Assembly (NCBI GenBank): GCA_038231275.1
Contig: JBBRLQ010000020.1
Coordinates: 64,001 to 128,000, forward strand
Direction: 5' to 3'
Length of the DNA stretch: 64,000 nt
From: Polyangiales bacterium
GTDB taxonomy: Bacteria; Myxococcota_A; Polyangia; Polyangiales; Polyangiaceae
Shown here: in pieces, positions 1 to 64,000 of the stretch
Layout of the letters: each line of letters begins with the position of its first letter
How positions within the stretch are numbered: the first letter of the stretch is position 1
Made by a program: the position numbers and the translations under genes
The notes under the pieces: model-generated
Database searches by the model: none
The model's input: the letters and a program-made list of their open reading frames with translations, nothing else
What the model was told of the DNA's origin: nothing

Positions 1-74
1 TGCGCGGCAACCCGCGAGAGTGCACGCGCACGAGCTGGGCATTCGCCGTGCAATGCGATCGCGCGGGGCTCAAC

Positions 75-809
75 ATGAGATTCTTGAAGATCGGTTCCGC
101 TCTCGTGCCCATCCTCGGGCTCGGCTTCGTCGTCGCGTGCAGCTCGAGCAAAGGCTCGTCGTCGGCGAGCGCGCCGAGCACTGCGGGCGATGCGGGCGTC
201 GCGTCGGGCGACTCGGCCGCGCCGGGCGATCCGCCGACCGCGAGCGCCGCCGTGTGCGGGGCGCTGATCGCGTTCGATCAGCGGTGCTCGGACACCGCCG
301 AGATGCGCTCGAAGGCGTGCGGCGACGGCCGCAAGACCACGTGCGACGCGTGGACCAATACGATGGGCTCCGCCTACCGCGCCGCGGTTACCGCTTGCTA
401 CACCGGAACGGTCGGATGCAACGACATCGACGCTTGCATGAGCGAGAAGCTCACGCCGACTCAGCCGACCGCGGCCATGCTGAAGGTTCGCGACGACTAC
501 TGCGCGACGTGCGGCACCGAAGTGGGCGCCAGCTGCCACGACGACTTTTACAAGATCTCGAAGGACGAGGGGAACGGCGACGGCTTCCTCGTGCTCCAGG
601 TGAGCGACGCGGTCGCCGCCGCCATCGACGCGAAGTGCACCGGCTCCGCGCTTCATCCCGCCGACCTCGGCGCCACCACCTGCCGCGACGGCTTCCTGTA
701 TTGCGCCACGAACGAGCAGCAAAATGCAGGGCCGGGGCTCCCCGACTCTTGTTTCGCTCCGGCGCCGCCCGACGACGGTGGCACCACCGACGACGGCGGC
801 ACGGACTGA
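75..809 (+). CDS. Cys-rich lipoprotein, hypothetical
   Basis: ATG at 75, hydrophobic signal ending VVAC lipobox, many paired Cys, myxobacterial DAG/DGG linkers. Confidence 0.8.
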   Translation: MRFLKIGSALVPILGLGFVVACSSSKGSSSASAPSTAGDAGVASGDSAAPGDPPTASAAVCGALIAFDQRCSDTAEMRSKACGDGRKTTCDAWTNTMGSAYRAAVTACYTGTVGCNDIDACMSEKLTPTQPTAAMLKVRDDYCATCGTEVGASCHDDFYKISKDEGNGDGFLVLQVSDAVAAAIDAKCTGSALHPADLGATTCRDGFLYCATNEQQNAGPGLPDSCFAPAPPDDGGTTDDGGTD

Positions 810-955
810 CAAAGTGCTCGCGGCCTTCAAGGAGGCGGAGCGGGCGCGAGTAGCTGCGCCGGGATCGCAGGCGATGGCCGAACCAGGCCTGCCTCGCGAA
901 CCGGCGTTGTTTTCGTGCGCCTGGGCACTACGGTCTTATTTAAATTAAATACACG

Positions 956-1002
956 TCGAGGACCTGGCGGAGCGCGCTGCGCTTCCCGCATCAGGTCCTC
1001 GA
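956..1002 (-). terminator. long GC hairpin, probable intrinsic terminator between convergent genes
   Basis: TCGAGGACCTG (956-966) pairs with CAGGTCCTCGA (992-1002), with an inner stem; an AT/U-rich tract follows on the minus strand. Confidence 0.5.
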
Positions 1003-1090
1003 TCGCATCGCCTCGTGCTCGCTCTTTCGTCGCGGAGGCCTGTCCGCGACGAGATGAGTCTTCGACGTCCGTCCTTCGACGCGCGACGGT

Positions 1091-1444
1091 TCACGCGTCC
1101 GAGATACGCTCACGCTCGGTCTCGGGGCCGGCCGCCTCGAGCTGCTCTTCCGACGACTCGGCCTCGGGCACCGGCGGCGGCGGAGCGCTGCTCTTCTTGG
1201 TTCGAGGGCGATGCGGCGCGAGGCCGCCCTTGCGTCCCGCGACGCGCGCCTTCTCGGAGGTGAACTCGTGGGCAGTTCCGGCGCTGTGCGCCGCCTTTCC
1301 GCCCAGACTGGCGATCGCGCGAACGCGGTCGGCGTCCATCACGGCGAAGCCGCGGCGCGCGCGCGGGCGCGGTGCGGGGGGCTTGGCGCCCGTTTGATCG
1401 TTCGTGGTGTCTTCCATCGGCGAATGGTGCGCGTTGCTGTTCAC
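1091..1444 (-). CDS. KGG-repeat general stress protein (Con-10/YciG-like)
   Basis: RGFAVMDADRVRAIASLGGKAAH...HEFTSEKARVAGRKGG; start uncertain (GTG 1444 or ATG 1417). Confidence 0.85.
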   Translation of the reverse strand: MNSNAHHSPMEDTTNDQTGAKPPAPRPRARRGFAVMDADRVRAIASLGGKAAHSAGTAHEFTSEKARVAGRKGGLAPHRPRTKKSSAPPPPVPEAESSEEQLEAAGPETERERISDA

Positions 1445-1785
1445 GTCGGTCCTCTCTTTCTCTCGTTGTCGCTCGTGGCGTGTGGTCGCATGCGCGTCCG
1501 TCGTGGGCCTTCCCGCGTGAGTGCGCGAAACCATCCATCAGCACGACGCGTACCAAGCCGCGACGCGCCTCGAAATTCGGCGCCCGCCGCCCGACGTCCC
1601 CCTGTTCGGCGGCAAAAGCCCATGCGCGAGGCATCCTTTGATGTGGCGACGTTGCGCATGCGTGGCGTCCTGCCACATTGGCTGGCGCCCTCCGAATCGG
1701 GGCGACGAGCAGGTGACGTCGAATCACTTCGACGACGTCACGTATCCGTTTGCGTCCGCCCGCAATCGTGATCAAAGTAGGCCGG

Positions 1786-2211
1786 ATGGCGACGACGTCT
1801 GGGGTTCGTTCGCGGCGCCGGCGCATTCTCCTTGCCGAGGACAACCGCGACGAGCGCCAGATGTACGCGTCACGCATGCGAGAGGCGGGCTGGGACGTCG
1901 ACGAGATCGAGTCTGGCGCCGGCGCCCTCGAAGCGGCGGTCGCGGGCATGCCCGACGTCGTGATCACGGATCTGACCATGCCTGGAGTGGACGGCGCCGA
2001 AGCGACGCGACTCCTCAAGACGGACTCGCGCACCCGGCACATCCCGGTCGTCGTGCTCTCGGGCTTCCCCGAGCGGTCTTATGAGGCGTACCGCGCTGGT
2101 TGCCACACGTTCCTCAGCAAGCCGTGCCTCGTCGAGACCTTGCTCGAGATCATGGATGCGATGGGCCGCGAGGAGGCCCCGTCATCGCCGTCGCCTACGG
2201 GCGGCGGCTGA
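1786..2211 (+). CDS. single-domain CheY-like response regulator
   Basis: ILLAEDN, PDVVITDLTMPGVDG, IPVVVLSG, FLSKP. Confidence 0.92.
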   Translation: MATTSGVRSRRRRILLAEDNRDERQMYASRMREAGWDVDEIESGAGALEAAVAGMPDVVITDLTMPGVDGAEATRLLKTDSRTRHIPVVVLSGFPERSYEAYRAGCHTFLSKPCLVETLLEIMDAMGREEAPSSPSPTGGG

Positions 2212-2334
2212 TCGCGCGAGCCACATTTGCGCCACGACGCGCGCTTCTGCACCGCGCACCGCGCCGCCGTCGATGGCAAGCTCGGGGGATGCAACGAGCT
2301 CGTCCGAGGGCCCGCTTCTTGAAAGGCGGCCTTC

Positions 2335-2967
2335 ATGGACTCGACGAACGGCCTTTGTAGTCTGAGAGACGGCGTCGACGCGCTGGTCATGAGCGCCGCG
2401 TGGCGTCCCGCCGCGCTCGACGTCTTGCGCGGCGCACGTGAGGGGTGGACGCCCGCGGATCTCGCACGCTGGCTCCTGGGACCGTACACGCACGCTACGT
2501 CGCATGTACCGCGCGACGCAGACGACGGGCTCGCGGAGACCACACCTCCGCGCGGCGTCGACACCCGCCGAGTGTCCGAGGTCTTGTCGTCTTCGGCGAG
2601 CGACGTGGTGGACGCACTCGAGTGCGTGCGCTCACGCGGGACCGTGGAGTTCGTCCGGGCGGCGATCGACCAGGGCGCGATCGTCCCCACGTGGGACGGG
2701 TTCTGGCTCCCGATCGACAAGCCGCGCATGCTCCTGAGCGATCGCGTCTTGTCGCTCTTCGCCGCCGACTACCTCCTGCGTCCTCGCGACTACGTCACCG
2801 ATCTCGAGATCTGCGCGAAGTGCCGCGGCGTCGTGTTCGATCGCGCGGCGCGCCAGGCTGGCCTTTGCGGCGCGCATCGCATCCACGACCTCGTCGAAGT
2901 TCTTCGGCCCGCGAGCCGGCCTCCCCCGCCTCATTCGTACGCCGCGGCGGCTCACCGGATCTCGTAG
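2335..2967 (+). CDS. hypothetical protein with C-terminal CxxC...CxxH putative Zn finger
   Basis: ORF with GC-biased codons; DLEICAKCRGVVFD...LCGAH. Confidence 0.6.
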   Translation: MDSTNGLCSLRDGVDALVMSAAWRPAALDVLRGAREGWTPADLARWLLGPYTHATSHVPRDADDGLAETTPPRGVDTRRVSEVLSSSASDVVDALECVRSRGTVEFVRAAIDQGAIVPTWDGFWLPIDKPRMLLSDRVLSLFAADYLLRPRDYVTDLEICAKCRGVVFDRAARQAGLCGAHRIHDLVEVLRPASRPPPPHSYAAAAHRIS

Positions 2968-3227
2968 CGCTTTTCGACCGTAAGCTCGACCGGCTCCGGA
3001 TCGGGCGCGCTCGGATCGACCGGCACTGGCTCGTCGGCGCGCGGCGTGAAGCGCGTATCGCCGTACTTCGGAGGTGCGGCGCCCGCGTCGCCGATCTCCG
3101 CGCTCGACACCATCGTCTGCGACGGGGCGCCAGGGTCGGGGGCAAGCGGACCCGGGCCAGGCCAAGGCGCGCTCTTGCAAGCGACAGGGCCCAGCGTGAG
3201 AACGGCGACGACGATGAGCTGACGCAT
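2952..3227 (-). CDS. small Pro-rich lipoprotein
   Basis: MRQLIVVAVLTLGPVAC lipobox. Confidence 0.6.
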   Translation of the reverse strand: MRQLIVVAVLTLGPVACKSAPWPGPGPLAPDPGAPSQTMVSSAEIGDAGAAPPKYGDTRFTPRADEPVPVDPSAPDPEPVELTVEKRYEIR

Positions 3228-3270
3228 ACGACTCACCACAGCAAAGGTCATGCGCGCCGAACGCTCGCGC

Positions 3271-4419
3271 TCACGTCAGCAGGGCTCTCGCGATCACGAG
3301 GCGCTGCACCTCACTCGTCCCTTCGTAGATCATCGTGACGCGCACGTCGCGGAGGTGACGCTCTGCGGCGAACTCGCGGATGTAGCCGTAGCCGCCGTGG
3401 ATCTGGACTGCCATGTTCGCGATGCGGTTGGCGGCCTCCGTCGCGAAGACTTTGCTCATCGACGCTTCGCGCGAGAAGACGCGCTTGTTCTCTTTGAGCC
3501 ACGCCGCCCTCATGCAGAGCAGGTGCGCCGCGTCGAGCTGCGTGCGCATATCGGCGAGCTTCCACTGGATGGCCTGGAACTCGGCGATGGCCTTTCCGAA
3601 CTGCTTCCGATCGCGTGCATACTGCACGCTCTCCTCGAGCGCCGCGCGCGCGATGCCGATCGCCTGCGCGCTGATGCCGATTCGCCCGCCGTCGAGCGCC
3701 ATCATCGCGATCTTGAAGCCGCCGTGAAGCTGACCGAGGAGCGCGTCCTCCGGGACTCTGCAGCCGTCGAAGGTGAGCGGCACCGTGTTCGAGCCGCGGA
3801 TCCCCATCTTGTCCTCGGCGCGTCCGACCTTGAGGCCTGGCGTGCCGCCCTCGACGAGGAAGCACGAGATGCCGCGCGTTCCGGGGTGCGTGTCCTTCGG
3901 GGCGGTGCGCGCCCACACGACCATGACGCCCGCGTGGGCGCCGCTCGTGATCCACTGCTTGGTGCCGTCGATGACCCACGCGTCGCCGTCCTTGCGTGCG
4001 ACGGTGCCCATGCCGCCGGGATCGCTCCCCGCGTCCGACTCGGAGAGCGCGAATGCGCCCGCGATCCACTCTCCGCTCGCGAGCTTGGGGCAGCAGCGCT
4101 GCTTCTGCGCGTCGGTGCCGAACGCGGCAATGACCTCGCCGACCATGTTCGTGACGGCCATCGTCACCGCCGTCGACGCGCACGCCCGCGCGACCTCCTG
4201 CATCGCGAGCGCGTAGGACACCACGCCGGCGCCGGAGCCTCCGACCTCCTCCGGCACGTTCACCGCCATGAGACCGAGGTCGGCGAGGCCCTTCAGGATC
4301 TCTCGAGGAAATCGCTCCTTTTCGTCGATCTCGCGGGCCACCGGCGCGATGACGCGCGTGGCGAACTCGCGGGCGGTGTCCTGAACGAGCTTCTGCGTTT
4401 CGCTGAGAGAGAGGTCCAT
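3271..4419 (-). CDS. acyl-CoA dehydrogenase (short-chain/butyryl-CoA type)
   Basis: FALSESDAGSD, GTKQWIT, LDGGRIGI, QIHGGYGY, IYEGTSEVQR. Confidence 0.97.
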   Translation of the reverse strand: MDLSLSETQKLVQDTAREFATRVIAPVAREIDEKERFPREILKGLADLGLMAVNVPEEVGGSGAGVVSYALAMQEVARACASTAVTMAVTNMVGEVIAAFGTDAQKQRCCPKLASGEWIAGAFALSESDAGSDPGGMGTVARKDGDAWVIDGTKQWITSGAHAGVMVVWARTAPKDTHPGTRGISCFLVEGGTPGLKVGRAEDKMGIRGSNTVPLTFDGCRVPEDALLGQLHGGFKIAMMALDGGRIGISAQAIGIARAALEESVQYARDRKQFGKAIAEFQAIQWKLADMRTQLDAAHLLCMRAAWLKENKRVFSREASMSKVFATEAANRIANMAVQIHGGYGYIREFAAERHLRDVRVTMIYEGTSEVQRLVIARALLT

Positions 4420-4423
4420 GGGA

Positions 4424-5131
4424 TCAGATCCTGAACTCCACTTTGGCGCCCCAGCTGCCGGGGCTCGGCATCTTCCACCCCTTCACTTCACCCACGATGC
4501 AGTCGACCTTGTCGGACGCCTCCTTGGACGGGGCCGAGACGCCGACCGCTTGGACCTTGCCGTCTTTGTGGTGCGGCGCGACGTAGAGGGTGACGTGGAA
4601 CGTGGCCTTCACGCTCCCTTTGCACTTGTGCAGATCCTTTTCGTTCTTCCCGAGGATCGCGGCGATCTTGTCGGTGGGCCACGACGCGGGCGCGCGCCCT
4701 TCCGGATCGAAGCCGAGCGAGTTGCGGACTTCGGCGTCGCCTCCGTCGGGCTTCGGCCACTTGGTGGCGGTGACGACGTCGAGCATGCATTTTTCGGTGT
4801 CACGGTCGCCGAGGTTCGAGTCTTCGAGGAACGTCCATTTGACGCCACCGTCGGGGCCGACGCGAACGAAGAACTTCACGTCGCCGTGCAGGTACTCGAC
4901 GCGCTCTAGACCGGCTTTGCGGCAGCTCTCGAAATCGCCGTGGAGGCGGTTCCACGTCTTTTGGACCTCTGCCGGATCGATCGATCCGAGCTCTTGAGCG
5001 ACCGCCAGCTTCGGACGCTCGGGCTCGCGCGCGGTGATGGGCTCGGGGTCGGGCTGCTTCGCTTCGAGCTTCTCGCCGCCGCACGACGCGATGGCGAGCG
5101 GCGCCATGAGGAGCGCGGCGTACGGCTTCAT
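4424..5131 (-). CDS. lipoprotein with two AgmX/PglI-C (TonB-C-like) domains
   Basis: IASC lipobox; GSID...FESC...G.V...VG.DG.V...S.LGD...EKC....WPKP pattern, repeated. Confidence 0.7.
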   Translation of the reverse strand: MKPYAALLMAPLAIASCGGEKLEAKQPDPEPITAREPERPKLAVAQELGSIDPAEVQKTWNRLHGDFESCRKAGLERVEYLHGDVKFFVRVGPDGGVKWTFLEDSNLGDRDTEKCMLDVVTATKWPKPDGGDAEVRNSLGFDPEGRAPASWPTDKIAAILGKNEKDLHKCKGSVKATFHVTLYVAPHHKDGKVQAVGVSAPSKEASDKVDCIVGEVKGWKMPSPGSWGAKVEFRI

Positions 5132-5135
5132 CGCG

Positions 5136-6278
5136 TCAGCCCTTGAGGACGCTGGCGGCGATGACGATGCGCTGAATCTCGCTCGTTCCCTCGTAGATCT
5201 CGGTGATGCGCGCGTCGCGGTAGTGGCGCTCGACGGGGAACTCCGACGAGTAGCCGTAGCCGCCGTGGATCTGGATGGCCTTGTGCGCCACGCGCGTCGC
5301 CATCTCGCTCGCGAAGAGCTTCGCCTCGGCGGACTCCATCGTGTGGCGCGTCTTCTTGTCCTTCATCGTGGCCGCGCGCCACGTGAGGAGGCGCGCCGCG
5401 TCGAGCTCGGTCGCCATGTCGGAGAGCATGAACTGGATCGCCTGGTGCTGCGCGATCGGGACGCCGAAGCTCTTTCGCTCCTTTGCGTAGCCGACGCTGG
5501 TGCCGAGCGCCGCCTTCGCGATGCCGAGCGCTTGGCTCGCAATGCCGATGCGCCCGCCGTCGAGCGTCGCCATCGCGACCTTGAAGCCTTCACCCACGTT
5601 GCCGACCACCGCGCTCTCGGGGAGCTCGCAGCCCTCGAAGAACACCGTGCACGAGTGCGCGGCGTGGATTCCCAGCTTGTGGTCGCGCGGGTTCTGCGTG
5701 AAGCCCGGCGTGCCCTTGGGAATGAGGAAGGCGGTGTGCTTGATCTTCGGTCCCGAGCGATCGGTGACGGCGAACAGCAGGATGTAGTCGGCGTGGGGGC
5801 CGTTGGTGATCCAGTTCTTGGCGCCGTTGATGACCCAACCGCCGCTCGTCTTCTCGGCGCTCGTGGCCATCGTCTGGGCGTCGGAGCCGCTCATCGGCTC
5901 GGTGAGGCCGAAACAGCCGAGCTTCTTTCCGCTCGCGCACTCGGTGAGCGCCTCCTTCTTCTGCGCGTCGGTGCCGAACTTGAGGAGGGGGTCGCAGAAG
6001 AGCGAGTTGTTGACGCTCATGATGACGCCGCATGAGGCGCACGCGGCGCTGATCTCCTCCATCGCGAGGGCGTAGGAGAGCGTGTCCATCCCGGCGCCGC
6101 CGTACTCGGTGGGCACGGCCATTCCGAGGAAGCCGAGCTCCCCCATCTGCTTCACGATTTCGGCGGGCCAGCGGCCGTTCTTGTCGAGCTCGGCGGCCTT
6201 GGGCGCGACCTCGCGGGCCGCGAAATCACGGGCGGTCTGCTGGATGAGGCGCTGCTCCTCGGTGAAGTCGAAGTCCAT
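5136..6278 (-). CDS. acyl-CoA dehydrogenase (short-chain/butyryl-CoA type)
   Basis: FGLTEPMSGSD, GAKNWITNG, LDGGRIGI, QIHGGYGY, IYEGTSEIQR. Confidence 0.97.
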   Translation of the reverse strand: MDFDFTEEQRLIQQTARDFAAREVAPKAAELDKNGRWPAEIVKQMGELGFLGMAVPTEYGGAGMDTLSYALAMEEISAACASCGVIMSVNNSLFCDPLLKFGTDAQKKEALTECASGKKLGCFGLTEPMSGSDAQTMATSAEKTSGGWVINGAKNWITNGPHADYILLFAVTDRSGPKIKHTAFLIPKGTPGFTQNPRDHKLGIHAAHSCTVFFEGCELPESAVVGNVGEGFKVAMATLDGGRIGIASQALGIAKAALGTSVGYAKERKSFGVPIAQHQAIQFMLSDMATELDAARLLTWRAATMKDKKTRHTMESAEAKLFASEMATRVAHKAIQIHGGYGYSSEFPVERHYRDARITEIYEGTSEIQRIVIAASVLKG

Positions 6279-6327
6279 TGGAAGGACAGTAGTACCCGCG
6301 CGACGCAGTTGGAAGCGTCAGGTGCCT

Positions 6328-7110
6328 TCAGGGAGGCGCGATTTCGACGAGGCCGGGGACCTCTGCTGCGCGATCACGAAGGCGAGGCTTGGGGCGCACC
6401 GCGACCGGAATTTTCGACTCGCGGAGCATCGCCACGTCGAACGCGTTGTCGCCGAACGCGGCGTAGAGCGTGCGCTCGCCGACGGCGCGGCGGATCGCGG
6501 CGACCTTGCCGTGGCCGTAGGGGATGGGGCGCTCGACAGCCGCGAGCATGCGATCGCCGTCGAAGCGGGACGTGGCGGCGAGAACGTGCGACGCGTCGAC
6601 GCCCGCGCATCGCACCGCTTCTTCGACGACCGCACGCGGCGAGGCGCTCACGACGAGCACCTCCACGCCGCTCGCGCGCGCCCACGCGAGCGTCTCGGTC
6701 ACCTCGGGGTGGAGGCGCGCCGTGAGGCCGACCGCGCCGATCACATCGCGCGCGAACGACGCGACCTCGTCACGCATCCAGCCGGCGAAGGCCCACGTCA
6801 TCATCTCGCACACGAGCTCTTCGGGGTACGTGTGCGCGAGGTACGCGTCGTAGATGCGTCGCGCGATCTCTTGCGCGGTGCCGCCGTCGTCCACGCCGTG
6901 CGCCTTTGCGTCGACGCGGAGCTGCGCGTGCGCGGGCGCGAGGAACGGCCCCTTCGCGACGAGCGCGTGGAACAGATCTTCGCCCACGTCCCCGCTCCAC
7001 AGCGTGCCGTCGCCGTCGCATGCGAGCACGCCGCCCGGAGACACGTCGCGCGCCTCGGCGATCCGGCGCTGCACGTCGCTCCTCGTTTGCGTCTCCACGG
7101 GCGGCAGCAT
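6328..7110 (-). CDS. HAD-IB hydrolase (phosphoserine phosphatase-like)
   Basis: DGDGTLW motif I, VVSAS, GHGK, FGDNAFD motif IV. Confidence 0.88.
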   Translation of the reverse strand: MLPPVETQTRSDVQRRIAEARDVSPGGVLACDGDGTLWSGDVGEDLFHALVAKGPFLAPAHAQLRVDAKAHGVDDGGTAQEIARRIYDAYLAHTYPEELVCEMMTWAFAGWMRDEVASFARDVIGAVGLTARLHPEVTETLAWARASGVEVLVVSASPRAVVEEAVRCAGVDASHVLAATSRFDGDRMLAAVERPIPYGHGKVAAIRRAVGERTLYAAFGDNAFDVAMLRESKIPVAVRPKPRLRDRAAEVPGLVEIAPP

Positions 7111-7113
7111 ACC

Positions 7114-8166
7114 TCAGGGGACGGGCAGCTGGTTCACCGGAAGGGGCGGCTCGTCCTCGCCGCGCACGTGGAGCCGAAGTCGGCCGACCTCGGGCCCGTC
7201 AGTCGTGTCACCCTTGACGCTCTTGTCCGGCTTGTCCGGCTTGTCCGCCTTGTCCGCCTTGTCCGGCGCGTCGACGAGCGCGAGGCGCGCGGAGAGCTCG
7301 AAATCCCCCTTCGCGTCGAGCGGACAGCGCACGGGCAAAGGAACGGTCTGGCTGGTGCCGGGCGCGATCGAGCGCGCGTCGAGCTTCGTGGTGAGCGCAT
7401 CGCGCGCGCACGAGAACGGCGCGCCTTTGGACGTGATCGAGAGGACGACCCGCGCCGCGCCGAGCGCGAGGGGCTGTGCGCCGACGTTGGCGAAAAGGAG
7501 GCTCACGTGGTGGTCGCCGTGCTTCCACGCGCCAGGGGACAGCGCCTTGGTCTCGTTCTCGCCGATGAGGGCGACCTGCAGCGCCGGGCGATTCGGGAAG
7601 GCACGCGGTGCCCACGGCGCCGCGCCAGTCACCTCAAACGTGAAGGTGCCGATCGCATCGTCGTGACCTTCTTCACCCTCGCCGAATCGTGCCGCCACCG
7701 CGACGTCGTAGCGCCCCAGCGCCGGCATCGTGCAATCGATGTCGCGCTCGTAGGCGAAGCTCTGGCCCGGCGCGAGCTCCGGCGGCTCGGTGACCTTCAC
7801 CGCACCACCGACGTGCGGCGCACACACGAACGAGACGCCGTCGCGCCGCGTGTGGAACGACACACGCAGATCGGCGACCTTGGCCGGGCGCTCGCTCGTG
7901 TTGGTCAGCGTCACGCGCACGCGCCGCGCGCCTGGACCACCCGCCCCCTGGAGCCAGGCGGCCGTCGACGGAGCGGCGAGCTCCGCGGAGAGCTCGGGCC
8001 GCGACGCGAGCGCGTTTTTCGCGGACGGCGCTTTCGGCGCTTCCTCGACGACGGGCCGCAGCGGCGCGGCAAGAGGCTCGCGATCGACGGTGCCGCCCCC
8101 GCACCCCGCGACGACGACGGACGCGGCGGCGAGCGCACGCGCGCGAGATTCGGCGAAGTGGATCAC
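7114..8166 (-). CDS. lipoprotein with two Ig-like beta repeats, hypothetical
   Basis: VVAGC lipobox; two similar halves (VTLTN...C...LAPGQS...C and LLFAN...C...IAPGTS...C). Confidence 0.65.
   Translation of the reverse strand: MIHFAESRARALAAASVVVAGCGGGTVDREPLAAPLRPVVEEAPKAPSAKNALASRPELSAELAAPSTAAWLQGAGGPGARRVRVTLTNTSERPAKVADLRVSFHTRRDGVSFVCAPHVGGAVKVTEPPELAPGQSFAYERDIDCTMPALGRYDVAVAARFGEGEEGHDDAIGTFTFEVTGAAPWAPRAFPNRPALQVALIGENETKALSPGAWKHGDHHVSLLFANVGAQPLALGAARVVLSITSKGAPFSCARDALTTKLDARSIAPGTSQTVPLPVRCPLDAKGDFELSARLALVDAPDKADKADKPDKPDKSVKGDTTDGPEVGRLRLHVRGEDEPPLPVNQLPVP
7222..7266. repeat. 5 x 9-bp tandem repeat CTTGTCCG[G/C] encoding DK[A/P]
   Basis: directly visible in sequence. Confidence 0.9.
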
Positions 8167-8200
8167 GCGCCTACGATACCAGCCATTTCGTCCCTCGCGG

Positions 8201-8875
8201 TCAACCCGCTTCGCTGCCGCGCGCCATCCCCGCCGTCATCATCACGCGGAACGCCCGCATCACGTTCGCGACGTGCTGCTCGAGTTGCAGGGCTGCGCCG
8301 GGCTGCTTCATCTGGAGGGGGCCGTCGAGGAGCAAGCTCGCGAGGCCGTGCGACATCGCCCAGCACATCGAGATGAGCGCCTGCTCCTTGCCCTCCCACC
8401 CCTTCCCCTTGCCGACGTACTTCTGTACGACGCCGACGAGCTCCGCGAAGGCCTCCTCGGCCCGGCAGTGCGCCTCCGGGAATTTTTCCATCTCGACGAG
8501 CTCGCGTCGGAACATGATCCGGAAGTGCGCCGGGAAGGCGAGCGCGAACGCGACGTACGCGTTGCCGCAGCGCTCCAGCTGCTCGCCCACGTCCGCGGCG
8601 GGCGGCGTCTGCGCGGCGCGCATGCGCGTCTGGAGCTCGCGAAATCCCTCTTCGCAGATCGCCGCGAGGATCGCCGCGCGGTCTTCGAAGTGGTGGTAGG
8701 GCGCTTGATGGCTGACGCCGGCGCGGCGCGCGACCTCGCGCATGCTGAGCGATCCGAGCCCTTGCTCGTCGATCAGCGCGACGCTCGCGCGGAGGATGCG
8801 CGCGCGCAGATCCTGTTCATCGGCCGGAGGTCTCTCCGCGGAGCGGGCCGCGGTCGCACGAAGGTTGCGAGCCAT
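8201..8875 (-). CDS. TetR/AcrR family regulator (WHG-type C-terminus)
   Basis: LSMREVARRAGVSHQAPYHHF; WAMSHG. Confidence 0.95.
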   Translation of the reverse strand: MARNLRATAARSAERPPADEQDLRARILRASVALIDEQGLGSLSMREVARRAGVSHQAPYHHFEDRAAILAAICEEGFRELQTRMRAAQTPPAADVGEQLERCGNAYVAFALAFPAHFRIMFRRELVEMEKFPEAHCRAEEAFAELVGVVQKYVGKGKGWEGKEQALISMCWAMSHGLASLLLDGPLQMKQPGAALQLEQHVANVMRAFRVMMTAGMARGSEAG

Positions 8876-8900
8876 TCTTCATGGCACTGTGGCCCTCCGA

Positions 8901-8976
8901 CTTGACACCGTCAAGGCCACACCGTAGACACTGTCAATGGACACTGTCACGTGACGCCGTCACCTGACACCGTCCG
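8901..8976 (+). promoter_or_regulatory. sigma70-like promoter overlapped by five GAC-N3/5-GTC palindromic boxes (putative TetR operators)
   Basis: TTGACA (8902) N17 TAGACA (8925); boxes at 8902, 8925, 8938, 8951, 8964. Confidence 0.75.
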
Positions 8977-8995
8977 GTGACCGGTTGGAGGAGCG

Positions 8996-10072
8996 ATGCC
9001 CACCTTTATCTCGAAATCATTCGTGTTGTTCGGGGCCGCGGCGCTGGCGTCCGTGGCGATCGCGGGCTGCGGGAAGGCGATTCCAGACGCGGCCGCAGAG
9101 CCCGCGCAGAAGGCGACGCGGATCGATGCGCGTCCGGTGCCGGTGTCGCTCGCCACCGTGCAGCGAGGGCCCATCGACCGGCCGCTCCACGCCGGCGGAA
9201 TTCTGAAGCAGAAGAGCGAGCTCGACCTCGCCTTCACCGTCGGCGGCGTCCTCTCGGGCCTCTTCGTCGACGAAGGTGCGCGTGTTCACCGCGGGCAGGT
9301 GCTCGCGCAGCTGGACGCGACCGAGGTCGGGGCGGCGACGGCGCAGGCGCGCGAGGCGGTGGCCAAGGCCGATCGCGATCTGTCGCGTGTGAGGAGCCTG
9401 CACGGGACAGGCGCGCTGCCGCTCGTCGATCTCCAGAACGCAGAGACCGGCGCCGCCGTCGCGCGCGCGCAGCTCGCCGCGGCCGACTTCGCGCAACGCC
9501 ACGCCGTCATCGTCGCGCCAGACGACGGGCTGATCGATCAACGGATGGCCGAGAAGGGCGAGGTCCTCTCGCCCGGTCGCGCCGTCTTCCGGATGAGCGG
9601 CCGCTCGAAAGGCGCGGTGGTCCGTGTGGCGCTCACCGACAGAGACGCGCTCGGTCTCGTCGTCGGACAGCCCGCGGAGGTCCAGCTCGACGCGGCGCCC
9701 GACGCGCTCCTGGCGGCAAAGATCTCGACGCTCGCGACCGTCGCGTCGCCGGCGACCGGAACGTTCGACGTCGAAGTGAAGCTCGACACGGCGCCGGAGC
9801 GTCTTCTGTCCGGGATGACTGCGAAGGTCACGATCCCGAGAACGCAGACCCCACACGCCACGGTGCCGCTCGCGAGCCTCGTTCGCGCGGACGGCAAGTC
9901 CGCGTTCGTATACGTCGTCGACTCGGGTCATGCGAGGCGCGCTCCCGTCGAGCTCGCGTTCATGATCGGAGATCGCGCGGCCCTGTCGGCGGGCCTCGAC
10001 GGGGTCGATCACGTCGTGGGCGCGGGAGCCGCGCTCCTCGAAGACGGCTCCTCGGTCGAGGTTCGACCCTGA
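8996..10072 (+). CDS. RND efflux periplasmic adaptor (MFP)
   Basis: IAGC lipobox; lipoyl half-motifs VDEGARVHRGQVLAQLD and IVAPDDG. Confidence 0.95.
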   Translation: MPTFISKSFVLFGAAALASVAIAGCGKAIPDAAAEPAQKATRIDARPVPVSLATVQRGPIDRPLHAGGILKQKSELDLAFTVGGVLSGLFVDEGARVHRGQVLAQLDATEVGAATAQAREAVAKADRDLSRVRSLHGTGALPLVDLQNAETGAAVARAQLAAADFAQRHAVIVAPDDGLIDQRMAEKGEVLSPGRAVFRMSGRSKGAVVRVALTDRDALGLVVGQPAEVQLDAAPDALLAAKISTLATVASPATGTFDVEVKLDTAPERLLSGMTAKVTIPRTQTPHATVPLASLVRADGKSAFVYVVDSGHARRAPVELAFMIGDRAALSAGLDGVDHVVGAGAALLEDGSSVEVRP

Positions 10073-10114
10073 GCATTCCCCGGTAAAACGGCTCGAAACG
10101 CAAACGGAGAAGGC

Positions 10115-13100
10115 ATGTCGATATCGGAGTTCGCCGTCCGCCGGTGGCAGTTCACGCTCGTCGTCTTCGTGGCGCTCATCGCGCTCGGGGTGCAGGCGCT
10201 CGTCACCATTCCGAAGGCCGAAGATCCCACCTTCCCCTTCGCGAACTTCGTCGTCGTCGCGGTCCTCCCCGGCGCGACGCCCGAGGACCTCGAGCGCCTC
10301 GTCGTCGATCCGATCGAGACGAAGCTAAAGGCGCTCGACGACGTGAAGAAGCTGACCAGCGAGATGCAAGACGGCCTCGCGGTCCTCCAGCTCGAGTTTC
10401 GCGCGGGGGTCGATCCGGATCGCAAGCGCGACGAGGTCCTTCGCGAGACGACGGCGCTGCGGCCCACGCTCCCGGCGGAGCTCGTGCGCCTCGACGTGAA
10501 GCAGTTCAATGCGGCCAAGGTGAACATCCGGGAGGTCGCGCTGGTCGCGAAGGACGTGCCGTTCGAAACGCTCGAGCGGCTCTCGCGCGCGTTGAAGCGC
10601 CGCCTCGAGGGAGTGCCGGGGGCCGGCGACGTCGAGGTCGCGGGGCTTCCTCACCAAGAGGTGCAGGTCGCGCTCGATCTCGAACGCATGCGCGCGCTCG
10701 GCGTTTCGCCCAACGAGGTACTCAACGCGATCGGGGCCGATGGCGCCAACGTGCCCGCGGGCAACGTCGAGGCCGGCGCGCGGCGCTTCAGCGTGAAGAC
10801 CGGGGGCGATTACCGTTCGGTGGCCGAGGTCCGCGCCACGCTCCTCCGCGCGCCCGGGAATTCGCAGCTCATGGTGGCCGACGTCGCGACCGTGGAGCTC
10901 CGCGACGCCGAGGCGGTGCAGCTCGCGCGCTTCGACGGGCAGCGCGCGGTGCTCCTCGCCGTCGCGCAGCGCGACAACCAAAACGTGTTCGACGTCATGC
11001 GCCTCATCGAGGCCGAGCTCGACGCCTTCGAGAAGACCTTGCCGCCCAACGTGCACCTCGCGCGCGGCTTCGACCAATCGAAGAACGTCGGGCATCGCCT
11101 CGGCGGATTCTCGCGCGACATGCTCCTCGCGATCGGGCTGGTCCTGATCACGCTCCTCCCCCTGGGCGGGCGCGCGGCGGCGGTGGTGATGGTATCGATC
11201 CCGCTGTCGCTCTCGCTGGGTCTCTTCCTCTTGAAGGCGACCGGGTTCTCGATCAACCAGCTGTCGATCGTCGGCTTCGTCATCGCGCTGGGGCTCCTCG
11301 TCGACGACTCGGTGGTCGTCGTCGAGAACGTGACGCGGCACCTGCGCGAGGGTCTGTCTCCGACCGACGCGTCGATCAAGGCGACCAAGCAAATCATGGT
11401 GTCGGTCCTCGGGTGCACCGCGACGCTCATCTTCGCGTTCTTGCCGCTCCTCGCCCTCCCCGGCACCGCAGGCCTCTTCATCCGCAGCATGCCGGTCGCG
11501 GTCGTCTTCACGATCGGCGCGTCGCTCCTCGTGTCGCTGACGATCGTGCCGTTCCTCTCGAGCCTGCTCCTCAAGAGCGGCGGCGAGCACGGCAACGTCT
11601 TTTACCGCGGGATGATGTGGGTCGTGGAAGGCTCGTACCGCCGCGTCCTCGAGCGCGCGATCGTGCGGCCCAAGACCACCGTGCTCTTCGCCGCGCTCCT
11701 CTTCGCGGGCGCGCTCGCGCTGGTCCCGAAGATCGGCTTCAGCCTGTTTCCCAAGGCGGGCACTCCCCAGTTCCTCGTGACCGTCGAGGCGCCCGAGGGC
11801 GCGAGCCTCCTCGAGGCCGACCGCGGGGCGCGCTTCGTCGAGGAGGTGCTGCGCAAGCACGCGGCGGTGAAGAACGTCGCCGTCAGCGTCGGCAAGGGGC
11901 ACCCACAGATTTATTACAACGTGGTCCCCGCCAACGAGAAGGCAAACATCGCCGACGTCTTCGCGGAGACGACGCTGCCCACGCAGGTCGAGCGTGAGCA
12001 GCTCTTCGAGGGATCCGTGCGGAGCTCGCCGGGTATGCGGGCGCGCGGCTCGAGCTGAAAGAGTTCGAGAATGGTCCGCCGCTCGAGGCACCGATCGCGA
12101 TCCGCCTCCTCGGCGACGACGAGTCCGCGCTCGAGGCGGCGGCGTTGCGCGTCGAGGCGATCGTGAAGGACGTGCCGGGGACGCGCGACGTGCGAAACCC
12201 AAGCCGCGATCGGAGGAGCGATCTGCGAGTGAAGGTGGATCGCGAGCGCGCGGCGGTCCTGGGCGTCGCCGATCCCGACATCGATCGCGCAGTGCGAATG
12301 GCGGTCGGCGGCGTGGTCGCAGCCAAGTACCGGCGCGCCGAGGCCGACGAGGCCGACGACGTGCGCGTGACGTTGCCGCGCGCCCTCGCCGGCGGCCCCG
12401 AGGGCGGCGCGCGCCCCGGTCTCGAAGTGCTCGAAGGCCTGATCGTCCCCACCGCCAAGGGCGCGCCCGTCCTGCTCGCGCAGATCGCCGAGCTCACGTT
12501 CGAGCCGTCGCCGACGCGCCTCCGTCACTACGGAAAGGAGCGCAGCGTCACCGTGACGTCGCAGGTCGCGCCGGGATTCAACACCGACAAGCTCACGCAG
12601 GCCGTCGTCGCGAAGGTCGCGCTCGAGAAGCTACCCGCGGGCGTGCGTTTCACGCCGGGCGGCGAGCTCGAGAATCGGCAGGAGAGCTTCGGCGGCCTCG
12701 GCACCGCGATCATGGTCGCGATCTTCGGCGTCATCGCGATCCTCGTCCTCGAGTTTCGTACGTTCAAGGGAACGCTGATCGTCGCGTCGGTCATCCCCCT
12801 CGGCGTCATCGGCGGCCTCGGCGCGCTCTTCTTGAGCGGCAACACGCTGTCGTTCACCGCGACGGTCGGCTTCGTCGCGCTCATGGGCATCGAGGTGAAA
12901 AATTCGATCCTGCTCGTCGACTTCACGAACCACCTGCGCGAAGAGGGCGTCCCGCTCGACGAGGCGATCCGGCGCGCGGGCGAGACGCGCTTCGTGCCCA
13001 TCCTCCTCACGACGCTCACCGCCATCGGCGGCCTCCTTCCGCTGGTCCTCGAGCACTCGCCCCTCTATTCGCCGCTGGCGCTCGTGATTCTCGGCGGCCT

Positions 13101-13257
13101 CGTGAGTTCCACCCTCCTCGCGCGCATCGTCACGCCGGTGCTCTACAAGCTGCTCCCGCCGGGGATCGAAACGAAAGCTTCGAAGGACGCGCGCGGAAAG
13201 GTATGGTCCCGGCATCCAAGGGCTGGGGGAATTCGGAGACGATTGGAAAATGCGTAA
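10115..13257 (+). pseudogene. RND efflux permease (AcrB family), frameshifted near 12010
   Basis: GLLVDDSVVVVEN in the first ORF; KNSILLVD and RFVPILLTT in the second; one extra G at 12010-12012 joins the two frames. Confidence 0.9.
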
Positions 13258-14833
13258 AATCTCGCTCGCTTCGGTCATCAGTGCGGTCAGTGCGGTCGTC
13301 CTCCTCGCCCCCGGGATCGCCGGAGCCCAGCCCGGCCCGGCCCCCGCGCAGCCTGCGCGACCGGGTCAGCTCACGCCGCCGTCCGCCGCGGCCGCGGCAC
13401 CCCCGACCGCCGGGGTAACCGGCGCGACCACGGCGCCCGAAGCTACGCCGGTCGATCTGATGCACATCGAAGCCTCGGGGCTCACCGCCGATCAGGTCGG
13501 CGCGCGCGCCGCCGTGACGAGCTTCCAGGCGAAGGCACAAGAGGCGACGCTGAAAGGTGCCGCCGAGCGCATCGACCAGGCGTGGGCGAGCTTCTTGCCG
13601 CGGCTGGCGGTGCTCGGGCGTTACACGCGCCTCAGCGACTTCACGCCGCCCCCGTTCTTCACGAGCTCGCCCCTTGCGTCCGTCTCCACCACGGCTCCGG
13701 GATCGCCGACCGGGACGCCGATCCAACCGGGCTCCACCCTTCTCGCCGTGACGGCGCCGACCCTGTCGATCCCGCTCGTTCTGAACCAGTGGCTCCTCCA
13801 GGGCACAATCACGGTTCCCATCACCGACTATTTCCTGCGCATCAACCAAAACTTCACCGCGACGACCCATCAGCGCGACGCCATTCGCCTCGACGCGATC
13901 GCCGCGCGGACCAGATCTGCGGCCGACGGAAAAGTTGCATTCTACACGTGGCTGCGCGCGCGCGGCGCGGCGGTCGTGGCGGCGCAGGCGCTGAACGACC
14001 AGAAAACGCACCTCACCGACGCGAAGAACCAGTTCGCGGTGGGCAACGCGTCGCGCGCGGACGTGCTGCGCGCGGAGACGGCGGTCGCGGCCGCGGAGCT
14101 CCAGGTCGAGCGTTCGAACAACCTCTCCGATCTCTCGGAGAAGCAGGTGCGGCAGGCGATGCATTTGCCGGAGGCGCAGACGATCGCTCCGGGGGAGAGC
14201 CTCGACAACGCACCGCCGCCCGTCATCCAGGGCAACCTCGTCGCGCTCACGCAGGAGGCCCTGGCCTCGCGCGTCGAGGTGAAGAGCATCGACTTCAACG
14301 CCGCCGCCGCGCGCGAGCAGGCCAAGGTCGCCAACGCGGGCAAATATCCTACCGTCAGCGCCTTCGGCGACGCGATCCTCGCGAACCCCAACCCGCGCCG
14401 CTTCCCCGCGACGAACGAGTGGTTCCCGACCTGGGACGTCGGCGTTCAGGCCACCTGGTCGCCGAACGACTTCATCGTCGCCGGGTCCGCGGTCACCGAC
14501 GCCGAGTCGCGCGCGTCCGCCGCAGAGGCCAACAAGCAGATCATCCGCGACGGGATCGAGATCGAGGTGATGCAGTCGTGGCAGGCGATCCGCGAGCAAG
14601 AGGTCGCGCTCGAGTCGACGAAGCGTCAGCTCGCGAGCGCCACCGAGGCGTACCGCGTCGCGCGTGAGCTGTTCAACAACGGCCGCGCCACCAGCACCAC
14701 GCTCACCGACGCCGAGACCGAGCTCACGCGCGCGCGCCTCGACGCGCTCAACGCCACGGTCGACGCACGCATCGCCCGCGTCCGCCTCGAGCACGCGCTC
14801 GGTCGCGACCAGAAGCTCGCCGCGCAGCCGTAG
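13250..14833 (+). CDS. TolC family outer-membrane efflux protein
   Basis: signal peptide; two OEP repeats (FAVGNASRADVL, FNNGRATSTTL); follows RND genes. Confidence 0.93.
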   Translation: MRKISLASVISAVSAVVLLAPGIAGAQPGPAPAQPARPGQLTPPSAAAAAPPTAGVTGATTAPEATPVDLMHIEASGLTADQVGARAAVTSFQAKAQEATLKGAAERIDQAWASFLPRLAVLGRYTRLSDFTPPPFFTSSPLASVSTTAPGSPTGTPIQPGSTLLAVTAPTLSIPLVLNQWLLQGTITVPITDYFLRINQNFTATTHQRDAIRLDAIAARTRSAADGKVAFYTWLRARGAAVVAAQALNDQKTHLTDAKNQFAVGNASRADVLRAETAVAAAELQVERSNNLSDLSEKQVRQAMHLPEAQTIAPGESLDNAPPPVIQGNLVALTQEALASRVEVKSIDFNAAAAREQAKVANAGKYPTVSAFGDAILANPNPRRFPATNEWFPTWDVGVQATWSPNDFIVAGSAVTDAESRASAAEANKQIIRDGIEIEVMQSWQAIREQEVALESTKRQLASATEAYRVARELFNNGRATSTTLTDAETELTRARLDALNATVDARIARVRLEHALGRDQKLAAQP

Positions 14834-14839
14834 AGGCCT

Positions 14840-15961
14840 TCACTTCATCGTCGGACACGTCGCGTCACGACGGAACTCGTGCCCGATGTGCGCGAGCGCG
14901 GCCGTGTGCAGGATATGGACGGAGTGCTGGAGAAAATCCAGGTTGGTGCGCGGCGACGTCCCCCACCCGGGCGGGAAGTTGCGCGTGAGCGGATCGTATT
15001 TGCCGGTCGCCGGATCCTGCTTGCCGGCAAAGAGCATCGTGATGTCGTCCACGGCCAGAGCGGGCTCGCCGTCATCCATGATCACCGTATTGGGGCTCGG
15101 CGCGAGGAACATCGTGAGGAGACCAAACTCGCCGACGCTGCCGACGAGGTTGTTCTGCGTCGCGATGTGGACGAGGTCCTGGAGGAGCTGCGTGATCTGG
15201 CTCGAGCTGGAGCTGCCGCCTTCGAGCACGTCCTTCGTGGCGGAGAAGCCGTGGTCGGTGAAGTCGACGAGATCTCTGCCGAGGAGGCTCACGAGCGTCC
15301 AACCGTCGACGACGGCGTTGGGATCGCACGCGACGTTCTGCGCGACGAATTTTCCGAGCTCCGAGCGACGCACGACGAGCGCGCCGTTGGCGGCGACCTC
15401 CGCGTGACCGCCGGAGCCCTTCTCGAGGATGAGGCGATCGAGGTTCGACGCGTCGAGGCGGCCGGAATTTTTGGCGTGCGGGTTGCCCATCAAGATGAAG
15501 CTGTGCGCCGCGTGCGCGCCTTGCGTGGTCGGAAAGTCGAGGCTGAACATCCCGTCGGGCGCCTCCGTTCCGTCCGGCGCCTTGTGGTGGTTGCCGCGCG
15601 CGACGACGCGAAAGCCGAGGCTCAGATCTCCGCCGCCGGTGTCGCCGACGGCGCCGATGCTGCCGTCCCCGACGATGCGCGCGAACGGCGACTGCTTCGT
15701 CCCGAACGTGAGGAGCTTCTTCAGCGCGAGCGCCGTCCCCACGAAAGGACACGTCGTCTTCTTCGAGACCATCTCCCTCCGCTCGTCGTCGTTCAACGTG
15801 AGCGGCGTCCGCGCGGCGGCGTTCGAGATCGCCTCGGTCCCCTGCTCCGCGCTCCCGTCGGCGGCGGAGCAACCGACCATCGCGGCTGCGCCCATGGAAG
15901 AGGAAAGAGCGAGGAGCGCAGGGAGGAGCACACGGAAGCATTTCTTGGTGGAGGGGATCAT
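14840..15961 (-). CDS. lipoprotein, candidate heme-thiolate peroxygenase/caleosin-like fold
   Basis: MVGC lipobox; TCPF, H..S...GR, GEFGLL and FPPGW motifs (see findings); function call tentative. Confidence 0.55.
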   Translation of the reverse strand: MIPSTKKCFRVLLPALLALSSSMGAAAMVGCSAADGSAEQGTEAISNAAARTPLTLNDDERREMVSKKTTCPFVGTALALKKLLTFGTKQSPFARIVGDGSIGAVGDTGGGDLSLGFRVVARGNHHKAPDGTEAPDGMFSLDFPTTQGAHAAHSFILMGNPHAKNSGRLDASNLDRLILEKGSGGHAEVAANGALVVRRSELGKFVAQNVACDPNAVVDGWTLVSLLGRDLVDFTDHGFSATKDVLEGGSSSSSQITQLLQDLVHIATQNNLVGSVGEFGLLTMFLAPSPNTVIMDDGEPALAVDDITMLFAGKQDPATGKYDPLTRNFPPGWGTSPRTNLDFLQHSVHILHTAALAHIGHEFRRDATCPTMK

Positions 15962-16217
15962 GACGACCTCGGCTCGATTTCGTGGAAGGACGGGCCGCCC
16001 GACGTGGCCCGGCTCCCATGTTTGCAAGTGAGATACCGTTTCGTATGTAGAGCGTGTGCGCGATTCTATATGATTGTTATTACTTTATATTTAACAACCC
16101 TAGCGTAACCGCCTGCCGCTCCCAACACCCCCCGATTGGGGAAACAAGATCCACCTACATGGTCCTACGCCGCCTCACCTTTCGGTGCGGGACTGCGTTG
16201 GTATGCTCGCGGTCGAG

Positions 16218-18140
16218 ATGACGGACCCGAAGCGCGATGACGGGGGGCAGGACCGCGCGCTCGCCGAGCACTGGCCTGCGATCCTCGAAGCGCTCCATCT
16301 CGCGAAGATCGGCGTGTGCGTCACGACCATCGAAGCCGGCGTTTCGCGCAACGTGGTGGTGAGCGACGTCGCGGTCGAAATCCTGGGCCACCCGCGAGAG
16401 GCGCTCCTCTCGGGATCGGCGTTCGATTTCATCGTGCCGTCCGAACGGGAGCGGCTGCGCGAGCGACGCGACCGACGCCTGAGCGGCGAGGCGCTCGATC
16501 CCGTGATCGACACGGTCATCGTGGGCGCCGACGGCACCGAGCGGCCCATCACATTCGTCTTGACCGACGTGTCGATCGACGGTGCCCCGGCGCGCGTCTC
16601 GCTGTTCTGGGACATCTCGGCGCGGCGGGATGCGGAGATCGCGCTGCGCTCCAAAGAGGCGCGGCTGCGGCGGCTCTTCGAGTCCGCGCCCGACGGCATC
16701 GTGGTCTCGCGAGAGGGCGTCGTCCTCGAGGCGAACCCCGCGGCGGCGAACATGCTCGGCTTCGCCGCCGCCGAGGAGATGATTGGGACCTCCCTACGCG
16801 CCGTGCTGTCGCCGGTGGACCGCACGGTGATGGCCCAGCGCGTCGCGGCCGCACGCGAGGGGCAGCGATTGGCGCCACACGTGTACGAGGCGCGTCGGCG
16901 CGACGGCGCGCGAATCACTGCCGAGATTACGTCGGTGCCCTACGAGCACGACGGAAAGCCCGCGGTCATGGGCTTCGCGCGCGACGTGACCGAGCGCCTG
17001 CGCCTCCAGGAGCAGCTCATGCAGAGCGAGCGCCTCGCCGCGCTGGGGACACTCGCGGCCGGCGTCGCCCACGAGATCAACAATCCGCTGACCGTGATGG
17101 TGCTGGGCATCCAGGCGCTCGACGCGCGCCTCAAGCGAGCGCTCGCGCGAACGCAGCCAGAGGAGCAGCGCGACCTCTCCGAGCTCATCTCCGAGCTTCG
17201 CGACAGCGTGGATCGCGTGGCCGGCATCGTCGGCGAGCTGCGTACCTTTGGCCGATCCGACGAGCACCCGCCTCGCCCCACCGACATCGCCGCGGTGCTG
17301 GCCTCCGCGGAGCGACTCGCCGCGCACCGCATCCGTCCGGGCGCCGAGGTGTGGCCGCGCTACGACCGCATCCCACTCGTGATGGGGCACGCGCGGCGCC
17401 TCGAGCAGGTGTTCGTCAACCTCCTCTTCAACGCCGCGCAGGCGATGCCCGAGGGACGGCCCGGCAATCGCATCGATCTCCGTGCGAGTGTCGCGGAGGA
17501 CGGGCGCGTGGTGATCGAGGTCACCGACAACGGCACCGGCATGCCCTCCGAGGTGCGGAGCCGCGCGTTCGATCCTTTCTTCACGACCAAGGTCGTGGGC
17601 GAAGGGACCGGGCTCGGTCTATCGATCAGCCACGGCATCGTGACCCGGCTCGGCGGAGAGATCACCATCGAGAGTGAGGTGGGAAAGGGCACCACGGTGC
17701 GCGTGCACCTCCTGGCGGCGACCGCCGGAGAGACAGCGCTCGCGCCGGAGACTTCGCGTCGACGGCCTCTCCCGCGCCTGCGCATGCTCGTCATCGACGA
17801 CGAGCCCGCCCTCGTGTCGTCGCTGCGCGCGCTGCTGACCGACGAGCACGAGATCGTGACGGCGGTGACGGGGAGCGACGCGTGCGTGCTGCTCGACCAG
17901 GGCCCCGCCTTCGACGTCGTGCTCTGTGACCTCATGATGCCGGGAATGACGGGGATGGATGTCCATGCGCGCATGACGGACACGCGGCCCGAGGTGCTTC
18001 CGCGCTTCCTCTTCATGACCGGCGAAGCGTTCACGCCGCGCGCCACGCAGTTCGTCGCGTCGGTGCCGAACAAGGTCCTCCGCAAGCCGTTCTCGATCGA
18101 GGAGCTCATGACGGCCCTCGGCGATCTCGTCGCTTCCTAG
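16218..18140 (+). CDS. PAS-PAS hybrid sensor histidine kinase with receiver
   Basis: two PAS domains; AGVAHEINNPL H-box; N, D/F and G boxes; VLCDLMMPGMTG receiver. Confidence 0.95.
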   Translation: MTDPKRDDGGQDRALAEHWPAILEALHLAKIGVCVTTIEAGVSRNVVVSDVAVEILGHPREALLSGSAFDFIVPSERERLRERRDRRLSGEALDPVIDTVIVGADGTERPITFVLTDVSIDGAPARVSLFWDISARRDAEIALRSKEARLRRLFESAPDGIVVSREGVVLEANPAAANMLGFAAAEEMIGTSLRAVLSPVDRTVMAQRVAAAREGQRLAPHVYEARRRDGARITAEITSVPYEHDGKPAVMGFARDVTERLRLQEQLMQSERLAALGTLAAGVAHEINNPLTVMVLGIQALDARLKRALARTQPEEQRDLSELISELRDSVDRVAGIVGELRTFGRSDEHPPRPTDIAAVLASAERLAAHRIRPGAEVWPRYDRIPLVMGHARRLEQVFVNLLFNAAQAMPEGRPGNRIDLRASVAEDGRVVIEVTDNGTGMPSEVRSRAFDPFFTTKVVGEGTGLGLSISHGIVTRLGGEITIESEVGKGTTVRVHLLAATAGETALAPETSRRRPLPRLRMLVIDDEPALVSSLRALLTDEHEIVTAVTGSDACVLLDQGPAFDVVLCDLMMPGMTGMDVHARMTDTRPEVLPRFLFMTGEAFTPRATQFVASVPNKVLRKPFSIEELMTALGDLVAS

Positions 18141-18174
18141 AGCAAGCGTCGTTACTACGTAACGCTTGCTCTAG
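18137..18174. terminator. perfect 13-bp inverted repeat at kinase stop codon
   Basis: CTAGAGCAAGCGT...ACGCTTGCTCTAG. Confidence 0.55.
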
Positions 18175-18296
18175 CCTTCAGGTGGATCGCTCCAGTCGTT
18201 TGCCCGCCACGGTCAAACGACTTCCGCTTTAGTCCTCGCGCGACGGACGCGGCACGTTTCGGCCATTGTTCTCCTCGACGGGGGGAGGAGGATGCC

Positions 18297-20390
18297 ATGG
18301 GACGCCGCGTGCGTTTCTGCGTGGGTGCGTCGGTCTGCGTTGCGGTCGCGATCCTGGGGGCGTGCGTCACGCGCCCGACGGTGTCGAGCAAGCCGAGCAC
18401 GAAGGACGTCGTTCAAATCCCGATCTTGTCGAAGAGGATCTCGAAGATCGATCTCCTCTTCGCGATCGACAACTCCGCATCGATGGGGGACAAGCAGACG
18501 CTCCTCCGAGATGCCGTTCCGGATCTGATCACGCGGCTCCTGGTGCCGCTGTGCGTCGACCCCGACGTGCCTACGACCGTCCTCGGCGCGTCGGTGAACG
18601 GCGCCTGCGACAAGGGGGAGATCGAGTTTCCGCCGCTCACCGATCTTCACGTCGGCGTGGTGAGCTCGTCGCTCGGCGGCCTCGGGTCGGGCGCGTGCGC
18701 TGCGGCGTTCCACGATCCGACGCTCCCGCAGGCCGAGTGGCACAACGACGATCAAGGGCACTTGATCGCGCGAAGCGGCGCGGGCGCGGCGGGCGCGAGG
18801 GCGCTCTTGGCATGGACGCCGGCGGCCGGTGAGCCGAGCACGTTCATCGCGGCGTTCCAGGACCGCGTCAGCGGCGTCGGCGAGTATGGCTGCGGCTTCG
18901 AAGCGCAAGAAGAGAGCTGGTACCGCTTCCTCGTCCAGCCTGATCCCTACGCGACCATCGACACGTCGTCGGGACGCGCCGTCTTCGCCGGCGTCGACGA
19001 GGAGCTGCTCAAGGAGCGGCGCGATTTCTTGCGACCGGACTCGCTCGTCGCGATCGTGCAAATCACCGACGAGAACGAATCGACCGTCGATCCGCGCTCG
19101 CTCGGGGGACGAGGGTTCCGGATGCTCGATCCGGACGGAGGCTCGGCCCCGCGCGCGACGGCGGCGTGCGCGAAAGATCCGAACCTCCCGGCGTGCAGCT
19201 CGTGCGGGTCCGACGAGAACGCCGGGCTACCCGAGTGCGCGACGCGGACCGCGGGCGACGACGTCCCGAACGTGCGCTTTTTCCACATGAAGCAGAGATT
19301 CGGAGTGGACCCGATGTACCCGGTGGCCCGGTACACGCGCGGCCTCGGCGTGGCGCCCGACGCGACGGGGGCGGCGCTCGACGTGCCCAATCGCGCCGGC
19401 ACGAGCTGCACCAATCCGCTCTTCGCGGCGACGCTTCCCAGTGGCGCGAAGGACGATCTCTGCGCGCTCGCGCGAGGCCCACGCGCTCCTGGTCTCGTCT
19501 TCTACGCGGCGATCACCGGCGTCCCGAGAGACCTCCTGCCCGCGACCGGCGTGCCGTCGGTGGACGACTGGACCAAAATGCTCGGCGCGGATCCGCTCCG
19601 GTACGACTTCACGGGCGCCGATCCGCGGATGCTCGAGTCGATCGCCGTGAGGCCGGGCGTGGCCGGCGATCGCGACACCGGTGGTCAAGACTTGCAGTAT
19701 GCATGCACCTTCCCCCTCGCCAAGGCACGCGCGTGCGATGCGAATGACATCGCGTGCGACTGCAAGAACGGCGGCCCCCTCTGCGACCCTGCGAACGGCG
19801 CCGTGCAGGTGCGCGCGAAGGCGTACCCCGGCGTGCGGCACCTCCTCCTCGCGCGCTCGCTCGGACAGAACGGCGTCGTGGCGTCGATCTGTCCGGACGA
19901 CACCACCGACGCGTCGGTGGAGAACGCCCGCTTCGGGTACCGGCCCGCGATGCGATCGATCGCCGAGCGACTCGGCGCAATCCTCGCGGCCCAGTGCCTC
20001 CCGAGGCCGCCGCGCGCCGACGCCTCCGGTCGGGTGCCGTGCTTGGTGCTCGAGGCGATGACCGGCGACGCGATCGGCGACGACGCGTGCGACAGGCCTG
20101 CGCAAGGGCTCACGCGCGCCGATCCCGCCGTGCTCGCCGCGTTTCGTCGCGAGCACGCCGCGGCGCACGAGGATCTCTCGACGGTCGCGCTCTGCGAGAA
20201 GACCCAGCTCGTGGAAGCGGGTGGGGCGCGATGCAGCGACGATCCTCGCGCAGGGTGGTGCTATGCACGCGGGCCTGAGGCCCTCCGCGCGACACGCCAG
20301 AAGTGCCCGGAGGCGATCGTGTTCTCGCGGACGGGACAGCCCGCGTCGGGCCACACGGTCTACCTCCAATGCATCGAGCAAGCGGACTGA
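18297..20390 (+). CDS. Cys-rich myxobacterial lipoprotein with vWA/MIDAS-like motif
   Basis: LGAC lipobox; IDLLFAIDNSASM (DxSxS); GCGFE; ITDEND-like. Confidence 0.8.
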   Translation: MGRRVRFCVGASVCVAVAILGACVTRPTVSSKPSTKDVVQIPILSKRISKIDLLFAIDNSASMGDKQTLLRDAVPDLITRLLVPLCVDPDVPTTVLGASVNGACDKGEIEFPPLTDLHVGVVSSSLGGLGSGACAAAFHDPTLPQAEWHNDDQGHLIARSGAGAAGARALLAWTPAAGEPSTFIAAFQDRVSGVGEYGCGFEAQEESWYRFLVQPDPYATIDTSSGRAVFAGVDEELLKERRDFLRPDSLVAIVQITDENESTVDPRSLGGRGFRMLDPDGGSAPRATAACAKDPNLPACSSCGSDENAGLPECATRTAGDDVPNVRFFHMKQRFGVDPMYPVARYTRGLGVAPDATGAALDVPNRAGTSCTNPLFAATLPSGAKDDLCALARGPRAPGLVFYAAITGVPRDLLPATGVPSVDDWTKMLGADPLRYDFTGADPRMLESIAVRPGVAGDRDTGGQDLQYACTFPLAKARACDANDIACDCKNGGPLCDPANGAVQVRAKAYPGVRHLLLARSLGQNGVVASICPDDTTDASVENARFGYRPAMRSIAERLGAILAAQCLPRPPRADASGRVPCLVLEAMTGDAIGDDACDRPAQGLTRADPAVLAAFRREHAAAHEDLSTVALCEKTQLVEAGGARCSDDPRAGWCYARGPEALRATRQKCPEAIVFSRTGQPASGHTVYLQCIEQAD

Positions 20391-20415
20391 GCAGAAGTCG
20401 TTTGAGCGGCGCCGC

Positions 20416-21345
20416 TCACGGGCACGTGCCGACGACCCTGCCCATCCACGTCATCCCAGTGAACGGCCCTTCCCATTTCCCGCCGGGCGCGCCCGTGTAC
20501 TCGCGCACGTTGACGCCCTTCTGCGATATCGAGCAGGACATCGATCCGAACGCGCCGGGGGCTTGGTACATGAAGTACTTGTGCTGCGCGACGAGCCGCA
20601 GCGGCGGGAAGATCTCCGCGCCGCGCCAGGTTTGCGTCGCGCTCGCGCCGTCGAGATCGCCCTGGAAGAGCACGGCCCCGGGCTTGTCGCACGCGGCGTC
20701 GCTGTCGAGGATCGCGACCTTGCCCGGCGTCGTGAAGAGCTCGATGCGCGACGCCGCGACGTCGATTTGCGGAACGTACTCGAATGCCGCGCCGCTCCCG
20801 CCGCAGTTGGTCGCGGGAGGCGAGGTGATGTTCACGCCTTCGCCGCACGCGCCGTAGGAGCTCGTCGCTTGAGGAGACGGATCGCCGGTAAAGGAGCAGG
20901 AGCCCGCGTTGACGATGCACGCGTTCGTGACGTGCCATCGGCCCCCGCCGCCAGCGATCGCCTGGCAGACCGCGGTGCCCACGCCGTTCAGACAAGGAAA
21001 CGTACGACCCTCGCCGATGCGGCTGGGGTTGCTAGGCCCACAGCATCCCCCGCCGCCAGTGCCGCACGTCGCGCCCTCGACCGGATCGGGCTCGGGACCG
21101 CCATAGCAACCAGGCGCCGCGCAGGACCACGTCCCTGATCGGCACGAGCAGAACGAGCACCCGTACGTACACTGGAGCCCCTCGGCGGAGCAACCTCCGG
21201 CCGCCGGGGTCGCGGGGCAGCCGGCGGAGTTGCCGTCGGAGCCGCCGTCCGCCGCGTCGCTCCCGACGCCGACGACCGAGCCACCGCACGACGCCAAAAC
21301 CGGGAGGAGCAGCGGCGCAGAGAAGAGGAGGGCCAGGAGGCGCAT
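20416..21345 (-). CDS. Cys-rich lipoprotein, hypothetical
   Basis: LASC lipobox; CP...C...G..CTY...C.C...W.C module. Confidence 0.75.
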   Translation of the reverse strand: MRLLALLFSAPLLLPVLASCGGSVVGVGSDAADGGSDGNSAGCPATPAAGGCSAEGLQCTYGCSFCSCRSGTWSCAAPGCYGGPEPDPVEGATCGTGGGGCCGPSNPSRIGEGRTFPCLNGVGTAVCQAIAGGGGRWHVTNACIVNAGSCSFTGDPSPQATSSYGACGEGVNITSPPATNCGGSGAAFEYVPQIDVAASRIELFTTPGKVAILDSDAACDKPGAVLFQGDLDGASATQTWRGAEIFPPLRLVAQHKYFMYQAPGAFGSMSCSISQKGVNVREYTGAPGGKWEGPFTGMTWMGRVVGTCP

Positions 21346-21458
21346 GCCGCTCCCAAGGGCAAGCGCCGTTCCAGCAGTGTTCTAGCCGCGATCAGCCTGC
21401 TTATTCGCTATTTTGCGTCGTCAGCGCTGTGTCGACGTGTGCCGGGGCGGCTCTGCGG

Positions 21459-22340
21459 TCAGGCCGCGCGCTTCTCGGGCATCGGCGCACGCGCGAGGTG
21501 AACGTCCATCTGCGGGAACGCGATCACGATCCTCTTCTCGCGGAACGCGCGCAGGATGCTCTCGCGAAGCATCGAGCAGTGTCGTCGATGGCCCCACGGA
21601 TCGTGCATCCAGACCGAGACCTCGTAGACGAGCGCGGAGTCGGCGAAGGCGTTCAAGAGCACCAGCGGCGCGTACTCGAGATCGCCCCCTTTGTGCGTCT
21701 TCGCGACCTCTTCGAGGGTCGCGCGGACGAGGGCGGGATCCGAGTCGTAGGCGACGCCGACCGAGACGGCGACGCGGATGAGCGAGTCGTGCAGCGTGAG
21801 GTTTTTGATTGGCTGCTGCACGAGCACGCCGTTGGGGACGAGGATGTCCTCCTCGAAGAGCGTGCGTACTCGGGTCGCCCGGATGCCGAGGTTCATCACG
21901 CGGCAATACTGGCCGTCGATCTCGATGATGTCGTCGATCTTGATCGACTGCTCGACGAGCAAAATGATGCCCGACACGAAGTTCACGGCGACGCCCTGGA
22001 GCGCGAGGCCGATGCCCACGGCGAAGACGGCGGTGGCGGCGATGACGGCGCGAAGATCGATGCCGGCGGTCTCGAGGGCGACGATGACGGCGACGACCAT
22101 GAGGACGTAGCCGATGAGGCGCTCGATCGAGCGCATGCGACGCCCCTCGGCGATCCCGCGTCGTACGAGCGCGCGGTGCATGACGTACCGGAGGACGCGC
22201 GACGCGCCGAACGCGCAGGCGAGGATGAGTCCGATCGCCAGGAGCGTCGCGGGCGTGACCGGACGACCACCCAGCTCGAAGAGCCTGAACCCAAGGACTT
22301 CCCACACCATGCCCTTCACGATCGGGATCGTCGCACCCAT
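21459..22340 (-). CDS. mscS: small-conductance mechanosensitive channel
   Basis: GIGLALQ...NFVSGIILL, IRATRVRT, VGVAYDSD, IAFPQMDVHL. Confidence 0.92.
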   Translation of the reverse strand: MGATIPIVKGMVWEVLGFRLFELGGRPVTPATLLAIGLILACAFGASRVLRYVMHRALVRRGIAEGRRMRSIERLIGYVLMVVAVIVALETAGIDLRAVIAATAVFAVGIGLALQGVAVNFVSGIILLVEQSIKIDDIIEIDGQYCRVMNLGIRATRVRTLFEEDILVPNGVLVQQPIKNLTLHDSLIRVAVSVGVAYDSDPALVRATLEEVAKTHKGGDLEYAPLVLLNAFADSALVYEVSVWMHDPWGHRRHCSMLRESILRAFREKRIVIAFPQMDVHLARAPMPEKRAA

Positions 22341-22424
22341 GGGCGGCGCGGCTCAAATTCCTGGAGATCCGACGCCCACGCACGCCCCTCGCTTGGGGCC
22401 GCTGGGCACGATATAAACGCGCAC

Positions 22425-23372
22425 ATGGCGCGCAGGCCCGTAGCGATCATCGGTGGAGGCTCATGGGGGCTGGCGCTCGCGGCTGCGGCGTCGCGCACGG
22501 GGGAGACGATGCTCCACTCGCGCCGGGCGCTCAACGGCAGCCTCCCCAAGGGCGTGACGCAGGCCCGGGATTTTCGGGAGATCGGCAAGGAGGCGCGCAC
22601 CATCCTGCTCGCCGTGCCGTCCGAGATCGCGCGCGTCGTGCTCCGCGAGCTCGGCGATCACCTCGACGGGCGTCACTTCGTCGTCCATGGCGTCCGCGGC
22701 CTCGCCGGCAACTCCATGACGCGAATCAGCGAGGTCGTCCGCGAAGAGACCCCGGTTCGCCGCGTCGGCGCGGTCGGCGGCCCTGCGCTCGCGGAGGATC
22801 TGCTCGCCGGACGGCCGAGCGTGATGGTCTGCGGCTCGCATTTCCCCGAGGTGAGCACGGCGCTCCGCGAGGCGCTGGGCTGCAACACGCTGCGCCTCTA
22901 CACGACCGACGATCTCGTCGGGCTCGAGTGGGCGAGCGCGCTCGTGGGCTGCCTCGCGATCGGCGTCGGCTACGCGCAGGCGCTGGGCCTGAGCCCGGGG
23001 CTCGTCGCCGCGTACATCTCGCGATCGGTCACCGAGGCGTCGAAGATCGCGGCCGCGGCAGGGGGCGACGAGCGAACCCTCCTCGGGCTCGCCGGCTACG
23101 GCGACTTGCTCGCGTGCGCGGGGCAGACCGAGCGCCCCGAGGTCCTCGTCGGCCGTGCGCTCGCGCAGGGCACCCCGCTCGTCGAGGCGATGCGCGGGAT
23201 CAAGACGCGGATCGAGGCCGTCGACCTCATCCCGCGCGTCGCGGCGTTCGCGGAGTCGAGCAAGGTCAGCTGCCCGATCTTCCATTCGCTGCGCGACGGC
23301 GTGCTCGCCGCGAAGGCCACCGAGGACATCGTCCAGACGCTGATGACCGCGCCGATCGAAGATCGCGGCTGA
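22425..23372 (+). CDS. gpsA: NAD(P)H-dependent glycerol-3-phosphate dehydrogenase-like
   Basis: IIGGGSWGLALA, LAVPS, GGPALAE, DLVGLE, GLAGYGDL; catalytic-motif changes noted in findings. Confidence 0.8.
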   Translation: MARRPVAIIGGGSWGLALAAAASRTGETMLHSRRALNGSLPKGVTQARDFREIGKEARTILLAVPSEIARVVLRELGDHLDGRHFVVHGVRGLAGNSMTRISEVVREETPVRRVGAVGGPALAEDLLAGRPSVMVCGSHFPEVSTALREALGCNTLRLYTTDDLVGLEWASALVGCLAIGVGYAQALGLSPGLVAAYISRSVTEASKIAAAAGGDERTLLGLAGYGDLLACAGQTERPEVLVGRALAQGTPLVEAMRGIKTRIEAVDLIPRVAAFAESSKVSCPIFHSLRDGVLAAKATEDIVQTLMTAPIEDRG

Positions 23373-23395
23373 TCTCCGGCCGCGCGCCCCATCCC

Positions 23396-26300
23396 ATGCG
23401 TCCCGTCACGCTCCGCACGCGCATCCTCGTCCGCGAGCTCGCCAGCGGCGAGGTGCTGGCCATCCCGGTCTGCGATCCCGCGCACGCCAGCTTCGGCGGC
23501 GAAGAGGACGCGCTGCTCGAGCAGTCGATGTTCCTCTCCGAGCACCTCGCGCGCGCGAGGCCGGAGACCGTCGCGCGCTTCGCCATACCGGAGGGCACAC
23601 GTTTGCATATTACACGCGTCCTCGTCCCCCGCGAGGAGCTGCCGCACGCCGTCGCGGTCACCCAGCCGATCGAAATCCCGAGTGTCGTCATCCCGTCCAC
23701 CGCGCGCGCGAAGAGCGACGCATGGGTGGTGATCGTGCCGCTCGACTACACGTTCTTCGTCCCCGCGGGCGAGGACCTGGACGAGGCCGTGAAGAGCGAG
23801 GTGCTCCGCCTCGTCGCCGCGGAGGAGGCGGGCGCGACGCACTACCTCGGCCTCTTGCCGGGCGTTCACGATCGCCTCGAGCCGCTCGACGTGAGGATCG
23901 ATCGCTCGTCCGACGGACCGGCGGGGCGCGCGGCGTCCCATCGCAAGGCGATCGCGCAGCGCGAGAAGCGCAAGCACGCGGTGCTCGTCCTCGAGTCGGT
24001 CGCGACGCCGCTGCATCAAGACGAGGCGCGCGCGCGGCCGATGCTCGGACGCGACGCCGACGCCAAGCTCCTCGCGGGCATTCTGGGCGGCGACGAGCGG
24101 CAGAGCGTGGTCCTGGTCGGCGAGCCGAAGGTCGGCAAGACGGCGCTCTTTCGCGCGTGGCTCGCCGCCGAAGTGGAGGCCGGACGTCCGCGCCTCGTGT
24201 ACGCGACGAGCGGCGCGCAGCTCATCGCGGGAATGAGCGGCCTCGGGCAGTGGCAAGAGCGCGTTCGCCGCGTGATGGACGCCGCGCACACGCTCGACGC
24301 CATCCTCTACTTCGACGATCTCGCCGATCTCTTCAGCGAGCGGGCGCACGGGATCGATCTCGGCGGCGCGATGAAGCCGTGGTTGGAGGAGGGCAGAGTG
24401 CGCCTCGTCGGCGAGCTCGCCAAAGATCGCGCGGAGGTGGTCGAGAGCCGCCACGTCGGCTTCTTCTCGTGCACCAGCCGCATTCGCCTCGAGCCGATGT
24501 CTCCGGTGCAGGCCCTCGTGGCCCTCCGCGCGCACGCCGCGGCCGACGGCAAGCACGAGCCGCACGCCGTTCAGGTCGCCGACGACGCGCTCGTCGCGAT
24601 TTGCGATCTCGCCGAGCGGTACCTCCCCTACGAAGCGTTCCCCGGAAAGGCGGCGCGCTTGTACGACGATCTGCGCGCGAGCCAAGAGCTCGGGAGGAGC
24701 CGCGCAGAGGGTGCACCGGCGCCCCGACTCTCGGCCGGCGACGTGTTCGATTGGTTCAGCGTGCGCACCGGCGTGCCGCCGTTCCTCCTCCGCGACGACG
24801 CGGCGCTCCGGCAGGAGTGGATCGCCGCGCATTTCGATCGACGCTTGATCGGGCAAGATGACGCGAAGGCGCGCGTGCGAGGCACCATCGCCGTCGTGAA
24901 GGCGGGGCTCCAGCCCGCGGGAAAGCCGCTCGCGACGTTCCTCTTCGTGGGCCCCACCGGCGTCGGCAAGACGGAGCTCGCGCGCGCGACGGCGGAGCTG
25001 CTCTTCGGCCACGCCGATCGCCTGGTTCGCTTCGACATGAGCGAGTACACCGACCCGTGGGCGGCCGAGCGCCTGATCCGCGGCACCGAGCGCGGCGACG
25101 GTCTCCTCACGCGAAAAGTGCGCGAGCAGCCGTTCTCGGTCGTGCTCCTCGACGAGATCGAGAAGGCCCACCCCGCGGTGTTCGATCTGCTCCTCCAGGT
25201 GTGCGGCGAAGGGCGCCTCACCGACGGGCGCGGAAAGACCGCGTACTTTCACAACACGATCCTCATCATGACGAGCAACCTCGGCGCCGCGCACCGCAGA
25301 GGCGCGGTCGGCTTCGAGGGGACCGGCGCGTCCGACGACGGGTACTACGTGAAGGAGGTCGAGAAGACGTTCCGGCCGGAGATGGTCAACCGGATTGATC
25401 GCATCGTCGCGTTCCGGACCCTCACGCGCGACGAGATCCGCGCGGTCACGCGCCTCACGGTGGAGCGCGTGCGCACGCGGCGCGGGCTCGCCCAGGGCGC
25501 TTTGGAGCTCGTCGTCTCCGACGCCGCCCTCGCGCACCTCGCGGAGCGCGGCTTCAGCGACGCGTACGGCGCGCGGGCGCTGCGGAGGCACGTCGAGGAT
25601 CACCTCACCACCCCGGTCGCGCGCCTCCTCACGAGCCTGACCCACGGCGGCGGCCGCGACATCGTCGACGTGCGAACGGCCGACGAGCCCGAGTACGAAG
25701 GCACCTCGAACCTCGTCACGCGCGCGTCGTCGGGCGGCCTCGTCTTCTCGCTCCTCGGCAAGCCGCGCGGCCTCACGGCGCCGATGACCAGCGTCTGGGC
25801 CCTCTCCGAATTGCGGCGCGAGCTCCAGAAGTACATGCGCCTCGACCGCGTGACCGAGCTCAAGGCGCAGCTCGAGTTCGTGATCGCGCAGCTCAGCTAC
25901 GGGGAGCCGGGGAAGAAGAAGAAGGGGTCGGAGCTCGCGCGCGCCGGCTCGGAGGTCGGCCGCCTCTCCTCCGAGCACCACAAGCTCCACGAGGTGTGGT
26001 CGGCGCTCGAGGGCGCGTACACGGATCTCCAGAGCGCCGAGGAGCTGGGCTTCGCGGCCTTCTTCGCGGGCGAGCGCTTCGACGCGCTCCTCGAGGAGGC
26101 GCACGCGATCAAGGCGCGCTTCCGCGCGGGGCTCCTCCAGGCGCTCACGTGCCGCGATCCGAAGCGCTTCGGCGTGACGCTGCTCCTCCAGGAGCTCGAC
26201 GACGGCCGCGCGTTCGACGCCTGGCTCGCGCCGCTCCTCGACGCGTGCGACGCGCGAGGCTGGGAGCTGGAGCTTCACGTCGACGCGAACACCAAGGAGG

Positions 26301-26929
26301 ATCGCGCGGGGACCAAGTGGCCCGAAGCGCGCCGCTGGGGTCCGCCGCGAACCGCCAAGGCGTTCAAGGACGTGCTCGGGGATCGGGGTCGAACCTTCAA
26401 GAACGTGCTCCTCCGGGCGCGCGGGCCGAGCGTCGGCATCCTCCTGGGACTGGAGGGCGGCCTCCATCGCTTCCACGACGTGCACCCCGACGTCCGCCCC
26501 TGCCACATGCTCGCGATGCGCATCGCCTTTCGCGCGACGCTCAAGGACGACGACTGGCTCTCGCCGACGATCGCGCCGCCTCTACCCGCCGCCGCCGATC
26601 ACGCGCGCCGACAACAACCCACGCGCGAGGTGCTCGCCAACGAAGGGGTCGTCCACGTCTTCGCCAAGCGCGCGGTCCTCAAGATCCCGCTCGCCGACTA
26701 CTGGTCCCGCTTCGACGAGATCGCGCTCGAGCACCTGCTTCTCTTCGAGACGCGCGACGATCTCGATCGCGACGTGACCCTCGCCGCCATCTTCGAAGAC
26801 GAGTGGGACGACGTCACGGAGCTCGTTCGCCAAGGGCACCTCATCGAGGCGAACAAGCGGTACCGCGAACGCGCGGGAGTCGGGCTCAAGGAGGCGAAGG
26901 ACTACGTCGACTCGCTGAGGGGCAGCTGA
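23396..26929 (+). CDS. ClpA/B-type double AAA+ ATPase 1 with C-terminal RF2-like and bL12-CTD-like modules
   Basis: GEPKVGKT; GPTGVGKTE, FDMSEY, LLDEIEKAH, GRLTD, MTSNLG, YGARALRR. Confidence 0.9.
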   Translation: MRPVTLRTRILVRELASGEVLAIPVCDPAHASFGGEEDALLEQSMFLSEHLARARPETVARFAIPEGTRLHITRVLVPREELPHAVAVTQPIEIPSVVIPSTARAKSDAWVVIVPLDYTFFVPAGEDLDEAVKSEVLRLVAAEEAGATHYLGLLPGVHDRLEPLDVRIDRSSDGPAGRAASHRKAIAQREKRKHAVLVLESVATPLHQDEARARPMLGRDADAKLLAGILGGDERQSVVLVGEPKVGKTALFRAWLAAEVEAGRPRLVYATSGAQLIAGMSGLGQWQERVRRVMDAAHTLDAILYFDDLADLFSERAHGIDLGGAMKPWLEEGRVRLVGELAKDRAEVVESRHVGFFSCTSRIRLEPMSPVQALVALRAHAAADGKHEPHAVQVADDALVAICDLAERYLPYEAFPGKAARLYDDLRASQELGRSRAEGAPAPRLSAGDVFDWFSVRTGVPPFLLRDDAALRQEWIAAHFDRRLIGQDDAKARVRGTIAVVKAGLQPAGKPLATFLFVGPTGVGKTELARATAELLFGHADRLVRFDMSEYTDPWAAERLIRGTERGDGLLTRKVREQPFSVVLLDEIEKAHPAVFDLLLQVCGEGRLTDGRGKTAYFHNTILIMTSNLGAAHRRGAVGFEGTGASDDGYYVKEVEKTFRPEMVNRIDRIVAFRTLTRDEIRAVTRLTVERVRTRRGLAQGALELVVSDAALAHLAERGFSDAYGARALRRHVEDHLTTPVARLLTSLTHGGGRDIVDVRTADEPEYEGTSNLVTRASSGGLVFSLLGKPRGLTAPMTSVWALSELRRELQKYMRLDRVTELKAQLEFVIAQLSYGEPGKKKKGSELARAGSEVGRLSSEHHKLHEVWSALEGAYTDLQSAEELGFAAFFAGERFDALLEEAHAIKARFRAGLLQALTCRDPKRFGVTLLLQELDDGRAFDAWLAPLLDACDARGWELELHVDANTKEDRAGTKWPEARRWGPPRTAKAFKDVLGDRGRTFKNVLLRARGPSVGILLGLEGGLHRFHDVHPDVRPCHMLAMRIAFRATLKDDDWLSPTIAPPLPAAADHARRQQPTREVLANEGVVHVFAKRAVLKIPLADYWSRFDEIALEHLLLFETRDDLDRDVTLAAIFEDEWDDVTELVRQGHLIEANKRYRERAGVGLKEAKDYVDSLRGS

Positions 26930-26931
26930 CG

Positions 26932-29900
26932 ATGCACGTCACCGTCCCGGTCTATCAGAAGCGCGCAGGCCAGAACCTGGAGTGGATCACGCTCGGCCTC
27001 GGCACGCACACCAAGACGCGGGCCGGCACCAACGCGCAGAAAATCCAGGAGAAGCTCACCGACGATCTGCGCCGCGCCGCCGAGGGGGCTCCACCGCGCG
27101 ATCTCCCGTCGTTCCAGCTCAAACGCGGGACTCGCCTCGAGCGCGTGCGCGTCGAGCTCGTGTTGAAGAGCGAGGGACAGAAGCGGAAGCCCTCCGGTCT
27201 CGTCCCGGTGATCGTCGAGCCGCGCGAGGCCGGCGACGGCGCGCGCTTCGTCATCGCGTACCACCCGGCGCGTCAAAGCGAGTGGTTCCCCGTCCGCGAG
27301 GGACAGACGCTGGCCGAGCAAGCCAAGGCGTTCTTCCAAAAGGCGTGGGCGGGCCTCGACGACGAGGCGCTCGGCCTCCTCTGGTCGAACGGCCGCGATC
27401 TGCTGAAAATTCTAGCGTTCTCCTTTCGCCCGCGATCGCTGCTCGACGAGCTGCCCGACAAGAAGAAAGGCATCTGGGACGATCTCGACGCGGATCCGGC
27501 GCGGCAGAAGCAGAAGAAGGCGCCGGCCGGCATGCAGGTCTTGCCGCGGCTCGGCGTCGATCTCACCGCGCGCGCCGAGACTCGCCGCGACCAGGCCAGG
27601 CCGCGCCCGCCCTACCGCGAGCAGCTCCAGAGCCTCCTCTCTGCGGCGAAGAAGCAGTCGACGCTGCTGGTCGGCGCGCACGGGGTCGGGAAATCGACGC
27701 TGCTCGATCAATGGATCTTGGATCTGATGGAGGCGGAGGACTTCCCGTCGCACCGGAACCTCGACCGCGTGACCCACGTGTGGTCGCTGGGCGGCAAGCA
27801 GCTCATCGCCGGGATGTCGTATGTCGGCGATTGGGAGAAGCGCTGCGTCGATTTGCTCGAGGACGTACGCGGTCGCAAGGTGGTCCTCATCGTCCACGAT
27901 TTGCACCTTTTCGGGCAGATCGGCCGCGCGCGGGACAGCGATCGCGCGCTCGCCGATTTCTTCCGCGGGCCGCTCGCGCGCGGGGAGATCGTCCTCGCCG
28001 GCGAGTGCACGGCCGAGCAGCTGCGGCGCCTCGAGGAGGACGCGCCGGCCTTCGCGGCGCTTTTCGCGCGCGTCTTCGTCCGCGAGGCGACGAGCGAGGA
28101 GACCTTCCGCATGATGGTCGGCACTGCGCGGCGGCTCGAGATGGAGAGGAACGTCACGTTCGACGCGTGGGCCTTCCAGACGATCCTCGAGCTCGGCGCC
28201 GCGCTCTTCCCGTCGCACGCGCTGCCGGGAAAGGCCATCGACATGCTCGAGCGCCTCGCCCACGAGCACGACGCGGAAGAAGGCGACGATGCGACCGACA
28301 TCGACGGCGATCTGGTCACCGATCACTTGACCGAGCGCACCGGCCTCCCGTACCGCCTGATCTCTCCGGGCGGCACGCTGAAGCAGAGCGACGTCGAGGC
28401 AGCGCTCGCGCTGAAGGTCATGGGGCAGCCCGAGGCGGTCGCGGCCGCCGCCGATGTCGTGGTGCGCGTGCGCGCAGGGCTCACGGATCCGAAGCGTCCT
28501 TACGCCGTTCATCTGTTCACGGGGCCGACGGGCACCGGCAAGACCGAGCTGGCGAAGGCGCTCGCCGAGTACCTGTACGGCGGGCCGTCGCGCCTCCTCC
28601 GGCTCGACATGAGCGAGTTCGGCTCCGCAGACGCCGTCGCGCGTCTCATCGGCGACGCGTGGACGCCGGACGGTCTCCTCACGAGCGCGATCAAAGAGCA
28701 GCCGTTCAGCGTAGTGCTCCTCGACGAGATCGAGAAGGCGCATCCCGCGGTGCACAACCTCCTCCTCCAGCTCTTCGACGAGGGCCGCCTCACCGACGCG
28801 GCGGGCAACGCGGTGAGCTTCCTCCAGTCGGTCGTGGTGATGACGTCGAACCTCGGCGCACGCACGCGGCCGCCGATGGGGTTCACGGAGGCGCCCGATC
28901 AAGTGATGCTCGAGATCGCGCGCGCGGTGCGCGAGTTCTTCCCGCCGGAGCTGTGGAACCGCATCGATCGCGTCGTGCCGTTCCGGCCGCTCTCGCGCGA
29001 GGTCGCGGTCGACGTGGCGCAGAAGGAGCTCGCGAAGCTCCTCGGCCGACGCGGACTCGCCGATCGCAACATCTTCGTCCACGCCAACCGCGCCGTGGTC
29101 GAGCGGGTCGCCGCCGACGCGTTCCGCCAAGAGGACGGGGCGCGCTCGCTGAAGCGCTTCCTCGAGGATCGCATCGGGTCGCGCCTCAGCGAAGAGATCG
29201 CGAAGGCCCCCAACGCGGCGCTCCAGGTCGTTCGCCTCTTCGACGGTGAGGACGGCTTCGTCCTCGAGCACGAGCCGCTCGTGGAGGCCGAGCCGTGCGG
29301 AGATCGTTTCGCGCTCGAGCCGCTCCTCGAGCTGCCCTTGGCGGACCTCCAGGCGCGCCTCCCGGAGCTGGTGACGAGCCTCGACGAGATCGAGAAGAGC
29401 CCGCGTTTCCTCGCGATCGAGCAGCAAATCATACGTCTCCTCGCCGCCCGGCGCGAGGGACGGGTCGACGCCGGCGACACGATCTTCGATCTGGATTGGA
29501 CGCGCGCGAGCCTGAAGGCGTTCCGCGACAAGATCGAGCGCCTGAGCGTCGCGTCGCGCGATCTCGGATACGAAGAGCTCGAGGCGCGGCAGTTCGGGAC
29601 GCAAGAGGTCGAGGTCGGCGGCGCGCTCGTGCGCATGCGCGTCCTCTCACGCCTCGGCGAGCGAGACTCGGCGCGCGCCATCACGCGGCGTGAGCTCCTC
29701 GAGTGCTTCGCGCAGGTGCAGTTCCTCGCGCGGGCGCTGGGGAAGGTGCATGACCCCACGCAGCACGCCGTGAAGGTGGAGGTGCTGCCGATCGGGAGCG
29801 CGGCGTCGCTCGCGAAGTGGCTCGCGGCAGCCTACGCGGGAAAGTGGGGGCAGCTCGCCGGCTACGCGACGCTCGCGCGCGGGACGGCGCTCGAGGGAAC

Positions 29901-30342
29901 CGACAAGCGCCACCTCGCCGTCGCGCTCGAGGCGAAGCCGGACCTCATCGTGCTGCGCATCCAGGGCATGTGCGTGCGCGACTTCGCGGAGCTCGAGACC
30001 GGCACCCACGTCTGGCAAGGCGCGACGACGGCCCCGGAGCTGGTGCGCGTGCGCGTGCTCACCGACGACGGTCGCCCGCTCGCCGATCACGTCGAGGAGC
30101 ACCGGCGGCGGCGCGACGCGTTCGAGAAGGCCGCGATCGCCCCGGGGCGCGAGGCCGAGAACCCGTCGCGCCTCCTCCCGATCGCACGCACGATCCGCTT
30201 CGATCCGCCGCGCGCCGGCCTGGCCCCGCTCGCGCTCGAGGATTTCGCGATGGGGCACGGCGGGACGTTCCACGTGAAGACGATCGCCGAGGCGCTCGGC
30301 ACGCTGTGGCTCCTTCGCATGACGCGGGAGGCGCGCGCATGA
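26932..30342 (+). CDS. ClpA/B-type double AAA+ ATPase 2 with C-terminal RF-like module
   Basis: GAHGVGKS; GPTGTGKTE, LDMSEF, LLDEIEKAH, MTSNLG, GARSLKR. Confidence 0.9.
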   Translation: MHVTVPVYQKRAGQNLEWITLGLGTHTKTRAGTNAQKIQEKLTDDLRRAAEGAPPRDLPSFQLKRGTRLERVRVELVLKSEGQKRKPSGLVPVIVEPREAGDGARFVIAYHPARQSEWFPVREGQTLAEQAKAFFQKAWAGLDDEALGLLWSNGRDLLKILAFSFRPRSLLDELPDKKKGIWDDLDADPARQKQKKAPAGMQVLPRLGVDLTARAETRRDQARPRPPYREQLQSLLSAAKKQSTLLVGAHGVGKSTLLDQWILDLMEAEDFPSHRNLDRVTHVWSLGGKQLIAGMSYVGDWEKRCVDLLEDVRGRKVVLIVHDLHLFGQIGRARDSDRALADFFRGPLARGEIVLAGECTAEQLRRLEEDAPAFAALFARVFVREATSEETFRMMVGTARRLEMERNVTFDAWAFQTILELGAALFPSHALPGKAIDMLERLAHEHDAEEGDDATDIDGDLVTDHLTERTGLPYRLISPGGTLKQSDVEAALALKVMGQPEAVAAAADVVVRVRAGLTDPKRPYAVHLFTGPTGTGKTELAKALAEYLYGGPSRLLRLDMSEFGSADAVARLIGDAWTPDGLLTSAIKEQPFSVVLLDEIEKAHPAVHNLLLQLFDEGRLTDAAGNAVSFLQSVVVMTSNLGARTRPPMGFTEAPDQVMLEIARAVREFFPPELWNRIDRVVPFRPLSREVAVDVAQKELAKLLGRRGLADRNIFVHANRAVVERVAADAFRQEDGARSLKRFLEDRIGSRLSEEIAKAPNAALQVVRLFDGEDGFVLEHEPLVEAEPCGDRFALEPLLELPLADLQARLPELVTSLDEIEKSPRFLAIEQQIIRLLAARREGRVDAGDTIFDLDWTRASLKAFRDKIERLSVASRDLGYEELEARQFGTQEVEVGGALVRMRVLSRLGERDSARAITRRELLECFAQVQFLARALGKVHDPTQHAVKVEVLPIGSAASLAKWLAAAYAGKWGQLAGYATLARGTALEGTDKRHLAVALEAKPDLIVLRIQGMCVRDFAELETGTHVWQGATTAPELVRVRVLTDDGRPLADHVEEHRRRRDAFEKAAIAPGREAENPSRLLPIARTIRFDPPRAGLAPLALEDFAMGHGGTFHVKTIAEALGTLWLLRMTREARA

Positions 30343-32618
30343 GCAAGAAGAGCCTTCGCGTGTATTTCGTCGACCACGGCGTCGAGAAGAAGTCCGGCAT
30401 GCTCCTCCGCGTGTGGGACAACTTCTTCGACCGCCCGCCGCCCGCCGCGTTCGGCGCGAGCGAAGCCGACATCCTGGAGCAGCTGGAGCAGCAGCTCGCC
30501 GAGCTCGAGGCAGAGACCGCGGGCGAGCTCGAGCGCTACCTGTGGGACGAGACCTTCGCGACGCGCGAGGTGCGCATCGTCGTGCACCCGCGCTCCTCGA
30601 TCAAGAAGCGCGCAGTCATCGGGAAGAAGGAGATCCCGATGACGCTGACGTATGCATACTGCAAGCTCCCGGGCGGAGGCTTCCGCGTGATGGTGCCGCG
30701 CTTCGGCGGGTGGTTCATCCTCGAGGATCTCGCGCTGGCCCCCGAGGTGCTGCGCCACGCGGTGTCGAGCTGGCTGCTCGGCGAGAACCCGCGCTGGGTC
30801 TACGACTTCCGTCACGAAGGCGAGGAGGTCGTTCGCGAGTGGGCGCCGGCGATCTTGAAGCGGACGCCACCGCGCGCGTCCACCGAGGCCGCGGGCGACG
30901 CGATGCCGACGACCGCGCAGGTCGCCGAAGAGCTCGTCGAGCGCGCGGCGAAGGGGAAGCTGCCGATGCCGGTCGGCGCGTCCCCGGAGCTCGCGCGCGC
31001 GACCAGCGATCTCGCGAAGCTGCCGCCGACGTCGATCCTCCTCGTGGGCCCCAGCGGCGTCGGCAAGACGGCGTGGGTGCGCCGCGCCGCGCATCTGTTC
31101 GTGACCTGGCGACGGCAGCCGAACAAGAAGGCGCCGCGCATCTGGGCGACGAGCGCGGACCGGATCATCGCGGGGATGGTCTACCTGGGCCAGTGGCAGG
31201 AGCGGTGCATCGCGCTGGTGCGCGAGCTGTCGCACGAGGGGGACTACCTCTACGTCGATCGCCTGGCGCCCCTCCTGCGGCCGCAGCCCGACGGCTCCAG
31301 CATCGCGGACTTCCTCGAGCCCGCGCTGGCGGCGGGCGAGCTCAGCCTCATTGCAGAGTGCACGGAATCGGAGCTCGAACGCATGCTCCGCGAGCGCCCG
31401 ACGCTGGTGGGTCGCTTCTCGCTCGTGCGCATCGCCGAACCGTCGCAAGAGGCGGTGCTGGAGCTCGTGGGCCTGTACGCGCAGAAGCGCGGCGGGACGG
31501 CGCTGCACGCGTCCAGCCTGAAGCGAATGGTTCGTCACCTCGCGTCGTTTCAGCGGTCGACCGCGTTTCCGGGAAAGGCGATTCGCTTCGTCGACTGGCT
31601 CGCGAAGGAAGGGGCGAACAAGACGCTCTATCCGCGCGACGTCTCCGAGGCCTTCTCGCGCTACTCGGGGCTCCCGCTGGAGCTGATCAGCGACGACTAC
31701 CCTGCCAGCGCCGAGGCCCTCGCCGGAGCGCTCAAGGCGCGCGTCGTCGGGCAGGACGAGGCGTGCGACGCGTGCGGACGAATGCTCGCGCGCTTCAAGG
31801 CGATGATGACCGATCCCGAGCGACCGACCGGGGCGCTGCTCTTCGTCGGCCCCACCGGCGTCGGAAAGACCGAGCTCGCCAAGCAGCTCGCGCGCACGAC
31901 GTTCGGCGACGCGAAGCGGATGATCCGCCTCGACATGAGCGAGTACATGCTGCGCGGCGCGGCGAATCGGCTGCTCGACACCTCCCCGGGCGTGCGGAGC
32001 CTCGCCGCGCAGGTGCACGAGGAGCCGCTCTCGCTCGTGCTGCTGGACGAGATCGAGAAGGCGCACCCCGAGGTGTTCGATCTTCTCCTCGGCGTGCTCG
32101 GCGAGGGGCGCATGACGGACTCGAGCGGGCGCCTCGTCGACTTTCGCGGGACGATCGTGATCATGACCTCGAACCTCGGCGTGACCGATCGCATGCCGGT
32201 CGGCTTCGGGGACGCGCTGCCCGGAGATTTCCTGCGCCACGTCCGCGCGCATTTTCGGCCGGAGCTGTGGAACCGCATCGACCACGTCTTGCCGTTCCGG
32301 CACCTCGCGAAGGAGGACGTCGCGCGCATCGTGGATCTCGAGATCGCGGCGCTCGGCGCGCGGACGGGGCTCGTGCGGCGCGCGGTGCGGCTCGAGGTGA
32401 GCGTCGCCGCGCGGGCATGGCTCGCCGAGCGCGGGTACCACCCGACCCGCGGCGCCCGTCCGCTCAAGCGGCTCATCGAGGAGCGCGTGATGACGCCGCT
32501 GGCCGCGCGCCTCGCCGCCGAGACGGCGCTGAAGGACGGCGTCGCGCGGGTCGTCTGCGAGGGCGAGGGCGAGAGCGGGGCGGCGCGCGGCCCCCTGATC
32601 ACCTTGACGTTGGGCTGA
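30339..32618 (+). CDS. ClpA/B-type double AAA+ ATPase 3 (no C-terminal extension)
   Basis: ATGA overlap; GPSGVGKT; GPTGVGKTE, LLDEIEKAH, GARPLKR. Confidence 0.9.
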   Translation: MSKKSLRVYFVDHGVEKKSGMLLRVWDNFFDRPPPAAFGASEADILEQLEQQLAELEAETAGELERYLWDETFATREVRIVVHPRSSIKKRAVIGKKEIPMTLTYAYCKLPGGGFRVMVPRFGGWFILEDLALAPEVLRHAVSSWLLGENPRWVYDFRHEGEEVVREWAPAILKRTPPRASTEAAGDAMPTTAQVAEELVERAAKGKLPMPVGASPELARATSDLAKLPPTSILLVGPSGVGKTAWVRRAAHLFVTWRRQPNKKAPRIWATSADRIIAGMVYLGQWQERCIALVRELSHEGDYLYVDRLAPLLRPQPDGSSIADFLEPALAAGELSLIAECTESELERMLRERPTLVGRFSLVRIAEPSQEAVLELVGLYAQKRGGTALHASSLKRMVRHLASFQRSTAFPGKAIRFVDWLAKEGANKTLYPRDVSEAFSRYSGLPLELISDDYPASAEALAGALKARVVGQDEACDACGRMLARFKAMMTDPERPTGALLFVGPTGVGKTELAKQLARTTFGDAKRMIRLDMSEYMLRGAANRLLDTSPGVRSLAAQVHEEPLSLVLLDEIEKAHPEVFDLLLGVLGEGRMTDSSGRLVDFRGTIVIMTSNLGVTDRMPVGFGDALPGDFLRHVRAHFRPELWNRIDHVLPFRHLAKEDVARIVDLEIAALGARTGLVRRAVRLEVSVAARAWLAERGYHPTRGARPLKRLIEERVMTPLAARLAAETALKDGVARVVCEGEGESGAARGPLITLTLG

Positions 32619-35600
32619 TGGATCCCCTCGACGACGCGCCCGACGGGCATTGGCTCGGATCTCTGGAACGGCACGATTTGCGGCGATTGCTGGGTGCGCG
32701 ATCGCTCGCCATCGCGCTCGCGAGCCACCTCCGGTACGCGTCCGCGCCGCGGCGCGAAGGGGCGGACGTCGTCGCGGCGGTGACCGACGACGGCGCGGCG
32801 ACCGACGAGACGTTCCAGGTCGCCCTGCGCATCGACGCCGACGGCGCGCTGGTCGGCAAATGCTCGCGGTGCGCGGCGCTGTTCGGCCCATGCGTGCACG
32901 TCGGCGTCGTCGCGGTGGACCTCGCGTGCTCGACGCCGATGCGCGAGGCGCTGCTCGCACGCGAAGGGACGAGCACGATCGCGGACGGAGCGCCGGCGCG
33001 GCGTCGAGGGCTGCACCTCGAGCTCCAGTTCGACGGCGCGCTCGGCGCGTGGGTGGCCCCGGCGGCGCAGCCGATGCCCCTCGAGCTCGCGGCGGGACCT
33101 GCGACGGTCGCCGAGACCGGCCCCGGACGCGCATACGGCGATCGACGCGACGCGCCGGGAGGTCCAACGCTCTCGATCCTCGTCCGCCCGCGCGGCGAGA
33201 AGCGGCTCCTCTCGGGCCGCGAGATCCAAGAGCTCTGCGCGACGGTCGGCAAGCTCCTCCCTCGCGATCGGCGCGTCCTCGAGCACGCGCGGGATCGCGG
33301 CAACAAGAAGGCGGTCTTCGCCGCCGGCGTCGAGGCGTCGTTGGCGCTCGAGGCGATGCGCCTGCACGGCGCGGTGATGACGACCGGGGGAAAGACGGTG
33401 CTTCGCTTCCGCGCGATGCCGGTGAGGCCGGTGCTGCGCCTCGGCCGCGACGCGCCCGATCTTCCACACGGCTTCGACGCCCTCTCGTCGTTCTGGGTCA
33501 CCGCCGACGGCGGCGCGTCGTTTCCGTTCGCGGAGACAACGCTGTTTCCAGGGCCGTTCCCGTACTTGTGGACGCGCGCCGGCGCGATTCACCCCGTGCC
33601 ACCCGACGTCGATCTGGACTTCGCGCGCCAGCTCGCGCGCGCGCCGATCCTGTTCGTGCCGCCCGGCCGCCTCGCCGACGCGGGCACGCAAATCCTCCGA
33701 GCGACGCGCGGGCGCGGGGTGTCGGTGCCATCGCACGAGGTCTTCGGGCTCCCGCCGCTCGAGCCGCCGCGTGTCGTCCTTCGCCTCGAAGGAGAGCCGC
33801 TCGCGGTGGTGGGGACGCTCACCGCGCACTACCGCGGGCGCGCGATCTCGCTCGTCCCTTCGGATCCGTCGGCGCCCGAAGATCGACGGGACCTCGACGC
33901 CGAGGCGCGCGCCGTCGCCCTGGTGGCCCACGTCGCCGACGCCGACGCGAGCGAGGAGCCGGTCTCCGCGCGCGGCGAGCAGGCGATCGCGTTCTGGCGC
34001 GATGGGCTCCCGCACATCCGATCGGCCTACGATCCGCGGATCGAGGTGGAGCTCACGCCGCGCCTCGCGGGCATCCGTGTCGGGGCGCCGCTGACCGGGC
34101 GCGTTCACGTGGTGCTCGAGGGTGACTGGCTCAAGACGCGCCTCGATTTTGCGGCCGGCGATTTGCCGGTGGAGCTCGATCGCGTTCGCACCGCGCTCGC
34201 GAACAAGCAGCGGTGGGTCGAGCTCGACGACGGGACGCTCAGCCGCATCGAGTCGCAGATCGAGTCTCTCGTCGACGAAGCCGGCGCCGTCATGGGCAAG
34301 GCAGCCGAGGCGCTCCTCCCCTTCCACCAGCTCGGGCGGCTCGAGCGATGGATCGACGCGAACGACGGGAGGATCGACGCGGCGACCGCAGCGCTGCGAA
34401 GGCGCCTGCGCGCGCTCTCGGTGGCGCCGGAGCCGCAGCTTCCACGCGGCCTCGAGGGAACCCTGCGGCCGTACCAACTTCACGGCCTGGCGTGGCTTCA
34501 GTTCCTCGAAGAGCTCGGCGCCGGCGGGATCCTGGCCGACGACATGGGGCTCGGAAAGACGATCACGACCCTCGCGTTCCTCCTTCGCCAAAAAGAGGCG
34601 CGCGGCGCGGCGCCGGCCCTCGTCGTGTGCCCCACGTCGGTGGCGACGAATTGGCTTCGCGAGGCCGCGCGCTTCACGCCGTCGCTCTCGCTCCTCCTCT
34701 TCCATGGCCCCTCGCGCGACGCGACCACCCTCGCAAAGGTCGACGTCGCGGTGACGACGTACGCGATCCTCCGCGCGGACATCGACGCGCTCGCGAAGAT
34801 CCCGTTTCGCACGGTGGTCCTGGACGAGGCGCAGAACATCAAGAACCCCGAGAGCGCCACGACGCGGGCGGCGGCGAAGCTCGCAGCGAAGACGCGCCTG
34901 GCGTTGTCGGGCACGCCGATGGAGAACCGCCTGCGCGAGCTCTGGTCGCTCGCGTCGTTCGCGAACCCTGGAATCCTCGGCGCGCCGCGCGCGTTCGAGA
35001 CGCGCTTCGAGCGACCGCTCACCACCGATCGCGCGGCGCCGGTGGCCGCCGAGCTCCGGGCGATCGTGCGTCCGTTCCTGCTGCGTCGAACGAAGGCCGA
35101 CGTCCTCACCGAGCTTCCGCCCAAGACCGAGATCGATCGCGTCGTCACGCTCACCACAGCGGACAAGCGCATGTACGACGCCCTCGCGCACACGCTCCGC
35201 GATGGCCTCACCGAGGACGTGCGCGCGCGCGGGCTGCGGGCGGCGTCTTTGTCCGTCTTCACCGCGCTCACGCGCTTGCGGCAAATGGCGTGCGATCCGC
35301 GGCTCGTGGACCCGAGCCTCGTCGCGGTGGCGAGCGCCAAGCGCGAGGCGTTCCTCGATCTCGTGCGCGAGCTCGTCGCGGAGGGGCGGCGCGCGCTGAT
35401 CTTCTCGCAGTTCGTGCAGCTCCTCACGCTGTGGCGCCGCGATCTCGACGAAGAGCGGATCCCGTACGCGTACCTCGACGGCGCGACGACCAAGCGCGAC
35501 GAGGTGGTCCGCCGCTTCCAGGAAGGGACCGCGCCGCTCTTCCTCATCTCGCTCAAGGCGGGCGGCGTCGGGCTGAACCTCACCGCGGCCGACACGGTCA

Positions 35601-36103
35601 TCCACTGCGATCCGTGGTGGAACCCCGCCGTCGAAGACCAGGCGACCGATCGCGCATACCGCATCGGGCAGGACAAGCCGGTCACCGTGGTCCGCCTCGT
35701 CGCGCGCGGCACGATCGAAGAGAAGATCCTGGCGCTGAAGGCCAAGAAGCGCGACCTCGTCGGCTCCTTCATCGGCGACGACGGAGGCGCCTTGGCCGGC
35801 ATCACAGAGGACGATCTGCGCGCGCTCCTCGGCGACGCGGAGCTCGCCGACGACGACGGCACCGGCGCGCCGGAGGACAAGACCGACGCCCTCGCGACGA
35901 TGACCGAGGTGCTCGACGAGGAGTACTACGCGCTCGTGAAGGAGGCGCGGAGGTGGCTCCTCGAGGTCGGGCGCTTCGAGAGCGCGCTCGCCGAGAAGCT
36001 CGACCTTCCCGAGTCCTTCGCCACCCGCCTGGCGCAAGGGCTCCCGTTTCCATGCTCCCGCGGCCTCGGCGATCGCCTCCGGGCCCGCCTTCGCGTCGCG
36101 TGA
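32618..36103 (+). CDS. SNF2-family helicase-like ATPase with N-terminal SWIM-like Zn finger
   Basis: TGATG overlap; C..C.....CVH; LRPYQ, LADDMGLGKT, LDEAQNIKN, SGTP, GLNLT, QATDRAYRIGQ. Confidence 0.93.
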   Translation: MDPLDDAPDGHWLGSLERHDLRRLLGARSLAIALASHLRYASAPRREGADVVAAVTDDGAATDETFQVALRIDADGALVGKCSRCAALFGPCVHVGVVAVDLACSTPMREALLAREGTSTIADGAPARRRGLHLELQFDGALGAWVAPAAQPMPLELAAGPATVAETGPGRAYGDRRDAPGGPTLSILVRPRGEKRLLSGREIQELCATVGKLLPRDRRVLEHARDRGNKKAVFAAGVEASLALEAMRLHGAVMTTGGKTVLRFRAMPVRPVLRLGRDAPDLPHGFDALSSFWVTADGGASFPFAETTLFPGPFPYLWTRAGAIHPVPPDVDLDFARQLARAPILFVPPGRLADAGTQILRATRGRGVSVPSHEVFGLPPLEPPRVVLRLEGEPLAVVGTLTAHYRGRAISLVPSDPSAPEDRRDLDAEARAVALVAHVADADASEEPVSARGEQAIAFWRDGLPHIRSAYDPRIEVELTPRLAGIRVGAPLTGRVHVVLEGDWLKTRLDFAAGDLPVELDRVRTALANKQRWVELDDGTLSRIESQIESLVDEAGAVMGKAAEALLPFHQLGRLERWIDANDGRIDAATAALRRRLRALSVAPEPQLPRGLEGTLRPYQLHGLAWLQFLEELGAGGILADDMGLGKTITTLAFLLRQKEARGAAPALVVCPTSVATNWLREAARFTPSLSLLLFHGPSRDATTLAKVDVAVTTYAILRADIDALAKIPFRTVVLDEAQNIKNPESATTRAAAKLAAKTRLALSGTPMENRLRELWSLASFANPGILGAPRAFETRFERPLTTDRAAPVAAELRAIVRPFLLRRTKADVLTELPPKTEIDRVVTLTTADKRMYDALAHTLRDGLTEDVRARGLRAASLSVFTALTRLRQMACDPRLVDPSLVAVASAKREAFLDLVRELVAEGRRALIFSQFVQLLTLWRRDLDEERIPYAYLDGATTKRDEVVRRFQEGTAPLFLISLKAGGVGLNLTAADTVIHCDPWWNPAVEDQATDRAYRIGQDKPVTVVRLVARGTIEEKILALKAKKRDLVGSFIGDDGGALAGITEDDLRALLGDAELADDDGTGAPEDKTDALATMTEVLDEEYYALVKEARRWLLEVGRFESALAEKLDLPESFATRLAQGLPFPCSRGLGDRLRARLRVA

Positions 36104-36152
36104 CGCCGCTTGCGAGTGGCCTCCCGGCGGGTTCGGCGCTACGTGTAACCGG

Positions 36153-37364
36153 ATGAAGAGCTCCCTTATCCTGGCCCTCGGTACCGCCGCTGCGTTCACC
36201 CTCACCGTCTCTGCAGGCTGCAGCAGCTCGAGCTCCGGCAACCCCGTCACACAAGGCGACGCCGGCGGGAACGACGGCAACGTGCAAGAGGACACGGGCG
36301 GCGGCGACACGTCGACGGGGGGTGACACGGGCGCCGACGCCGGCGACCTGACGACACCGATCACCGGGCTGACCGACAAGACGTGGACGTGGGTGCCCTT
36401 CGCAGGCGCCATCTGCCGCGACGGCTCGCCCACCGGCATCGCCGTCAACACGAACCCCGGCGCCACGAAGGTGATGCTCTTCCTCGAGGGCGGCGGCGCC
36501 TGCTTCAACGACTTCACGTGCGTCCGCAACCCGGCGACGTTCGGCAGCGCCGAGTTCGACAAGTGGAAGGCGGCGAGCCACCCCGGCCTCATGGACCGCG
36601 CCGACGCCGCGAACCCCGTCAAGGACTGGAACATGGTGTACGTGCCGTACTGCACGGGCGACGTGCACGCCGGCAACAATCCCAACGGCCAATCCAACGA
36701 CGGCGCGCGCCAGCAGTTCGTCGGCTACACGAACATGGCGCGCTACCTCAAGCGAATCGTCCCGACCTTCGCGAGCTCGACGCAAGTGCTCCTGACCGGC
36801 GTCAGCGCCGGCGGCTTCGGCACCCTCGCGAACTACGAGCAGGTCCAAAAGGCGTTCGGCGCCGCACCGGTCGACATGCTCGACGATTCGGGCCCGCCCT
36901 TCGAGGACCCGTTCCTCGGCGCCTGCCTTCCCGACCAGTTCCGCTCGCTCTGGAACCTCGACGGGACCTTCATCCCGCTCTGCGGCGCCGACTGCGCCGG
37001 GGCCGATGGCGGGATCAGCAACTACCTGACGAAGTACATGAAGCACGTCACCACGACCTACCCGAACCGCAAGTTCGGCTTCATGGACTCGCTCAACGAC
37101 GGAACGATCTCGTACTTCTTCGGCTTCGACTCCAACGGCTGCACCGGCCTCACGCAAAAGACCGAGGCGGAGTTCACGGGCGGGCTGAACGACGTGCGCA
37201 CGCAGCTCGCGTCGTCGGCGAACTTCGGGACGTTCTACTTCACCGGCACCGACCACACGACGCTGAGCTCGCCCACGTACGACACGCGCACGGCCGGCAC
37301 GACCAAGCTCAGCGACTGGGTCACCGCCTTCGTCGGCGGCACGGTCAGCCACGCCGGCCCCTAA
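36153..37364 (+). CDS. pectinacetylesterase-family lipoprotein
   Basis: SAGC lipobox; CRDGS, LEGGGAC, VPYCTGDVH, GVSAGG nucleophile motif. Confidence 0.88.
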   Translation: MKSSLILALGTAAAFTLTVSAGCSSSSSGNPVTQGDAGGNDGNVQEDTGGGDTSTGGDTGADAGDLTTPITGLTDKTWTWVPFAGAICRDGSPTGIAVNTNPGATKVMLFLEGGGACFNDFTCVRNPATFGSAEFDKWKAASHPGLMDRADAANPVKDWNMVYVPYCTGDVHAGNNPNGQSNDGARQQFVGYTNMARYLKRIVPTFASSTQVLLTGVSAGGFGTLANYEQVQKAFGAAPVDMLDDSGPPFEDPFLGACLPDQFRSLWNLDGTFIPLCGADCAGADGGISNYLTKYMKHVTTTYPNRKFGFMDSLNDGTISYFFGFDSNGCTGLTQKTEAEFTGGLNDVRTQLASSANFGTFYFTGTDHTTLSSPTYDTRTAGTTKLSDWVTAFVGGTVSHAGP

Positions 37365-37372
37365 CCTTCATT

Positions 37373-40099
37373 TCAGAGCTTGGCGGCGGTGCCGACGCGG
37401 GAGCGCAGCTCGGTCGCGGCGGAGCCGGCACACCAGGAGAGGAGATCGCCGCGCTTGTTGGCGAGGGTGAGGTCGGCGATGCGTCGTGTGTCGGCCTCGC
37501 CGGTCATCTGGGCCATCGCGACGGCGAGATCGCCGCATGCCAGGAGGCCGGCGCGGTGCGCGGTCAGCTCGACTCCGCGAACGTAGGCGGCGAGATCCAT
37601 CCGACCGCCTCGATCTTCGAGGGACGCCACTGCTCTTGCCAGCGCGTCTTTGGCGGCGCCGTCGGGATCGAGGCGCGCGCCGAGACGCTTGGCGCCCTCC
37701 TGGATCGGCTTGGAGGCAGGCATTTTCGGCATCGCGAGCTTCACGGCCGCGAGGACGAGCGCGCTGAGATCGGCGACGCTCGGGTAGAAGACGAGCGCGT
37801 AGTGCTCTGGGCGGTAGTACGTGAGGTGGCGCGCGGCGAGGAACGCGAGCTGCGGAACGGCGAGGCCACTCGTGACTTGGGGGCCTAGCGCGGTCGCCGC
37901 GATCGGGCTCTGCACGGCCGCGACGCCGCCGGGAACGTCCGGGACGACGTACAGGTCGGGCAGCTCGACACCCAAGAGCTGCGCCGCCCACGCGAACGAG
38001 CGCACGACCGACGCGGTGCTCTCCTTCGCCTGCCGCGCGCCCTCGGGGAGCTCGACGAGCCGATTGGCTGCACGGAGCTCGCTCGTGCGCATCGCAATCG
38101 CCGCAGGCAAGATCGCGCGCAGGATGTCGCCGACCTCCGCGTCGACGCCCGGCGCGGCCAGCTTCTTCCACGCAGCGTCATCGAGCGGCGCCGCGGGACG
38201 GAGGCTCCCGCTCGTGGCCTTCACTTGCTCGAGGTAGAGCTCGTGATCGACCTCCGCGGCGCCGAGCTCGGTCAGCGCGACGGCGCTAAGCCACGCGCGA
38301 TCTGCGCGCGACGCGCGGACGTGCAGCTCGAAGAGACGCTTGTAAGTGGCGGCGCGCGTCGGCGCGTGACGCGCGGTCTCCTCGAGCTCGCGCGTGGCGG
38401 CGTCGGCGTCGCCACGCGCGAGGAGGAGCTCTGCGAGCATCGCGCGCGCGTCTCCGTCGGACGGCGCGCACGCCAGCGACGCCCGGTAGGCCTCGATCGC
38501 CCCCGCCTCGTCCTTCAATCGATCGCGCCTCAGCACCGCGAGGCGCTTGCACACCTCGGCGGCCTTCGCCCGCTCACCGCGCACGACGAGACCCTCGGTC
38601 ACGACAAGCAGCTCCTTCGCCAGCGTCTCGTGCTCGTCGCGACGCGTCCGCACGGCGACGAGCGCGAATAGAGCACGCTCATGCGTCGGATCGTCGGCCA
38701 GCGCACGCGCCAGGATCGTGCAGCCGCGCGCGTCGTCGCGGAGGCGTCCCAACGTCACGTCGGCCTGCAAAAACCGCAGCTCCGCGCGCGCCGCCCCTGC
38801 CGCGTGCTCGTGATCCCCCAGCTCGGCGAGCGCTCCGAGCGCGCCCGCGAGCTTCGCCCAGTCTCCGGCCTTTTCGTAGAGGAGGCGCAGCTTCTGAAGA
38901 ACGCCCGCGTCGCGCGGCACCAGCTCGTGCGCGTCCTCGAGGACACGAACGGCGCGCGGGCCGTCGCCCAGCTCTTTCTCCGCGATCCCCGCGAGCTTGA
39001 ACAGCTCGTCGGCGCGTCGCTTCGGATCGGCCATCGTCGCGGCGAACGACGCGCGAAAATCCGCCGCGCGTCGGAAGTCCCTGAGCTCCGTCGACAGCGC
39101 GACGAGCGCCTCGAGCGACCGCGCGTGGCCGGGTGACTCCTTCAGCGCCTTCTCGTAGTTGAGCTCCGCCTCGCGAGATTTTCCCTGCGCGCGCTTCACC
39201 TCGCCGAGGTACGCGTAGATCGACGCCTTCGCCGCGGAGTCCTCGGCCCCTACGACGAGCAGCGCGCGCTTGTACTCCTCGATGGCGCGATCCCACTGGC
39301 CCTTCTCGCGCGCCTCGGCGGCCGCGAGCAGGATCGGATCGAGCGCCGGCAAGACCATCGGGCGCAGCGAGCGGTGCGGCTCCGACGGCGGCGCGCGCAT
39401 CGACGACGGCGGCGCGCGCATCGACGGCGTGGCCGGGGGAATCGGCGCGGCGTCGAGGACGACGTCGGTCGCTCCCTTCAGCAGCGCGAAGGCCGGAACG
39501 CGCGACGCGAACCCGGCGTCCTCGCGGATGCGCTCGTAGACCCGTGACGCGACGACGTCACCGCGATCGGTGCGCAGCTCGGGTCCGTCGAGTAGCGAGA
39601 GGTAGAACCGCGTGAGCGGCCACTCGTCAGCCGCGCCAGCTCCCTCCGGCAGCGCGTGCGCGCCGACCAGCAGGCCTGCGCCGCTGTCACGAACGCCGAG
39701 CGCTCCGGCAGCCGCGTCGACGTGCTCGGCCGCGCGCATGACGTCGTCCGACATGCCGTCGTGGCGAAGATCCATCACGAAGAACGCCTCGCGGGGGCTC
39801 TGGACGGCGATCACGTCCCCGAGAACGCCGAGCGGAACGGTCGCGTCGTCGCTTTTCCCCACTCGAATGCGCAGGACGCCGTCGTCGTCGAGGCGGGTCG
39901 ACGCCGCGAGGTAGACGAGCACCGTGTCGTCTCCTCCGGCCATCCCCGCCGCATCGGCGACCTGGCCGCCGAGCCGCGCGGTCGTCGCGAGGTTGATGAC
40001 GCTCCACCCCGACAGCGCGAGCCGCTCACGCAGCGAAGCGACGGGCGCGGGGATCTCCTCGTCGGGCAGGGTCGGCGCGATGACGAAGGCGACGCGCAT
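37373..40099 (-). CDS. multidomain TPR protein with degenerate caspase-like N-terminus
   Basis: many TPR-like helices (AIEEYKRAL, AELNYEKAL, AIEAYRASL); DTVLVYLAAS and FFVMDLRH. Confidence 0.75.
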   Translation of the reverse strand: MRVAFVIAPTLPDEEIPAPVASLRERLALSGWSVINLATTARLGGQVADAAGMAGGDDTVLVYLAASTRLDDDGVLRIRVGKSDDATVPLGVLGDVIAVQSPREAFFVMDLRHDGMSDDVMRAAEHVDAAAGALGVRDSGAGLLVGAHALPEGAGAADEWPLTRFYLSLLDGPELRTDRGDVVASRVYERIREDAGFASRVPAFALLKGATDVVLDAAPIPPATPSMRAPPSSMRAPPSEPHRSLRPMVLPALDPILLAAAEAREKGQWDRAIEEYKRALLVVGAEDSAAKASIYAYLGEVKRAQGKSREAELNYEKALKESPGHARSLEALVALSTELRDFRRAADFRASFAATMADPKRRADELFKLAGIAEKELGDGPRAVRVLEDAHELVPRDAGVLQKLRLLYEKAGDWAKLAGALGALAELGDHEHAAGAARAELRFLQADVTLGRLRDDARGCTILARALADDPTHERALFALVAVRTRRDEHETLAKELLVVTEGLVVRGERAKAAEVCKRLAVLRRDRLKDEAGAIEAYRASLACAPSDGDARAMLAELLLARGDADAATRELEETARHAPTRAATYKRLFELHVRASRADRAWLSAVALTELGAAEVDHELYLEQVKATSGSLRPAAPLDDAAWKKLAAPGVDAEVGDILRAILPAAIAMRTSELRAANRLVELPEGARQAKESTASVVRSFAWAAQLLGVELPDLYVVPDVPGGVAAVQSPIAATALGPQVTSGLAVPQLAFLAARHLTYYRPEHYALVFYPSVADLSALVLAAVKLAMPKMPASKPIQEGAKRLGARLDPDGAAKDALARAVASLEDRGGRMDLAAYVRGVELTAHRAGLLACGDLAVAMAQMTGEADTRRIADLTLANKRGDLLSWCAGSAATELRSRVGTAAKL

Positions 40100-40127
40100 G
40101 GACAGAGGAGCTTACGACAAAAACCGC

Positions 40128-41000
40128 TCACGCGAAGCGGACGACGAGCAGCGCGTGATCGGAGTCGGTGGTCGTGGGTCCGTCGGGATCCAGGGTCGAA
40201 TGATCGCGGAGGCTCGCGTTGAGGAACGCCGCTTCCCTCGCCCGCGCAGCGAGCTCGGCAGACGCGAGGATGTGATCGAGCTGCTGCTTGGCGCCGCGGT
40301 GGAGGATCGAGAAGCGCGCGTCCATCGGCACCGTCGCGTCGCATGCCACCAGACTCCGACCGCACACGATGCGAACCGGGAGCGAGGAGGGTCCGTCGTT
40401 CATATCGCCCACCACCGCCACCTTCGCGGCCGAGTCGCTCGCGAGGAGCCCATCGACGATCCCCCGCACGAACAGGGCCTCGGCCGCGCGCGCCGCCATC
40501 GCTCGGAGCATCCCCTCTGCGTACTCTCGTTCGGTCGCCGGCAGGATCGGAAGCTCGGCGCCATCGAGGAGGGGCACCGGCCGTCCCGACTTGAAGTGCA
40601 CGACGAGGAGATCGACTTCCCCCAACCCCGGCGCCCGCACCTTCGCCTGCACGATCCCGCGGCGCAGCGGGATTCTCGGCCCGAACGGCGTCCGATCGTT
40701 CACGCCGAACCTCGGGAAGGGAAGCTCCGCGGCGGTGTGGATTCGGCTCGTCACGATCGGCAGACGCGAGATCAGCGCGTTGCGGATTCCACGCTTGTCC
40801 GCCGGCCCGACGACCTTCGCCCCGTACCCAAAAGGCCCCACGCGCAAGAGGAGCGCCGAAAGCGCCTCCTCGGACCCCACCTCCTGCAGGCCGACGACAT
40901 CGGCGTTCGCCTCCTCCAGATGCAACGCGAGGTCGTCAATCTTGGCGCGGTCCGCCTCGAAGAAGTCTTTCACGTTGAAGGTCGCGAGGCTGAGCGGCAT
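40128..41000 (-). CDS. endonuclease/exonuclease/phosphatase family protein
   Basis: LATFNV, VGLQEV, VHFKS, VGDMND, LDHIL, SDH. Confidence 0.92.
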   Translation of the reverse strand: MPLSLATFNVKDFFEADRAKIDDLALHLEEANADVVGLQEVGSEEALSALLLRVGPFGYGAKVVGPADKRGIRNALISRLPIVTSRIHTAAELPFPRFGVNDRTPFGPRIPLRRGIVQAKVRAPGLGEVDLLVVHFKSGRPVPLLDGAELPILPATEREYAEGMLRAMAARAAEALFVRGIVDGLLASDSAAKVAVVGDMNDGPSSLPVRIVCGRSLVACDATVPMDARFSILHRGAKQQLDHILASAELAARAREAAFLNASLRDHSTLDPDGPTTTDSDHALLVVRFA

Positions 41001-41040
41001 GAGGTGGCTCCGGGGCCCATTCAGGCTATCCTCTTTCTTC

Positions 41041-41979
41041 ATGGAACCGCTCTCGGAGGACAACCTACGCTGGCTCGTTTCCCGCTTCGCCCACCTGATG
41101 GCGAAGTACGGCGACGTCATCGGCACGCCCGATCTCGTCCTTCCCACGGGAGAGTTCTTCCCCGACGAGTTCACGCTCGATCCCGACGGCGTCCTTCGCG
41201 TCGCCAAGCGCCTCCTCTCGTATGCGCCGGTCGGCGAGGGTCTCCCGTTCGGCGTCGCGTTCCTCGAGGCAGGCGACAAAGCGCCGAGCGGCGGCGGATG
41301 CAGCAGCGGCGCGTGCGGAACCGGCGGCAGCGGCGGCGGCGCAGACACGGCGGGCGGCACGTTGCTCGAGAGCGACGACGGCTACGGCATCACCCTCGCC
41401 GTGGCCGACACCGGCAACCCCACGCTCATGACGACGGCCCTGGCGCGGGGCGTCGGTGCGATCGTGCTCTCGGAGGCCGGAGAAGAGGCCGATCCGGAGC
41501 TGATCGGCGGAATGAGCGAGCTCACGGCGAGCGTGATCGGCTTCGGCGTGCTTCTGACGAGCGGCGCCTACGTCTACGGCAAATCGTGCGGCGGCGTGCG
41601 CATGCGTCAGGCGACGCACCTGACCGTCGACGAGCACGCGCACCTCCTCGCGCTCTTCTGCCGCGTTCACGACAAGAAGCCCGGCGCCGCGCGCGCGCAC
41701 CTCGAGACGACGCAGAAGGAGGCCTTCGAGGGCGCCCTTGCGTGGGTCGACTCGAACCCCGAGATCGTCGCCGCGCTCCAGTCCCATCCCGAGACGCTGA
41801 CCGACGGCCTCTTCTCGATCGCCGCGCCCAAGGGCCTGCTCGGCCGCCTGTTCGGCAAGAAGGCCACGACGCCCGACGCGATCGCGCCGAAGTCGAAGCG
41901 CCCGCCCCGCACCGAGGCCGAAGAACGCCGCCTGGCCGAGGCGCGCGCCCTCGTCGAAGAAGCGCTACGTACACGATAA
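41041..41979 (+). CDS. hypothetical protein with GCSSGAC motif
   Basis: ATG 41041, divergent from the EEP gene; coding-like codon pattern. Confidence 0.75.
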   Translation: MEPLSEDNLRWLVSRFAHLMAKYGDVIGTPDLVLPTGEFFPDEFTLDPDGVLRVAKRLLSYAPVGEGLPFGVAFLEAGDKAPSGGGCSSGACGTGGSGGGADTAGGTLLESDDGYGITLAVADTGNPTLMTTALARGVGAIVLSEAGEEADPELIGGMSELTASVIGFGVLLTSGAYVYGKSCGGVRMRQATHLTVDEHAHLLALFCRVHDKKPGAARAHLETTQKEAFEGALAWVDSNPEIVAALQSHPETLTDGLFSIAAPKGLLGRLFGKKATTPDAIAPKSKRPPRTEAEERRLAEARALVEEALRTR

Positions 41980-42054
41980 GACGGCGCACATCGCGGACCA
42001 GTCCGGCAGCTGCGTGAGCAAGTAAGCCCGACTCGTCGTATTCTCGCGGTCCTC

Positions 42055-43746
42055 ATGGATCGCCTCGCGCCCGTCGCGCCGTCGGACGAAATCGATCTCT
42101 ACGTACGCACCTACACCTCTCTGCTCCGGTCGACGGGCGAGGTGCGGGTGCGCGCATTGGAGGAGGCCCACGCGTACAGCACGTCGGCGCTCCATCCAGG
42201 CGCGCTCGCGCCGGAGCTCGACGCGTCGGCCTTCGCGTACGCCGCCGCGCGTCTCCCGGCGACGATGATCGCCACGCGCCACGTGATCCTCGGCCAGTCG
42301 CACGAGCTCTTCGAGGCAGCCGGCTTCGACGTGCGCACGTGGGCGATGGTGCGGACGCGCGGGCGACGGCGGCCCCTGCGCTACGACGGCAAGAGCACGC
42401 TCGCCGTGTTCATCGCCAGCGTGAGCGACATCGACGATCTGGTGCCCATCGTGACGGCCTACCAGATCGAGTGGAACAAGATGCACGCGCTCCTCCGCGG
42501 CGCGTCGTTCGAGCGCGACGGCGCGGTCGACGCCGGTGTCGTGCGCGCCTCCTTCGGAGTCGACGAGGCGGTGTGGCAGAAGATCGTCGACGCGTTCGGC
42601 AGCGCGCTTGCCGATGGGCTTCGGGCGATCGCCGCCGGACCCTTGGATTTGCGGCTCCGAATGCTCGCGGCGTCGTACTCGCAGTACCAGCGCTCGGCGC
42701 AGAGGTGGTGGAGCGGCGTGGAGCCGACGTACATGCGCGCCGCCGAGCCGCGACGCCCTGCCGTCTACTTCGTGTCGTCGAACACCCACGCGGTGGCGAA
42801 CTTGCTCGGCGGCTACGCGCGCGCCAAGCAGGAGGACATCGCGGCCTACGCGCGCGCGAAGAACCCCGAGGGCCTCGCCGACAAGGTCGATCAGGTGCTG
42901 GCGAGCGAGGACGACGCCGAGCGGTCGAGCCTCCTCTATTACCTCCTGCGCGGGTATATCCACGACGGGCCGACGGCGCGCATGCGCGAGGTCCGCGAGT
43001 TCGAGGCGCGGTGCGGGCTCGTGCACCTGTCGGAGCCGGGCCACATCGACGTCGACGCGCAGCTGCTCGATCTGTCGAAGGTGCGCGCCGAACAGCTCGA
43101 TCCGCGCCTGCGCGTGCCCGGGCTGGAGCGCCTCGCCAAGAGCGACGCAGTGATTCTGAACATCGACTACCCGCTGGGCATGGCGGCGTACCACCTGCTC
43201 TCGCGCATCGGGCAAGGCGTCGGTGAAGTACGCGGCGTCTACGTGATGGGCAAGGCGGCGACCTTGAACGGCCGCGTCGGCGACGTGTCGGTGAGCGGCG
43301 CGGTCTACGACGAGCACTCGCGCAACACGTTCATGTTCAAGAACGCGTTCCACGCCGATCACGTCCGCCCCTACCTGCGCTTCGGCTCGGTCTTCGACAA
43401 CCAGTCGGCGCTGACGGTGCGGAGCGCGTTCCTCCAGAACAAACCGTACATGGGCACGTTCTACCGCGACGGGTACACCGTGCTCGAGATGGAGGCCGGA
43501 CCGTTTTTGAGCGCGATCTACGAGCTGGTGTATCCCTCGCGCGTTCCCACCAACGAGATCGTTCAGCTCGCCGACAAGACGCCGTTCGATCTCGGCATCC
43601 TGCACTACGCGAGCGACACGCCGTACTCACGCCGGCAGTCGCTGCTCTCCAAGAGCCTCTCGTACTTCGGCGTCGACGCGACCTACGCGTGCGCGATCGC
43701 GATCGTGCGGAGGATCTTGCAGCGCGAGGTCGAGCGCGCCGGCTGA
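42055..43746 (+). CDS. conserved hypothetical protein (DUF6909-like; C-terminus resembles nucleoside phosphorylase fold)
   Basis: IDLYVRTYTSLLRS, NIDYPLG, MGKAATLNG, LEMEAGP, YASDTP. Confidence 0.7.
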   Translation: MDRLAPVAPSDEIDLYVRTYTSLLRSTGEVRVRALEEAHAYSTSALHPGALAPELDASAFAYAAARLPATMIATRHVILGQSHELFEAAGFDVRTWAMVRTRGRRRPLRYDGKSTLAVFIASVSDIDDLVPIVTAYQIEWNKMHALLRGASFERDGAVDAGVVRASFGVDEAVWQKIVDAFGSALADGLRAIAAGPLDLRLRMLAASYSQYQRSAQRWWSGVEPTYMRAAEPRRPAVYFVSSNTHAVANLLGGYARAKQEDIAAYARAKNPEGLADKVDQVLASEDDAERSSLLYYLLRGYIHDGPTARMREVREFEARCGLVHLSEPGHIDVDAQLLDLSKVRAEQLDPRLRVPGLERLAKSDAVILNIDYPLGMAAYHLLSRIGQGVGEVRGVYVMGKAATLNGRVGDVSVSGAVYDEHSRNTFMFKNAFHADHVRPYLRFGSVFDNQSALTVRSAFLQNKPYMGTFYRDGYTVLEMEAGPFLSAIYELVYPSRVPTNEIVQLADKTPFDLGILHYASDTPYSRRQSLLSKSLSYFGVDATYACAIAIVRRILQREVERAG

Positions 43747-43774
43747 AGCACGCCCGACACCACCAACCACCGGC

Positions 43775-45490
43775 CTACATCTTCGCGCGACGACGGAGCG
43801 CGACGAGCGCGAGGCCAACGAGCGCGAGCCCGCCGAAATCGCCGGGCGCCCGAGCGGGCGAGGTCGAGCAGCCGCTGCTGCTGGAGCCGCCCCCGTTGTC
43901 AGGCGTGGCGCCGTTGCCCGCGTCGGTCGCGACGACCGGCGGCGCATGACCGGCGTCCGGGACCGGCGTAGTAGAGACGCCCGAGTCGTCGCTGGGGCTG
44001 CCCGCGTCGTCGCCCGGCGTCACGCCAGAATCGGCCTCCGGCGGCGGCGCGACGCAGAGGTTGGTCGTCGTATCGCACCGCTTGGGCGGCGCGCAGTCGG
44101 CGTTCTTCGTGCACTCTACGCACGTGCCCTTCTTGGGTCCCGCGGCCGTGAAGCACGCGCCGGGCGTGCAGTCGGTGTCGTCGGAACAAGCGCGGCATAC
44201 GTGGGTGCCCGTGTCGCAGATCGGCGTGCCGCCCGAGCACTGCGCGTTGCCGGTGCACGCGTTGCTGGCGCACGAGTCGTCGGTGTCGTCGTTCGACTTG
44301 ATGCACGTCGCCCCGGCCGCGCACGGCGCGGTCGCGGTGCACGCGACGCACTGGCCGAATTTGTGGTTCGTCGAGTCCGTCTCGCAGACCGGTCGCGCGC
44401 CGTTGCACGCGACCACGTTGTCGGCTGCCGTGCATGCGCGGCAACCGGCGATCGCGGGTGAGCTCCCGTCGCAGATGATCGTCGGCGACGTGCCGATGCA
44501 CGCGCCGCGCGAGTTCGACCATTGCTTTTGCACGGTGTAGCCGGCGACGACGGTGTCGGAGCTGGAGCCGCTCTCGCAGATGTCGCCGATCTCGCCCTGG
44601 TTCTTGTCCGTCGAGTACCAGTACCAGGCGGACGGTCGAGCGATGGTTGCGACGCTCGACGGTACGAGGCCGACCTCGGTGTCCGTGATCGCCTCGACGA
44701 GCTCGTGTGAGTGGATGCTGGTGGAGGTGTTGAAGCCGAAGCCGCAGTCGGGGTGGACACCGTAGGGGACGCTGAGTCCCTTGTAGACGATGGTCGAGTG
44801 GTACGCGCCGAACTTGACGCAGGACTGATCGCTGCCGAGCGAGATCGTGACGCCGGGCGGGAAGTCGAACATGTAGATCGAGTTCACGTTGCCCGCGGCG
44901 TCGGTGACGGGCGCGGGCAATTTCCCGGCGTTGAGCTGCGCGGCGAGCTCGACGCCGATCTGATCGTCGATGATGGATGTCGGCGTGAGGCTCGGCGTGA
45001 TCGTCACGCTGCCGCCGAACGTGCCGCGGCCGATGCGCTGCCCGGAGCCCTTCGCGCCGTCCTGCCCGTTCAGGCCGAACGTGTCGTACTCGGCGAGCCA
45101 GTCCATGTACACGCTGTTGGTGATCGCCGTGTAAAAGCCGCCGATGCCGTTCTTGAGCGTCGTGTTGACGCTCGGTCCCCAGTTGACGGCGATGACGTGG
45201 ACATTGCTGATCACGCGCCCACCCCAGTACGTGAGGAGCTGATTGGGGGCGCTGACGATCGGCGCTGACGTACCGGGCGTGACCGAGGCGCGCCCGCGAC
45301 GCGGCGCCACCGTGCCGTCCGGCAAGCGCGCAGGTTGCGCTTAGCGCGGGAGCGGGCGTTCGGTCTCGAGCGGCGTGGCCGTCGTGCCGATCGCCTCCGT
45401 CGACGTCTGCGGGCGCGCCGCCTCGCTGGAGCAAGCCGCGGCGAGCAACACCGCAGCGGGGGCGGCGACGAACGAGCTCCTCGAGATCAT
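43775..45490 (-). pseudogene. MYXO-CTERM surface protein (Exordium/Phi-1-like domain plus Cys-rich repeats) interrupted by in-frame TAA at 45341-45343
   Basis: signal/lipobox ORF 45490-45341 is in frame with 45340-43775; GCS...hydrophobic-RRR C-terminus. Confidence 0.75.
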
Positions 45491-45703
45491 GCGAATCCTC
45501 CAAAGGCGCGACGACATGGGGGTCCCGACGCGCGCGCGCGCAGTCTGGCCGTGGCCGCGCCGCTGTCCAGGAAGAACGCGCCGGCGGAGGTACAAAGCGC
45601 CCCGACCTTGCGCCGCCGCTCACGCAGATTCCGTGTTGCGTGAATCTTTCTCGTGCAGCTACAGGACGCCTCTCCCGTGCCGTTCTCGGGACCGAGGTCT
45701 CCG

Positions 45704-46555
45704 ATGAAGACGATCGCGTGCGCGCTGCTCCTAGGCCTTGCGAGCTGCGCCGGCACGCCGCGCGCGAGGCCTGTCCCTGCGCCGTCCCATGATCTGATGA
45801 CGCAACCGCGCGACGAGGCGATCTCGCCGACGACGCCGACGCGGGGCGCTTGCACGGACCACACGACCGCGGAGTGCATCGCGATGGCGCACGATGGCGA
45901 GCAGCACACCGAGCTCGGAATGCAGGGCGCGTTCCCCGCGGCCGTGTACGCGCACGTCTCGTCGCGCCTCGACGTCGCGTGCGAGGGTGGCGATCTCCTC
46001 GCCTGCGCCGAGCTCGGCCACATGTACGCGTCGGGGATCGGCGTCGCGGTCGACAAGGGCCGCGCCAACGACCTCTACCAGCGCGCCTGCGACGGCGGTG
46101 AGCCCGAGGGCTGCGCGCAGCTCGGCCGCGCCTACCTCGAAGGCTCCGGCGTCGCCGCGAACCCCGCCCATGGGATCATGCTCCTCGAAGGCGCGTGCAC
46201 GCACGTCAATGGCGAGGCCTGCTTCCGGCTCGGCGAGCAGTTCGCCAGCGGCACGCTCGTCCCGAAGTCGCCCTCGCGCTCCGCCGAGCTCTTCGGCGCC
46301 GCGTGCGAGCACGGCACAGCCATCGCGTGTGTGCGGCTCGCCGAACAGGTCGCGCGCGGCGACGGCGTCGCGAAGAGCCCCACGCGCGCCGCAAAGCTCT
46401 ACGATCGCGCGTGCGTCGCGGGGAAGGCCTACGCGTGCGGCGAGCTCGCCGAGCTCTACGCGCGCGGAGACGGCGTCCCCCGCGATCCCGCGCGCGCGCG
46501 CGAGCTCTCGACGCAAGCCTGCAGGGCCGGCTACGTCATGGCGTGCGCGAAGTAA
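45704..46555 (+). CDS. Sel1-like repeat lipoprotein (HcpA-like Cys repeats)
   Basis: LASC lipobox; repeated ACxxGxxxACxxLGxxYxxGxGV. Confidence 0.9.
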   Translation: MKTIACALLLGLASCAGTPRARPVPAPSHDLMTQPRDEAISPTTPTRGACTDHTTAECIAMAHDGEQHTELGMQGAFPAAVYAHVSSRLDVACEGGDLLACAELGHMYASGIGVAVDKGRANDLYQRACDGGEPEGCAQLGRAYLEGSGVAANPAHGIMLLEGACTHVNGEACFRLGEQFASGTLVPKSPSRSAELFGAACEHGTAIACVRLAEQVARGDGVAKSPTRAAKLYDRACVAGKAYACGELAELYARGDGVPRDPARARELSTQACRAGYVMACAK

Positions 46556-46639
46556 CCTCTCGCACATCGCGAGGCGCCGAGAGGCGAGTGGGGGAGGCTC
46601 GTCGCGACGGCGACGAGGGGCGAAGCCCCGCTAGGCGGC

Positions 46640-48067
46640 TTAGATGTGGCGAACGTACTCGAAGTCGACGGGGCGCCCCTTGATGCCTTGCTTGGGCGCG
46701 CCGATCCAGTTGGCCATCTGCGTGTGGTCCGACACCGGCTTCTGCATCAGGCTCTTCACGTACGCCTTGTCCGCATCGCTCGGCAGCCACGCGTCCTTCT
46801 GCGCGTCCCACTCCTCTTTCGTGAGCAGCTTGCCGTTCGGATCGGCGCTCACCCCCGAGTAGATGCCGATGTGCCGGTGGAAGCGCCGGTGCGGGAGGGT
46901 CAGCTTGAAGCCGATGCCATGCGCCTCGATCGTCCGGTTCCATTTGTCGACGCCGCGCTGGCAGTCCTCGACGTACGCGTCGCGGAGCACTTCGTTCATG
47001 GCGTTGCGGAGCGGCACGTCCTCGCGCACGAGCTTGCCGTCCTTCACGACGTCGACGCCGTACGTCCCCTCGAGCGCGCGATGATCCTCGTGCTGCTCCT
47101 CCTTCGCGCGCCCCTTGATGCCCGTCGCGAACGACGCCGCGGCATTCGACGAGATCTCGCCGCCGAACAAGTCGAGGCTGAGCGAGTACCAGAGGTTCAA
47201 GTACTTCTGCATCGTCGGCAGATCGATGAGGCCGAGCTTGCGCACGTCGTCGGGGTGATCTTTCTTGTGCTCCTTCATCTGCCCCGCCGTGCGATCGACG
47301 ACGCGCAGGATGCCCGTCTCGCCGACGAACATATGGTGCGCCTCCTCGGTCAGCATGAACCGCGTCGTGCGCGAGAGCGGATCGAACGAGCTCTCCGCGA
47401 GCGCGAGGAGCTGGAATTTGCCGTCGCGATCGGTGAAGAACGTGAACATGAAGAACGAGAGCCAGTCGGTGCACGGCTCGTTGAAGGCGCCGAGGATGCG
47501 CGGCTTGTTCGGATCGCCGCTGCGGCGCTTCAGGAGCTCATCGGCCTCCTCGCGGCCGTCGCGTCCGAAGTACGTTTGGAGCAAATAGACCATCGCCCAA
47601 AGGTGACGGCCCTCTTCGACGTTCACCTGGAAGAGGTTGCGCAGATCGTAGACGCTGGGGCACGAGTGGCCGAGGAGGCGCTGCTGCTCGACGCTGGCCG
47701 GCTCGGTGTCACCTTGCGTGACGATGAGACGGCGAAGCGCGTTGCGGTGCTCGCCGGGGACCTGCTGCCAGACCGGCTCGCCGAAGTGATCGCCGAAGCC
47801 GATCGTGCGATCCTTCACCGGATCCGCGAGAAAAATGCCCCAACGGTAGTCGGGCATCTTCACGTAATCGAAGTGCGCCCACCCGTCCGACGCGACGCTG
47901 ATCGCGGTGCGCAGGTAGACGTCGTCCATGTTGAAGTCGCTCGGGCCCATTTCCTTCCACCAGGAGATGAACTCGGGCTGCCACGCCTCGAGGGCGCGCT
48001 GGAGCTTCTTGTCGCCCGACAGGTTGACGTTGTTCGGGATCTTCTCGTCGTTCATCACGCTGCTCAT
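46640..48067 (-). CDS. boxB: benzoyl-CoA 2,3-epoxidase subunit B
   Basis: IPNNVNL, YLRTAISV, QGDTEPASVEQQ, di-iron EEGRH and EEAHH. Confidence 0.97.
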   Translation of the reverse strand: MSSVMNDEKIPNNVNLSGDKKLQRALEAWQPEFISWWKEMGPSDFNMDDVYLRTAISVASDGWAHFDYVKMPDYRWGIFLADPVKDRTIGFGDHFGEPVWQQVPGEHRNALRRLIVTQGDTEPASVEQQRLLGHSCPSVYDLRNLFQVNVEEGRHLWAMVYLLQTYFGRDGREEADELLKRRSGDPNKPRILGAFNEPCTDWLSFFMFTFFTDRDGKFQLLALAESSFDPLSRTTRFMLTEEAHHMFVGETGILRVVDRTAGQMKEHKKDHPDDVRKLGLIDLPTMQKYLNLWYSLSLDLFGGEISSNAAASFATGIKGRAKEEQHEDHRALEGTYGVDVVKDGKLVREDVPLRNAMNEVLRDAYVEDCQRGVDKWNRTIEAHGIGFKLTLPHRRFHRHIGIYSGVSADPNGKLLTKEEWDAQKDAWLPSDADKAYVKSLMQKPVSDHTQMANWIGAPKQGIKGRPVDFEYVRHI

Positions 48068-48068
48068 C

Positions 48069-49763
48069 TCAGCACCGCCTCCAGTCGAACTCGGGTCGCT
48101 CGGGCCTTCCGTAGAGCGTCAACGCGCCGCGCTCGCCGACCGCGTTGGGGCGCTGGAAGATCCAGTTTTGCCAGGCCGACAGGCGGCCGAAGATCTTCGT
48201 CTCCATCGTCTCCGGTCCGCCGAAGCGGAGCGAGGCTTCCATGCCGGTCATCGCGTCGGGTGACATGCTGGCGCGCTCCTCGAAGGCGATGCGCACCTCG
48301 TCGTCCCAGTCGATGTCGTCGGGCGCGAAGGTGACGAGGCCCGCCTTCATCGCGGCCGTCGTGTCGATCTCGCCGGCGGTCTCCAGCACGCGGGTCACCC
48401 GCTCCGGCTCGCGGAGGAAGCGCGACTGGAGGCGCGTGAGGCCGTTGGGCATCGGGAGCGGCCCGGCGTTCATCGGGGAGACCGCCATCGTCACGCCCTC
48501 CTCGTCCTTCATGTAGACGCGGTCGCTGGCGAGGGCGAGCTCGAGGAGCGAGCCCACGAAGCACGATCCCGGCTCGGCCAGCGCGAAGAAGCTCTTCGAC
48601 GTGATGTCCATGCGCTTGAGGACGCGCTTCATGTGGAGCGTCACCTCGCGCACGAGGCCGTCGTCTTTGTTCTTCGCGAGGAACGCATCGGCGGCGAGCA
48701 CCGCGGCGTGGTCGCCGGTCGTCTTCACCGCGACGACCGCGATCGTCGGCCGGTTGAAGCGCAGCTCGAGGAGCGCGTCGTCGAGCTCCCGGAACGCGCG
48801 GAGGACCCACGCGCCGCTGCCCGCCTTCGCGAGCTCGTCGACCGACTGCGGCTCTTTGCCGTCGGGCGCGCGAACGGTGAGGGTCGCCTTGCGCGCCTGC
48901 GGATCCAGCGCCAAGGACACATATTTGTATTCTACACTGTTCTCGCCTCGCTTCGCTTCGAGCGGCGCGAGAGCGATCGGCGTGAACGACTTGCGCTTGC
49001 TCCGCGCGACCATCGCGGCCGCGCGGCGCGCGATCGCCTCGTCGAACTTCGCCTTCGCGGGCGCCTCGTCGATGAGACCCCACTCGACGGCGCGCTTTCC
49101 GCGCACCCCCTCGGCGACCGTGGAGAAGACGTCGGCGAGATCGCGGCGGACCTTTCGCTTGTCGACCAGGCGCGTGAGGCCGCCGGTGCCGGGGAGGACG
49201 GCGAGGAGCGGCGCCTCGGGGAGGCTGACCGCGCTCGATCCGTCCTCGGCGAGCACGATCTCGTCGCACGAGATGGCAAGCTCGTAGCCGCCGCCGCTCG
49301 CGGTGCCGTTTAGCGCCGCGAGGGTGGGGACGCCGCTCTCGGCCGCCATCTCCTCGAGATAGAGGCGCGTCTCGTTGGTGAACTTGCAGAAGTTGACCTT
49401 GAAGCCGTGCGTCGAGCTGCCCAGCATGTAGATGTTGGCGCCCGAGCAGAAGATGCGGTCCTTGCCGCTGGTGATGACGAGCGCCTTCACGTCCGGGTGC
49501 TCGAAGCGAACACGCTGAATCGCGTCCGCGAGCTCGACGTCGACGCCGAGATCGTACGAGTTGAGCTTGAGCGGGTAGCCGTTGGGAGACGACGTCGGTC
49601 GCAGGCCCTGGTCCTCCTTGATGTCCATGACGAGGCGCGCCACGCCGCCGCCGTCGCCGGCGCCGTTCTTGGCGGGCGGCAGCTCGAGGCGCCAGTGCAC
49701 GTAGCGGTCGGGGTGGGTCTCGAAGCGGACCGGCTCTTGCGAAGGATTTTCGTGGGCGCCCAT
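48069..49763 (-). CDS. boxC: 2,3-epoxybenzoyl-CoA dihydrolase
   Basis: LKLNSYDLGVD, FCSGANIYML, KVNFCKFTNETR, LSAWQNWIFQRPNA. Confidence 0.97.
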   Translation of the reverse strand: MGAHENPSQEPVRFETHPDRYVHWRLELPPAKNGAGDGGGVARLVMDIKEDQGLRPTSSPNGYPLKLNSYDLGVDVELADAIQRVRFEHPDVKALVITSGKDRIFCSGANIYMLGSSTHGFKVNFCKFTNETRLYLEEMAAESGVPTLAALNGTASGGGYELAISCDEIVLAEDGSSAVSLPEAPLLAVLPGTGGLTRLVDKRKVRRDLADVFSTVAEGVRGKRAVEWGLIDEAPAKAKFDEAIARRAAAMVARSKRKSFTPIALAPLEAKRGENSVEYKYVSLALDPQARKATLTVRAPDGKEPQSVDELAKAGSGAWVLRAFRELDDALLELRFNRPTIAVVAVKTTGDHAAVLAADAFLAKNKDDGLVREVTLHMKRVLKRMDITSKSFFALAEPGSCFVGSLLELALASDRVYMKDEEGVTMAVSPMNAGPLPMPNGLTRLQSRFLREPERVTRVLETAGEIDTTAAMKAGLVTFAPDDIDWDDEVRIAFEERASMSPDAMTGMEASLRFGGPETMETKIFGRLSAWQNWIFQRPNAVGERGALTLYGRPERPEFDWRRC

Positions 49764-49796
49764 GAGTGAGGGGATCCTAGCCCGCAGGAGGCTCGT

Positions 49797-49847
49797 TGCA
49801 AGTAGTATAATGCACTTGTTGTGTATCTATCGTGCACTATAATGCAC
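49797..49847. promoter_or_regulatory. BoxR/BzdR-type TGCA operator boxes overlapping -10 elements
   Basis: GTGCACTATAATGCAC (49832-49847) and AGTAGTATAATGCAC (49801-49815). Confidence 0.7.
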
Positions 49848-49849
49848 AC

Positions 49850-50647
49850 ATGAAGTCTGCCGCGCGGAGGGCCCCCCTCCTGACCGACTTGGGATGGGCC
49901 ATTCGCGCCGCCCGGTCCGCCCAACAGATCTCGAGCCGCGAGCTCGCCGAGCGCGCCGGCGTGAGCGCGCGCTTCCTCGTGCAGCTCGAGGGTGGCAGCG
50001 GCAACATCTCAGTCGCCCGCCTGAACGACGTCGCGCATGCCCTCGGCAAGACCCTCAGCCAGCTCTTCAGGGAGGTCGAGCTCCACGGGAATCCCTCGAT
50101 CACCGGGACTGGCAAGGGGCGGAGGGTCATCGCTCTCCTCGGCCTTCGCGGTGCCGGAAAATCCGCGGTCGGCGCCCAGCTCGCGAGGCAGATGAAGGTT
50201 CCCTTGGTCGAGCTCGACCAGCTCATCGCCAAAGAGGCGGGGATGGATCTGACCACGATCTTCGAGATGCACGGAGAAGAGTACTTCCGGCGCCTCGAGG
50301 CGATGACGCTCCGACGCTTCCTCGAGGCCGAACCCGCGGCGGTGCTCGCGACCGGCGGCTCGATCGTGATGCACCCCGAATCCTACGTCCTCCTCCGCGA
50401 ACGGACGATCACCGTCTGGCTCAAGGCTCGGCCGCAGGAGCACTGGGATCGCGTCGTCGCGCAGGGCGACGGGCGTCCCATGAGCGGCCGCCCCGCCGCG
50501 ATGAACGAGCTTCGGCGCTTGCTAAAGGAGCGGACTCCGCTCTATGCCCAGGCGGCGATCGTCGTCCCCACGTCTAAGGTCACCGCCTCCGCCGCCGCGG
50601 ACCTCATCGTCCGGCACTCGCGGCCTTTCATGGAGAAGGAATCATGA
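49850..50647 (+). CDS. boxR: XRE-HTH/shikimate-kinase fusion regulator (BoxR/BzdR family)
   Basis: [37 protein letters not shown]; adjacent to box genes. Confidence 0.93.
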
Positions 50648-52200
50648 ACGTCCTCGAGAGCTACTTGTCCGGGAAATGGGTTCGTGGCAACGGCCGCGAG
50701 GCCACGCTGCTGAACCCTGCGACGGAAGAAGCGCTCGCGAAGACCTCGACGGAGGGGCTCGATTTCGCGGGCGCCCTCACCCATGCGCGCGACAAGGGGG
50801 GGCCGGCCCTCCGCGCGATGACGTTCGAGGCGCGCGGCGAGATCTTGCGCGCGATGTCCAAGGCGATCCACGCGCACCGCGACGAGCTCATCGGCCTCGC
50901 GATCGCGAACGGCGGCAACACGCGCGGCGACGCGAAGTTCGACATCGACGGCGCGATCGGCACGCTCGCCTGGTACGCGGACCTCGGCAAGGAGCTTGGC
51001 GCGACGAAGATCCTCCCCGACGGAGACGATCTCCAGCTGGGACGTGGCGCGCGGCTCTTCGGCCAACACGTCCACGTGCCGCGCCATGGAGTCGCGGTCC
51101 ACGTCAACGCGTTCAACTTCCCCGCGTGGGGCCTCGGCGAGAAGGCCGCGACGGCGATCCTGGCGGGAATGCCGGTGGTCTCGAAGCCGGCGACGAGCAC
51201 GGCGCTGGTCGCGTGGCGCCTCGTTCAAATCCTCGTCGAGACCAAGGCAATCCCAGAAGGCGCGCTCTCGTTCATCGCGGGGAGCACCGGCGATCTTCTC
51301 GAGCATCTCTCCGGCCAGGACGTGCTCGCCTTCACGGGTTCGAGCGTCACCGGCGCGACGCTCCGCGGAGGCAAATCCGCGATCACGAACAACGTCCGCG
51401 TCAACGTGGAGGCCGACAGCCTCAACGCCGCGGTGCTCGGTCCGGACGTCGAGGGCGGCTCCGACGTCATGAACCAGTTCTTGGCCGATGTCGTCCGCGA
51501 CATGACGCAGAAGACCGGCCAAAAGTGCACGGCCATCCGCCGCATCTACGTGCCGCAGGCGAAGGTGGAAGAGGTGGTGGAGGCGATCCGCGAGCGTCTC
51601 GCCGGCGTGAAGGTCGGCGATCCGTCGCGCGAGGACGTCACGATGGGCCCGGTCGCCACCGCGCAGCAGCTGAAGGACGTGCGCGAAGGGATCGGCAAGC
51701 TCGAGGCCGCCGGCAAGATCGTCTTCGGCAGCAAGACCGAGGTGACTGCGCTCGGCAGCACGGGAAAAGGCTATTTCCAGAGCCCGGTGCTCGTTCTCTC
51801 GACCGCGCCGCGCAAAGACGACGCCGTCCACAACCACGAGGTCTTCGGGCCCGTCTCCACGGTCGTCGCGTACGACGGCACCGCCGCGCGCGCCGCGGAG
51901 CAGGTCACTTGGGGCGGCGGAGGGCTCGTGTCGAGCGTGTACTCCGACGACAAAGCGTTCTTGGAAGAGACGGTGCTGGGGATCGCGCCATTCCATGGGC
52001 GCGTGACGATTGGCTCGTCCAAGATCGCGACGCAGGCCGTTCCCCCCGGGATGGTGCTGCCGATGCTGGTCCACGGCGGACCAGGCCGCGCGGGGGCCGG
52101 CGAAGAGCTGGGCGGCCGCCGCGGGCTTGCATTCTACATGCAACGCACCGCGCTACAGGGCGATCGCGCGATCCTCCAGGCTTTGTCGGGGAAGCGCTGA
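50644..52200 (+). CDS. boxD: 3,4-dehydroadipyl-CoA semialdehyde dehydrogenase (PaaZ-N-type ALDH)
   Basis: [44 protein letters not shown]; no MaoC domain. Confidence 0.88.
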
Positions 52201-52204
52201 CGTT

Positions 52205-52245
52205 TCCGTCAGGAGCGTTTCGCTCCGCTGCGCTTCGCTCCACTC
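52205..52245. repeat. REP-like intergenic element, copy 1
   Basis: reverse complement of 62654-62695 apart from one inserted base. Confidence 0.85.
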
Positions 52246-53627
52246 TAGTCGTCGTCGGACGGCGGGAAGCGGCTCTCGAGACGCGCGCCCGCCTTCGGCA
52301 AGAGCAGGCGGACGATCGAACGCTCGTACTTTCGCTCGCGGACGTTCCACTCCGACAGGTCGACGCGCATTCCCGCGTCGTCGCCGAAGAGGATGCGGAT
52401 CTCCGGACGGAGAGGATCGCGGGAATTCACGCGTGTCACCATCGCCGGGTGGCCGTCGGTGAGCTCGACGACCATGCCCGGCGAGAAGATCCCTATCGCG
52501 CGTACCGCGACGTCGAGCCACGCCTTGTCGAAGTAGCGGCCGGCCAGCATCGTCGCCGCGCGGACGGCCGCTTCGGGCGCGTCGGAGTCGGTGGTATCGC
52601 CTAGCGGGATGCGGACGCGCTCGATGTAGTTGGCGATCGACACGATGCGCGTCCCTTCGTGCGGGATCGAGCCCTCCAGCGCGGGATAGCCGCGCCCGTC
52701 GACGCCGCGATGGTGATCGAGCGCGGTCGCCACCCACAGCGCCGGGCAGCCCCCCTCGAGGAGCGCGCGCGCGCCGAGGAGCGGGTGGTGCCGCGCGTAC
52801 CGTAGGCCACGCTCGTCGAGAAGCGGCTCGGGTACGCCCTGGAGCGCAGCGGGCAAGAGCAGCTCACCGACGTCGTGGAGGAGCGCTGCGCAGGTGACCT
52901 CGACGGTGATGGCCGAAGACAAGCGCCCCTCGCGCGCGATCGCGGCGCTCATGACGGCGACGTTGGTGCAATGGCCGGCGAGATCGAGCGCACCCTCGTC
53001 GAAGCGTCGCGTCCGGAGGGCAAAGCGGCGCCCGTCGACCGACTCCACGATGGACGACGCGACGCCGCGCACGAACGCGAGATCGATCGGCGCGCGGCCG
53101 CGGATCCGGAGGCCCACGTGCTCGAGGATCTTCACGACGAGCGGCTCGATCTCGCGGTGCGAGCGTTCTTCGCGATCGTAGTCGGAGCGATCGACGTCGC
53201 GGAGCGCGACGAAACGGACGAGCACGTGGCCCAGCGTGCTCGCGATGCGATCGCGGGCAGCGCGCGGATCGGCAGCATTTCCGGCCTCGGCGAGGCTCTC
53301 GGCGAGCGTCGTCATCTCCGGCTTCTCGATCCCTTGCAAGAAGACGAGGCACTCGATGCCGTGGCGGGCGAGCGCGTCGAGGAAGCCCGGCATGCGCGTC
53401 CGCAGCTCGGGCATCGGGCGGTCGTTCACCACGAGCTCGCCCTCGACGAGCGCGACCACGATCTCCGAGATGCGCGCGAGCACCCGCGCGAACGTCGCGG
53501 TGGCGGACTCGTCCGCCCGATCGATCGACGGATGGCCCGCCGGGTATTGCGCACGCGACACGATCGCCGTGAGGAGCCCGTGCAGCGCCTCGACCGCCTC
53601 GCCGGCCTGCGTGCGAGTGTCAGTCAC
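52245..53627 (-). CDS. HD-GYP domain protein (partly degenerate)
   Basis: HCTNV, LLHDVG, HP..GA, HHRGVDGRGYP; GTG start overlaps upstream stop. Confidence 0.85.
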   Translation of the reverse strand: MTDTRTQAGEAVEALHGLLTAIVSRAQYPAGHPSIDRADESATATFARVLARISEIVVALVEGELVVNDRPMPELRTRMPGFLDALARHGIECLVFLQGIEKPEMTTLAESLAEAGNAADPRAARDRIASTLGHVLVRFVALRDVDRSDYDREERSHREIEPLVVKILEHVGLRIRGRAPIDLAFVRGVASSIVESVDGRRFALRTRRFDEGALDLAGHCTNVAVMSAAIAREGRLSSAITVEVTCAALLHDVGELLLPAALQGVPEPLLDERGLRYARHHPLLGARALLEGGCPALWVATALDHHRGVDGRGYPALEGSIPHEGTRIVSIANYIERVRIPLGDTTDSDAPEAAVRAATMLAGRYFDKAWLDVAVRAIGIFSPGMVVELTDGHPAMVTRVNSRDPLRPEIRILFGDDAGMRVDLSEWNVRERKYERSIVRLLLPKAGARLESRFPPSDDD

Positions 53628-55743
53628 GGCCTTCCTCCATCGCCTTCTCGCACGCCTTGCGCACGCGCCACGTCGCCGATTGGAGGCCCTTCTGGAAGAG
53701 CGTCGGCGCGCTCGCGGCGCGCGATCGACGTAGCCCTTCGGCGGCGCGCTCGCGCAGCTCGGCCGAGAACGCGCGCTCGATGAGCCCGCGCGGCTCGAGG
53801 AGACGATAGAGCGCGGCAGCCGCCTCATCGCTCGGCGACTTTCCGAGCGCCTCCAAGGCACGTCGCCGTAGGTCGTCGCTCTGGTTCTCGTCGAGGATGC
53901 TCGCTTCGATCGAGTGCGCAGCGGCGGCGCTCATCACGACCTCGGCGAGCCCAGCGATCGCCGTCGCGCGCACCTCTTCGGACGCGTCGAGCAGCATCGC
54001 CGAGAGGAAATCGGAGGCCCGCGGCTCGGTGGCCATCGTGCGCATCGCGCGCGCGACCTCGAGCCGGACCTTGGGGTGCGGATGACGCGCGACCTGCGCG
54101 AGCTCGTGCGCGCGCATGCCGACGCGGGCGCCGAGGATCACCATGTTGCGGACGACGAACCAATCGGTGGACGCCAGGCGCGGCTTCACGTGGGGCACGA
54201 CCGCAGGACCGACGCCCGCGAGGATCTCGAGGAGCGCGCGCCGGAGCTTCCGGCTCGTCGTCTTTTCCAAGACCGCGAAGAGCTGATCGGCGCGCGTGGG
54301 GGCCGCGAGGCGCAGGAACGGCGTCAGCTCCTCGAGGCGCTCGTCGTGCCGCTCGAGATCGGCGAGCATGAGCGGCGCGGCGTTTCCGCGCACGATCGCG
54401 GCGAGCGCGCCTTGTGTAGCAGCGATCCAACGCGCGTCGTCGACCGCCGTGAGCGCGCGCGCGACGCCCAGCGCCCCCGAGATGCGACCTATCTTGACGA
54501 GGGCAACGGCCAGCCCCGGCGCGCGCGCGGCGACGTCGGCAAAATCGACGAGGCGCGCGCCGAGGAAGCCGAGATCCGTCGCCACCCGGTGATCCAGCGC
54601 GTCGAGCCGAACACCCTCGAACCCCTCGGCGGTCGGCGGGCGACCGGCCGGGTGCGCACGAAACGCCGCGCGCTCGTCGCGGATCCGCGCCGCGATCTGG
54701 GACAGGACCGCGCGCTCGAAGCGGTACATGTCACCGTCGCGCGGCGGCTCGGCGAGGCCGGCGATGACCTCGTGGGTCGCCGGCTCGTCGAGCGGCAGGT
54801 CGTAGAGGAGGCGCGCCAGCTTACGCAGAACCTCGATGCGCGTTCCCGCGTCGGGCACCACGGCGCGGAGCGCGAAGTAGAAGCGATCGAGGTGCGCCGC
54901 GTGGAAGCGGACGCTCGGCAGGCAAAGCAGCGCGAGCGCGTGGGGGCCGAGCGTCGCGAGGACGTCGGAGAGAGGTCGCCTCGCCGCTGCGTCGAGCGCC
55001 GCGAAGCCGAGGACCACGCGATCGCGCGCCTCCGGTCCGAGCTCCTCGAGCACGCGGACCACCTTGGGCTTCAACGCGACGCCGCTCTTCGCCTCGGTCT
55101 CCGCGACCAGATCCGCGAAGCCGGCCAGCACCTGCGCCAACGCCCGCTGCGGCTCGGCTTGCTCGAACATTCGCGCCAAGAGCTTCGGCTCGTCGAGAAG
55201 CTCCACAAGGTCGGCCTGGGGTGCCGGGCGCCGGTCCTCGACGCCGCGGAGCAGCGCGAGGAACAGATCCCGCAGGCGGCGGATGCGACGATCCTCGGCG
55301 CGCTCCTCGTCGAGCACGTCGTGCGCCAGCTCCTCCACTTGGACGCGCACGACGCCGCGCTGCACCGTCAGCGCGCGCATGCCGCCGCCCGCGAAGACAT
55401 CGTTCACCGGCATCACGGCGATCGCCATGAACGCGGTGAGCTCTTCGAGCGTCACGCCGGAGAGGAAGCGCACGAGCACCACCCCGCGCTCGTGAAAGTA
55501 CGGCGCCATCCTCGCGCGGAGGCCGGGATTCGTGGCGTGGACGGTGCCGATCGTCAGGGCGTCCTTGAAGACGCCGAGCGTCACACTTCCGGTCGCGCGC
55601 AGCGCCGCGCTGAGGCCCTCGAACGCTTTGGTGCCAGTGACCATGCTGACGGGATGGCCGACGGAGTACTGCGCCGCGCGGCCGATCCACTGCCACAGAT
55701 CGAGCACCCACTGCTCGTCGGACGGGGGCGCGATGCTCGGCAT
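53620..55743 (-). CDS. HEAT-repeat protein
   Basis: WFVVRNMV, HPKVRLEVA, EEVRATAI, DLRRRALEALG, WRVRKAC. Confidence 0.85.
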   Translation of the reverse strand: MPSIAPPSDEQWVLDLWQWIGRAAQYSVGHPVSMVTGTKAFEGLSAALRATGSVTLGVFKDALTIGTVHATNPGLRARMAPYFHERGVVLVRFLSGVTLEELTAFMAIAVMPVNDVFAGGGMRALTVQRGVVRVQVEELAHDVLDEERAEDRRIRRLRDLFLALLRGVEDRRPAPQADLVELLDEPKLLARMFEQAEPQRALAQVLAGFADLVAETEAKSGVALKPKVVRVLEELGPEARDRVVLGFAALDAAARRPLSDVLATLGPHALALLCLPSVRFHAAHLDRFYFALRAVVPDAGTRIEVLRKLARLLYDLPLDEPATHEVIAGLAEPPRDGDMYRFERAVLSQIAARIRDERAAFRAHPAGRPPTAEGFEGVRLDALDHRVATDLGFLGARLVDFADVAARAPGLAVALVKIGRISGALGVARALTAVDDARWIAATQGALAAIVRGNAAPLMLADLERHDERLEELTPFLRLAAPTRADQLFAVLEKTTSRKLRRALLEILAGVGPAVVPHVKPRLASTDWFVVRNMVILGARVGMRAHELAQVARHPHPKVRLEVARAMRTMATEPRASDFLSAMLLDASEEVRATAIAGLAEVVMSAAAAHSIEASILDENQSDDLRRRALEALGKSPSDEAAAALYRLLEPRGLIERAFSAELRERAAEGLRRSRAASAPTLFQKGLQSATWRVRKACEKAMEEGRD

Positions 55744-55764
55744 CGTACCCGATCATACATCGCG

Positions 55765-56778
55765 TCAGGTCTCGCGGGGGTCCGTGGAGCAGACTCGATT
55801 GCGCCCCAGCGATTTTGCCCGGTACATGCGCTCGTCGGCGCGCTTGACGAGGGCCTCGGCCGGCGCCGCCTTGTCGCACTCGCCCAGGTCGGCGACCCCG
55901 ATGCTGACCGTCGCCCGGAGCGTCTCGCCGGCGTGAGGGACCGCGAGCCTTTCGACGTTCAGGCGAATGCGCTCGGCGAGGAGGAACGCCAGCGCGAGCG
56001 GGGTCTCTCGGAGGAGCAGCGCGAACTCTTCGCCGCCGTAGCGCGTGAGCATGTCCTCCGCCCGCACCCGGTCCGCGATCGCCTGCCGAATGGCGCAGAG
56101 GAGCAGATCGCCGCCCGCGTGGCCGTGCGTGTCGTTGACGCTCTTGAAGTGGTCGACGTCGATCATGAGAACGCCGAGCGAGGTCCCGTGGCGACGCGCG
56201 TAGCCGACCTCCAGCTCGAGGCGCTGGAAGAAGTAGCGACGATTGAACGCGCCGGTCAACGGATCGCGCGTCGAGGCCTCGTAGAGGCTGCGCAGGAGCC
56301 CGTCCTCCACGTCGTCGAGCCAGCCGATCTGCACGACCGCCGACGGGCCGAGGTGGATGCGATCGCCGCTGTTCAGAGGGACGAAGGCGACCGGATCGCC
56401 GTTCAGGATGGTCCCGTTACGCGAGTCGAGATCCTGGACGAAGAGGAGGCCGTCGCGGTGAACGATGCGGCAGTGCTCGCGGCTGACGCCGCTGTCCTCG
56501 ATACGGATGTCCGCGGCCTCTGAGCGTCCGAGGATGTACTCGGGTTTCTCGTCGAGGGAGACGACCCTGCCCGCGTGGATGCCCGACATGACCGTGAGGC
56601 GCGGGCGCCCGCGCGAGCGCGTCGCGACGGGAACGAGCGTGGTGCTCGAGCCCTGCTCGTCGTCGCCGTCGTCCCACTGGCGGTAGACCGCGAACGCGGC
56701 GCCCGGCGTCGCGAGCTGGATGCCGGACTCGGGCCGCTTCGGGATCGGCTTGGCCTTCGCCTTTCGCCCCAGCTTCAT
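55765..56778 (-). CDS. FHA-GGDEF diguanylate cyclase
   Basis: FHA (LGRS, VSREH, SRNGT); DPLTG, DVDHFKSVND, RAED I-site, RYGGEEF. Confidence 0.95.
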   Translation of the reverse strand: MKLGRKAKAKPIPKRPESGIQLATPGAAFAVYRQWDDGDDEQGSSTTLVPVATRSRGRPRLTVMSGIHAGRVVSLDEKPEYILGRSEAADIRIEDSGVSREHCRIVHRDGLLFVQDLDSRNGTILNGDPVAFVPLNSGDRIHLGPSAVVQIGWLDDVEDGLLRSLYEASTRDPLTGAFNRRYFFQRLELEVGYARRHGTSLGVLMIDVDHFKSVNDTHGHAGGDLLLCAIRQAIADRVRAEDMLTRYGGEEFALLLRETPLALAFLLAERIRLNVERLAVPHAGETLRATVSIGVADLGECDKAAPAEALVKRADERMYRAKSLGRNRVCSTDPRET

Positions 56779-57194
56779 CGGGTCGCACCGTCGGTGACGC
56801 TACGGAGCTCGACGAGCTTGCGATCGCGCAGCTCGAGGAAGCAGTCGTAGACGTCGAGTCGCGGGAGATCGACCGCCGCGGCGATGACGGCGAGCGTCGA
56901 GCAATCGTCGACGTGCAGAAGCAGGAACGCGGCGCGGTGATCGAGCGCGGCGGGCCGCACGCCGGTGCGGACCGGAACGATCATGTCGAGCGGCATCGCG
57001 ACGCGCATGAACGTCCCGCTCGCGACCTCGCGGACGTGGAGCGGCGGCGCGAGCGTCGGACGCGACGACGGAGGAGCCTCTTTACCCTCCGCGAGCTCGA
57101 TGAGGCGCCCGTCCGGCAACACCCGAAACTCACCGGAGCGGAGCTCGCTCGGCGAGAAGGTCGTCTCGGCGTTGGAGCGTGACGGATTGCCCAC
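56775..57194 (-). CDS. small myxobacterial protein with LDHRxxFLL winged-helix-like tail
   Basis: LDHRAAFLLLHVDDCSTLAVI...LELRDRKLVEL; ATGA coupling to the DGC; start uncertain. Confidence 0.6.
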   Translation of the reverse strand: MGNPSRSNAETTFSPSELRSGEFRVLPDGRLIELAEGKEAPPSSRPTLAPPLHVREVASGTFMRVAMPLDMIVPVRTGVRPAALDHRAAFLLLHVDDCSTLAVIAAAVDLPRLDVYDCFLELRDRKLVELRSVTDGATR

Positions 57195-57336
57195 GCGAGC
57201 ATCTAGAGCAAGTCGCGCACCACCCCCGGAAGCGGCCCGCGCAGCGTCATTTCGGGGAGTTGAATGGTCGCGGCCGCTGCCACAGTCGCGTCCCGGTCCA
57301 ATCCCACACGGGCCTTTGTGGACCGAGAGGAGACGG

Positions 57337-58131
57337 TCAGGGCGCTTGCCATTGGAGGGCGTAGGCCCCTTCGTGCGCGTGAAATCCTCGGAAAATCGCG
57401 ACGGTCGCGGCGTCGGAGGCGAGACCGTCGGCGCCGAGGTGAAAGCTCCCGTCGGCCGCGGCGCCGTTGCCCGCCAGCGTCGAGAAGTCGCTGACCGCGT
57501 CGAACCAACGCGCCGGCTCGACGCGCACCACGAGCGTGCCGCCGGGCTGCGTAGAGAAGAGGACGGGGATGTCGGTGACCTGGCGCAGCGCGAGGAGCGG
57601 CGACTCGCCGGGCGTCGCGGGGCTCGCGGGCGTGAGCCACGACGAATCGATCGGCAACGCCCCCGCGAAGGGCACCGTCGTCTCCGCGCGCGTCGCGGTG
57701 CCGGCCACTTCGAGGATCGGCGTCGCGTCGTCGCCGCCGTCGGGCAAGAGCCACACCTCGCCGGTCTGCGCGACCTCGGCGACGCCTTCTCCATCGACGC
57801 CGAAGGGAACGGGCGAAGGGGAGAGCGCGTCGACCGTCACCTGCGCGAGCACCTGCGCGATGTAGCGCCCGCTCGAGTAGCCGCCGGTGGAGCGGCTCTG
57901 CGAAATCGGCACCGCGTGGTTCACGTACACCGGTCCCACGCGAAGCCGCGCGCGCGTGAGCGTCACCGACCATCCACTCGGCGTCGTGAAGGTGTACGCG
58001 CCGCCGCTCGCGCCATCGGTCCCGCGCGCCACGGCGTGGAACGCGAACACCTGGCTGCCGGTCGATCCGGAGCAACCGATCCCGAGGGCGAGGCCGATCG
58101 CGAGCACGACGCCGATCGTGAGCCGCTTCAT
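57337..58131 (-). CDS. lipoprotein companion of TonB-dependent receptor
   Basis: GIGC lipobox; ATGA overlap with receptor stop. Confidence 0.8.
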   Translation of the reverse strand: MKRLTIGVVLAIGLALGIGCSGSTGSQVFAFHAVARGTDGASGGAYTFTTPSGWSVTLTRARLRVGPVYVNHAVPISQSRSTGGYSSGRYIAQVLAQVTVDALSPSPVPFGVDGEGVAEVAQTGEVWLLPDGGDDATPILEVAGTATRAETTVPFAGALPIDSSWLTPASPATPGESPLLALRQVTDIPVLFSTQPGGTLVVRVEPARWFDAVSDFSTLAGNGAAADGSFHLGADGLASDAATVAIFRGFHAHEGAYALQWQAP

Positions 58132-60659
58132 CCGCCCACCTCCGGAAAGAAGATCGTGAGCGTCAGCATGAACGTGCGCGGCGCCCCCGCCGTGAAGTGC
58201 CGCGCGGCGACGAGCGTCGGGTACGGCTGGCTGTGGAAGTCCGACACGTAGTTGAACTCGCCGAGCCGGTAGCGCCGATCGAGGAGGTTCTGCGACGAGA
58301 GGCCGATCTGGTAGCGCGTCCAGCGCGCCGACGCGCCGACGTCGACGGTGAAGATCGTGTCGCTTCGTTGCCCATACGGCAGCGCGCGGCGCCCGACGTA
58401 GCCGAGGCCCGCCGACAGCGTCCCGCGCACGTCCCGCCCTGCGATCGAGAAGAGATCGCCCGACACCGCGGTTTCGCTACGCAGAACGAGATCCGGCACG
58501 TACGGCAAGAGGAGCCCGGTGTCGTCGTATTTGGCCTTCACGGCGGTGACGTTGATCGCCTGATCGATCCACGAGCCGGTGAGCCTCCCCTCGCCCATCC
58601 ACCCAGTGCGCGACGTGCCGCCCGCGAGCACGTTGCGCCCCGAGGTCTCGCTGAAGACGAGGTCCTTGTCGACGTGCGTGCCGAAGAAGACGCTGCGCGC
58701 GCCGAGGCGCATGTCGCGGAACGTGCCGGCGTACACGATGCCGCCCTCCGCGGCGTCGACGCGCGCGAACGGGGTCTTCGTGTCCTGCGTGACGTACACG
58801 GGATCGACGGTGCGCGCGCCCATGCCGTAGCTCGCGGCGAGCGTCAGGCCGGAGAATGGACCGAGGAGCACCGTCGCGCGCGGCTGCGCGAGGACGCTCG
58901 ACGTGCTGCTGCGCGTGTTGGGCTCGCGGTAGCCGCTGCGGTCGAGCGACTGGCACGGCTGATCGACGACCGCGCCGCGAGCGTCGGGAGGCGCCGCGCA
59001 GTGATTGTTCACGTCGTACGTGAAGAGATCCCCGCGCACGCCGCCGCGCACCGTGATCCAGTCGATCCCGGGCTTGACGCTCGCGTCGGCGAACATGCCA
59101 ACGTTGGTCATGACCGCCGACGAGTCGAGCTCCTTCGTGTACGGAACGAGCGTGCCGAACCGATCGCGCTGCTGCGTGCCGGTGACGTCGTCCACGCGCG
59201 CGAGGTAGCCGAGCTCGAGCTCCTGCGGCACACCGAACAAGTCCGCCTTCGTCCGCGCCGAGCCGCGCGCGCCGATCGTGTTCATCGTCGTGTCGAGATC
59301 GATGAGATCGCCGCGCGGATCGTGCGGGCTCTGGAATGCGCCCTGCGTATCGAGCAAGAACCCCGTAAAATTCTCGCGCAGGCGCATCGTGCGGTGCGTG
59401 ACGAAGACCTGCTGCGCGAGCGTCGTCTGCCCGGTGCGCGACGCGACGTCGAACGCGATCGACGCGCGCGAGGCGTCGCCTCCTTGCGTGGCGTCGTACG
59501 TGTCGTAGAAACCGGCGCGACCGACCTGCTCGTCGTCGGCGCGCAAGACGCCCGCCGAGCCGTAGTGCGTCGCGTACGCGGTGCCGAGGAGGCGAAACGT
59601 CGTCTTCGGCCCGAGCTTCCCCTCGTACTGCGCCATCGCCGTGCCGCGCTGGGCGCGACGGTTCTGCCCGAAGCCGTCGGTCTTGTAGATCTCGGCGCCG
59701 CCGAAGGTGTGCGTGCTCTCTTTGGGCGGCCCCCACAAGAGGAGCGCGCGGTGCGTGCCGAACGATCCGAACCCGTACTGCGCCGTGAGCCCGCGCTCCG
59801 CGAGGCCCAACGTGTACGCGGCGCTGCCCGCGACGGCGAAGTTCCCTTGGCGCGGATCGTACGGTCCTTCGGTGACGCGCAAAGACTCGACGAGCTCCGG
59901 CAAGATGAAGTGCGTGTCGGCGTAGCCGCTCCCGTGCGGGTTGCCGACGTCGTTGATCGGCATGCCGTTGAGCGAGAACTCGATGTCCTGCCCCTCGCGC
60001 GCGTCGAAGCCGCGGAGGAAGACCTGCTCAGCGTGCCCTTCGCCGCCTTCGTTCGAGAGGAACACGCCGGGCGCGAGCTTCAAGAGCTCCTGCGCGTTCT
60101 TGCGCGGGACGGCGCGGAGCTGGCCGATCTGGATGTCGATGTCGCTCGCGCCGTGGCTCGCCGGGCGCGAGACGCCGGAGACGGTGACCTCGTCGGGCGC
60201 CGCGTCCTCGATGCCGGGCGTGCCCCCTTCGGCGCCGGTGGCGGGCTTCTTCTTCGGCCGCTTCTCGGCCACGTGCACGTCTCCATGCGCGTGCGGTGGT
60301 GCGCCGGCGACCGCGGGCGGCGAGAAGTGAAACGGAATGTGCACGCGCGCGCGGACCGCGACGCCGTCACGCAGCGCCGGGCGAAACACCCACTGCTTGG
60401 CCGCTTCGAGCGCCGCTTCGTCGAAGCCGTGACCGACCGGCTCGGTGATGGTCGCCTCGAGCACCTTCCCGGTCTTGTCGATCACGACCGTGACGATCAC
60501 CGTCGTGTCGAGCTCCTCCCCCGCCGGATACATCGCGTCGACGTGCGAGATCGGATCGGGCGCCGTCACGTGCGCGGGCTGCGCGAGCGCGATCGGCGAC
60601 GTGGCCAGCACGGCGAGCGCGGCGACAGAGAAGGTGCAGGCGCGGGCGCGGCGGCGCAT
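58128..60659 (-). CDS. TonB-dependent receptor with N-terminal TonB-C domain (MxcH-like architecture)
   Basis: GHGFDEAALEAAKQWVFRPA TonB-C; plug FLRGFD...NPHGSGYAD; beta-barrel ending GAPRTFMLTL. Confidence 0.93.
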   Translation of the reverse strand: MRRRARACTFSVAALAVLATSPIALAQPAHVTAPDPISHVDAMYPAGEELDTTVIVTVVIDKTGKVLEATITEPVGHGFDEAALEAAKQWVFRPALRDGVAVRARVHIPFHFSPPAVAGAPPHAHGDVHVAEKRPKKKPATGAEGGTPGIEDAAPDEVTVSGVSRPASHGASDIDIQIGQLRAVPRKNAQELLKLAPGVFLSNEGGEGHAEQVFLRGFDAREGQDIEFSLNGMPINDVGNPHGSGYADTHFILPELVESLRVTEGPYDPRQGNFAVAGSAAYTLGLAERGLTAQYGFGSFGTHRALLLWGPPKESTHTFGGAEIYKTDGFGQNRRAQRGTAMAQYEGKLGPKTTFRLLGTAYATHYGSAGVLRADDEQVGRAGFYDTYDATQGGDASRASIAFDVASRTGQTTLAQQVFVTHRTMRLRENFTGFLLDTQGAFQSPHDPRGDLIDLDTTMNTIGARGSARTKADLFGVPQELELGYLARVDDVTGTQQRDRFGTLVPYTKELDSSAVMTNVGMFADASVKPGIDWITVRGGVRGDLFTYDVNNHCAAPPDARGAVVDQPCQSLDRSGYREPNTRSSTSSVLAQPRATVLLGPFSGLTLAASYGMGARTVDPVYVTQDTKTPFARVDAAEGGIVYAGTFRDMRLGARSVFFGTHVDKDLVFSETSGRNVLAGGTSRTGWMGEGRLTGSWIDQAINVTAVKAKYDDTGLLLPYVPDLVLRSETAVSGDLFSIAGRDVRGTLSAGLGYVGRRALPYGQRSDTIFTVDVGASARWTRYQIGLSSQNLLDRRYRLGEFNYVSDFHSQPYPTLVAARHFTAGAPRTFMLTLTIFFPEVGG

Positions 60660-60667
60660 TTTTCTTA

Positions 60668-60686
60668 GGTACAACTAAGTATTACC
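60668..60686. promoter_or_regulatory. imperfect 9-1-9 palindrome upstream of receptor, candidate metal-repressor box
   Basis: GGTACAACT-A-AGTATTACC, AT-rich, adjacent to TTGACG on the minus strand. Confidence 0.45.
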
Positions 60687-60780
60687 GTCGTCAACCCCTC
60701 GCGCGGGGGCCGGTGGGGCGTTCCGCTACGAAAGGTAAAGGACCTCGCGCACGCGCTTTCGAGCGGCGTATCGTACGTGC

Positions 60781-61125
60781 GTGTCGAAGGTCGCCTTGCT
60801 CCTCCTTCCCCTTCTCGCCGCGTGCGCCACCGTGCAGGTGACCGGACCGGAGCCCGAAGACTCTGGCCTCAGCGGTCCGTGCAGCTCCGAGACGCTGGTG
60901 CTCTGCGAAGCGGGCGCGGCCGGCGCGCCAGGCTGCGCGTCGGATCCCGACGCGGGCCATTACCAGGGGCTCATCCCGGGGAGCCGAAGCTACCCGGCTG
61001 GATGCGTCGTCAATTTTCCCGACCCGCGCCCACTCCAGCAGACCGGCGAGTGCGCGCTGGCCGCGCAGTGCACGTGCACCGATCCGTCACGCGCCTCGGG
61101 CACGCAGTGGACGTGCGTGCGCTGA
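60781..61125 (+). CDS. small Cys-rich lipoprotein
   Basis: LAAC lipobox; C-terminal CTC...WTC. Confidence 0.75.
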   Translation: MSKVALLLLPLLAACATVQVTGPEPEDSGLSGPCSSETLVLCEAGAAGAPGCASDPDAGHYQGLIPGSRSYPAGCVVNFPDPRPLQQTGECALAAQCTCTDPSRASGTQWTCVR

Positions 61126-61206
61126 CGTCGGCCGCCGCGTTGGCTCTGCGATGACGAACCCGGCCGGCCACCCGATTCGCCCGTCGCCAGCCTCCCTCAC
61201 CCGCCC

Positions 61207-61575
61207 TCACCCCATGGCGTAGAAGAACTCCTCGCGCACGATCTTGTCGTTCTCGACGGTGAAGAGCGCGGCCTCCTCCATCTGGAAGCGGCGGCTGCTC
61301 GGCTTGTTCGTCACGTCGTAGGAGAAGCGCACGATGAACTTGTTGCCGTGCGGCCACGGGCCATCGACCTTCGCGCTGTGAATCTCGTGCTCGCTCATCC
61401 ACTGCTTGCCCTTCTCGGCCACGCCCTTGAGTCCGCGTGTCTCTGCCGACTTGCCGGGAGGCGCGCCGGCTTCCACGCTGACGACGTCCGGCGAGAACAA
61501 GGTCTCAAGTGCGACGTGGTTTTGGTGGGTCTGGCACAGCTCGACGTACTTCTTCGCGATCTCGATCGTGGTCAT
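61207..61575 (-). CDS. SnoaL/NTF2-like protein
   Basis: LFSPDVVSVEA, FIVRF, MEEAALFTVENDKIVREEFFY. Confidence 0.88.
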   Translation of the reverse strand: MTTIEIAKKYVELCQTHQNHVALETLFSPDVVSVEAGAPPGKSAETRGLKGVAEKGKQWMSEHEIHSAKVDGPWPHGNKFIVRFSYDVTNKPSSRRFQMEEAALFTVENDKIVREEFFYAMG

Positions 61576-61729
61576 GAGAGGCCTCCTTGGCTTGAACCGG
61601 CTCAACCTGGCCGTGCGGCCTTCGAACGTCAACCCACCGGGAGGACCGGCGCGTACGCATCCTGACAGGCGTGTGTCAGCGTATCGCCCGCGCACCTCTG
61701 GGTTTCGGCCCGTGGTAGAACCGCTCGCC

Positions 61730-62020
61730 ATGAACGATCTCACCGGCCGACGCGCGTTCGTCGCCACCTCGCTCGTTACCGGCTTCGCGCTCGCCGTGAC
61801 GCCGATCAGCGCGGACGGCGCGGACTCGGGCATCCCGGCCGCGCACGTCGACATGATGAAGGCGGAGCTCGCGGCGGCGAACAATCCGTCCGAGATCGTC
61901 CTCTATCCGGACACGCCGCACGGGTTCAACGCCGATTATCGGCCGTCGTACCGCAAGGCCGCGGCCGACGACGCGTGGAAGCGCATGCGCGACTGGTTCG
62001 CGAAGAACGGCGCAACGTGA
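61730..62020 (+). pseudogene. dienelactone hydrolase (YghX-like) with large in-frame internal deletion
   Basis: RRAF leader fused directly to GADSGIP...YPDTPHGFNADYRPSY; GxCxG nucleophile region absent. Confidence 0.8.
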
Positions 62021-62655
62021 TCGAAGCGGGCGCGCTCCTCTTCGACATGGACGGCCTCATGGTCGACAGCGAGCCGCTGTGGTTCGAGGTCGAGAAGGAC
62101 TTCGCGCGCGCGCGCGGCGGCGACTGGACCGACGCGCTCGGCGACGCGTGCGTCGGCAAGGGGCTCCTCAACACGATCCGCGTGATGGGCGAGGTGTTCC
62201 ACTTCGAGGTCCACGAGACGGCGATGCTCGACGAGATCATCGACGCGTTCATCGCGCGCGCCGCCGAGCTGCGCCTCAAGCCCGGGTGTGCAGAGCTGCT
62301 CGACGCGATGCACGGGCGCGTGCCCGCCGCATGCGCGTCGTCGTCGCACAAGCGCCTCGTCGAGAAGGTCCTCACGCAGACGGGCATCGCGCGCTACTTC
62401 GACGCGGTAGTCACCGGCGACGCGGTCGCGAATCCGAAGCCCGCGCCCGATGTCTTCCTCGCCGCGGCCGCCCGGCTCGGCGTCGTTCCCGCGCGCTGCG
62501 TCGTGCTCGAGGACTCGATGGCCGGCGTCACCGCGGGCCGCGCCGCTGGGATGCGCGTCATCGCAGTGCCCGAGCACGATCCCGCAGCGTTCGTCGCGAT
62601 GGCGGACGTCGTCGTGAAGGATCTCTTCGAGGCGCGCGCGCAGCTCGGGCTCTGA
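62017..62655 (+). CDS. HAD-IA phosphatase
   Basis: FDMDGLMVDSE, ASSS, KPAPD, LEDS..G. Confidence 0.93.
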   Translation: MIEAGALLFDMDGLMVDSEPLWFEVEKDFARARGGDWTDALGDACVGKGLLNTIRVMGEVFHFEVHETAMLDEIIDAFIARAAELRLKPGCAELLDAMHGRVPAACASSSHKRLVEKVLTQTGIARYFDAVVTGDAVANPKPAPDVFLAAAARLGVVPARCVVLEDSMAGVTAGRAAGMRVIAVPEHDPAAFVAMADVVVKDLFEARAQLGL

Positions 62656-62695
62656 GTGGAGCGAAGCGCAGCGGAGCGAAACGACTCCTGACGGA
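62654..62695. repeat. REP-like intergenic element, copy 2
   Basis: GAGTGGAGCGAAGCGCAGCGGAGCGAAACGACTCCTGACGGA. Confidence 0.85.
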
Positions 62696-62743
62696 GAGGC
62701 GTGACCGGCTTTTCCGGTCACGCCTTGAACGCCGCGCCGGGCG

Positions 62744-63463
62744 TCACTTCGTGCAGAGGCGAATGTGGCCGCCCGGCACCCGATAGTCCGGCACCGCGAC
62801 CTCGGCGCACGTGAGGCCGGTCTGGCAGAGAAACAGGTTGTCGCAGAGCTCCCCTTCCTTGCTCAGATAGGGGACGGGCTCCGTCGGCCCCGGATCGCCA
62901 CTGACGAACCAAAGGTCCGAGCCGCTGAAGGTGTGGAACCGCCGCGGGCTGACCTCGAAGTCGATCCGCACGTCGAGGATGTTCTCGTTCATGTGGAGGT
63001 ACACGCCGCGAACGCTCGACGGCGTGGTGTCGGTCCCCGAAACCAGGCCACCAACACTCGCCGAGTAGAACGTGTAGGTGCCGAAACCCTTGCCGGTGAG
63101 GTCCCGCGCGAAGCCGCCATTGCCGTCGGGGTTCAAACCGAACCAGTGGCCGTCTTCGAGAAATTCGATGCCCTCGTGCGCCGTGAATGCGAACGGGGAC
63201 TCCTTGAAAAAATTGCACGTGAACCACTGGCCAACGAGCGCGCGAGAGAAGGCGGCCGCCGTCTCCGGCTGCTCCGCTTGCCCGTGGCCGCCCCCGCACC
63301 GTGCGGCGACGTCGACAGGCCCACCGGGACCTCCGCCCGACGCGCCGCTCGACGCGCCACCGGATGATCCGGACGCCCCTCCGCTGCTCGTGCCCGCTTT
63401 GCCGCCGCACCCCCACACGACCACGACCACCGCCGCGACGGAGACCAGCGCCCCGGGCCGCAC
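62744..63463 (-). CDS. lipoprotein, hypothetical
   Basis: VWGC lipobox; Gly/Ser linker; Cys-rich tail. Confidence 0.7.
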   Translation of the reverse strand: MRPGALVSVAAVVVVVWGCGGKAGTSSGGASGSSGGASSGASGGGPGGPVDVAARCGGGHGQAEQPETAAAFSRALVGQWFTCNFFKESPFAFTAHEGIEFLEDGHWFGLNPDGNGGFARDLTGKGFGTYTFYSASVGGLVSGTDTTPSSVRGVYLHMNENILDVRIDFEVSPRRFHTFSGSDLWFVSGDPGPTEPVPYLSKEGELCDNLFLCQTGLTCAEVAVPDYRVPGGHIRLCTK

Positions 63464-63467
63464 GGAC

Positions 63468-64000
63468 CTACGCCGGCCCCTTCACCGTGCAGAAGCCGCC
63501 GATGCAGCGCGTGCCCAGGGCAGCGTCGCAGCAGTCGCCGTCGCCCGTGCATTTCTCCGATGTCTGCGAGCAGCCCGCTTGCGGCGGCTGGCACACCTTC
63601 GGCGATTTGGGATCGTTCGGATCCTGCGGGCGGCAGAAGCCGTTGCAGCACTCGTCGCCGGTGTCGCACGTCGCGCCGTTCGCGCGGCACGGCTCGAGCG
63701 CCCACGCGCCGCGCTCGTTCTTCGTGTCGGACTGGTTCGGCAGGTAGAACGGCGGGTGGCTGGGATCGACGCCGGCGCCCGCGGTCGTCGAGATCGCGGC
63801 GACCCACAGCTGCTTCCGCGCGTTCGCGCCCTGGTAGACGTTGCCGTACTCGCGGATGCTCGTGAACACGATCCAGAAATAACCGCCGGCGGTCACCGGG
63901 AGCGGGAACGGCTCGTAGTTGCGCTCGGCGTCGATCGCCGCGTTGCCCGCGTTGAGGATCGCGAGCGGAAGGTGCTCCTTCGTCCCCGCCTTGATCATCG
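63468..64000 (-). CDS. C-terminal part of TolB-like propeller/Cys-rich secreted protein (truncated by window edge)
   Basis: WIVFTSIREYGN, KQLWVAAI, DPSHPPFYLPNQ, C-CC-C knottin-like repeats. Confidence 0.8.
   Translation of the reverse strand, partial: MIKAGTKEHLPLAILNAGNAAIDAERNYEPFPLPVTAGGYFWIVFTSIREYGNVYQGANARKQLWVAAISTTAGAGVDPSHPPFYLPNQSDTKNERGAWALEPCRANGATCDTGDECCNGFCRPQDPNDPKSPKVCQPPQAGCSQTSEKCTGDGDCCDAALGTRCIGGFCTVKGPA

Follow-up and report, generated by a model that had tools for sequence, protein, structure and literature searches.

Gene content of the locus

Four large ATPase genes, here called A to D, follow one another on the forward strand of the window (the whole stretch of 64,000 nucleotides of Polyangiales DNA that was analysed):

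23396..26929, + strand: gene A, 1177 aa, with an N-domain (aa 1-215), a degenerate first AAA+ module (D1), an active-looking second module (D2; AAA_2 aa 510-669 and D2-small aa 676-747 in Pfam), a release-factor (RF)-like module and a short L7/L12-like end
26932..30342, + strand: gene B, 1136 aa, with an N-domain (aa 1-225), a degenerate D1, a D2 (AAA_2 aa 523-680 and D2-small aa 687-759 in Pfam) and a tail of 372 aa
30339..32618, + strand: gene C, 759 aa, with an N-domain (aa 1-195), a degenerate D1 (Walker B D-R), a D2 (AAA_2 aa 495-649 and D2-small aa 656-732 in Pfam) and no tail
32618..36103, + strand: gene D, a 1161-aa SNF2-family helicase that adjoins C in this genome only

The tight coupling of four co-directional ATPase reading frames, described in an earlier note made from the sequence alone, was borne out at these positions. 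The TGA stop of A (26927-26929) is followed after a 2-nt gap by the ATG of B (26932), B and C have an ATGA in common (C starts at 30339 and B ends at 30342), and C and D share a TGATG with a 1-nt overlap at 32618. The sequence database holds a 1177-aa product identical to that of gene A. A scan for promoters and terminators, with no promoter-like site and no plus-strand terminator between the genes, was uninformative.

Clp architecture of A, B and C

The Pfam domains AAA_2 and ClpB_D2-small were found in A, B and C (E-values of 1e-41, 6e-39 and 2e-41, respectively), together with a weaker P-loop module, D1, upstream of D2 in each protein. This D1 aligns to the D1 of ClpB and ClpA, which is the mark of the double-ring class I of Clp/Hsp100 proteins. 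The NCBIfam model of ClpA gave 303-325 bits on the three proteins versus a cut-off of 993, and that of ClpB gave 312-340 bits versus a cut-off of 1232. No Pfam match to Clp_N was obtained in A, B or C at E<=0.01. The alignment of C with ClpB (1qvr) falls into two parts, which pair C 181-421 to ClpB 142-388 and C 432-734 to ClpB 523-832, and residues 421-432 of C therefore span ClpB 388-523; the approximately 135 ClpB residues without a counterpart in C are presumably the M-domain. The Pfam search and the alignment are thus in agreement with the earlier description of double-AAA+ Clp proteins devoid of both the Clp_N repeats and the ClpB M-domain.

In place of Clp_N, each of the three proteins has a family-specific N-domain of about 200 aa without a clear known fold. 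For the model of the C N-domain, Foldseek returned no match at E<=0.001 and the best VIA rows, HicB N-domain or dsRBD-like at Z 6-7 (top 6.9, HicB), were within noise, while a PDB profile search gave nothing meaningful and the ESM Atlas no usable match.

Motifs of the two rings and a ClpP-type loop

The motifs of both rings were surveyed in 34 orthologues (10 of A, 12 of B and 12 of C). In D1, the Walker A motif G-K-[ST] was kept in 32/34 orthologues, and neither the Walker-B D-E pair nor the R-R arginine-finger pair was present in any of the 34. Judged by these motifs, the D1 ring of A, B and C is degenerate, with Walker A retained. The D1 pore tyrosine differs by paralogue, occurring in none of the 10 A, 10 of the 12 B and all 12 C proteins, and each paralogue has a conserved and distinct pore-loop signature. 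The D2 module carries Walker A, the Walker B D-E, sensor 1, the Arg finger and the sensor-2 GAR in all 34 orthologues; its GYVG pore loop is absent from all of them, the loop being 4-6 residues shorter. The D2 of A and C has no aromatic pore loop, which is unusual in a threading motor. In the same genome, ClpA, ClpB, ClpV and an 813-aa Clp protein all have GYVG, D-E and R-R, and among the five other Clp paralogues of this genome four have GYVG and the fifth has GYVD.

At the position of the ClpP-docking loop, an x-G-F tripeptide was found in all three proteins:

25304..25321, + strand: AVGFEG of A
28873..28890, + strand: PMGFTE of B
32196..32213, + strand: PVGFGD of C

At least 32 of the 34 orthologues have a G-[FLI] tripeptide, aligned with the VGFG of the ClpA of this genome. 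The feature by which ClpA/ClpC/ClpX-type partners of ClpP are recognized in sequence, a [LIV]-G-[FL] loop that follows sensor 1 in the final AAA+ module, is present, and the ClpB, the ClpB-like protein and the ClpV of the same genome do not have the tripeptide. Docking on the ClpP core requires the IGF motif, which is absent from ClpB, according to a published account (PMC7966870). The earlier note had not remarked on this tripeptide, on the degenerate D1 or on the missing GYVG of D2.

Release-factor-like modules at the ends of A and, probably, B

Three further features lie behind the D2 modules of A and B:

25781..26770, + strand: A aa 796-1125, class-I RF-like module with RF domains 1, 2 and 4 (AF2, Foldseek, VIA, PDB profile and hhalign)
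26807..26926, + strand: A aa 1138-1177, partial helical piece resembling the L7/L12 C-terminal domain (GVGLKEAKDYV)
29749..30021, + strand: B aa 940-1030, segment matching the A tail and RF domain 2 in hhalign

Several comparisons identified the tail of A. Its profile matched 12 distinct RF2 sequences in the PDB (E 5e-5 to 7e-5). An AF2 model (pLDDT 87, pTM 0.78) gave 31 Foldseek matches at E<=1e-3 (best 4e-7), and among the matches listed every row was a release factor or a termination complex. VIA placed the model on RF2 (7oj0_8) with a Z of 13.8 over 263 residues, and domains 2/4 alone on 9mtq_1w with a Z of 12.6 and an rmsd of 3.0 over 152 residues. In hhalign, the tail was matched to an alignment of RF1/RF2 from five myxobacterial genomes at 94.9% (E 5e-8, 178 columns). 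On the basis of the predicted model and the profiles, the A tail is a class-I release-factor fold with RF domains 1, 2 and 4 and without the GGQ peptidyl-tRNA-hydrolase domain. GGQ is missing from 10/10 A tails, a loop of about 30-32 aa stands in place of domain 3 (the GGQ domain), and no match to PF00472 (the RF-1 domain) was found in the tails.

The tail also has features of its own. A conserved insert, WPxxxRxWGPPR (A aa 975-985), lies inside RF domain 2 and is absent from release factors. The residues directly after GLHRF (A aa 1022-1026) vary among the A orthologues; as this stretch presumably corresponds to the place where RF1/RF2 read the stop codon by a PxT or SPF tripeptide, the contacts with the decoding site may be lost in the A tail. 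A whole-genome search of five genomes with Pfam PCRF (E<=0.1) recovered the canonical RF genes only and did not find the tails, and PCRF matched 4/10 A tails weakly. The A-tail profile collected 244 proteins from 1.84 billion representatives, and among the 150 proteins listed none resembles a canonical release factor.

The earlier note had proposed translation-factor-like tails on two of the proteins. This proposal was substantiated for A by the PDB profile, Foldseek, VIA and hhalign; for B it reaches only the level of probability. The B segment aligns to the A tail at 77% and the B tail to the RF1/RF2 alignment at 64.7% (E 6e-5, 77 columns), and its nearest ESM-feature clusters, which serve as a lead only, are PCRF. 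A PDB profile search with the B tail returned weak coiled-coil rows and no RF match. GGQ is missing from 11/12 B tails, the single GGQ, in the tail of locus L102, being not conserved. From its sequence, the B tail is probably the same class-I release-factor module. The prediction of a complex between the A and B tails scored 0.00 and gave no verdict, neither for nor against.

The L7/L12 likeness of the end of A is partial, at the level of a motif and below the Pfam cut-off: PF00542 scored 14.9 bits versus a cut-off of 25.9 and covered only profile positions 17-36 of 67. This end is present in some A orthologues only, and PF00542 was precomputed on 12 among the 120 homologues listed.

Conservation and evolution of the A-B-C module

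The A-B-C module was detected in 12/300 sampled Myxococcota genomes, with a constant gene order. A B-tail query found matches in 13 of 300 other genomes of the phylum, and a profile of the C N-domain in 12/300, all of them within these 13. Of 13 fetched loci, nine harbor complete A-B-C arrays in constant order, one has an A-B-C array with an internal deletion, and in one, B-C lies at the end of a contig and A on a different contig; in another genome (93% complete), B and C are on separate contigs and the A tail was not found. Overlaps were observed at 18 of the 21 A/B and B/C junctions (4 nt at 16, 1 nt at one and 8 nt at one); the remaining junctions comprise one 2-nt gap and two without a start codon within 15 nt. 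The co-expressed trio of Clp paralogues suggested earlier is thus, by the neighbourhood survey, a conserved and translationally coupled set.

In a quick maximum-likelihood tree, A, B and C each formed one clade (SH-aLRT 100, 100 and 99), and together they were split from the ClpA, ClpB, ClpV and two other Clp paralogues of the same genome (100). The three proteins are anciently diverged paralogues of one Clp/Hsp100 subfamily, known so far from Myxococcota only. The same species pairs of one family recur within the A, B and C clades, indicating vertical descent at least within families. The distribution within families is patchy (4/23 in f1, 2/18 in f2 and 1/26 in f15), and a module carried by approximately 4% of the Myxococcota genomes sampled is not a core pathway of quality control. 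A contig search with the A alignment yielded 79 loci from many phyla that were ordinary ClpB/ClpC; its pattern, LLDEIEKA, is generic and these loci are unusable for synteny.

Each lineage has other genes around the module, with housekeeping or regulatory roles; those downstream of C across the loci include VKOR-DsbA, a histidine kinase, Crp, an IF-2B family member and astacin. No translation gene and no defence-type gene was found among conserved neighbours, and a transposase lies upstream of the module in two loci.

Gene D and the question of defence

Gene D matched SNF2-rel_dom (E 1.5e-67), Helicase_C and SNF2_assoc in Pfam, and its best NCBIfam model, the SCO1167/SCO6262 family, scored 488 bits versus a cut-off of 1200. 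The SWIM label given to it earlier was not confirmed: no SWIM zinc finger (PF04434) was found at E<=0.01 in the whole protein or at E<=5 in residues 1-200, and residues 82-94 hold only a C-x2-C-x6-C-x-H motif. That D might belong to the system had been left uncertain. Its ATG overlaps the C stop by 1 nt in this genome, as would suit a fourth component of the machine; however, the fetched flanks, which at loci with C extend 3.2 kb or more past that gene, contain no D-like sequence at any of the 13 loci, and the genes after C differ. Since D follows the module in none of these loci, it is not part of the system but an accidental neighbour of A-B-C, and we find its membership hardly credible.

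An anti-phage role had also been envisaged, and no specific support for it emerged. A conflict or defence system, directed against phages or translation-targeting toxins and using the RF mimic as sensor or decoy, would suit the patchy spread within families, the two upstream transposases and the DolB-like and PDC-M37B matches that PADLOC reported on the locus. However, these matches do not reach beyond the AAA_2 or SNF2 core, which is generic (A 476-630 is one instance, and DolB covers the AAA_2 core only), the five neighbouring proteins that were scanned matched no PADLOC model, the Dodola partner being missing among them, and the neighbours are lineage-specific, housekeeping or regulatory. 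The recurring species pairs also speak for vertical descent at least within families. A defence system is therefore a very improbable explanation.

Possible function of the A-B-C set

As the trio is conserved and coupled and its tails are of translation-factor origin, a heteromeric, ribosome-directed machine is a reasonable hypothesis. Our tentative reading of the sequences and models, which we put slightly short of an even chance, is that A, B and C make up an unfoldase, probably heteromeric and possibly coupled to ClpP, with GGQ-less RF modules directing it to the ribosome. The three proteins would assemble into one mixed hexamer, which would be powered by the D2 ring and would grip its substrate mainly via the D1 pore tyrosines of B and C, and the x-G-F loops may dock it onto ClpP. 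The RF modules would act as targeting devices that bind the ribosome at the RF1/RF2 site (the A site and the stalk region) without release of the peptide, and the unfoldase would thereby reach ribosomes that are stalled, damaged or idle and could there extract or degrade a nascent chain, a component of the ribosome or a trapped factor. Such a machine would be the bacterial equivalent, in fused form, of the Dom34-type logic, in which a catalytically dead release-factor paralogue works with an ATPase. In its most specific form, the proposal is a heterohexameric Clp ring (A2B2C2 or similar) that inserts its GGQ-less RF1/RF2-derived modules into the A site when ribosomes are stalled, damaged or idle, and that then pulls out and, via ClpP, degrades the nascent chain or another factor, ribosomal or trapped. 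This form, which is on the unlikely side, would amount to a fused bacterial machine for the quality control or dismantling of ribosomes, of a type so far known only from separate factors of eukaryotes and archaea.

Several observations count against this reading. The RF-like tails are attached at the C-terminal (D2) face, which in ClpA is the ClpP-docking and exit face; their placement on the D2 side must be reconciled with a ribosome-facing D1 entry and with ClpP docking on D2. Also unfavourable are the missing aromatic pore loops in the D2 of A and C, the variable stretch behind GLHRF, the poor response of the tails to Pfam PCRF, the weak evidence for the B tail, the one genome with B and C on separate contigs and no A tail found, the absence of translation genes from the conserved neighbours and the patchy distribution.

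An alternative is that the tails are exapted scaffolds for regulation, oligomerisation or a non-ribosomal partner, and that the trio is a specialised ClpA-like unfoldase or protease for another substrate class, without contact to the ribosome. The loss of the GGQ domain, the lack of conservation in the presumed codon-reading stretch, the conserved domain-2 insert (which could be a new binding site) and the absence of conserved translation genes nearby are all consistent with this; however, the three-domain RF architecture (1, 2 and 4) has been kept over approximately 330 residues with high model confidence and was apparently retained in two paralogues since an ancient split, and some A orthologues also carry the L7/L12-like end, another piece derived from the ribosome and unrelated to the first. 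We regard exaptation as a serious contender, albeit one that is less likely to be true than false by a clear measure. We consider it rather improbable that each of the three Clp ATPases forms a homohexamer independent of the others, with its own substrate or adaptor specificity, and that they merely share an operon. The D2 catalytic motifs are indeed complete in each, down to the trans-acting Arg finger, mixing is not enforced by complementary degeneration, and B and C are at separate loci in one genome. Yet co-occurrence is strict, with all 12 genomes that have the C N-domain also having the B tail, the order is fixed with overlapping junctions of the kind typical of stoichiometric partners, the sub-trees are congruent, and every paralogue has its own conserved pore-loop signature.

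A search of the literature outside subscription journals and supplements found no Clp-release-factor fusion and no three-paralogue Clp, and the A-B-C set is apparently undescribed. To our knowledge, no class-I release factor without its catalytic domain has been described as fused to an AAA+ unfoldase. For a Clp machine, a conserved set of three paralogues that combines an inactive D1, a D2 without aromatic pore loop and a ClpP-docking motif would represent a new design. If directed to the ribosome, the set would represent a new branch of bacterial ribosome rescue or quality control beside tmRNA, ArfA/ArfB, RqcH and PrfH, and would offer a tractable fused model for a dead release factor that recruits an ATPase.

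Comparison with known systems

Like ClpA/ClpC, the three proteins have two AAA+ modules, no M-domain and a D2 made of AAA_2 and D2-small, and their x-G-F tripeptide lines up with the VGF of the ClpA of the same genome. They differ from ClpA/ClpC in the absence of Clp_N, the D1 Walker-B D-E, the D1 Arg fingers and the D2 GYVG, and in being encoded not by one gene but by three obligatorily linked paralogues, two of which have C-terminal modules of 370-420 aa. With ClpB/Hsp104 they share their best sequence matches, over D2, but they have no M-domain and no Clp_N, and they carry the x-G-F loop that ClpB does not have.

Clp/Hsp100 unfoldases are textbook single-gene homohexamers, and we know of no bacterial class-I Clp built as a heterohexamer of several paralogues. 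Rpt1-6, Pex1/Pex6 and the m-AAA Yta10/12 are heterohexameric AAA+ machines with paralogous subunits, subunit-specific pore loops and partly inactive rings; for A, B and C, the mixing of subunits is a proposal.

The A tail resembles RF1/RF2 (PCRF and RF-1 domains) in the fold and order of domains 1, 2 and 4 and in the region of the E-x-G-x-H-R motif, whereas it lacks domain 3 with its GGQ, has a conserved insert in domain 2 and is fused behind a Clp ATPase. PMC6514570, whose main text does not contain the word Clp, describes Dom34 as lacking catalytic activity and Vms1 as interacting with Cdc48. Dom34/Pelota and the eRF1-like Vms1 with the AAA+ Cdc48 are comparable to the A-B-C set in logic only, combining an RF-derived module without the catalytic glutamine with an ATPase; theirs is the unrelated archaeo-eukaryotic eRF1 fold on separate proteins, whereas here a Clp ring carries the bacterial RF1/RF2 fold as a covalent fusion.

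Gene content and Clp membership

Four co-directional genes together span 23396-36103 of the window (G + C content ~70%): three encode paralogous double-AAA+ Clp proteins (A, B and C, hereafter the trio), and the adjoining gene D encodes an SNF2 helicase.

23396-26929, + strand: gene A, Clp protein of 1177 aa, identical product present in the database
26932-30342, + strand: gene B, Clp protein of 1136 aa
30339-32618, + strand: gene C, Clp protein of 759 aa
32618-36103, + strand: gene D, SNF2 helicase of 1161 aa

The junctions described in an earlier note on this DNA, namely a 2-nt gap between A and B, an ATGA overlap between B and C and a TGATG overlap between C and D, were all confirmed on the sequence. 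In Pfam searches, AAA_2 and ClpB_D2-small were found in each of A, B and C, with a weaker-scoring P-loop module upstream, and SNF2-rel_dom, Helicase_C and SNF2_assoc were found in D. Clp_N was matched in none of the three Clp proteins, and the alignment of C with ClpB (1qvr) was split in two, leaving ClpB residues 389-522 unaligned, so that C lacks the M-domain; the earlier description of Clp proteins devoid of the N-terminal repeats and the M-domain thus holds. In NCBIfam, the trio reaches 312-340 bits with the ClpB model (cut-off 1232) and 303-325 bits with the ClpA model (cut-off 993), which places the three proteins in the superfamily but in no named family.

The trio is present once in the window genome (9.28 Mb, 164 contigs), which also encodes ClpA, ClpB, a second ClpB-like protein, TssH/ClpV and a further Clp of 813 aa. 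The gene for the latter (contig C1:170592-173033; fetched locus L108:1093-3534) specifies canonical motifs (D-E, R-R and GYVG) together with a loop of sequence IGFG, and no M-domain; its N-terminal region of ~210 aa is not of the Clp_N type, and the protein scores below every NCBIfam cut-off.

Conservation, synteny and descent of the trio

Among the matches listed, proteins related to A over its full length (41-82% identity) come from Sorangium, Chondromyces, Minicystis, Labilithrix, Pendulispora, Hyalangium, Polyangiaceae and Myxococcales. A search with the N-domain of C returned 89 proteins, nearly all of 736-801 aa, and the named ones were all from Myxococcota. Among 300 genomes drawn evenly from this phylum, the C-terminal part of B (B tail) was matched in 13 and the profile of the C N-domain in 12, every one of them within the former 13; the trio is thus distributed over ~4% of the sampled genomes, spread across six families.

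Approximately 20 kb was retrieved around each of the 13 matches, and domain pieces of A-D were placed by tblastn. Complete A-B-C arrays in the same order were present in 9 of the 13 loci. One locus (genome G175) has the array but lacks the last part of A and the first part of B; in G201, B and C reach a contig end and a C-terminal part of A (A tail) lies on a separate contig; in G285, a genome 93% complete, B and C were found alone, on two contigs, and the A tail was not found; and G120 gave weak matches only. At the G175 locus (L094, contig C119, ~3900-5400), the A tail ends at approximately tail residue 259 and continues directly into the second half of the B AAA+ core, reflecting either a deletion that fused A with B or an assembly collapse.

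Most A/B and B/C junctions overlap: the overlap is 4 nt in 16 of 21, 1 nt in one and 8 nt in another. At a further junction the genes are 2 nt apart, and at the remaining two no start codon occurs within 15 nt. In a quick maximum-likelihood tree built from the AAA+ cores, each of A, B and C was a single clade (SH-aLRT 100, 100 and 99, respectively), the three together were split from the five other Clp paralogues of the window genome (SH-aLRT 100), and identical species pairs recurred within all three clades. This clade structure, together with the recurring pairs, shows that the triplication is old and that A, B and C travelled together. The three paralogues constitute a conserved, ClpA-like module.

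The possibility raised earlier that the SNF2 gene belongs to the system was not borne out: no piece of D was matched by tblastn in any of the 13 loci, and D lies outside the conserved module. Likewise, no window ORF beyond A-C was common to these loci, and the neighbors of the trio vary by lineage (UvrA-like, ABC ATPase, VKOR-DsbA, histidine kinase, Crp, IF-2B family, astacin, Rce1-like and transposase genes).

In the window, A is preceded on its own strand, at a distance of 23 nt, by a gene for a gpsA-like NAD(P)H glycerol-3-phosphate dehydrogenase (22431-23372, + strand), a linkage not seen in the related loci; the long ORF at 21429-23372 matches gpsA only from approximately residue 335 onward. 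Two further ORFs, 18297-20390 (+, 697 aa) and 20416-21345 (-, 309 aa), had no match in Pfam (even at E<=5), NCBIfam or PADLOC. In two genomes of one family, the trio is immediately preceded by a Y2-type transposase gene of opposite orientation (L099:1244-2785 and L102:1597-3072). In one genome, a co-directional gene 233 nt upstream of the trio encodes a protein of 499 aa that has two ABC_tran domains (L097:1714-3213); this candidate could be of the ABC-F type and is not conserved in the other loci.

Motor and ClpP-docking motifs

The first and second AAA+ modules (D1 and D2) were compared across 34 orthologues (10 of A, 12 of B and 12 of C). In D1, the Walker A G-K-[ST] was retained in 32 of the 34, with G-R in two B proteins, and neither the Walker-B D-E pair nor the arginine-finger pair was found in any (0/34 each). 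The Walker-B position is occupied by DD, EE, ED or DN in A, by [DEHT]-D in B, and by D-R (8), D-H (2), D-A (1) or G-E (1) in C; the D1 pore-loop tyrosine is present in 0/10 A, 10/12 B and 12/12 C proteins. In D2, every one of the 34 retains Walker A, the D-E of Walker B, sensor 1, the arginine finger and the sensor-2 GAR, and none has the GYVG pore loop, the loop being shortened and replaced by family-specific sequences (RG-T-x-R-x-D-G in A, GD-R-[WF]-x-P-E-G in B and G-R-G-V-x-S in C). Unlike the trio, the ClpA, ClpB, ClpV and 813-aa Clp of the window genome have D-E, R-R and GYVG. These motifs show a motor with a degenerate D1 and an active-looking D2 that lacks aromatic pore loops.

In at least 32 of the 34 orthologues, a G-[FLI] tripeptide follows the D2 sensor-1 TSNLG motif by approximately eight residues (VGF, MGF and VGF in A, B and C of the window). 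It aligns with VGFG of the ClpA from the same genome, whereas the ClpB, ClpB-like protein and ClpV have nothing at this position. The IGF-type motif docks Clp ATPases onto the ClpP core and is lacking in ClpB (PMC7966870). The trio thus carries a tripeptide of the ClpP-docking type. One canonical ClpP gene and one weaker ClpP-like gene are present in the window genome, both away from the trio.

N-domains and release-factor-like tails

The N-domains of A, B and C are weakly alike (hhalign 72% for A-B and 63% for A-C), with no hhalign signal between B and C. The model of the C N-domain (pLDDT 80) had no Foldseek match at E<=0.001, and its best VIA rows, HicB N-domain or dsRBD-like (Z 6-7), are within the noise range of the tool.

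A profile of ten A tails matched 12 distinct sequences of the class-I release factor (RF) RF2 in the PDB (E 5e-5 to 7e-5; A-tail positions 66-198 against RF2 ~30-164), and Pfam PCRF was weakly matched in 4 of the 10. The AlphaFold2 model of the A tail, built from the same ten-tail alignment, is confident (pLDDT 87, pTM 0.78) and gave 31 Foldseek matches in the PDB at E<=1e-3 (best E 4e-7), each of those listed being either a chain of RF1, RF2 or mtRF1 or else a termination complex. By VIA, model residues 43-371 aligned with RF2 4-365 (Z 13.8, 263 residues), and the domain-2/4 body alone gave Z 12.6 (rmsd 3.0 Å, 152 residues); purely helical look-alikes (Z 9-12) were confined to the domain-1 helices. 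Against an RF1/RF2 alignment from five myxobacterial genomes, hhalign matched the A tail at 94.9% (E 5e-8, 178 columns) up to a shared E-x-G-x-H-R motif, with an A-tail insertion bearing a conserved WPxxxRxWGPPR. For the B tail, the match (64.7%, E 6e-5) covered 77 columns in domain 2 of the release factors, and the two tails aligned over ~90 columns (77%). By ESM features, the B tail neighbors PCRF clusters, including one in which PCRF occurs together with ClpB_D2-small (score 0.86); this is no more than a lead.

GGQ is absent from 10/10 A tails and 11/12 B tails, and only ~32 residues occupy the position of RF domain 3 in the A tail. The earlier proposal of translation-factor-like tails on two Clp proteins therefore stands for A, which carries a GGQ-less release-factor module, and is probable for B, whose tail is probably a second such module. 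The A-tail profile matched only 244 proteins at E<=1e-3 among 1.84 billion representative proteins; in the 150 matches listed, it was C-terminal in proteins of ~1,030-1,740 aa or lay in shorter proteins, which are taken to be fragments. In A of the window, the final 40 residues are similar to a portion of the L7/L12 C-terminal domain, with a score below the Pfam cut-off; such an end occurs in 2 of 10 A tails, and PF00542 was precomputed on 12 of the 120 homologues listed. In addition to RF1 on contig C2 and RF2 on C41, the window genome has a second RF1-like gene on C130 (L113, 1583 bp), which could represent either a paralogue or contamination of the bin (estimated at 3.3% for this genome).

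A putative mixed Clp ring and its relation to known systems

We infer that A, B and C would form one mixed ring, since they occur together in a fixed order, have overlapping junctions and congruent trees, and differ in their pore loops from subunit to subunit; this ring may dock on ClpP. The release-factor modules would bring it to the ribosome, where the peptide would not be released. The main rival explanation is that the release-factor fold has been reused for a task unrelated to the ribosome. Several observations speak against a ribosome-directed ring that docks on ClpP: the presumed equivalent of the stop-codon-reading part of release factors is variable among A tails, the tails project from the side of D2, where ClpP would also dock, the related loci share no neighboring translation gene, and the distribution of the module is patchy. 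A ribosome-directed ring is nevertheless the reading that we prefer.

A full-text literature search found no description of a Clp-release-factor fusion or of a three-paralogue Clp, and the term "Clp" is absent from the main text of a survey of release-factor evolution (PMC6514570). The logic proposed for the trio resembles that of catalytically dead release-factor paralogues working with ATPases; Dom34 is described as inactive and Vms1 as binding the AAA+ protein Cdc48 (PMC6514570). However, Dom34 and Vms1 are stand-alone proteins of the eRF1 fold, which is unrelated, whereas the release-factor module of A, and probably that of B, is fused to the Clp protein.

Follow-up and report, generated by a model that had tools for sequence, protein, structure and literature searches.

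A cluster of three Clp-type genes

The window, by which we mean the whole 64,000-nt stretch of DNA that was analyzed, carries three tightly packed genes for Clp-type ATPases (hereafter ATPases 1, 2, and 3), with a gene for an SNF2 helicase (32618-36103) next to them. The genes and the parts of ATPase 2 are as follows:

23396..26929, + strand: ATPase 1 (1177 aa), a sister gene whose release factor (RF)-like tail has diverged less and which ends in a piece resembling the ribosomal L7/L12 C-terminal domain (CTD)
26932..30342, + strand: ATPase 2 (1136 aa), class I Clp/Hsp100-type, with N-domain, AAA+ D1, AAA+ D2, D2-small, and RF-derived tail
30339..32618, + strand: ATPase 3 (759 aa), sister gene without a tail; its start overlaps the ATPase 2 stop
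26932..27441, + strand: ATPase 2 N-terminal domain, a beta-beta-beta-alpha unit repeated in tandem that resembles a dimer of the HicB N-domain and is homologous to the corresponding domains in ATPases 1 and 3
27500..29240 (approximate limits), + strand: ATPase 2 double AAA+ core
29317..29739, + strand: helical part of the tail, equivalent to RF domain 1, with an inserted beta-hairpin (model helices 19-159 and alignment to RF N-terminal helices)
29764..30063, + strand: equivalent of RF domain 2, with strand, helix, strands, E-x-G-x-H, and a shortened recognition hairpin without SPF/PxT
30064..30180, + strand: slot of RF domain 3 (the GGQ domain), one helix (model 273-292) and a loop
30181..30321, + strand: equivalent of RF domain 4, with the R1086 strand, the D1104 strand, and a terminal helix

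The start of the SNF2 helicase gene overlaps the ATPase 3 stop, and among the relatives examined only the closest one has this gene behind the trio. The L7/L12-CTD-like piece at the end of ATPase 1 (26807-26920) has a counterpart in 7 of 14 aligned relatives. Positions 28718-31367 also occur without a single difference in one public contig, which may come from the source sample and hence is not independent.

ATPase 2 shares the core of ClpA and ClpC and has another N-domain

Like ClpA and ClpC, ATPase 2 has tandem D1-D2 AAA+ modules followed by D2-small, has no ClpB middle domain, and carries an xGF loop. More specifically, D2 (Walker A at nt 28522) has an intact Walker B motif, Arg finger, and sensor 2, whereas D1 (Walker A at nt 27673) has a Walker B motif without the catalytic Glu of the canonical motif. 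In all three paralogues, the D1 Walker B consensus has no Glu. In the xGF loop, a putative ClpP-docking loop, GF is conserved in at least 90% and the consensus is VGF; the ATPase 2 of the window has MGF, as against the canonical (L/I/V)-G-(F/L). ATPase 2 differs from ClpA and ClpC in its degenerate D1 Walker B motif, its altered D2 pore loop, and a HicB-like N-domain in place of Clp-N; moreover, there are three paralogues here, and an RF-derived tail. It scored far below the NCBIfam equivalog cut-offs for ClpA (325 versus 993 bits) and ClpB (323 versus 1232 bits). No Pfam Clp-N match was obtained for ATPase 2, and in place of the helical Clp-N domain its N-domain was modeled as alpha/beta. HicB antitoxin domains were the top VIA rows for this N-domain (the comparison covering a partial RNase H-like beta-beta-beta-alpha fold), and no hicA gene was seen among the neighbors.

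The tail of ATPase 2 descends from a class-I release factor

An earlier note had described an RF-like tail on ATPase 2. The motifs that it quoted all lie in frame in the ATPase 2 open reading frame, namely, HAVKVEVLPIG at residue 945 (nt 29764), LAKWLAAAY at residue 960 (nt 29809), LIVLRIQG...ETGTHVW at residue 1005 (nt 29944), and IARTIRFD at residue 1084 (nt 30181). The tail stands as an RF-like module, although it starts with a helix from residue ~796 (nt ~29317), that is, ~8 codons upstream of the start at 29340 that had been proposed.

At the level of single sequences the relationship is hidden: residues 778-1136 had no Pfam, NCBIfam, or PDB-sequence match, neither Pfam PCRF nor NCBIfam prfA/prfB was found above cut-off, BLAST and HMMER gave no link of the tail to RFs, and BLASTP of tail 2 against the ATPase 1 tail returned nothing. 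Profiles and conserved residues reveal it. Our tail alignment comprised 153 sequences (the query, 17 tails from the loci, and those among 180 proteins covering >250 profile positions), some so closely related that the following counts are not independent. G1024 is invariant, and R1086 (152/153), D1104 (150/153), G1012 (146/153), H1026 (141/153), and E1022 (137/153, with D in 16) are strongly conserved. Their RF1/RF2 counterparts, G164, E174, G176, H178, R303, and D315, are invariant or near-invariant in 26 sequences, and the G-to-E spacing is 10 in 153/153 tails and 26/26 RFs. Consistently, tail 2 gave profile scores of 43-44 against RFs and 53 against tail 1 (14-sequence profile), compared with 19 ± 2.7 (maximum, 25.8) for block-shuffled controls (40 each). 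The earlier note had called this tail the more diverged of the two, and the RF profile scores (43 for tail 2, 76 for tail 1) bear this out. With hhalign, the probability of the match between tails 2 and 1 rose from 50% (18 versus 14 sequences) to 87% (153 versus 14) and 95% (E = 4e-8; 153 versus 43); the direct profile match of tail 2 to RF1 or RF2 alone was weak (24% and 6%, respectively).

Fold searches with the tail model found RFs, with whole-model TM-scores of only 0.18-0.38. The alpha-beta fold of RF domain 2/4 is present in the tail, and so is RF domain 1, whose modeled helical bundle aligns with the N-terminal part of RFs (1zbt and 6szs, as well as in profiles), though the sequence motifs of domain 1 are not kept. 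Tails 1 and 2 are thus homologous to each other, by hhalign, and to release factors, by the fold searches and a bridging subfamily described below; the outcome that the earlier note had named as its refutation, a lack of such homology, did not arise. These results demonstrate that the ATPase 2 tail is a diverged class-I release factor descendant that has been joined to a Clp ATPase C-terminally of its D2 ring; its parent factor was most likely RF2.

The tail keeps the body of a release factor and has lost its active parts

The absence of GGQ that the earlier note had pointed out for the ATPase 2 tail holds, but the loss is larger: the SPF/PxT loop and the GxGG helix tip are missing as well, as is the greater part of domain 3. 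The SPF/PxT hairpin, 21 residues long in 26/26 RFs, has 14 residues in 148/153 tails, and an SPF or PxT motif occurs in none of the 153. The domain 3 slot spans 104-108 residues in RFs versus 22-66 (median, 46) in the tails, where the model shows a single helix plus a loop. Eight of the 153 tails contain GGQ strings, at scattered positions. Only the first Gly of the GxGG tip is retained (110/153), in a region of 18-35 residues. Likewise, the RF-invariant decoding-face residues R129, G116-G117, R179, R182, R191, T194, and R317 have no conserved counterpart in the tails. Family-specific residues are conserved instead, namely, R1039 (131/153), W1028 (89/153), P1078 (129/153), P1083 (143/153), and E1103 (137/153). 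Our account of what SPF/PxT, GGQ, and domain 1 (RF3 contact) do in release factors follows the part of PMC8131318 available to us. With its GGQ domain, SPF/PxT loop, and GxGG tip gone, the tail can neither read stop codons nor release peptides.

What the tail retains is the body, i.e., the domain 1 helices and the alpha-beta core of domain 2/4. It shares with RF1/RF2 (Pfam PCRF, PF03462, and RF-1, PF00472) the fold and order of domain 1 and domain 2/4, the G-x9-E-x-G-x-H signature, and the R...D pair; it differs in having no GGQ, a domain 3 reduced to helix and loop, no SPF/PxT, no GxGG tip, and a fusion to Clp. It is therefore a homologue of RF1/RF2, yet not a member of that family. The tail is under purifying selection and not decaying, with a dN/dS of ~0.22 versus 0.15-0.20 for other parts of the protein (one sequence pair). 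The host genome encodes its own RF1 and RF2, both with GGQ, and the tail is single-copy. A second RF1 gene, unlike the myxobacterial copy, lies on a 1.6-kb contig of the same genome (L001, G000:C130), where contamination is possible.

A single-gene subfamily bridges the tail and release factors

Clp ATPases with an RF2-like tail are also encoded by single genes (L068:5857-8622, L106:8822-11527, L107:5642-8392, L108:8400-11261, L109:8146-10920, L110:9511-12300, L111:6296-9148, and L112:8138-10912). Their tails have a shrunken domain 3 (Gly-Gly without Gln) and a short hairpin; being less diverged, they bridge the ATPase 2 tail to release factors. Given this combination of a shrunken domain 3, a missing Gln, and a short hairpin, the tails probably gave up decoding and catalysis at an early stage and domain 3 afterward. 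The trio N-domain profiles had no match in this subfamily. The ATPase part of the L068 protein is degenerate. The Clp-RF architecture is already latent in databases, and the ESM Atlas holds a 62-member cluster with ClpB_D2-small and PCRF.

The three paralogues are inherited as a set

Our first search for tail relatives returned 31 proteins, and an 18-sequence profile found 256 cluster representatives at E ≤ 0.001, 150 of them among the matches listed. Named relatives are proteins of Myxococcales, Polyangiaceae, Sorangium, and Pendulispora, so that the host is probably a myxobacterium; database annotations of the family go no further than ClpC or AAA ATPase. Of 301 genomes of the phylum, 13 yielded tail 2 (14 matches, one of which was spurious and dropped). 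The same 13 genomes have the ATPase 3 N-domain, and 12 of them have tail 1; in genome G285 (93% complete), ATPases 2 and 3 were present and no ATPase 1 was found. Of 17 other genomes examined, 15 have the three genes side by side in the order 1-2-3, the exceptions being G201, with ATPase 1 elsewhere, and G285, with ATPases 2 and 3 apart. In one assembly (L021:3860-6500), an apparent deletion has joined ATPases 1 and 2 and shifted the reading frame, which reflects either an assembly error or decay of the locus.

As the earlier note had stated, ATPase 3 has no tail: it ends after D2-small and has no tail-profile match, and its relatives (745-776 aa) are tail-less in 14/14 aligned. This conserved absence, together with the co-occurrence of the three genes, would fit the division of labor among subunits that had been suggested. 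A D2 tree (40 rows) groups ATPases 1, 2, and 3 with the single-gene fusions in one clade (100/99), to which the five other Clp ATPases of the genome do not belong. The flanks of the trio are variable, with SNF2 next in 1 of 17, and no translation, RNA-repair, or defense gene recurs beside it among the loci examined. At one locus only (L069:13998-15424), the trio has two genes of the opposite strand downstream of it, one of which contains an HD-like motif; the pair has no Pfam match at 1e-8, and we take it to resemble RNA-repair pairs. The conserved unit is thus the co-inherited set of three paralogues.

Possible roles of the tail

We propose, with a probability of about 0.4, that a mixed ring driven by D2 passes clients to ClpP and is brought to ribosomes by the noncatalytic, codon-independent RF arms of subunits 1 and 2. 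ATPases 1, 2, and 3 would assemble together as a single heteromeric ring that draws its power mainly from D2 and is probably linked to ClpP via the xGF loops. The arms of subunits 1 and 2 would dock at the factor-binding/A-site region of the ribosome without reading codons or catalysis, and subunit 3 would need no arm; arm 2, which has diverged most, may serve more to brace arm 1 than to contact RNA itself. HicB-like N-domains at the ring entrance would select the client, a stalled nascent chain or a ribosome-bound factor, which the ring would unfold or degrade. The conserved trio of sister motors may thus be an undescribed machine acting on ribosomes. Several observations count against this ring: the conserved tail 2 residues look structural, the decoding-face residues lack conserved counterparts, and a helix-tip region that varies between 18 and 35 residues is poor for a tight fit in the decoding center. 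Furthermore, no translation or RNA-repair gene is a conserved neighbor, G285 (93% complete) has ATPases 2 and 3 with no ATPase 1 found, the MGF of the window is a noncanonical tripeptide for ClpP coupling, and the single-gene Clp-RF2 fusions speak against a need for a trio. A bolder form, which we regard as unlikely, is a new type of ribosome protease or remodeler, in which dead RF2 arms sit on idle or stalled ribosomes while HicB-like N-domains seize dsRBD-fold clients or the nascent chain for ClpP. Candidate clients would be HPF/RaiA (hibernation), release or rescue factors, and HicA-type RNases. If true, this would be a bacterial counterpart of Cdc48-driven ribosome quality control, built from RF2.

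Nearly as likely as the ribosome-directed ring, though likewise tentative, is that tail 2 was exapted off the ribosome, its RF fold now acting as a scaffold, as a domain for assembly or regulation (it could, for example, pair with tail 1 and set subunit order), or as a site that binds nonribosomal RNA or protein, in the way that PrfB3 binds an mRNA 3' end. The loss of every decoding-face and catalytic motif, the new family-specific residues, and the lack of translation-related neighbors favor such a role, as does PrfB3, described in the part of PMC5897788 available to us as an RF2 homologue without SPF and GGQ that works off the ribosome, a precedent that also weighs against the ring on ribosomes. 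The domain 1 and 2/4 layout is, however, kept in three lineages (tail 1, tail 2, and the single-gene subfamily), the last of which also keeps the degenerate domain 3, as fits shape mimicry, and ATPase 1 often ends in an L7/L12-like piece (7/14 rows). Less likely than either, and in our view improbable, is a role as decoy or guard in a biological conflict, in which the dead RF body would bait attackers or binders of release factors or ribosomes, and the N-domains would catch HicA-type (dsRBD-fold) RNase toxins for destruction via ClpP. The HicB likeness of the N-domain, the patchy distribution (13/301 genomes), and the rapidly diverging tail surface are in its favor. The missing Pfam, NCBIfam, BLAST, and HMMER links and the low TM-scores and RF1/RF2 match probabilities could be taken to mean that the tail is left over from an old fusion and has no function, or that its RF likeness is convergent; this is very improbable and largely refuted by the residues invariant over 153 homologues, the dN/dS of ~0.22, the shared RF signature and spacing, and the bridging subfamily.

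Relation to known systems and implications

The trio works like no tested system. Chloroplast PrfB3 likewise lacks SPF and GGQ through loss and was retained in a different role, but, as far as the available part of PMC5897788 goes, it is a stand-alone plant protein that stabilizes petB mRNA and has no ATPase. According to the part of PMC6514570 available to us, PrfH/RFH and ArfB keep the catalytic glutamine, whereas the ATPase 2 tail has lost the catalytic domain; PrfH is without domain 1 and has RtcB as partner. From the same partial source, Vms1/ANKZF1 with Cdc48 offers an analogy from ribosome quality control, where a domain of the RF family is coupled to an AAA+ ATPase; it differs in its eRF1-type fold, separate polypeptides, and catalytic activity, and is not homologous to the tail. 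The portion of this RF evolution survey at hand includes ArfB and PrfH and contains no Clp fusion (PMC6514570), and our literature searches found no published description of a Clp-RF fusion system.

Among bacteria, a Clp ring made of three different subunits would be uncommon. Bacterial ribosome rescue as known relies on RF paralogues with catalytic activity, on tmRNA, or on tagging after which separate proteases act; a Clp ATPase with its own dead RF would tie ribosome recognition straight to unfolding or degradation. With a tail invisible to Pfam and a family named ClpC or AAA ATPase, the system has been overlooked, and it is testable in cultured myxobacteria (Sorangium and Pendulispora). 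Even if the tail acts off the ribosome, it would plainly show a core translation factor put to new use as an accessory domain.
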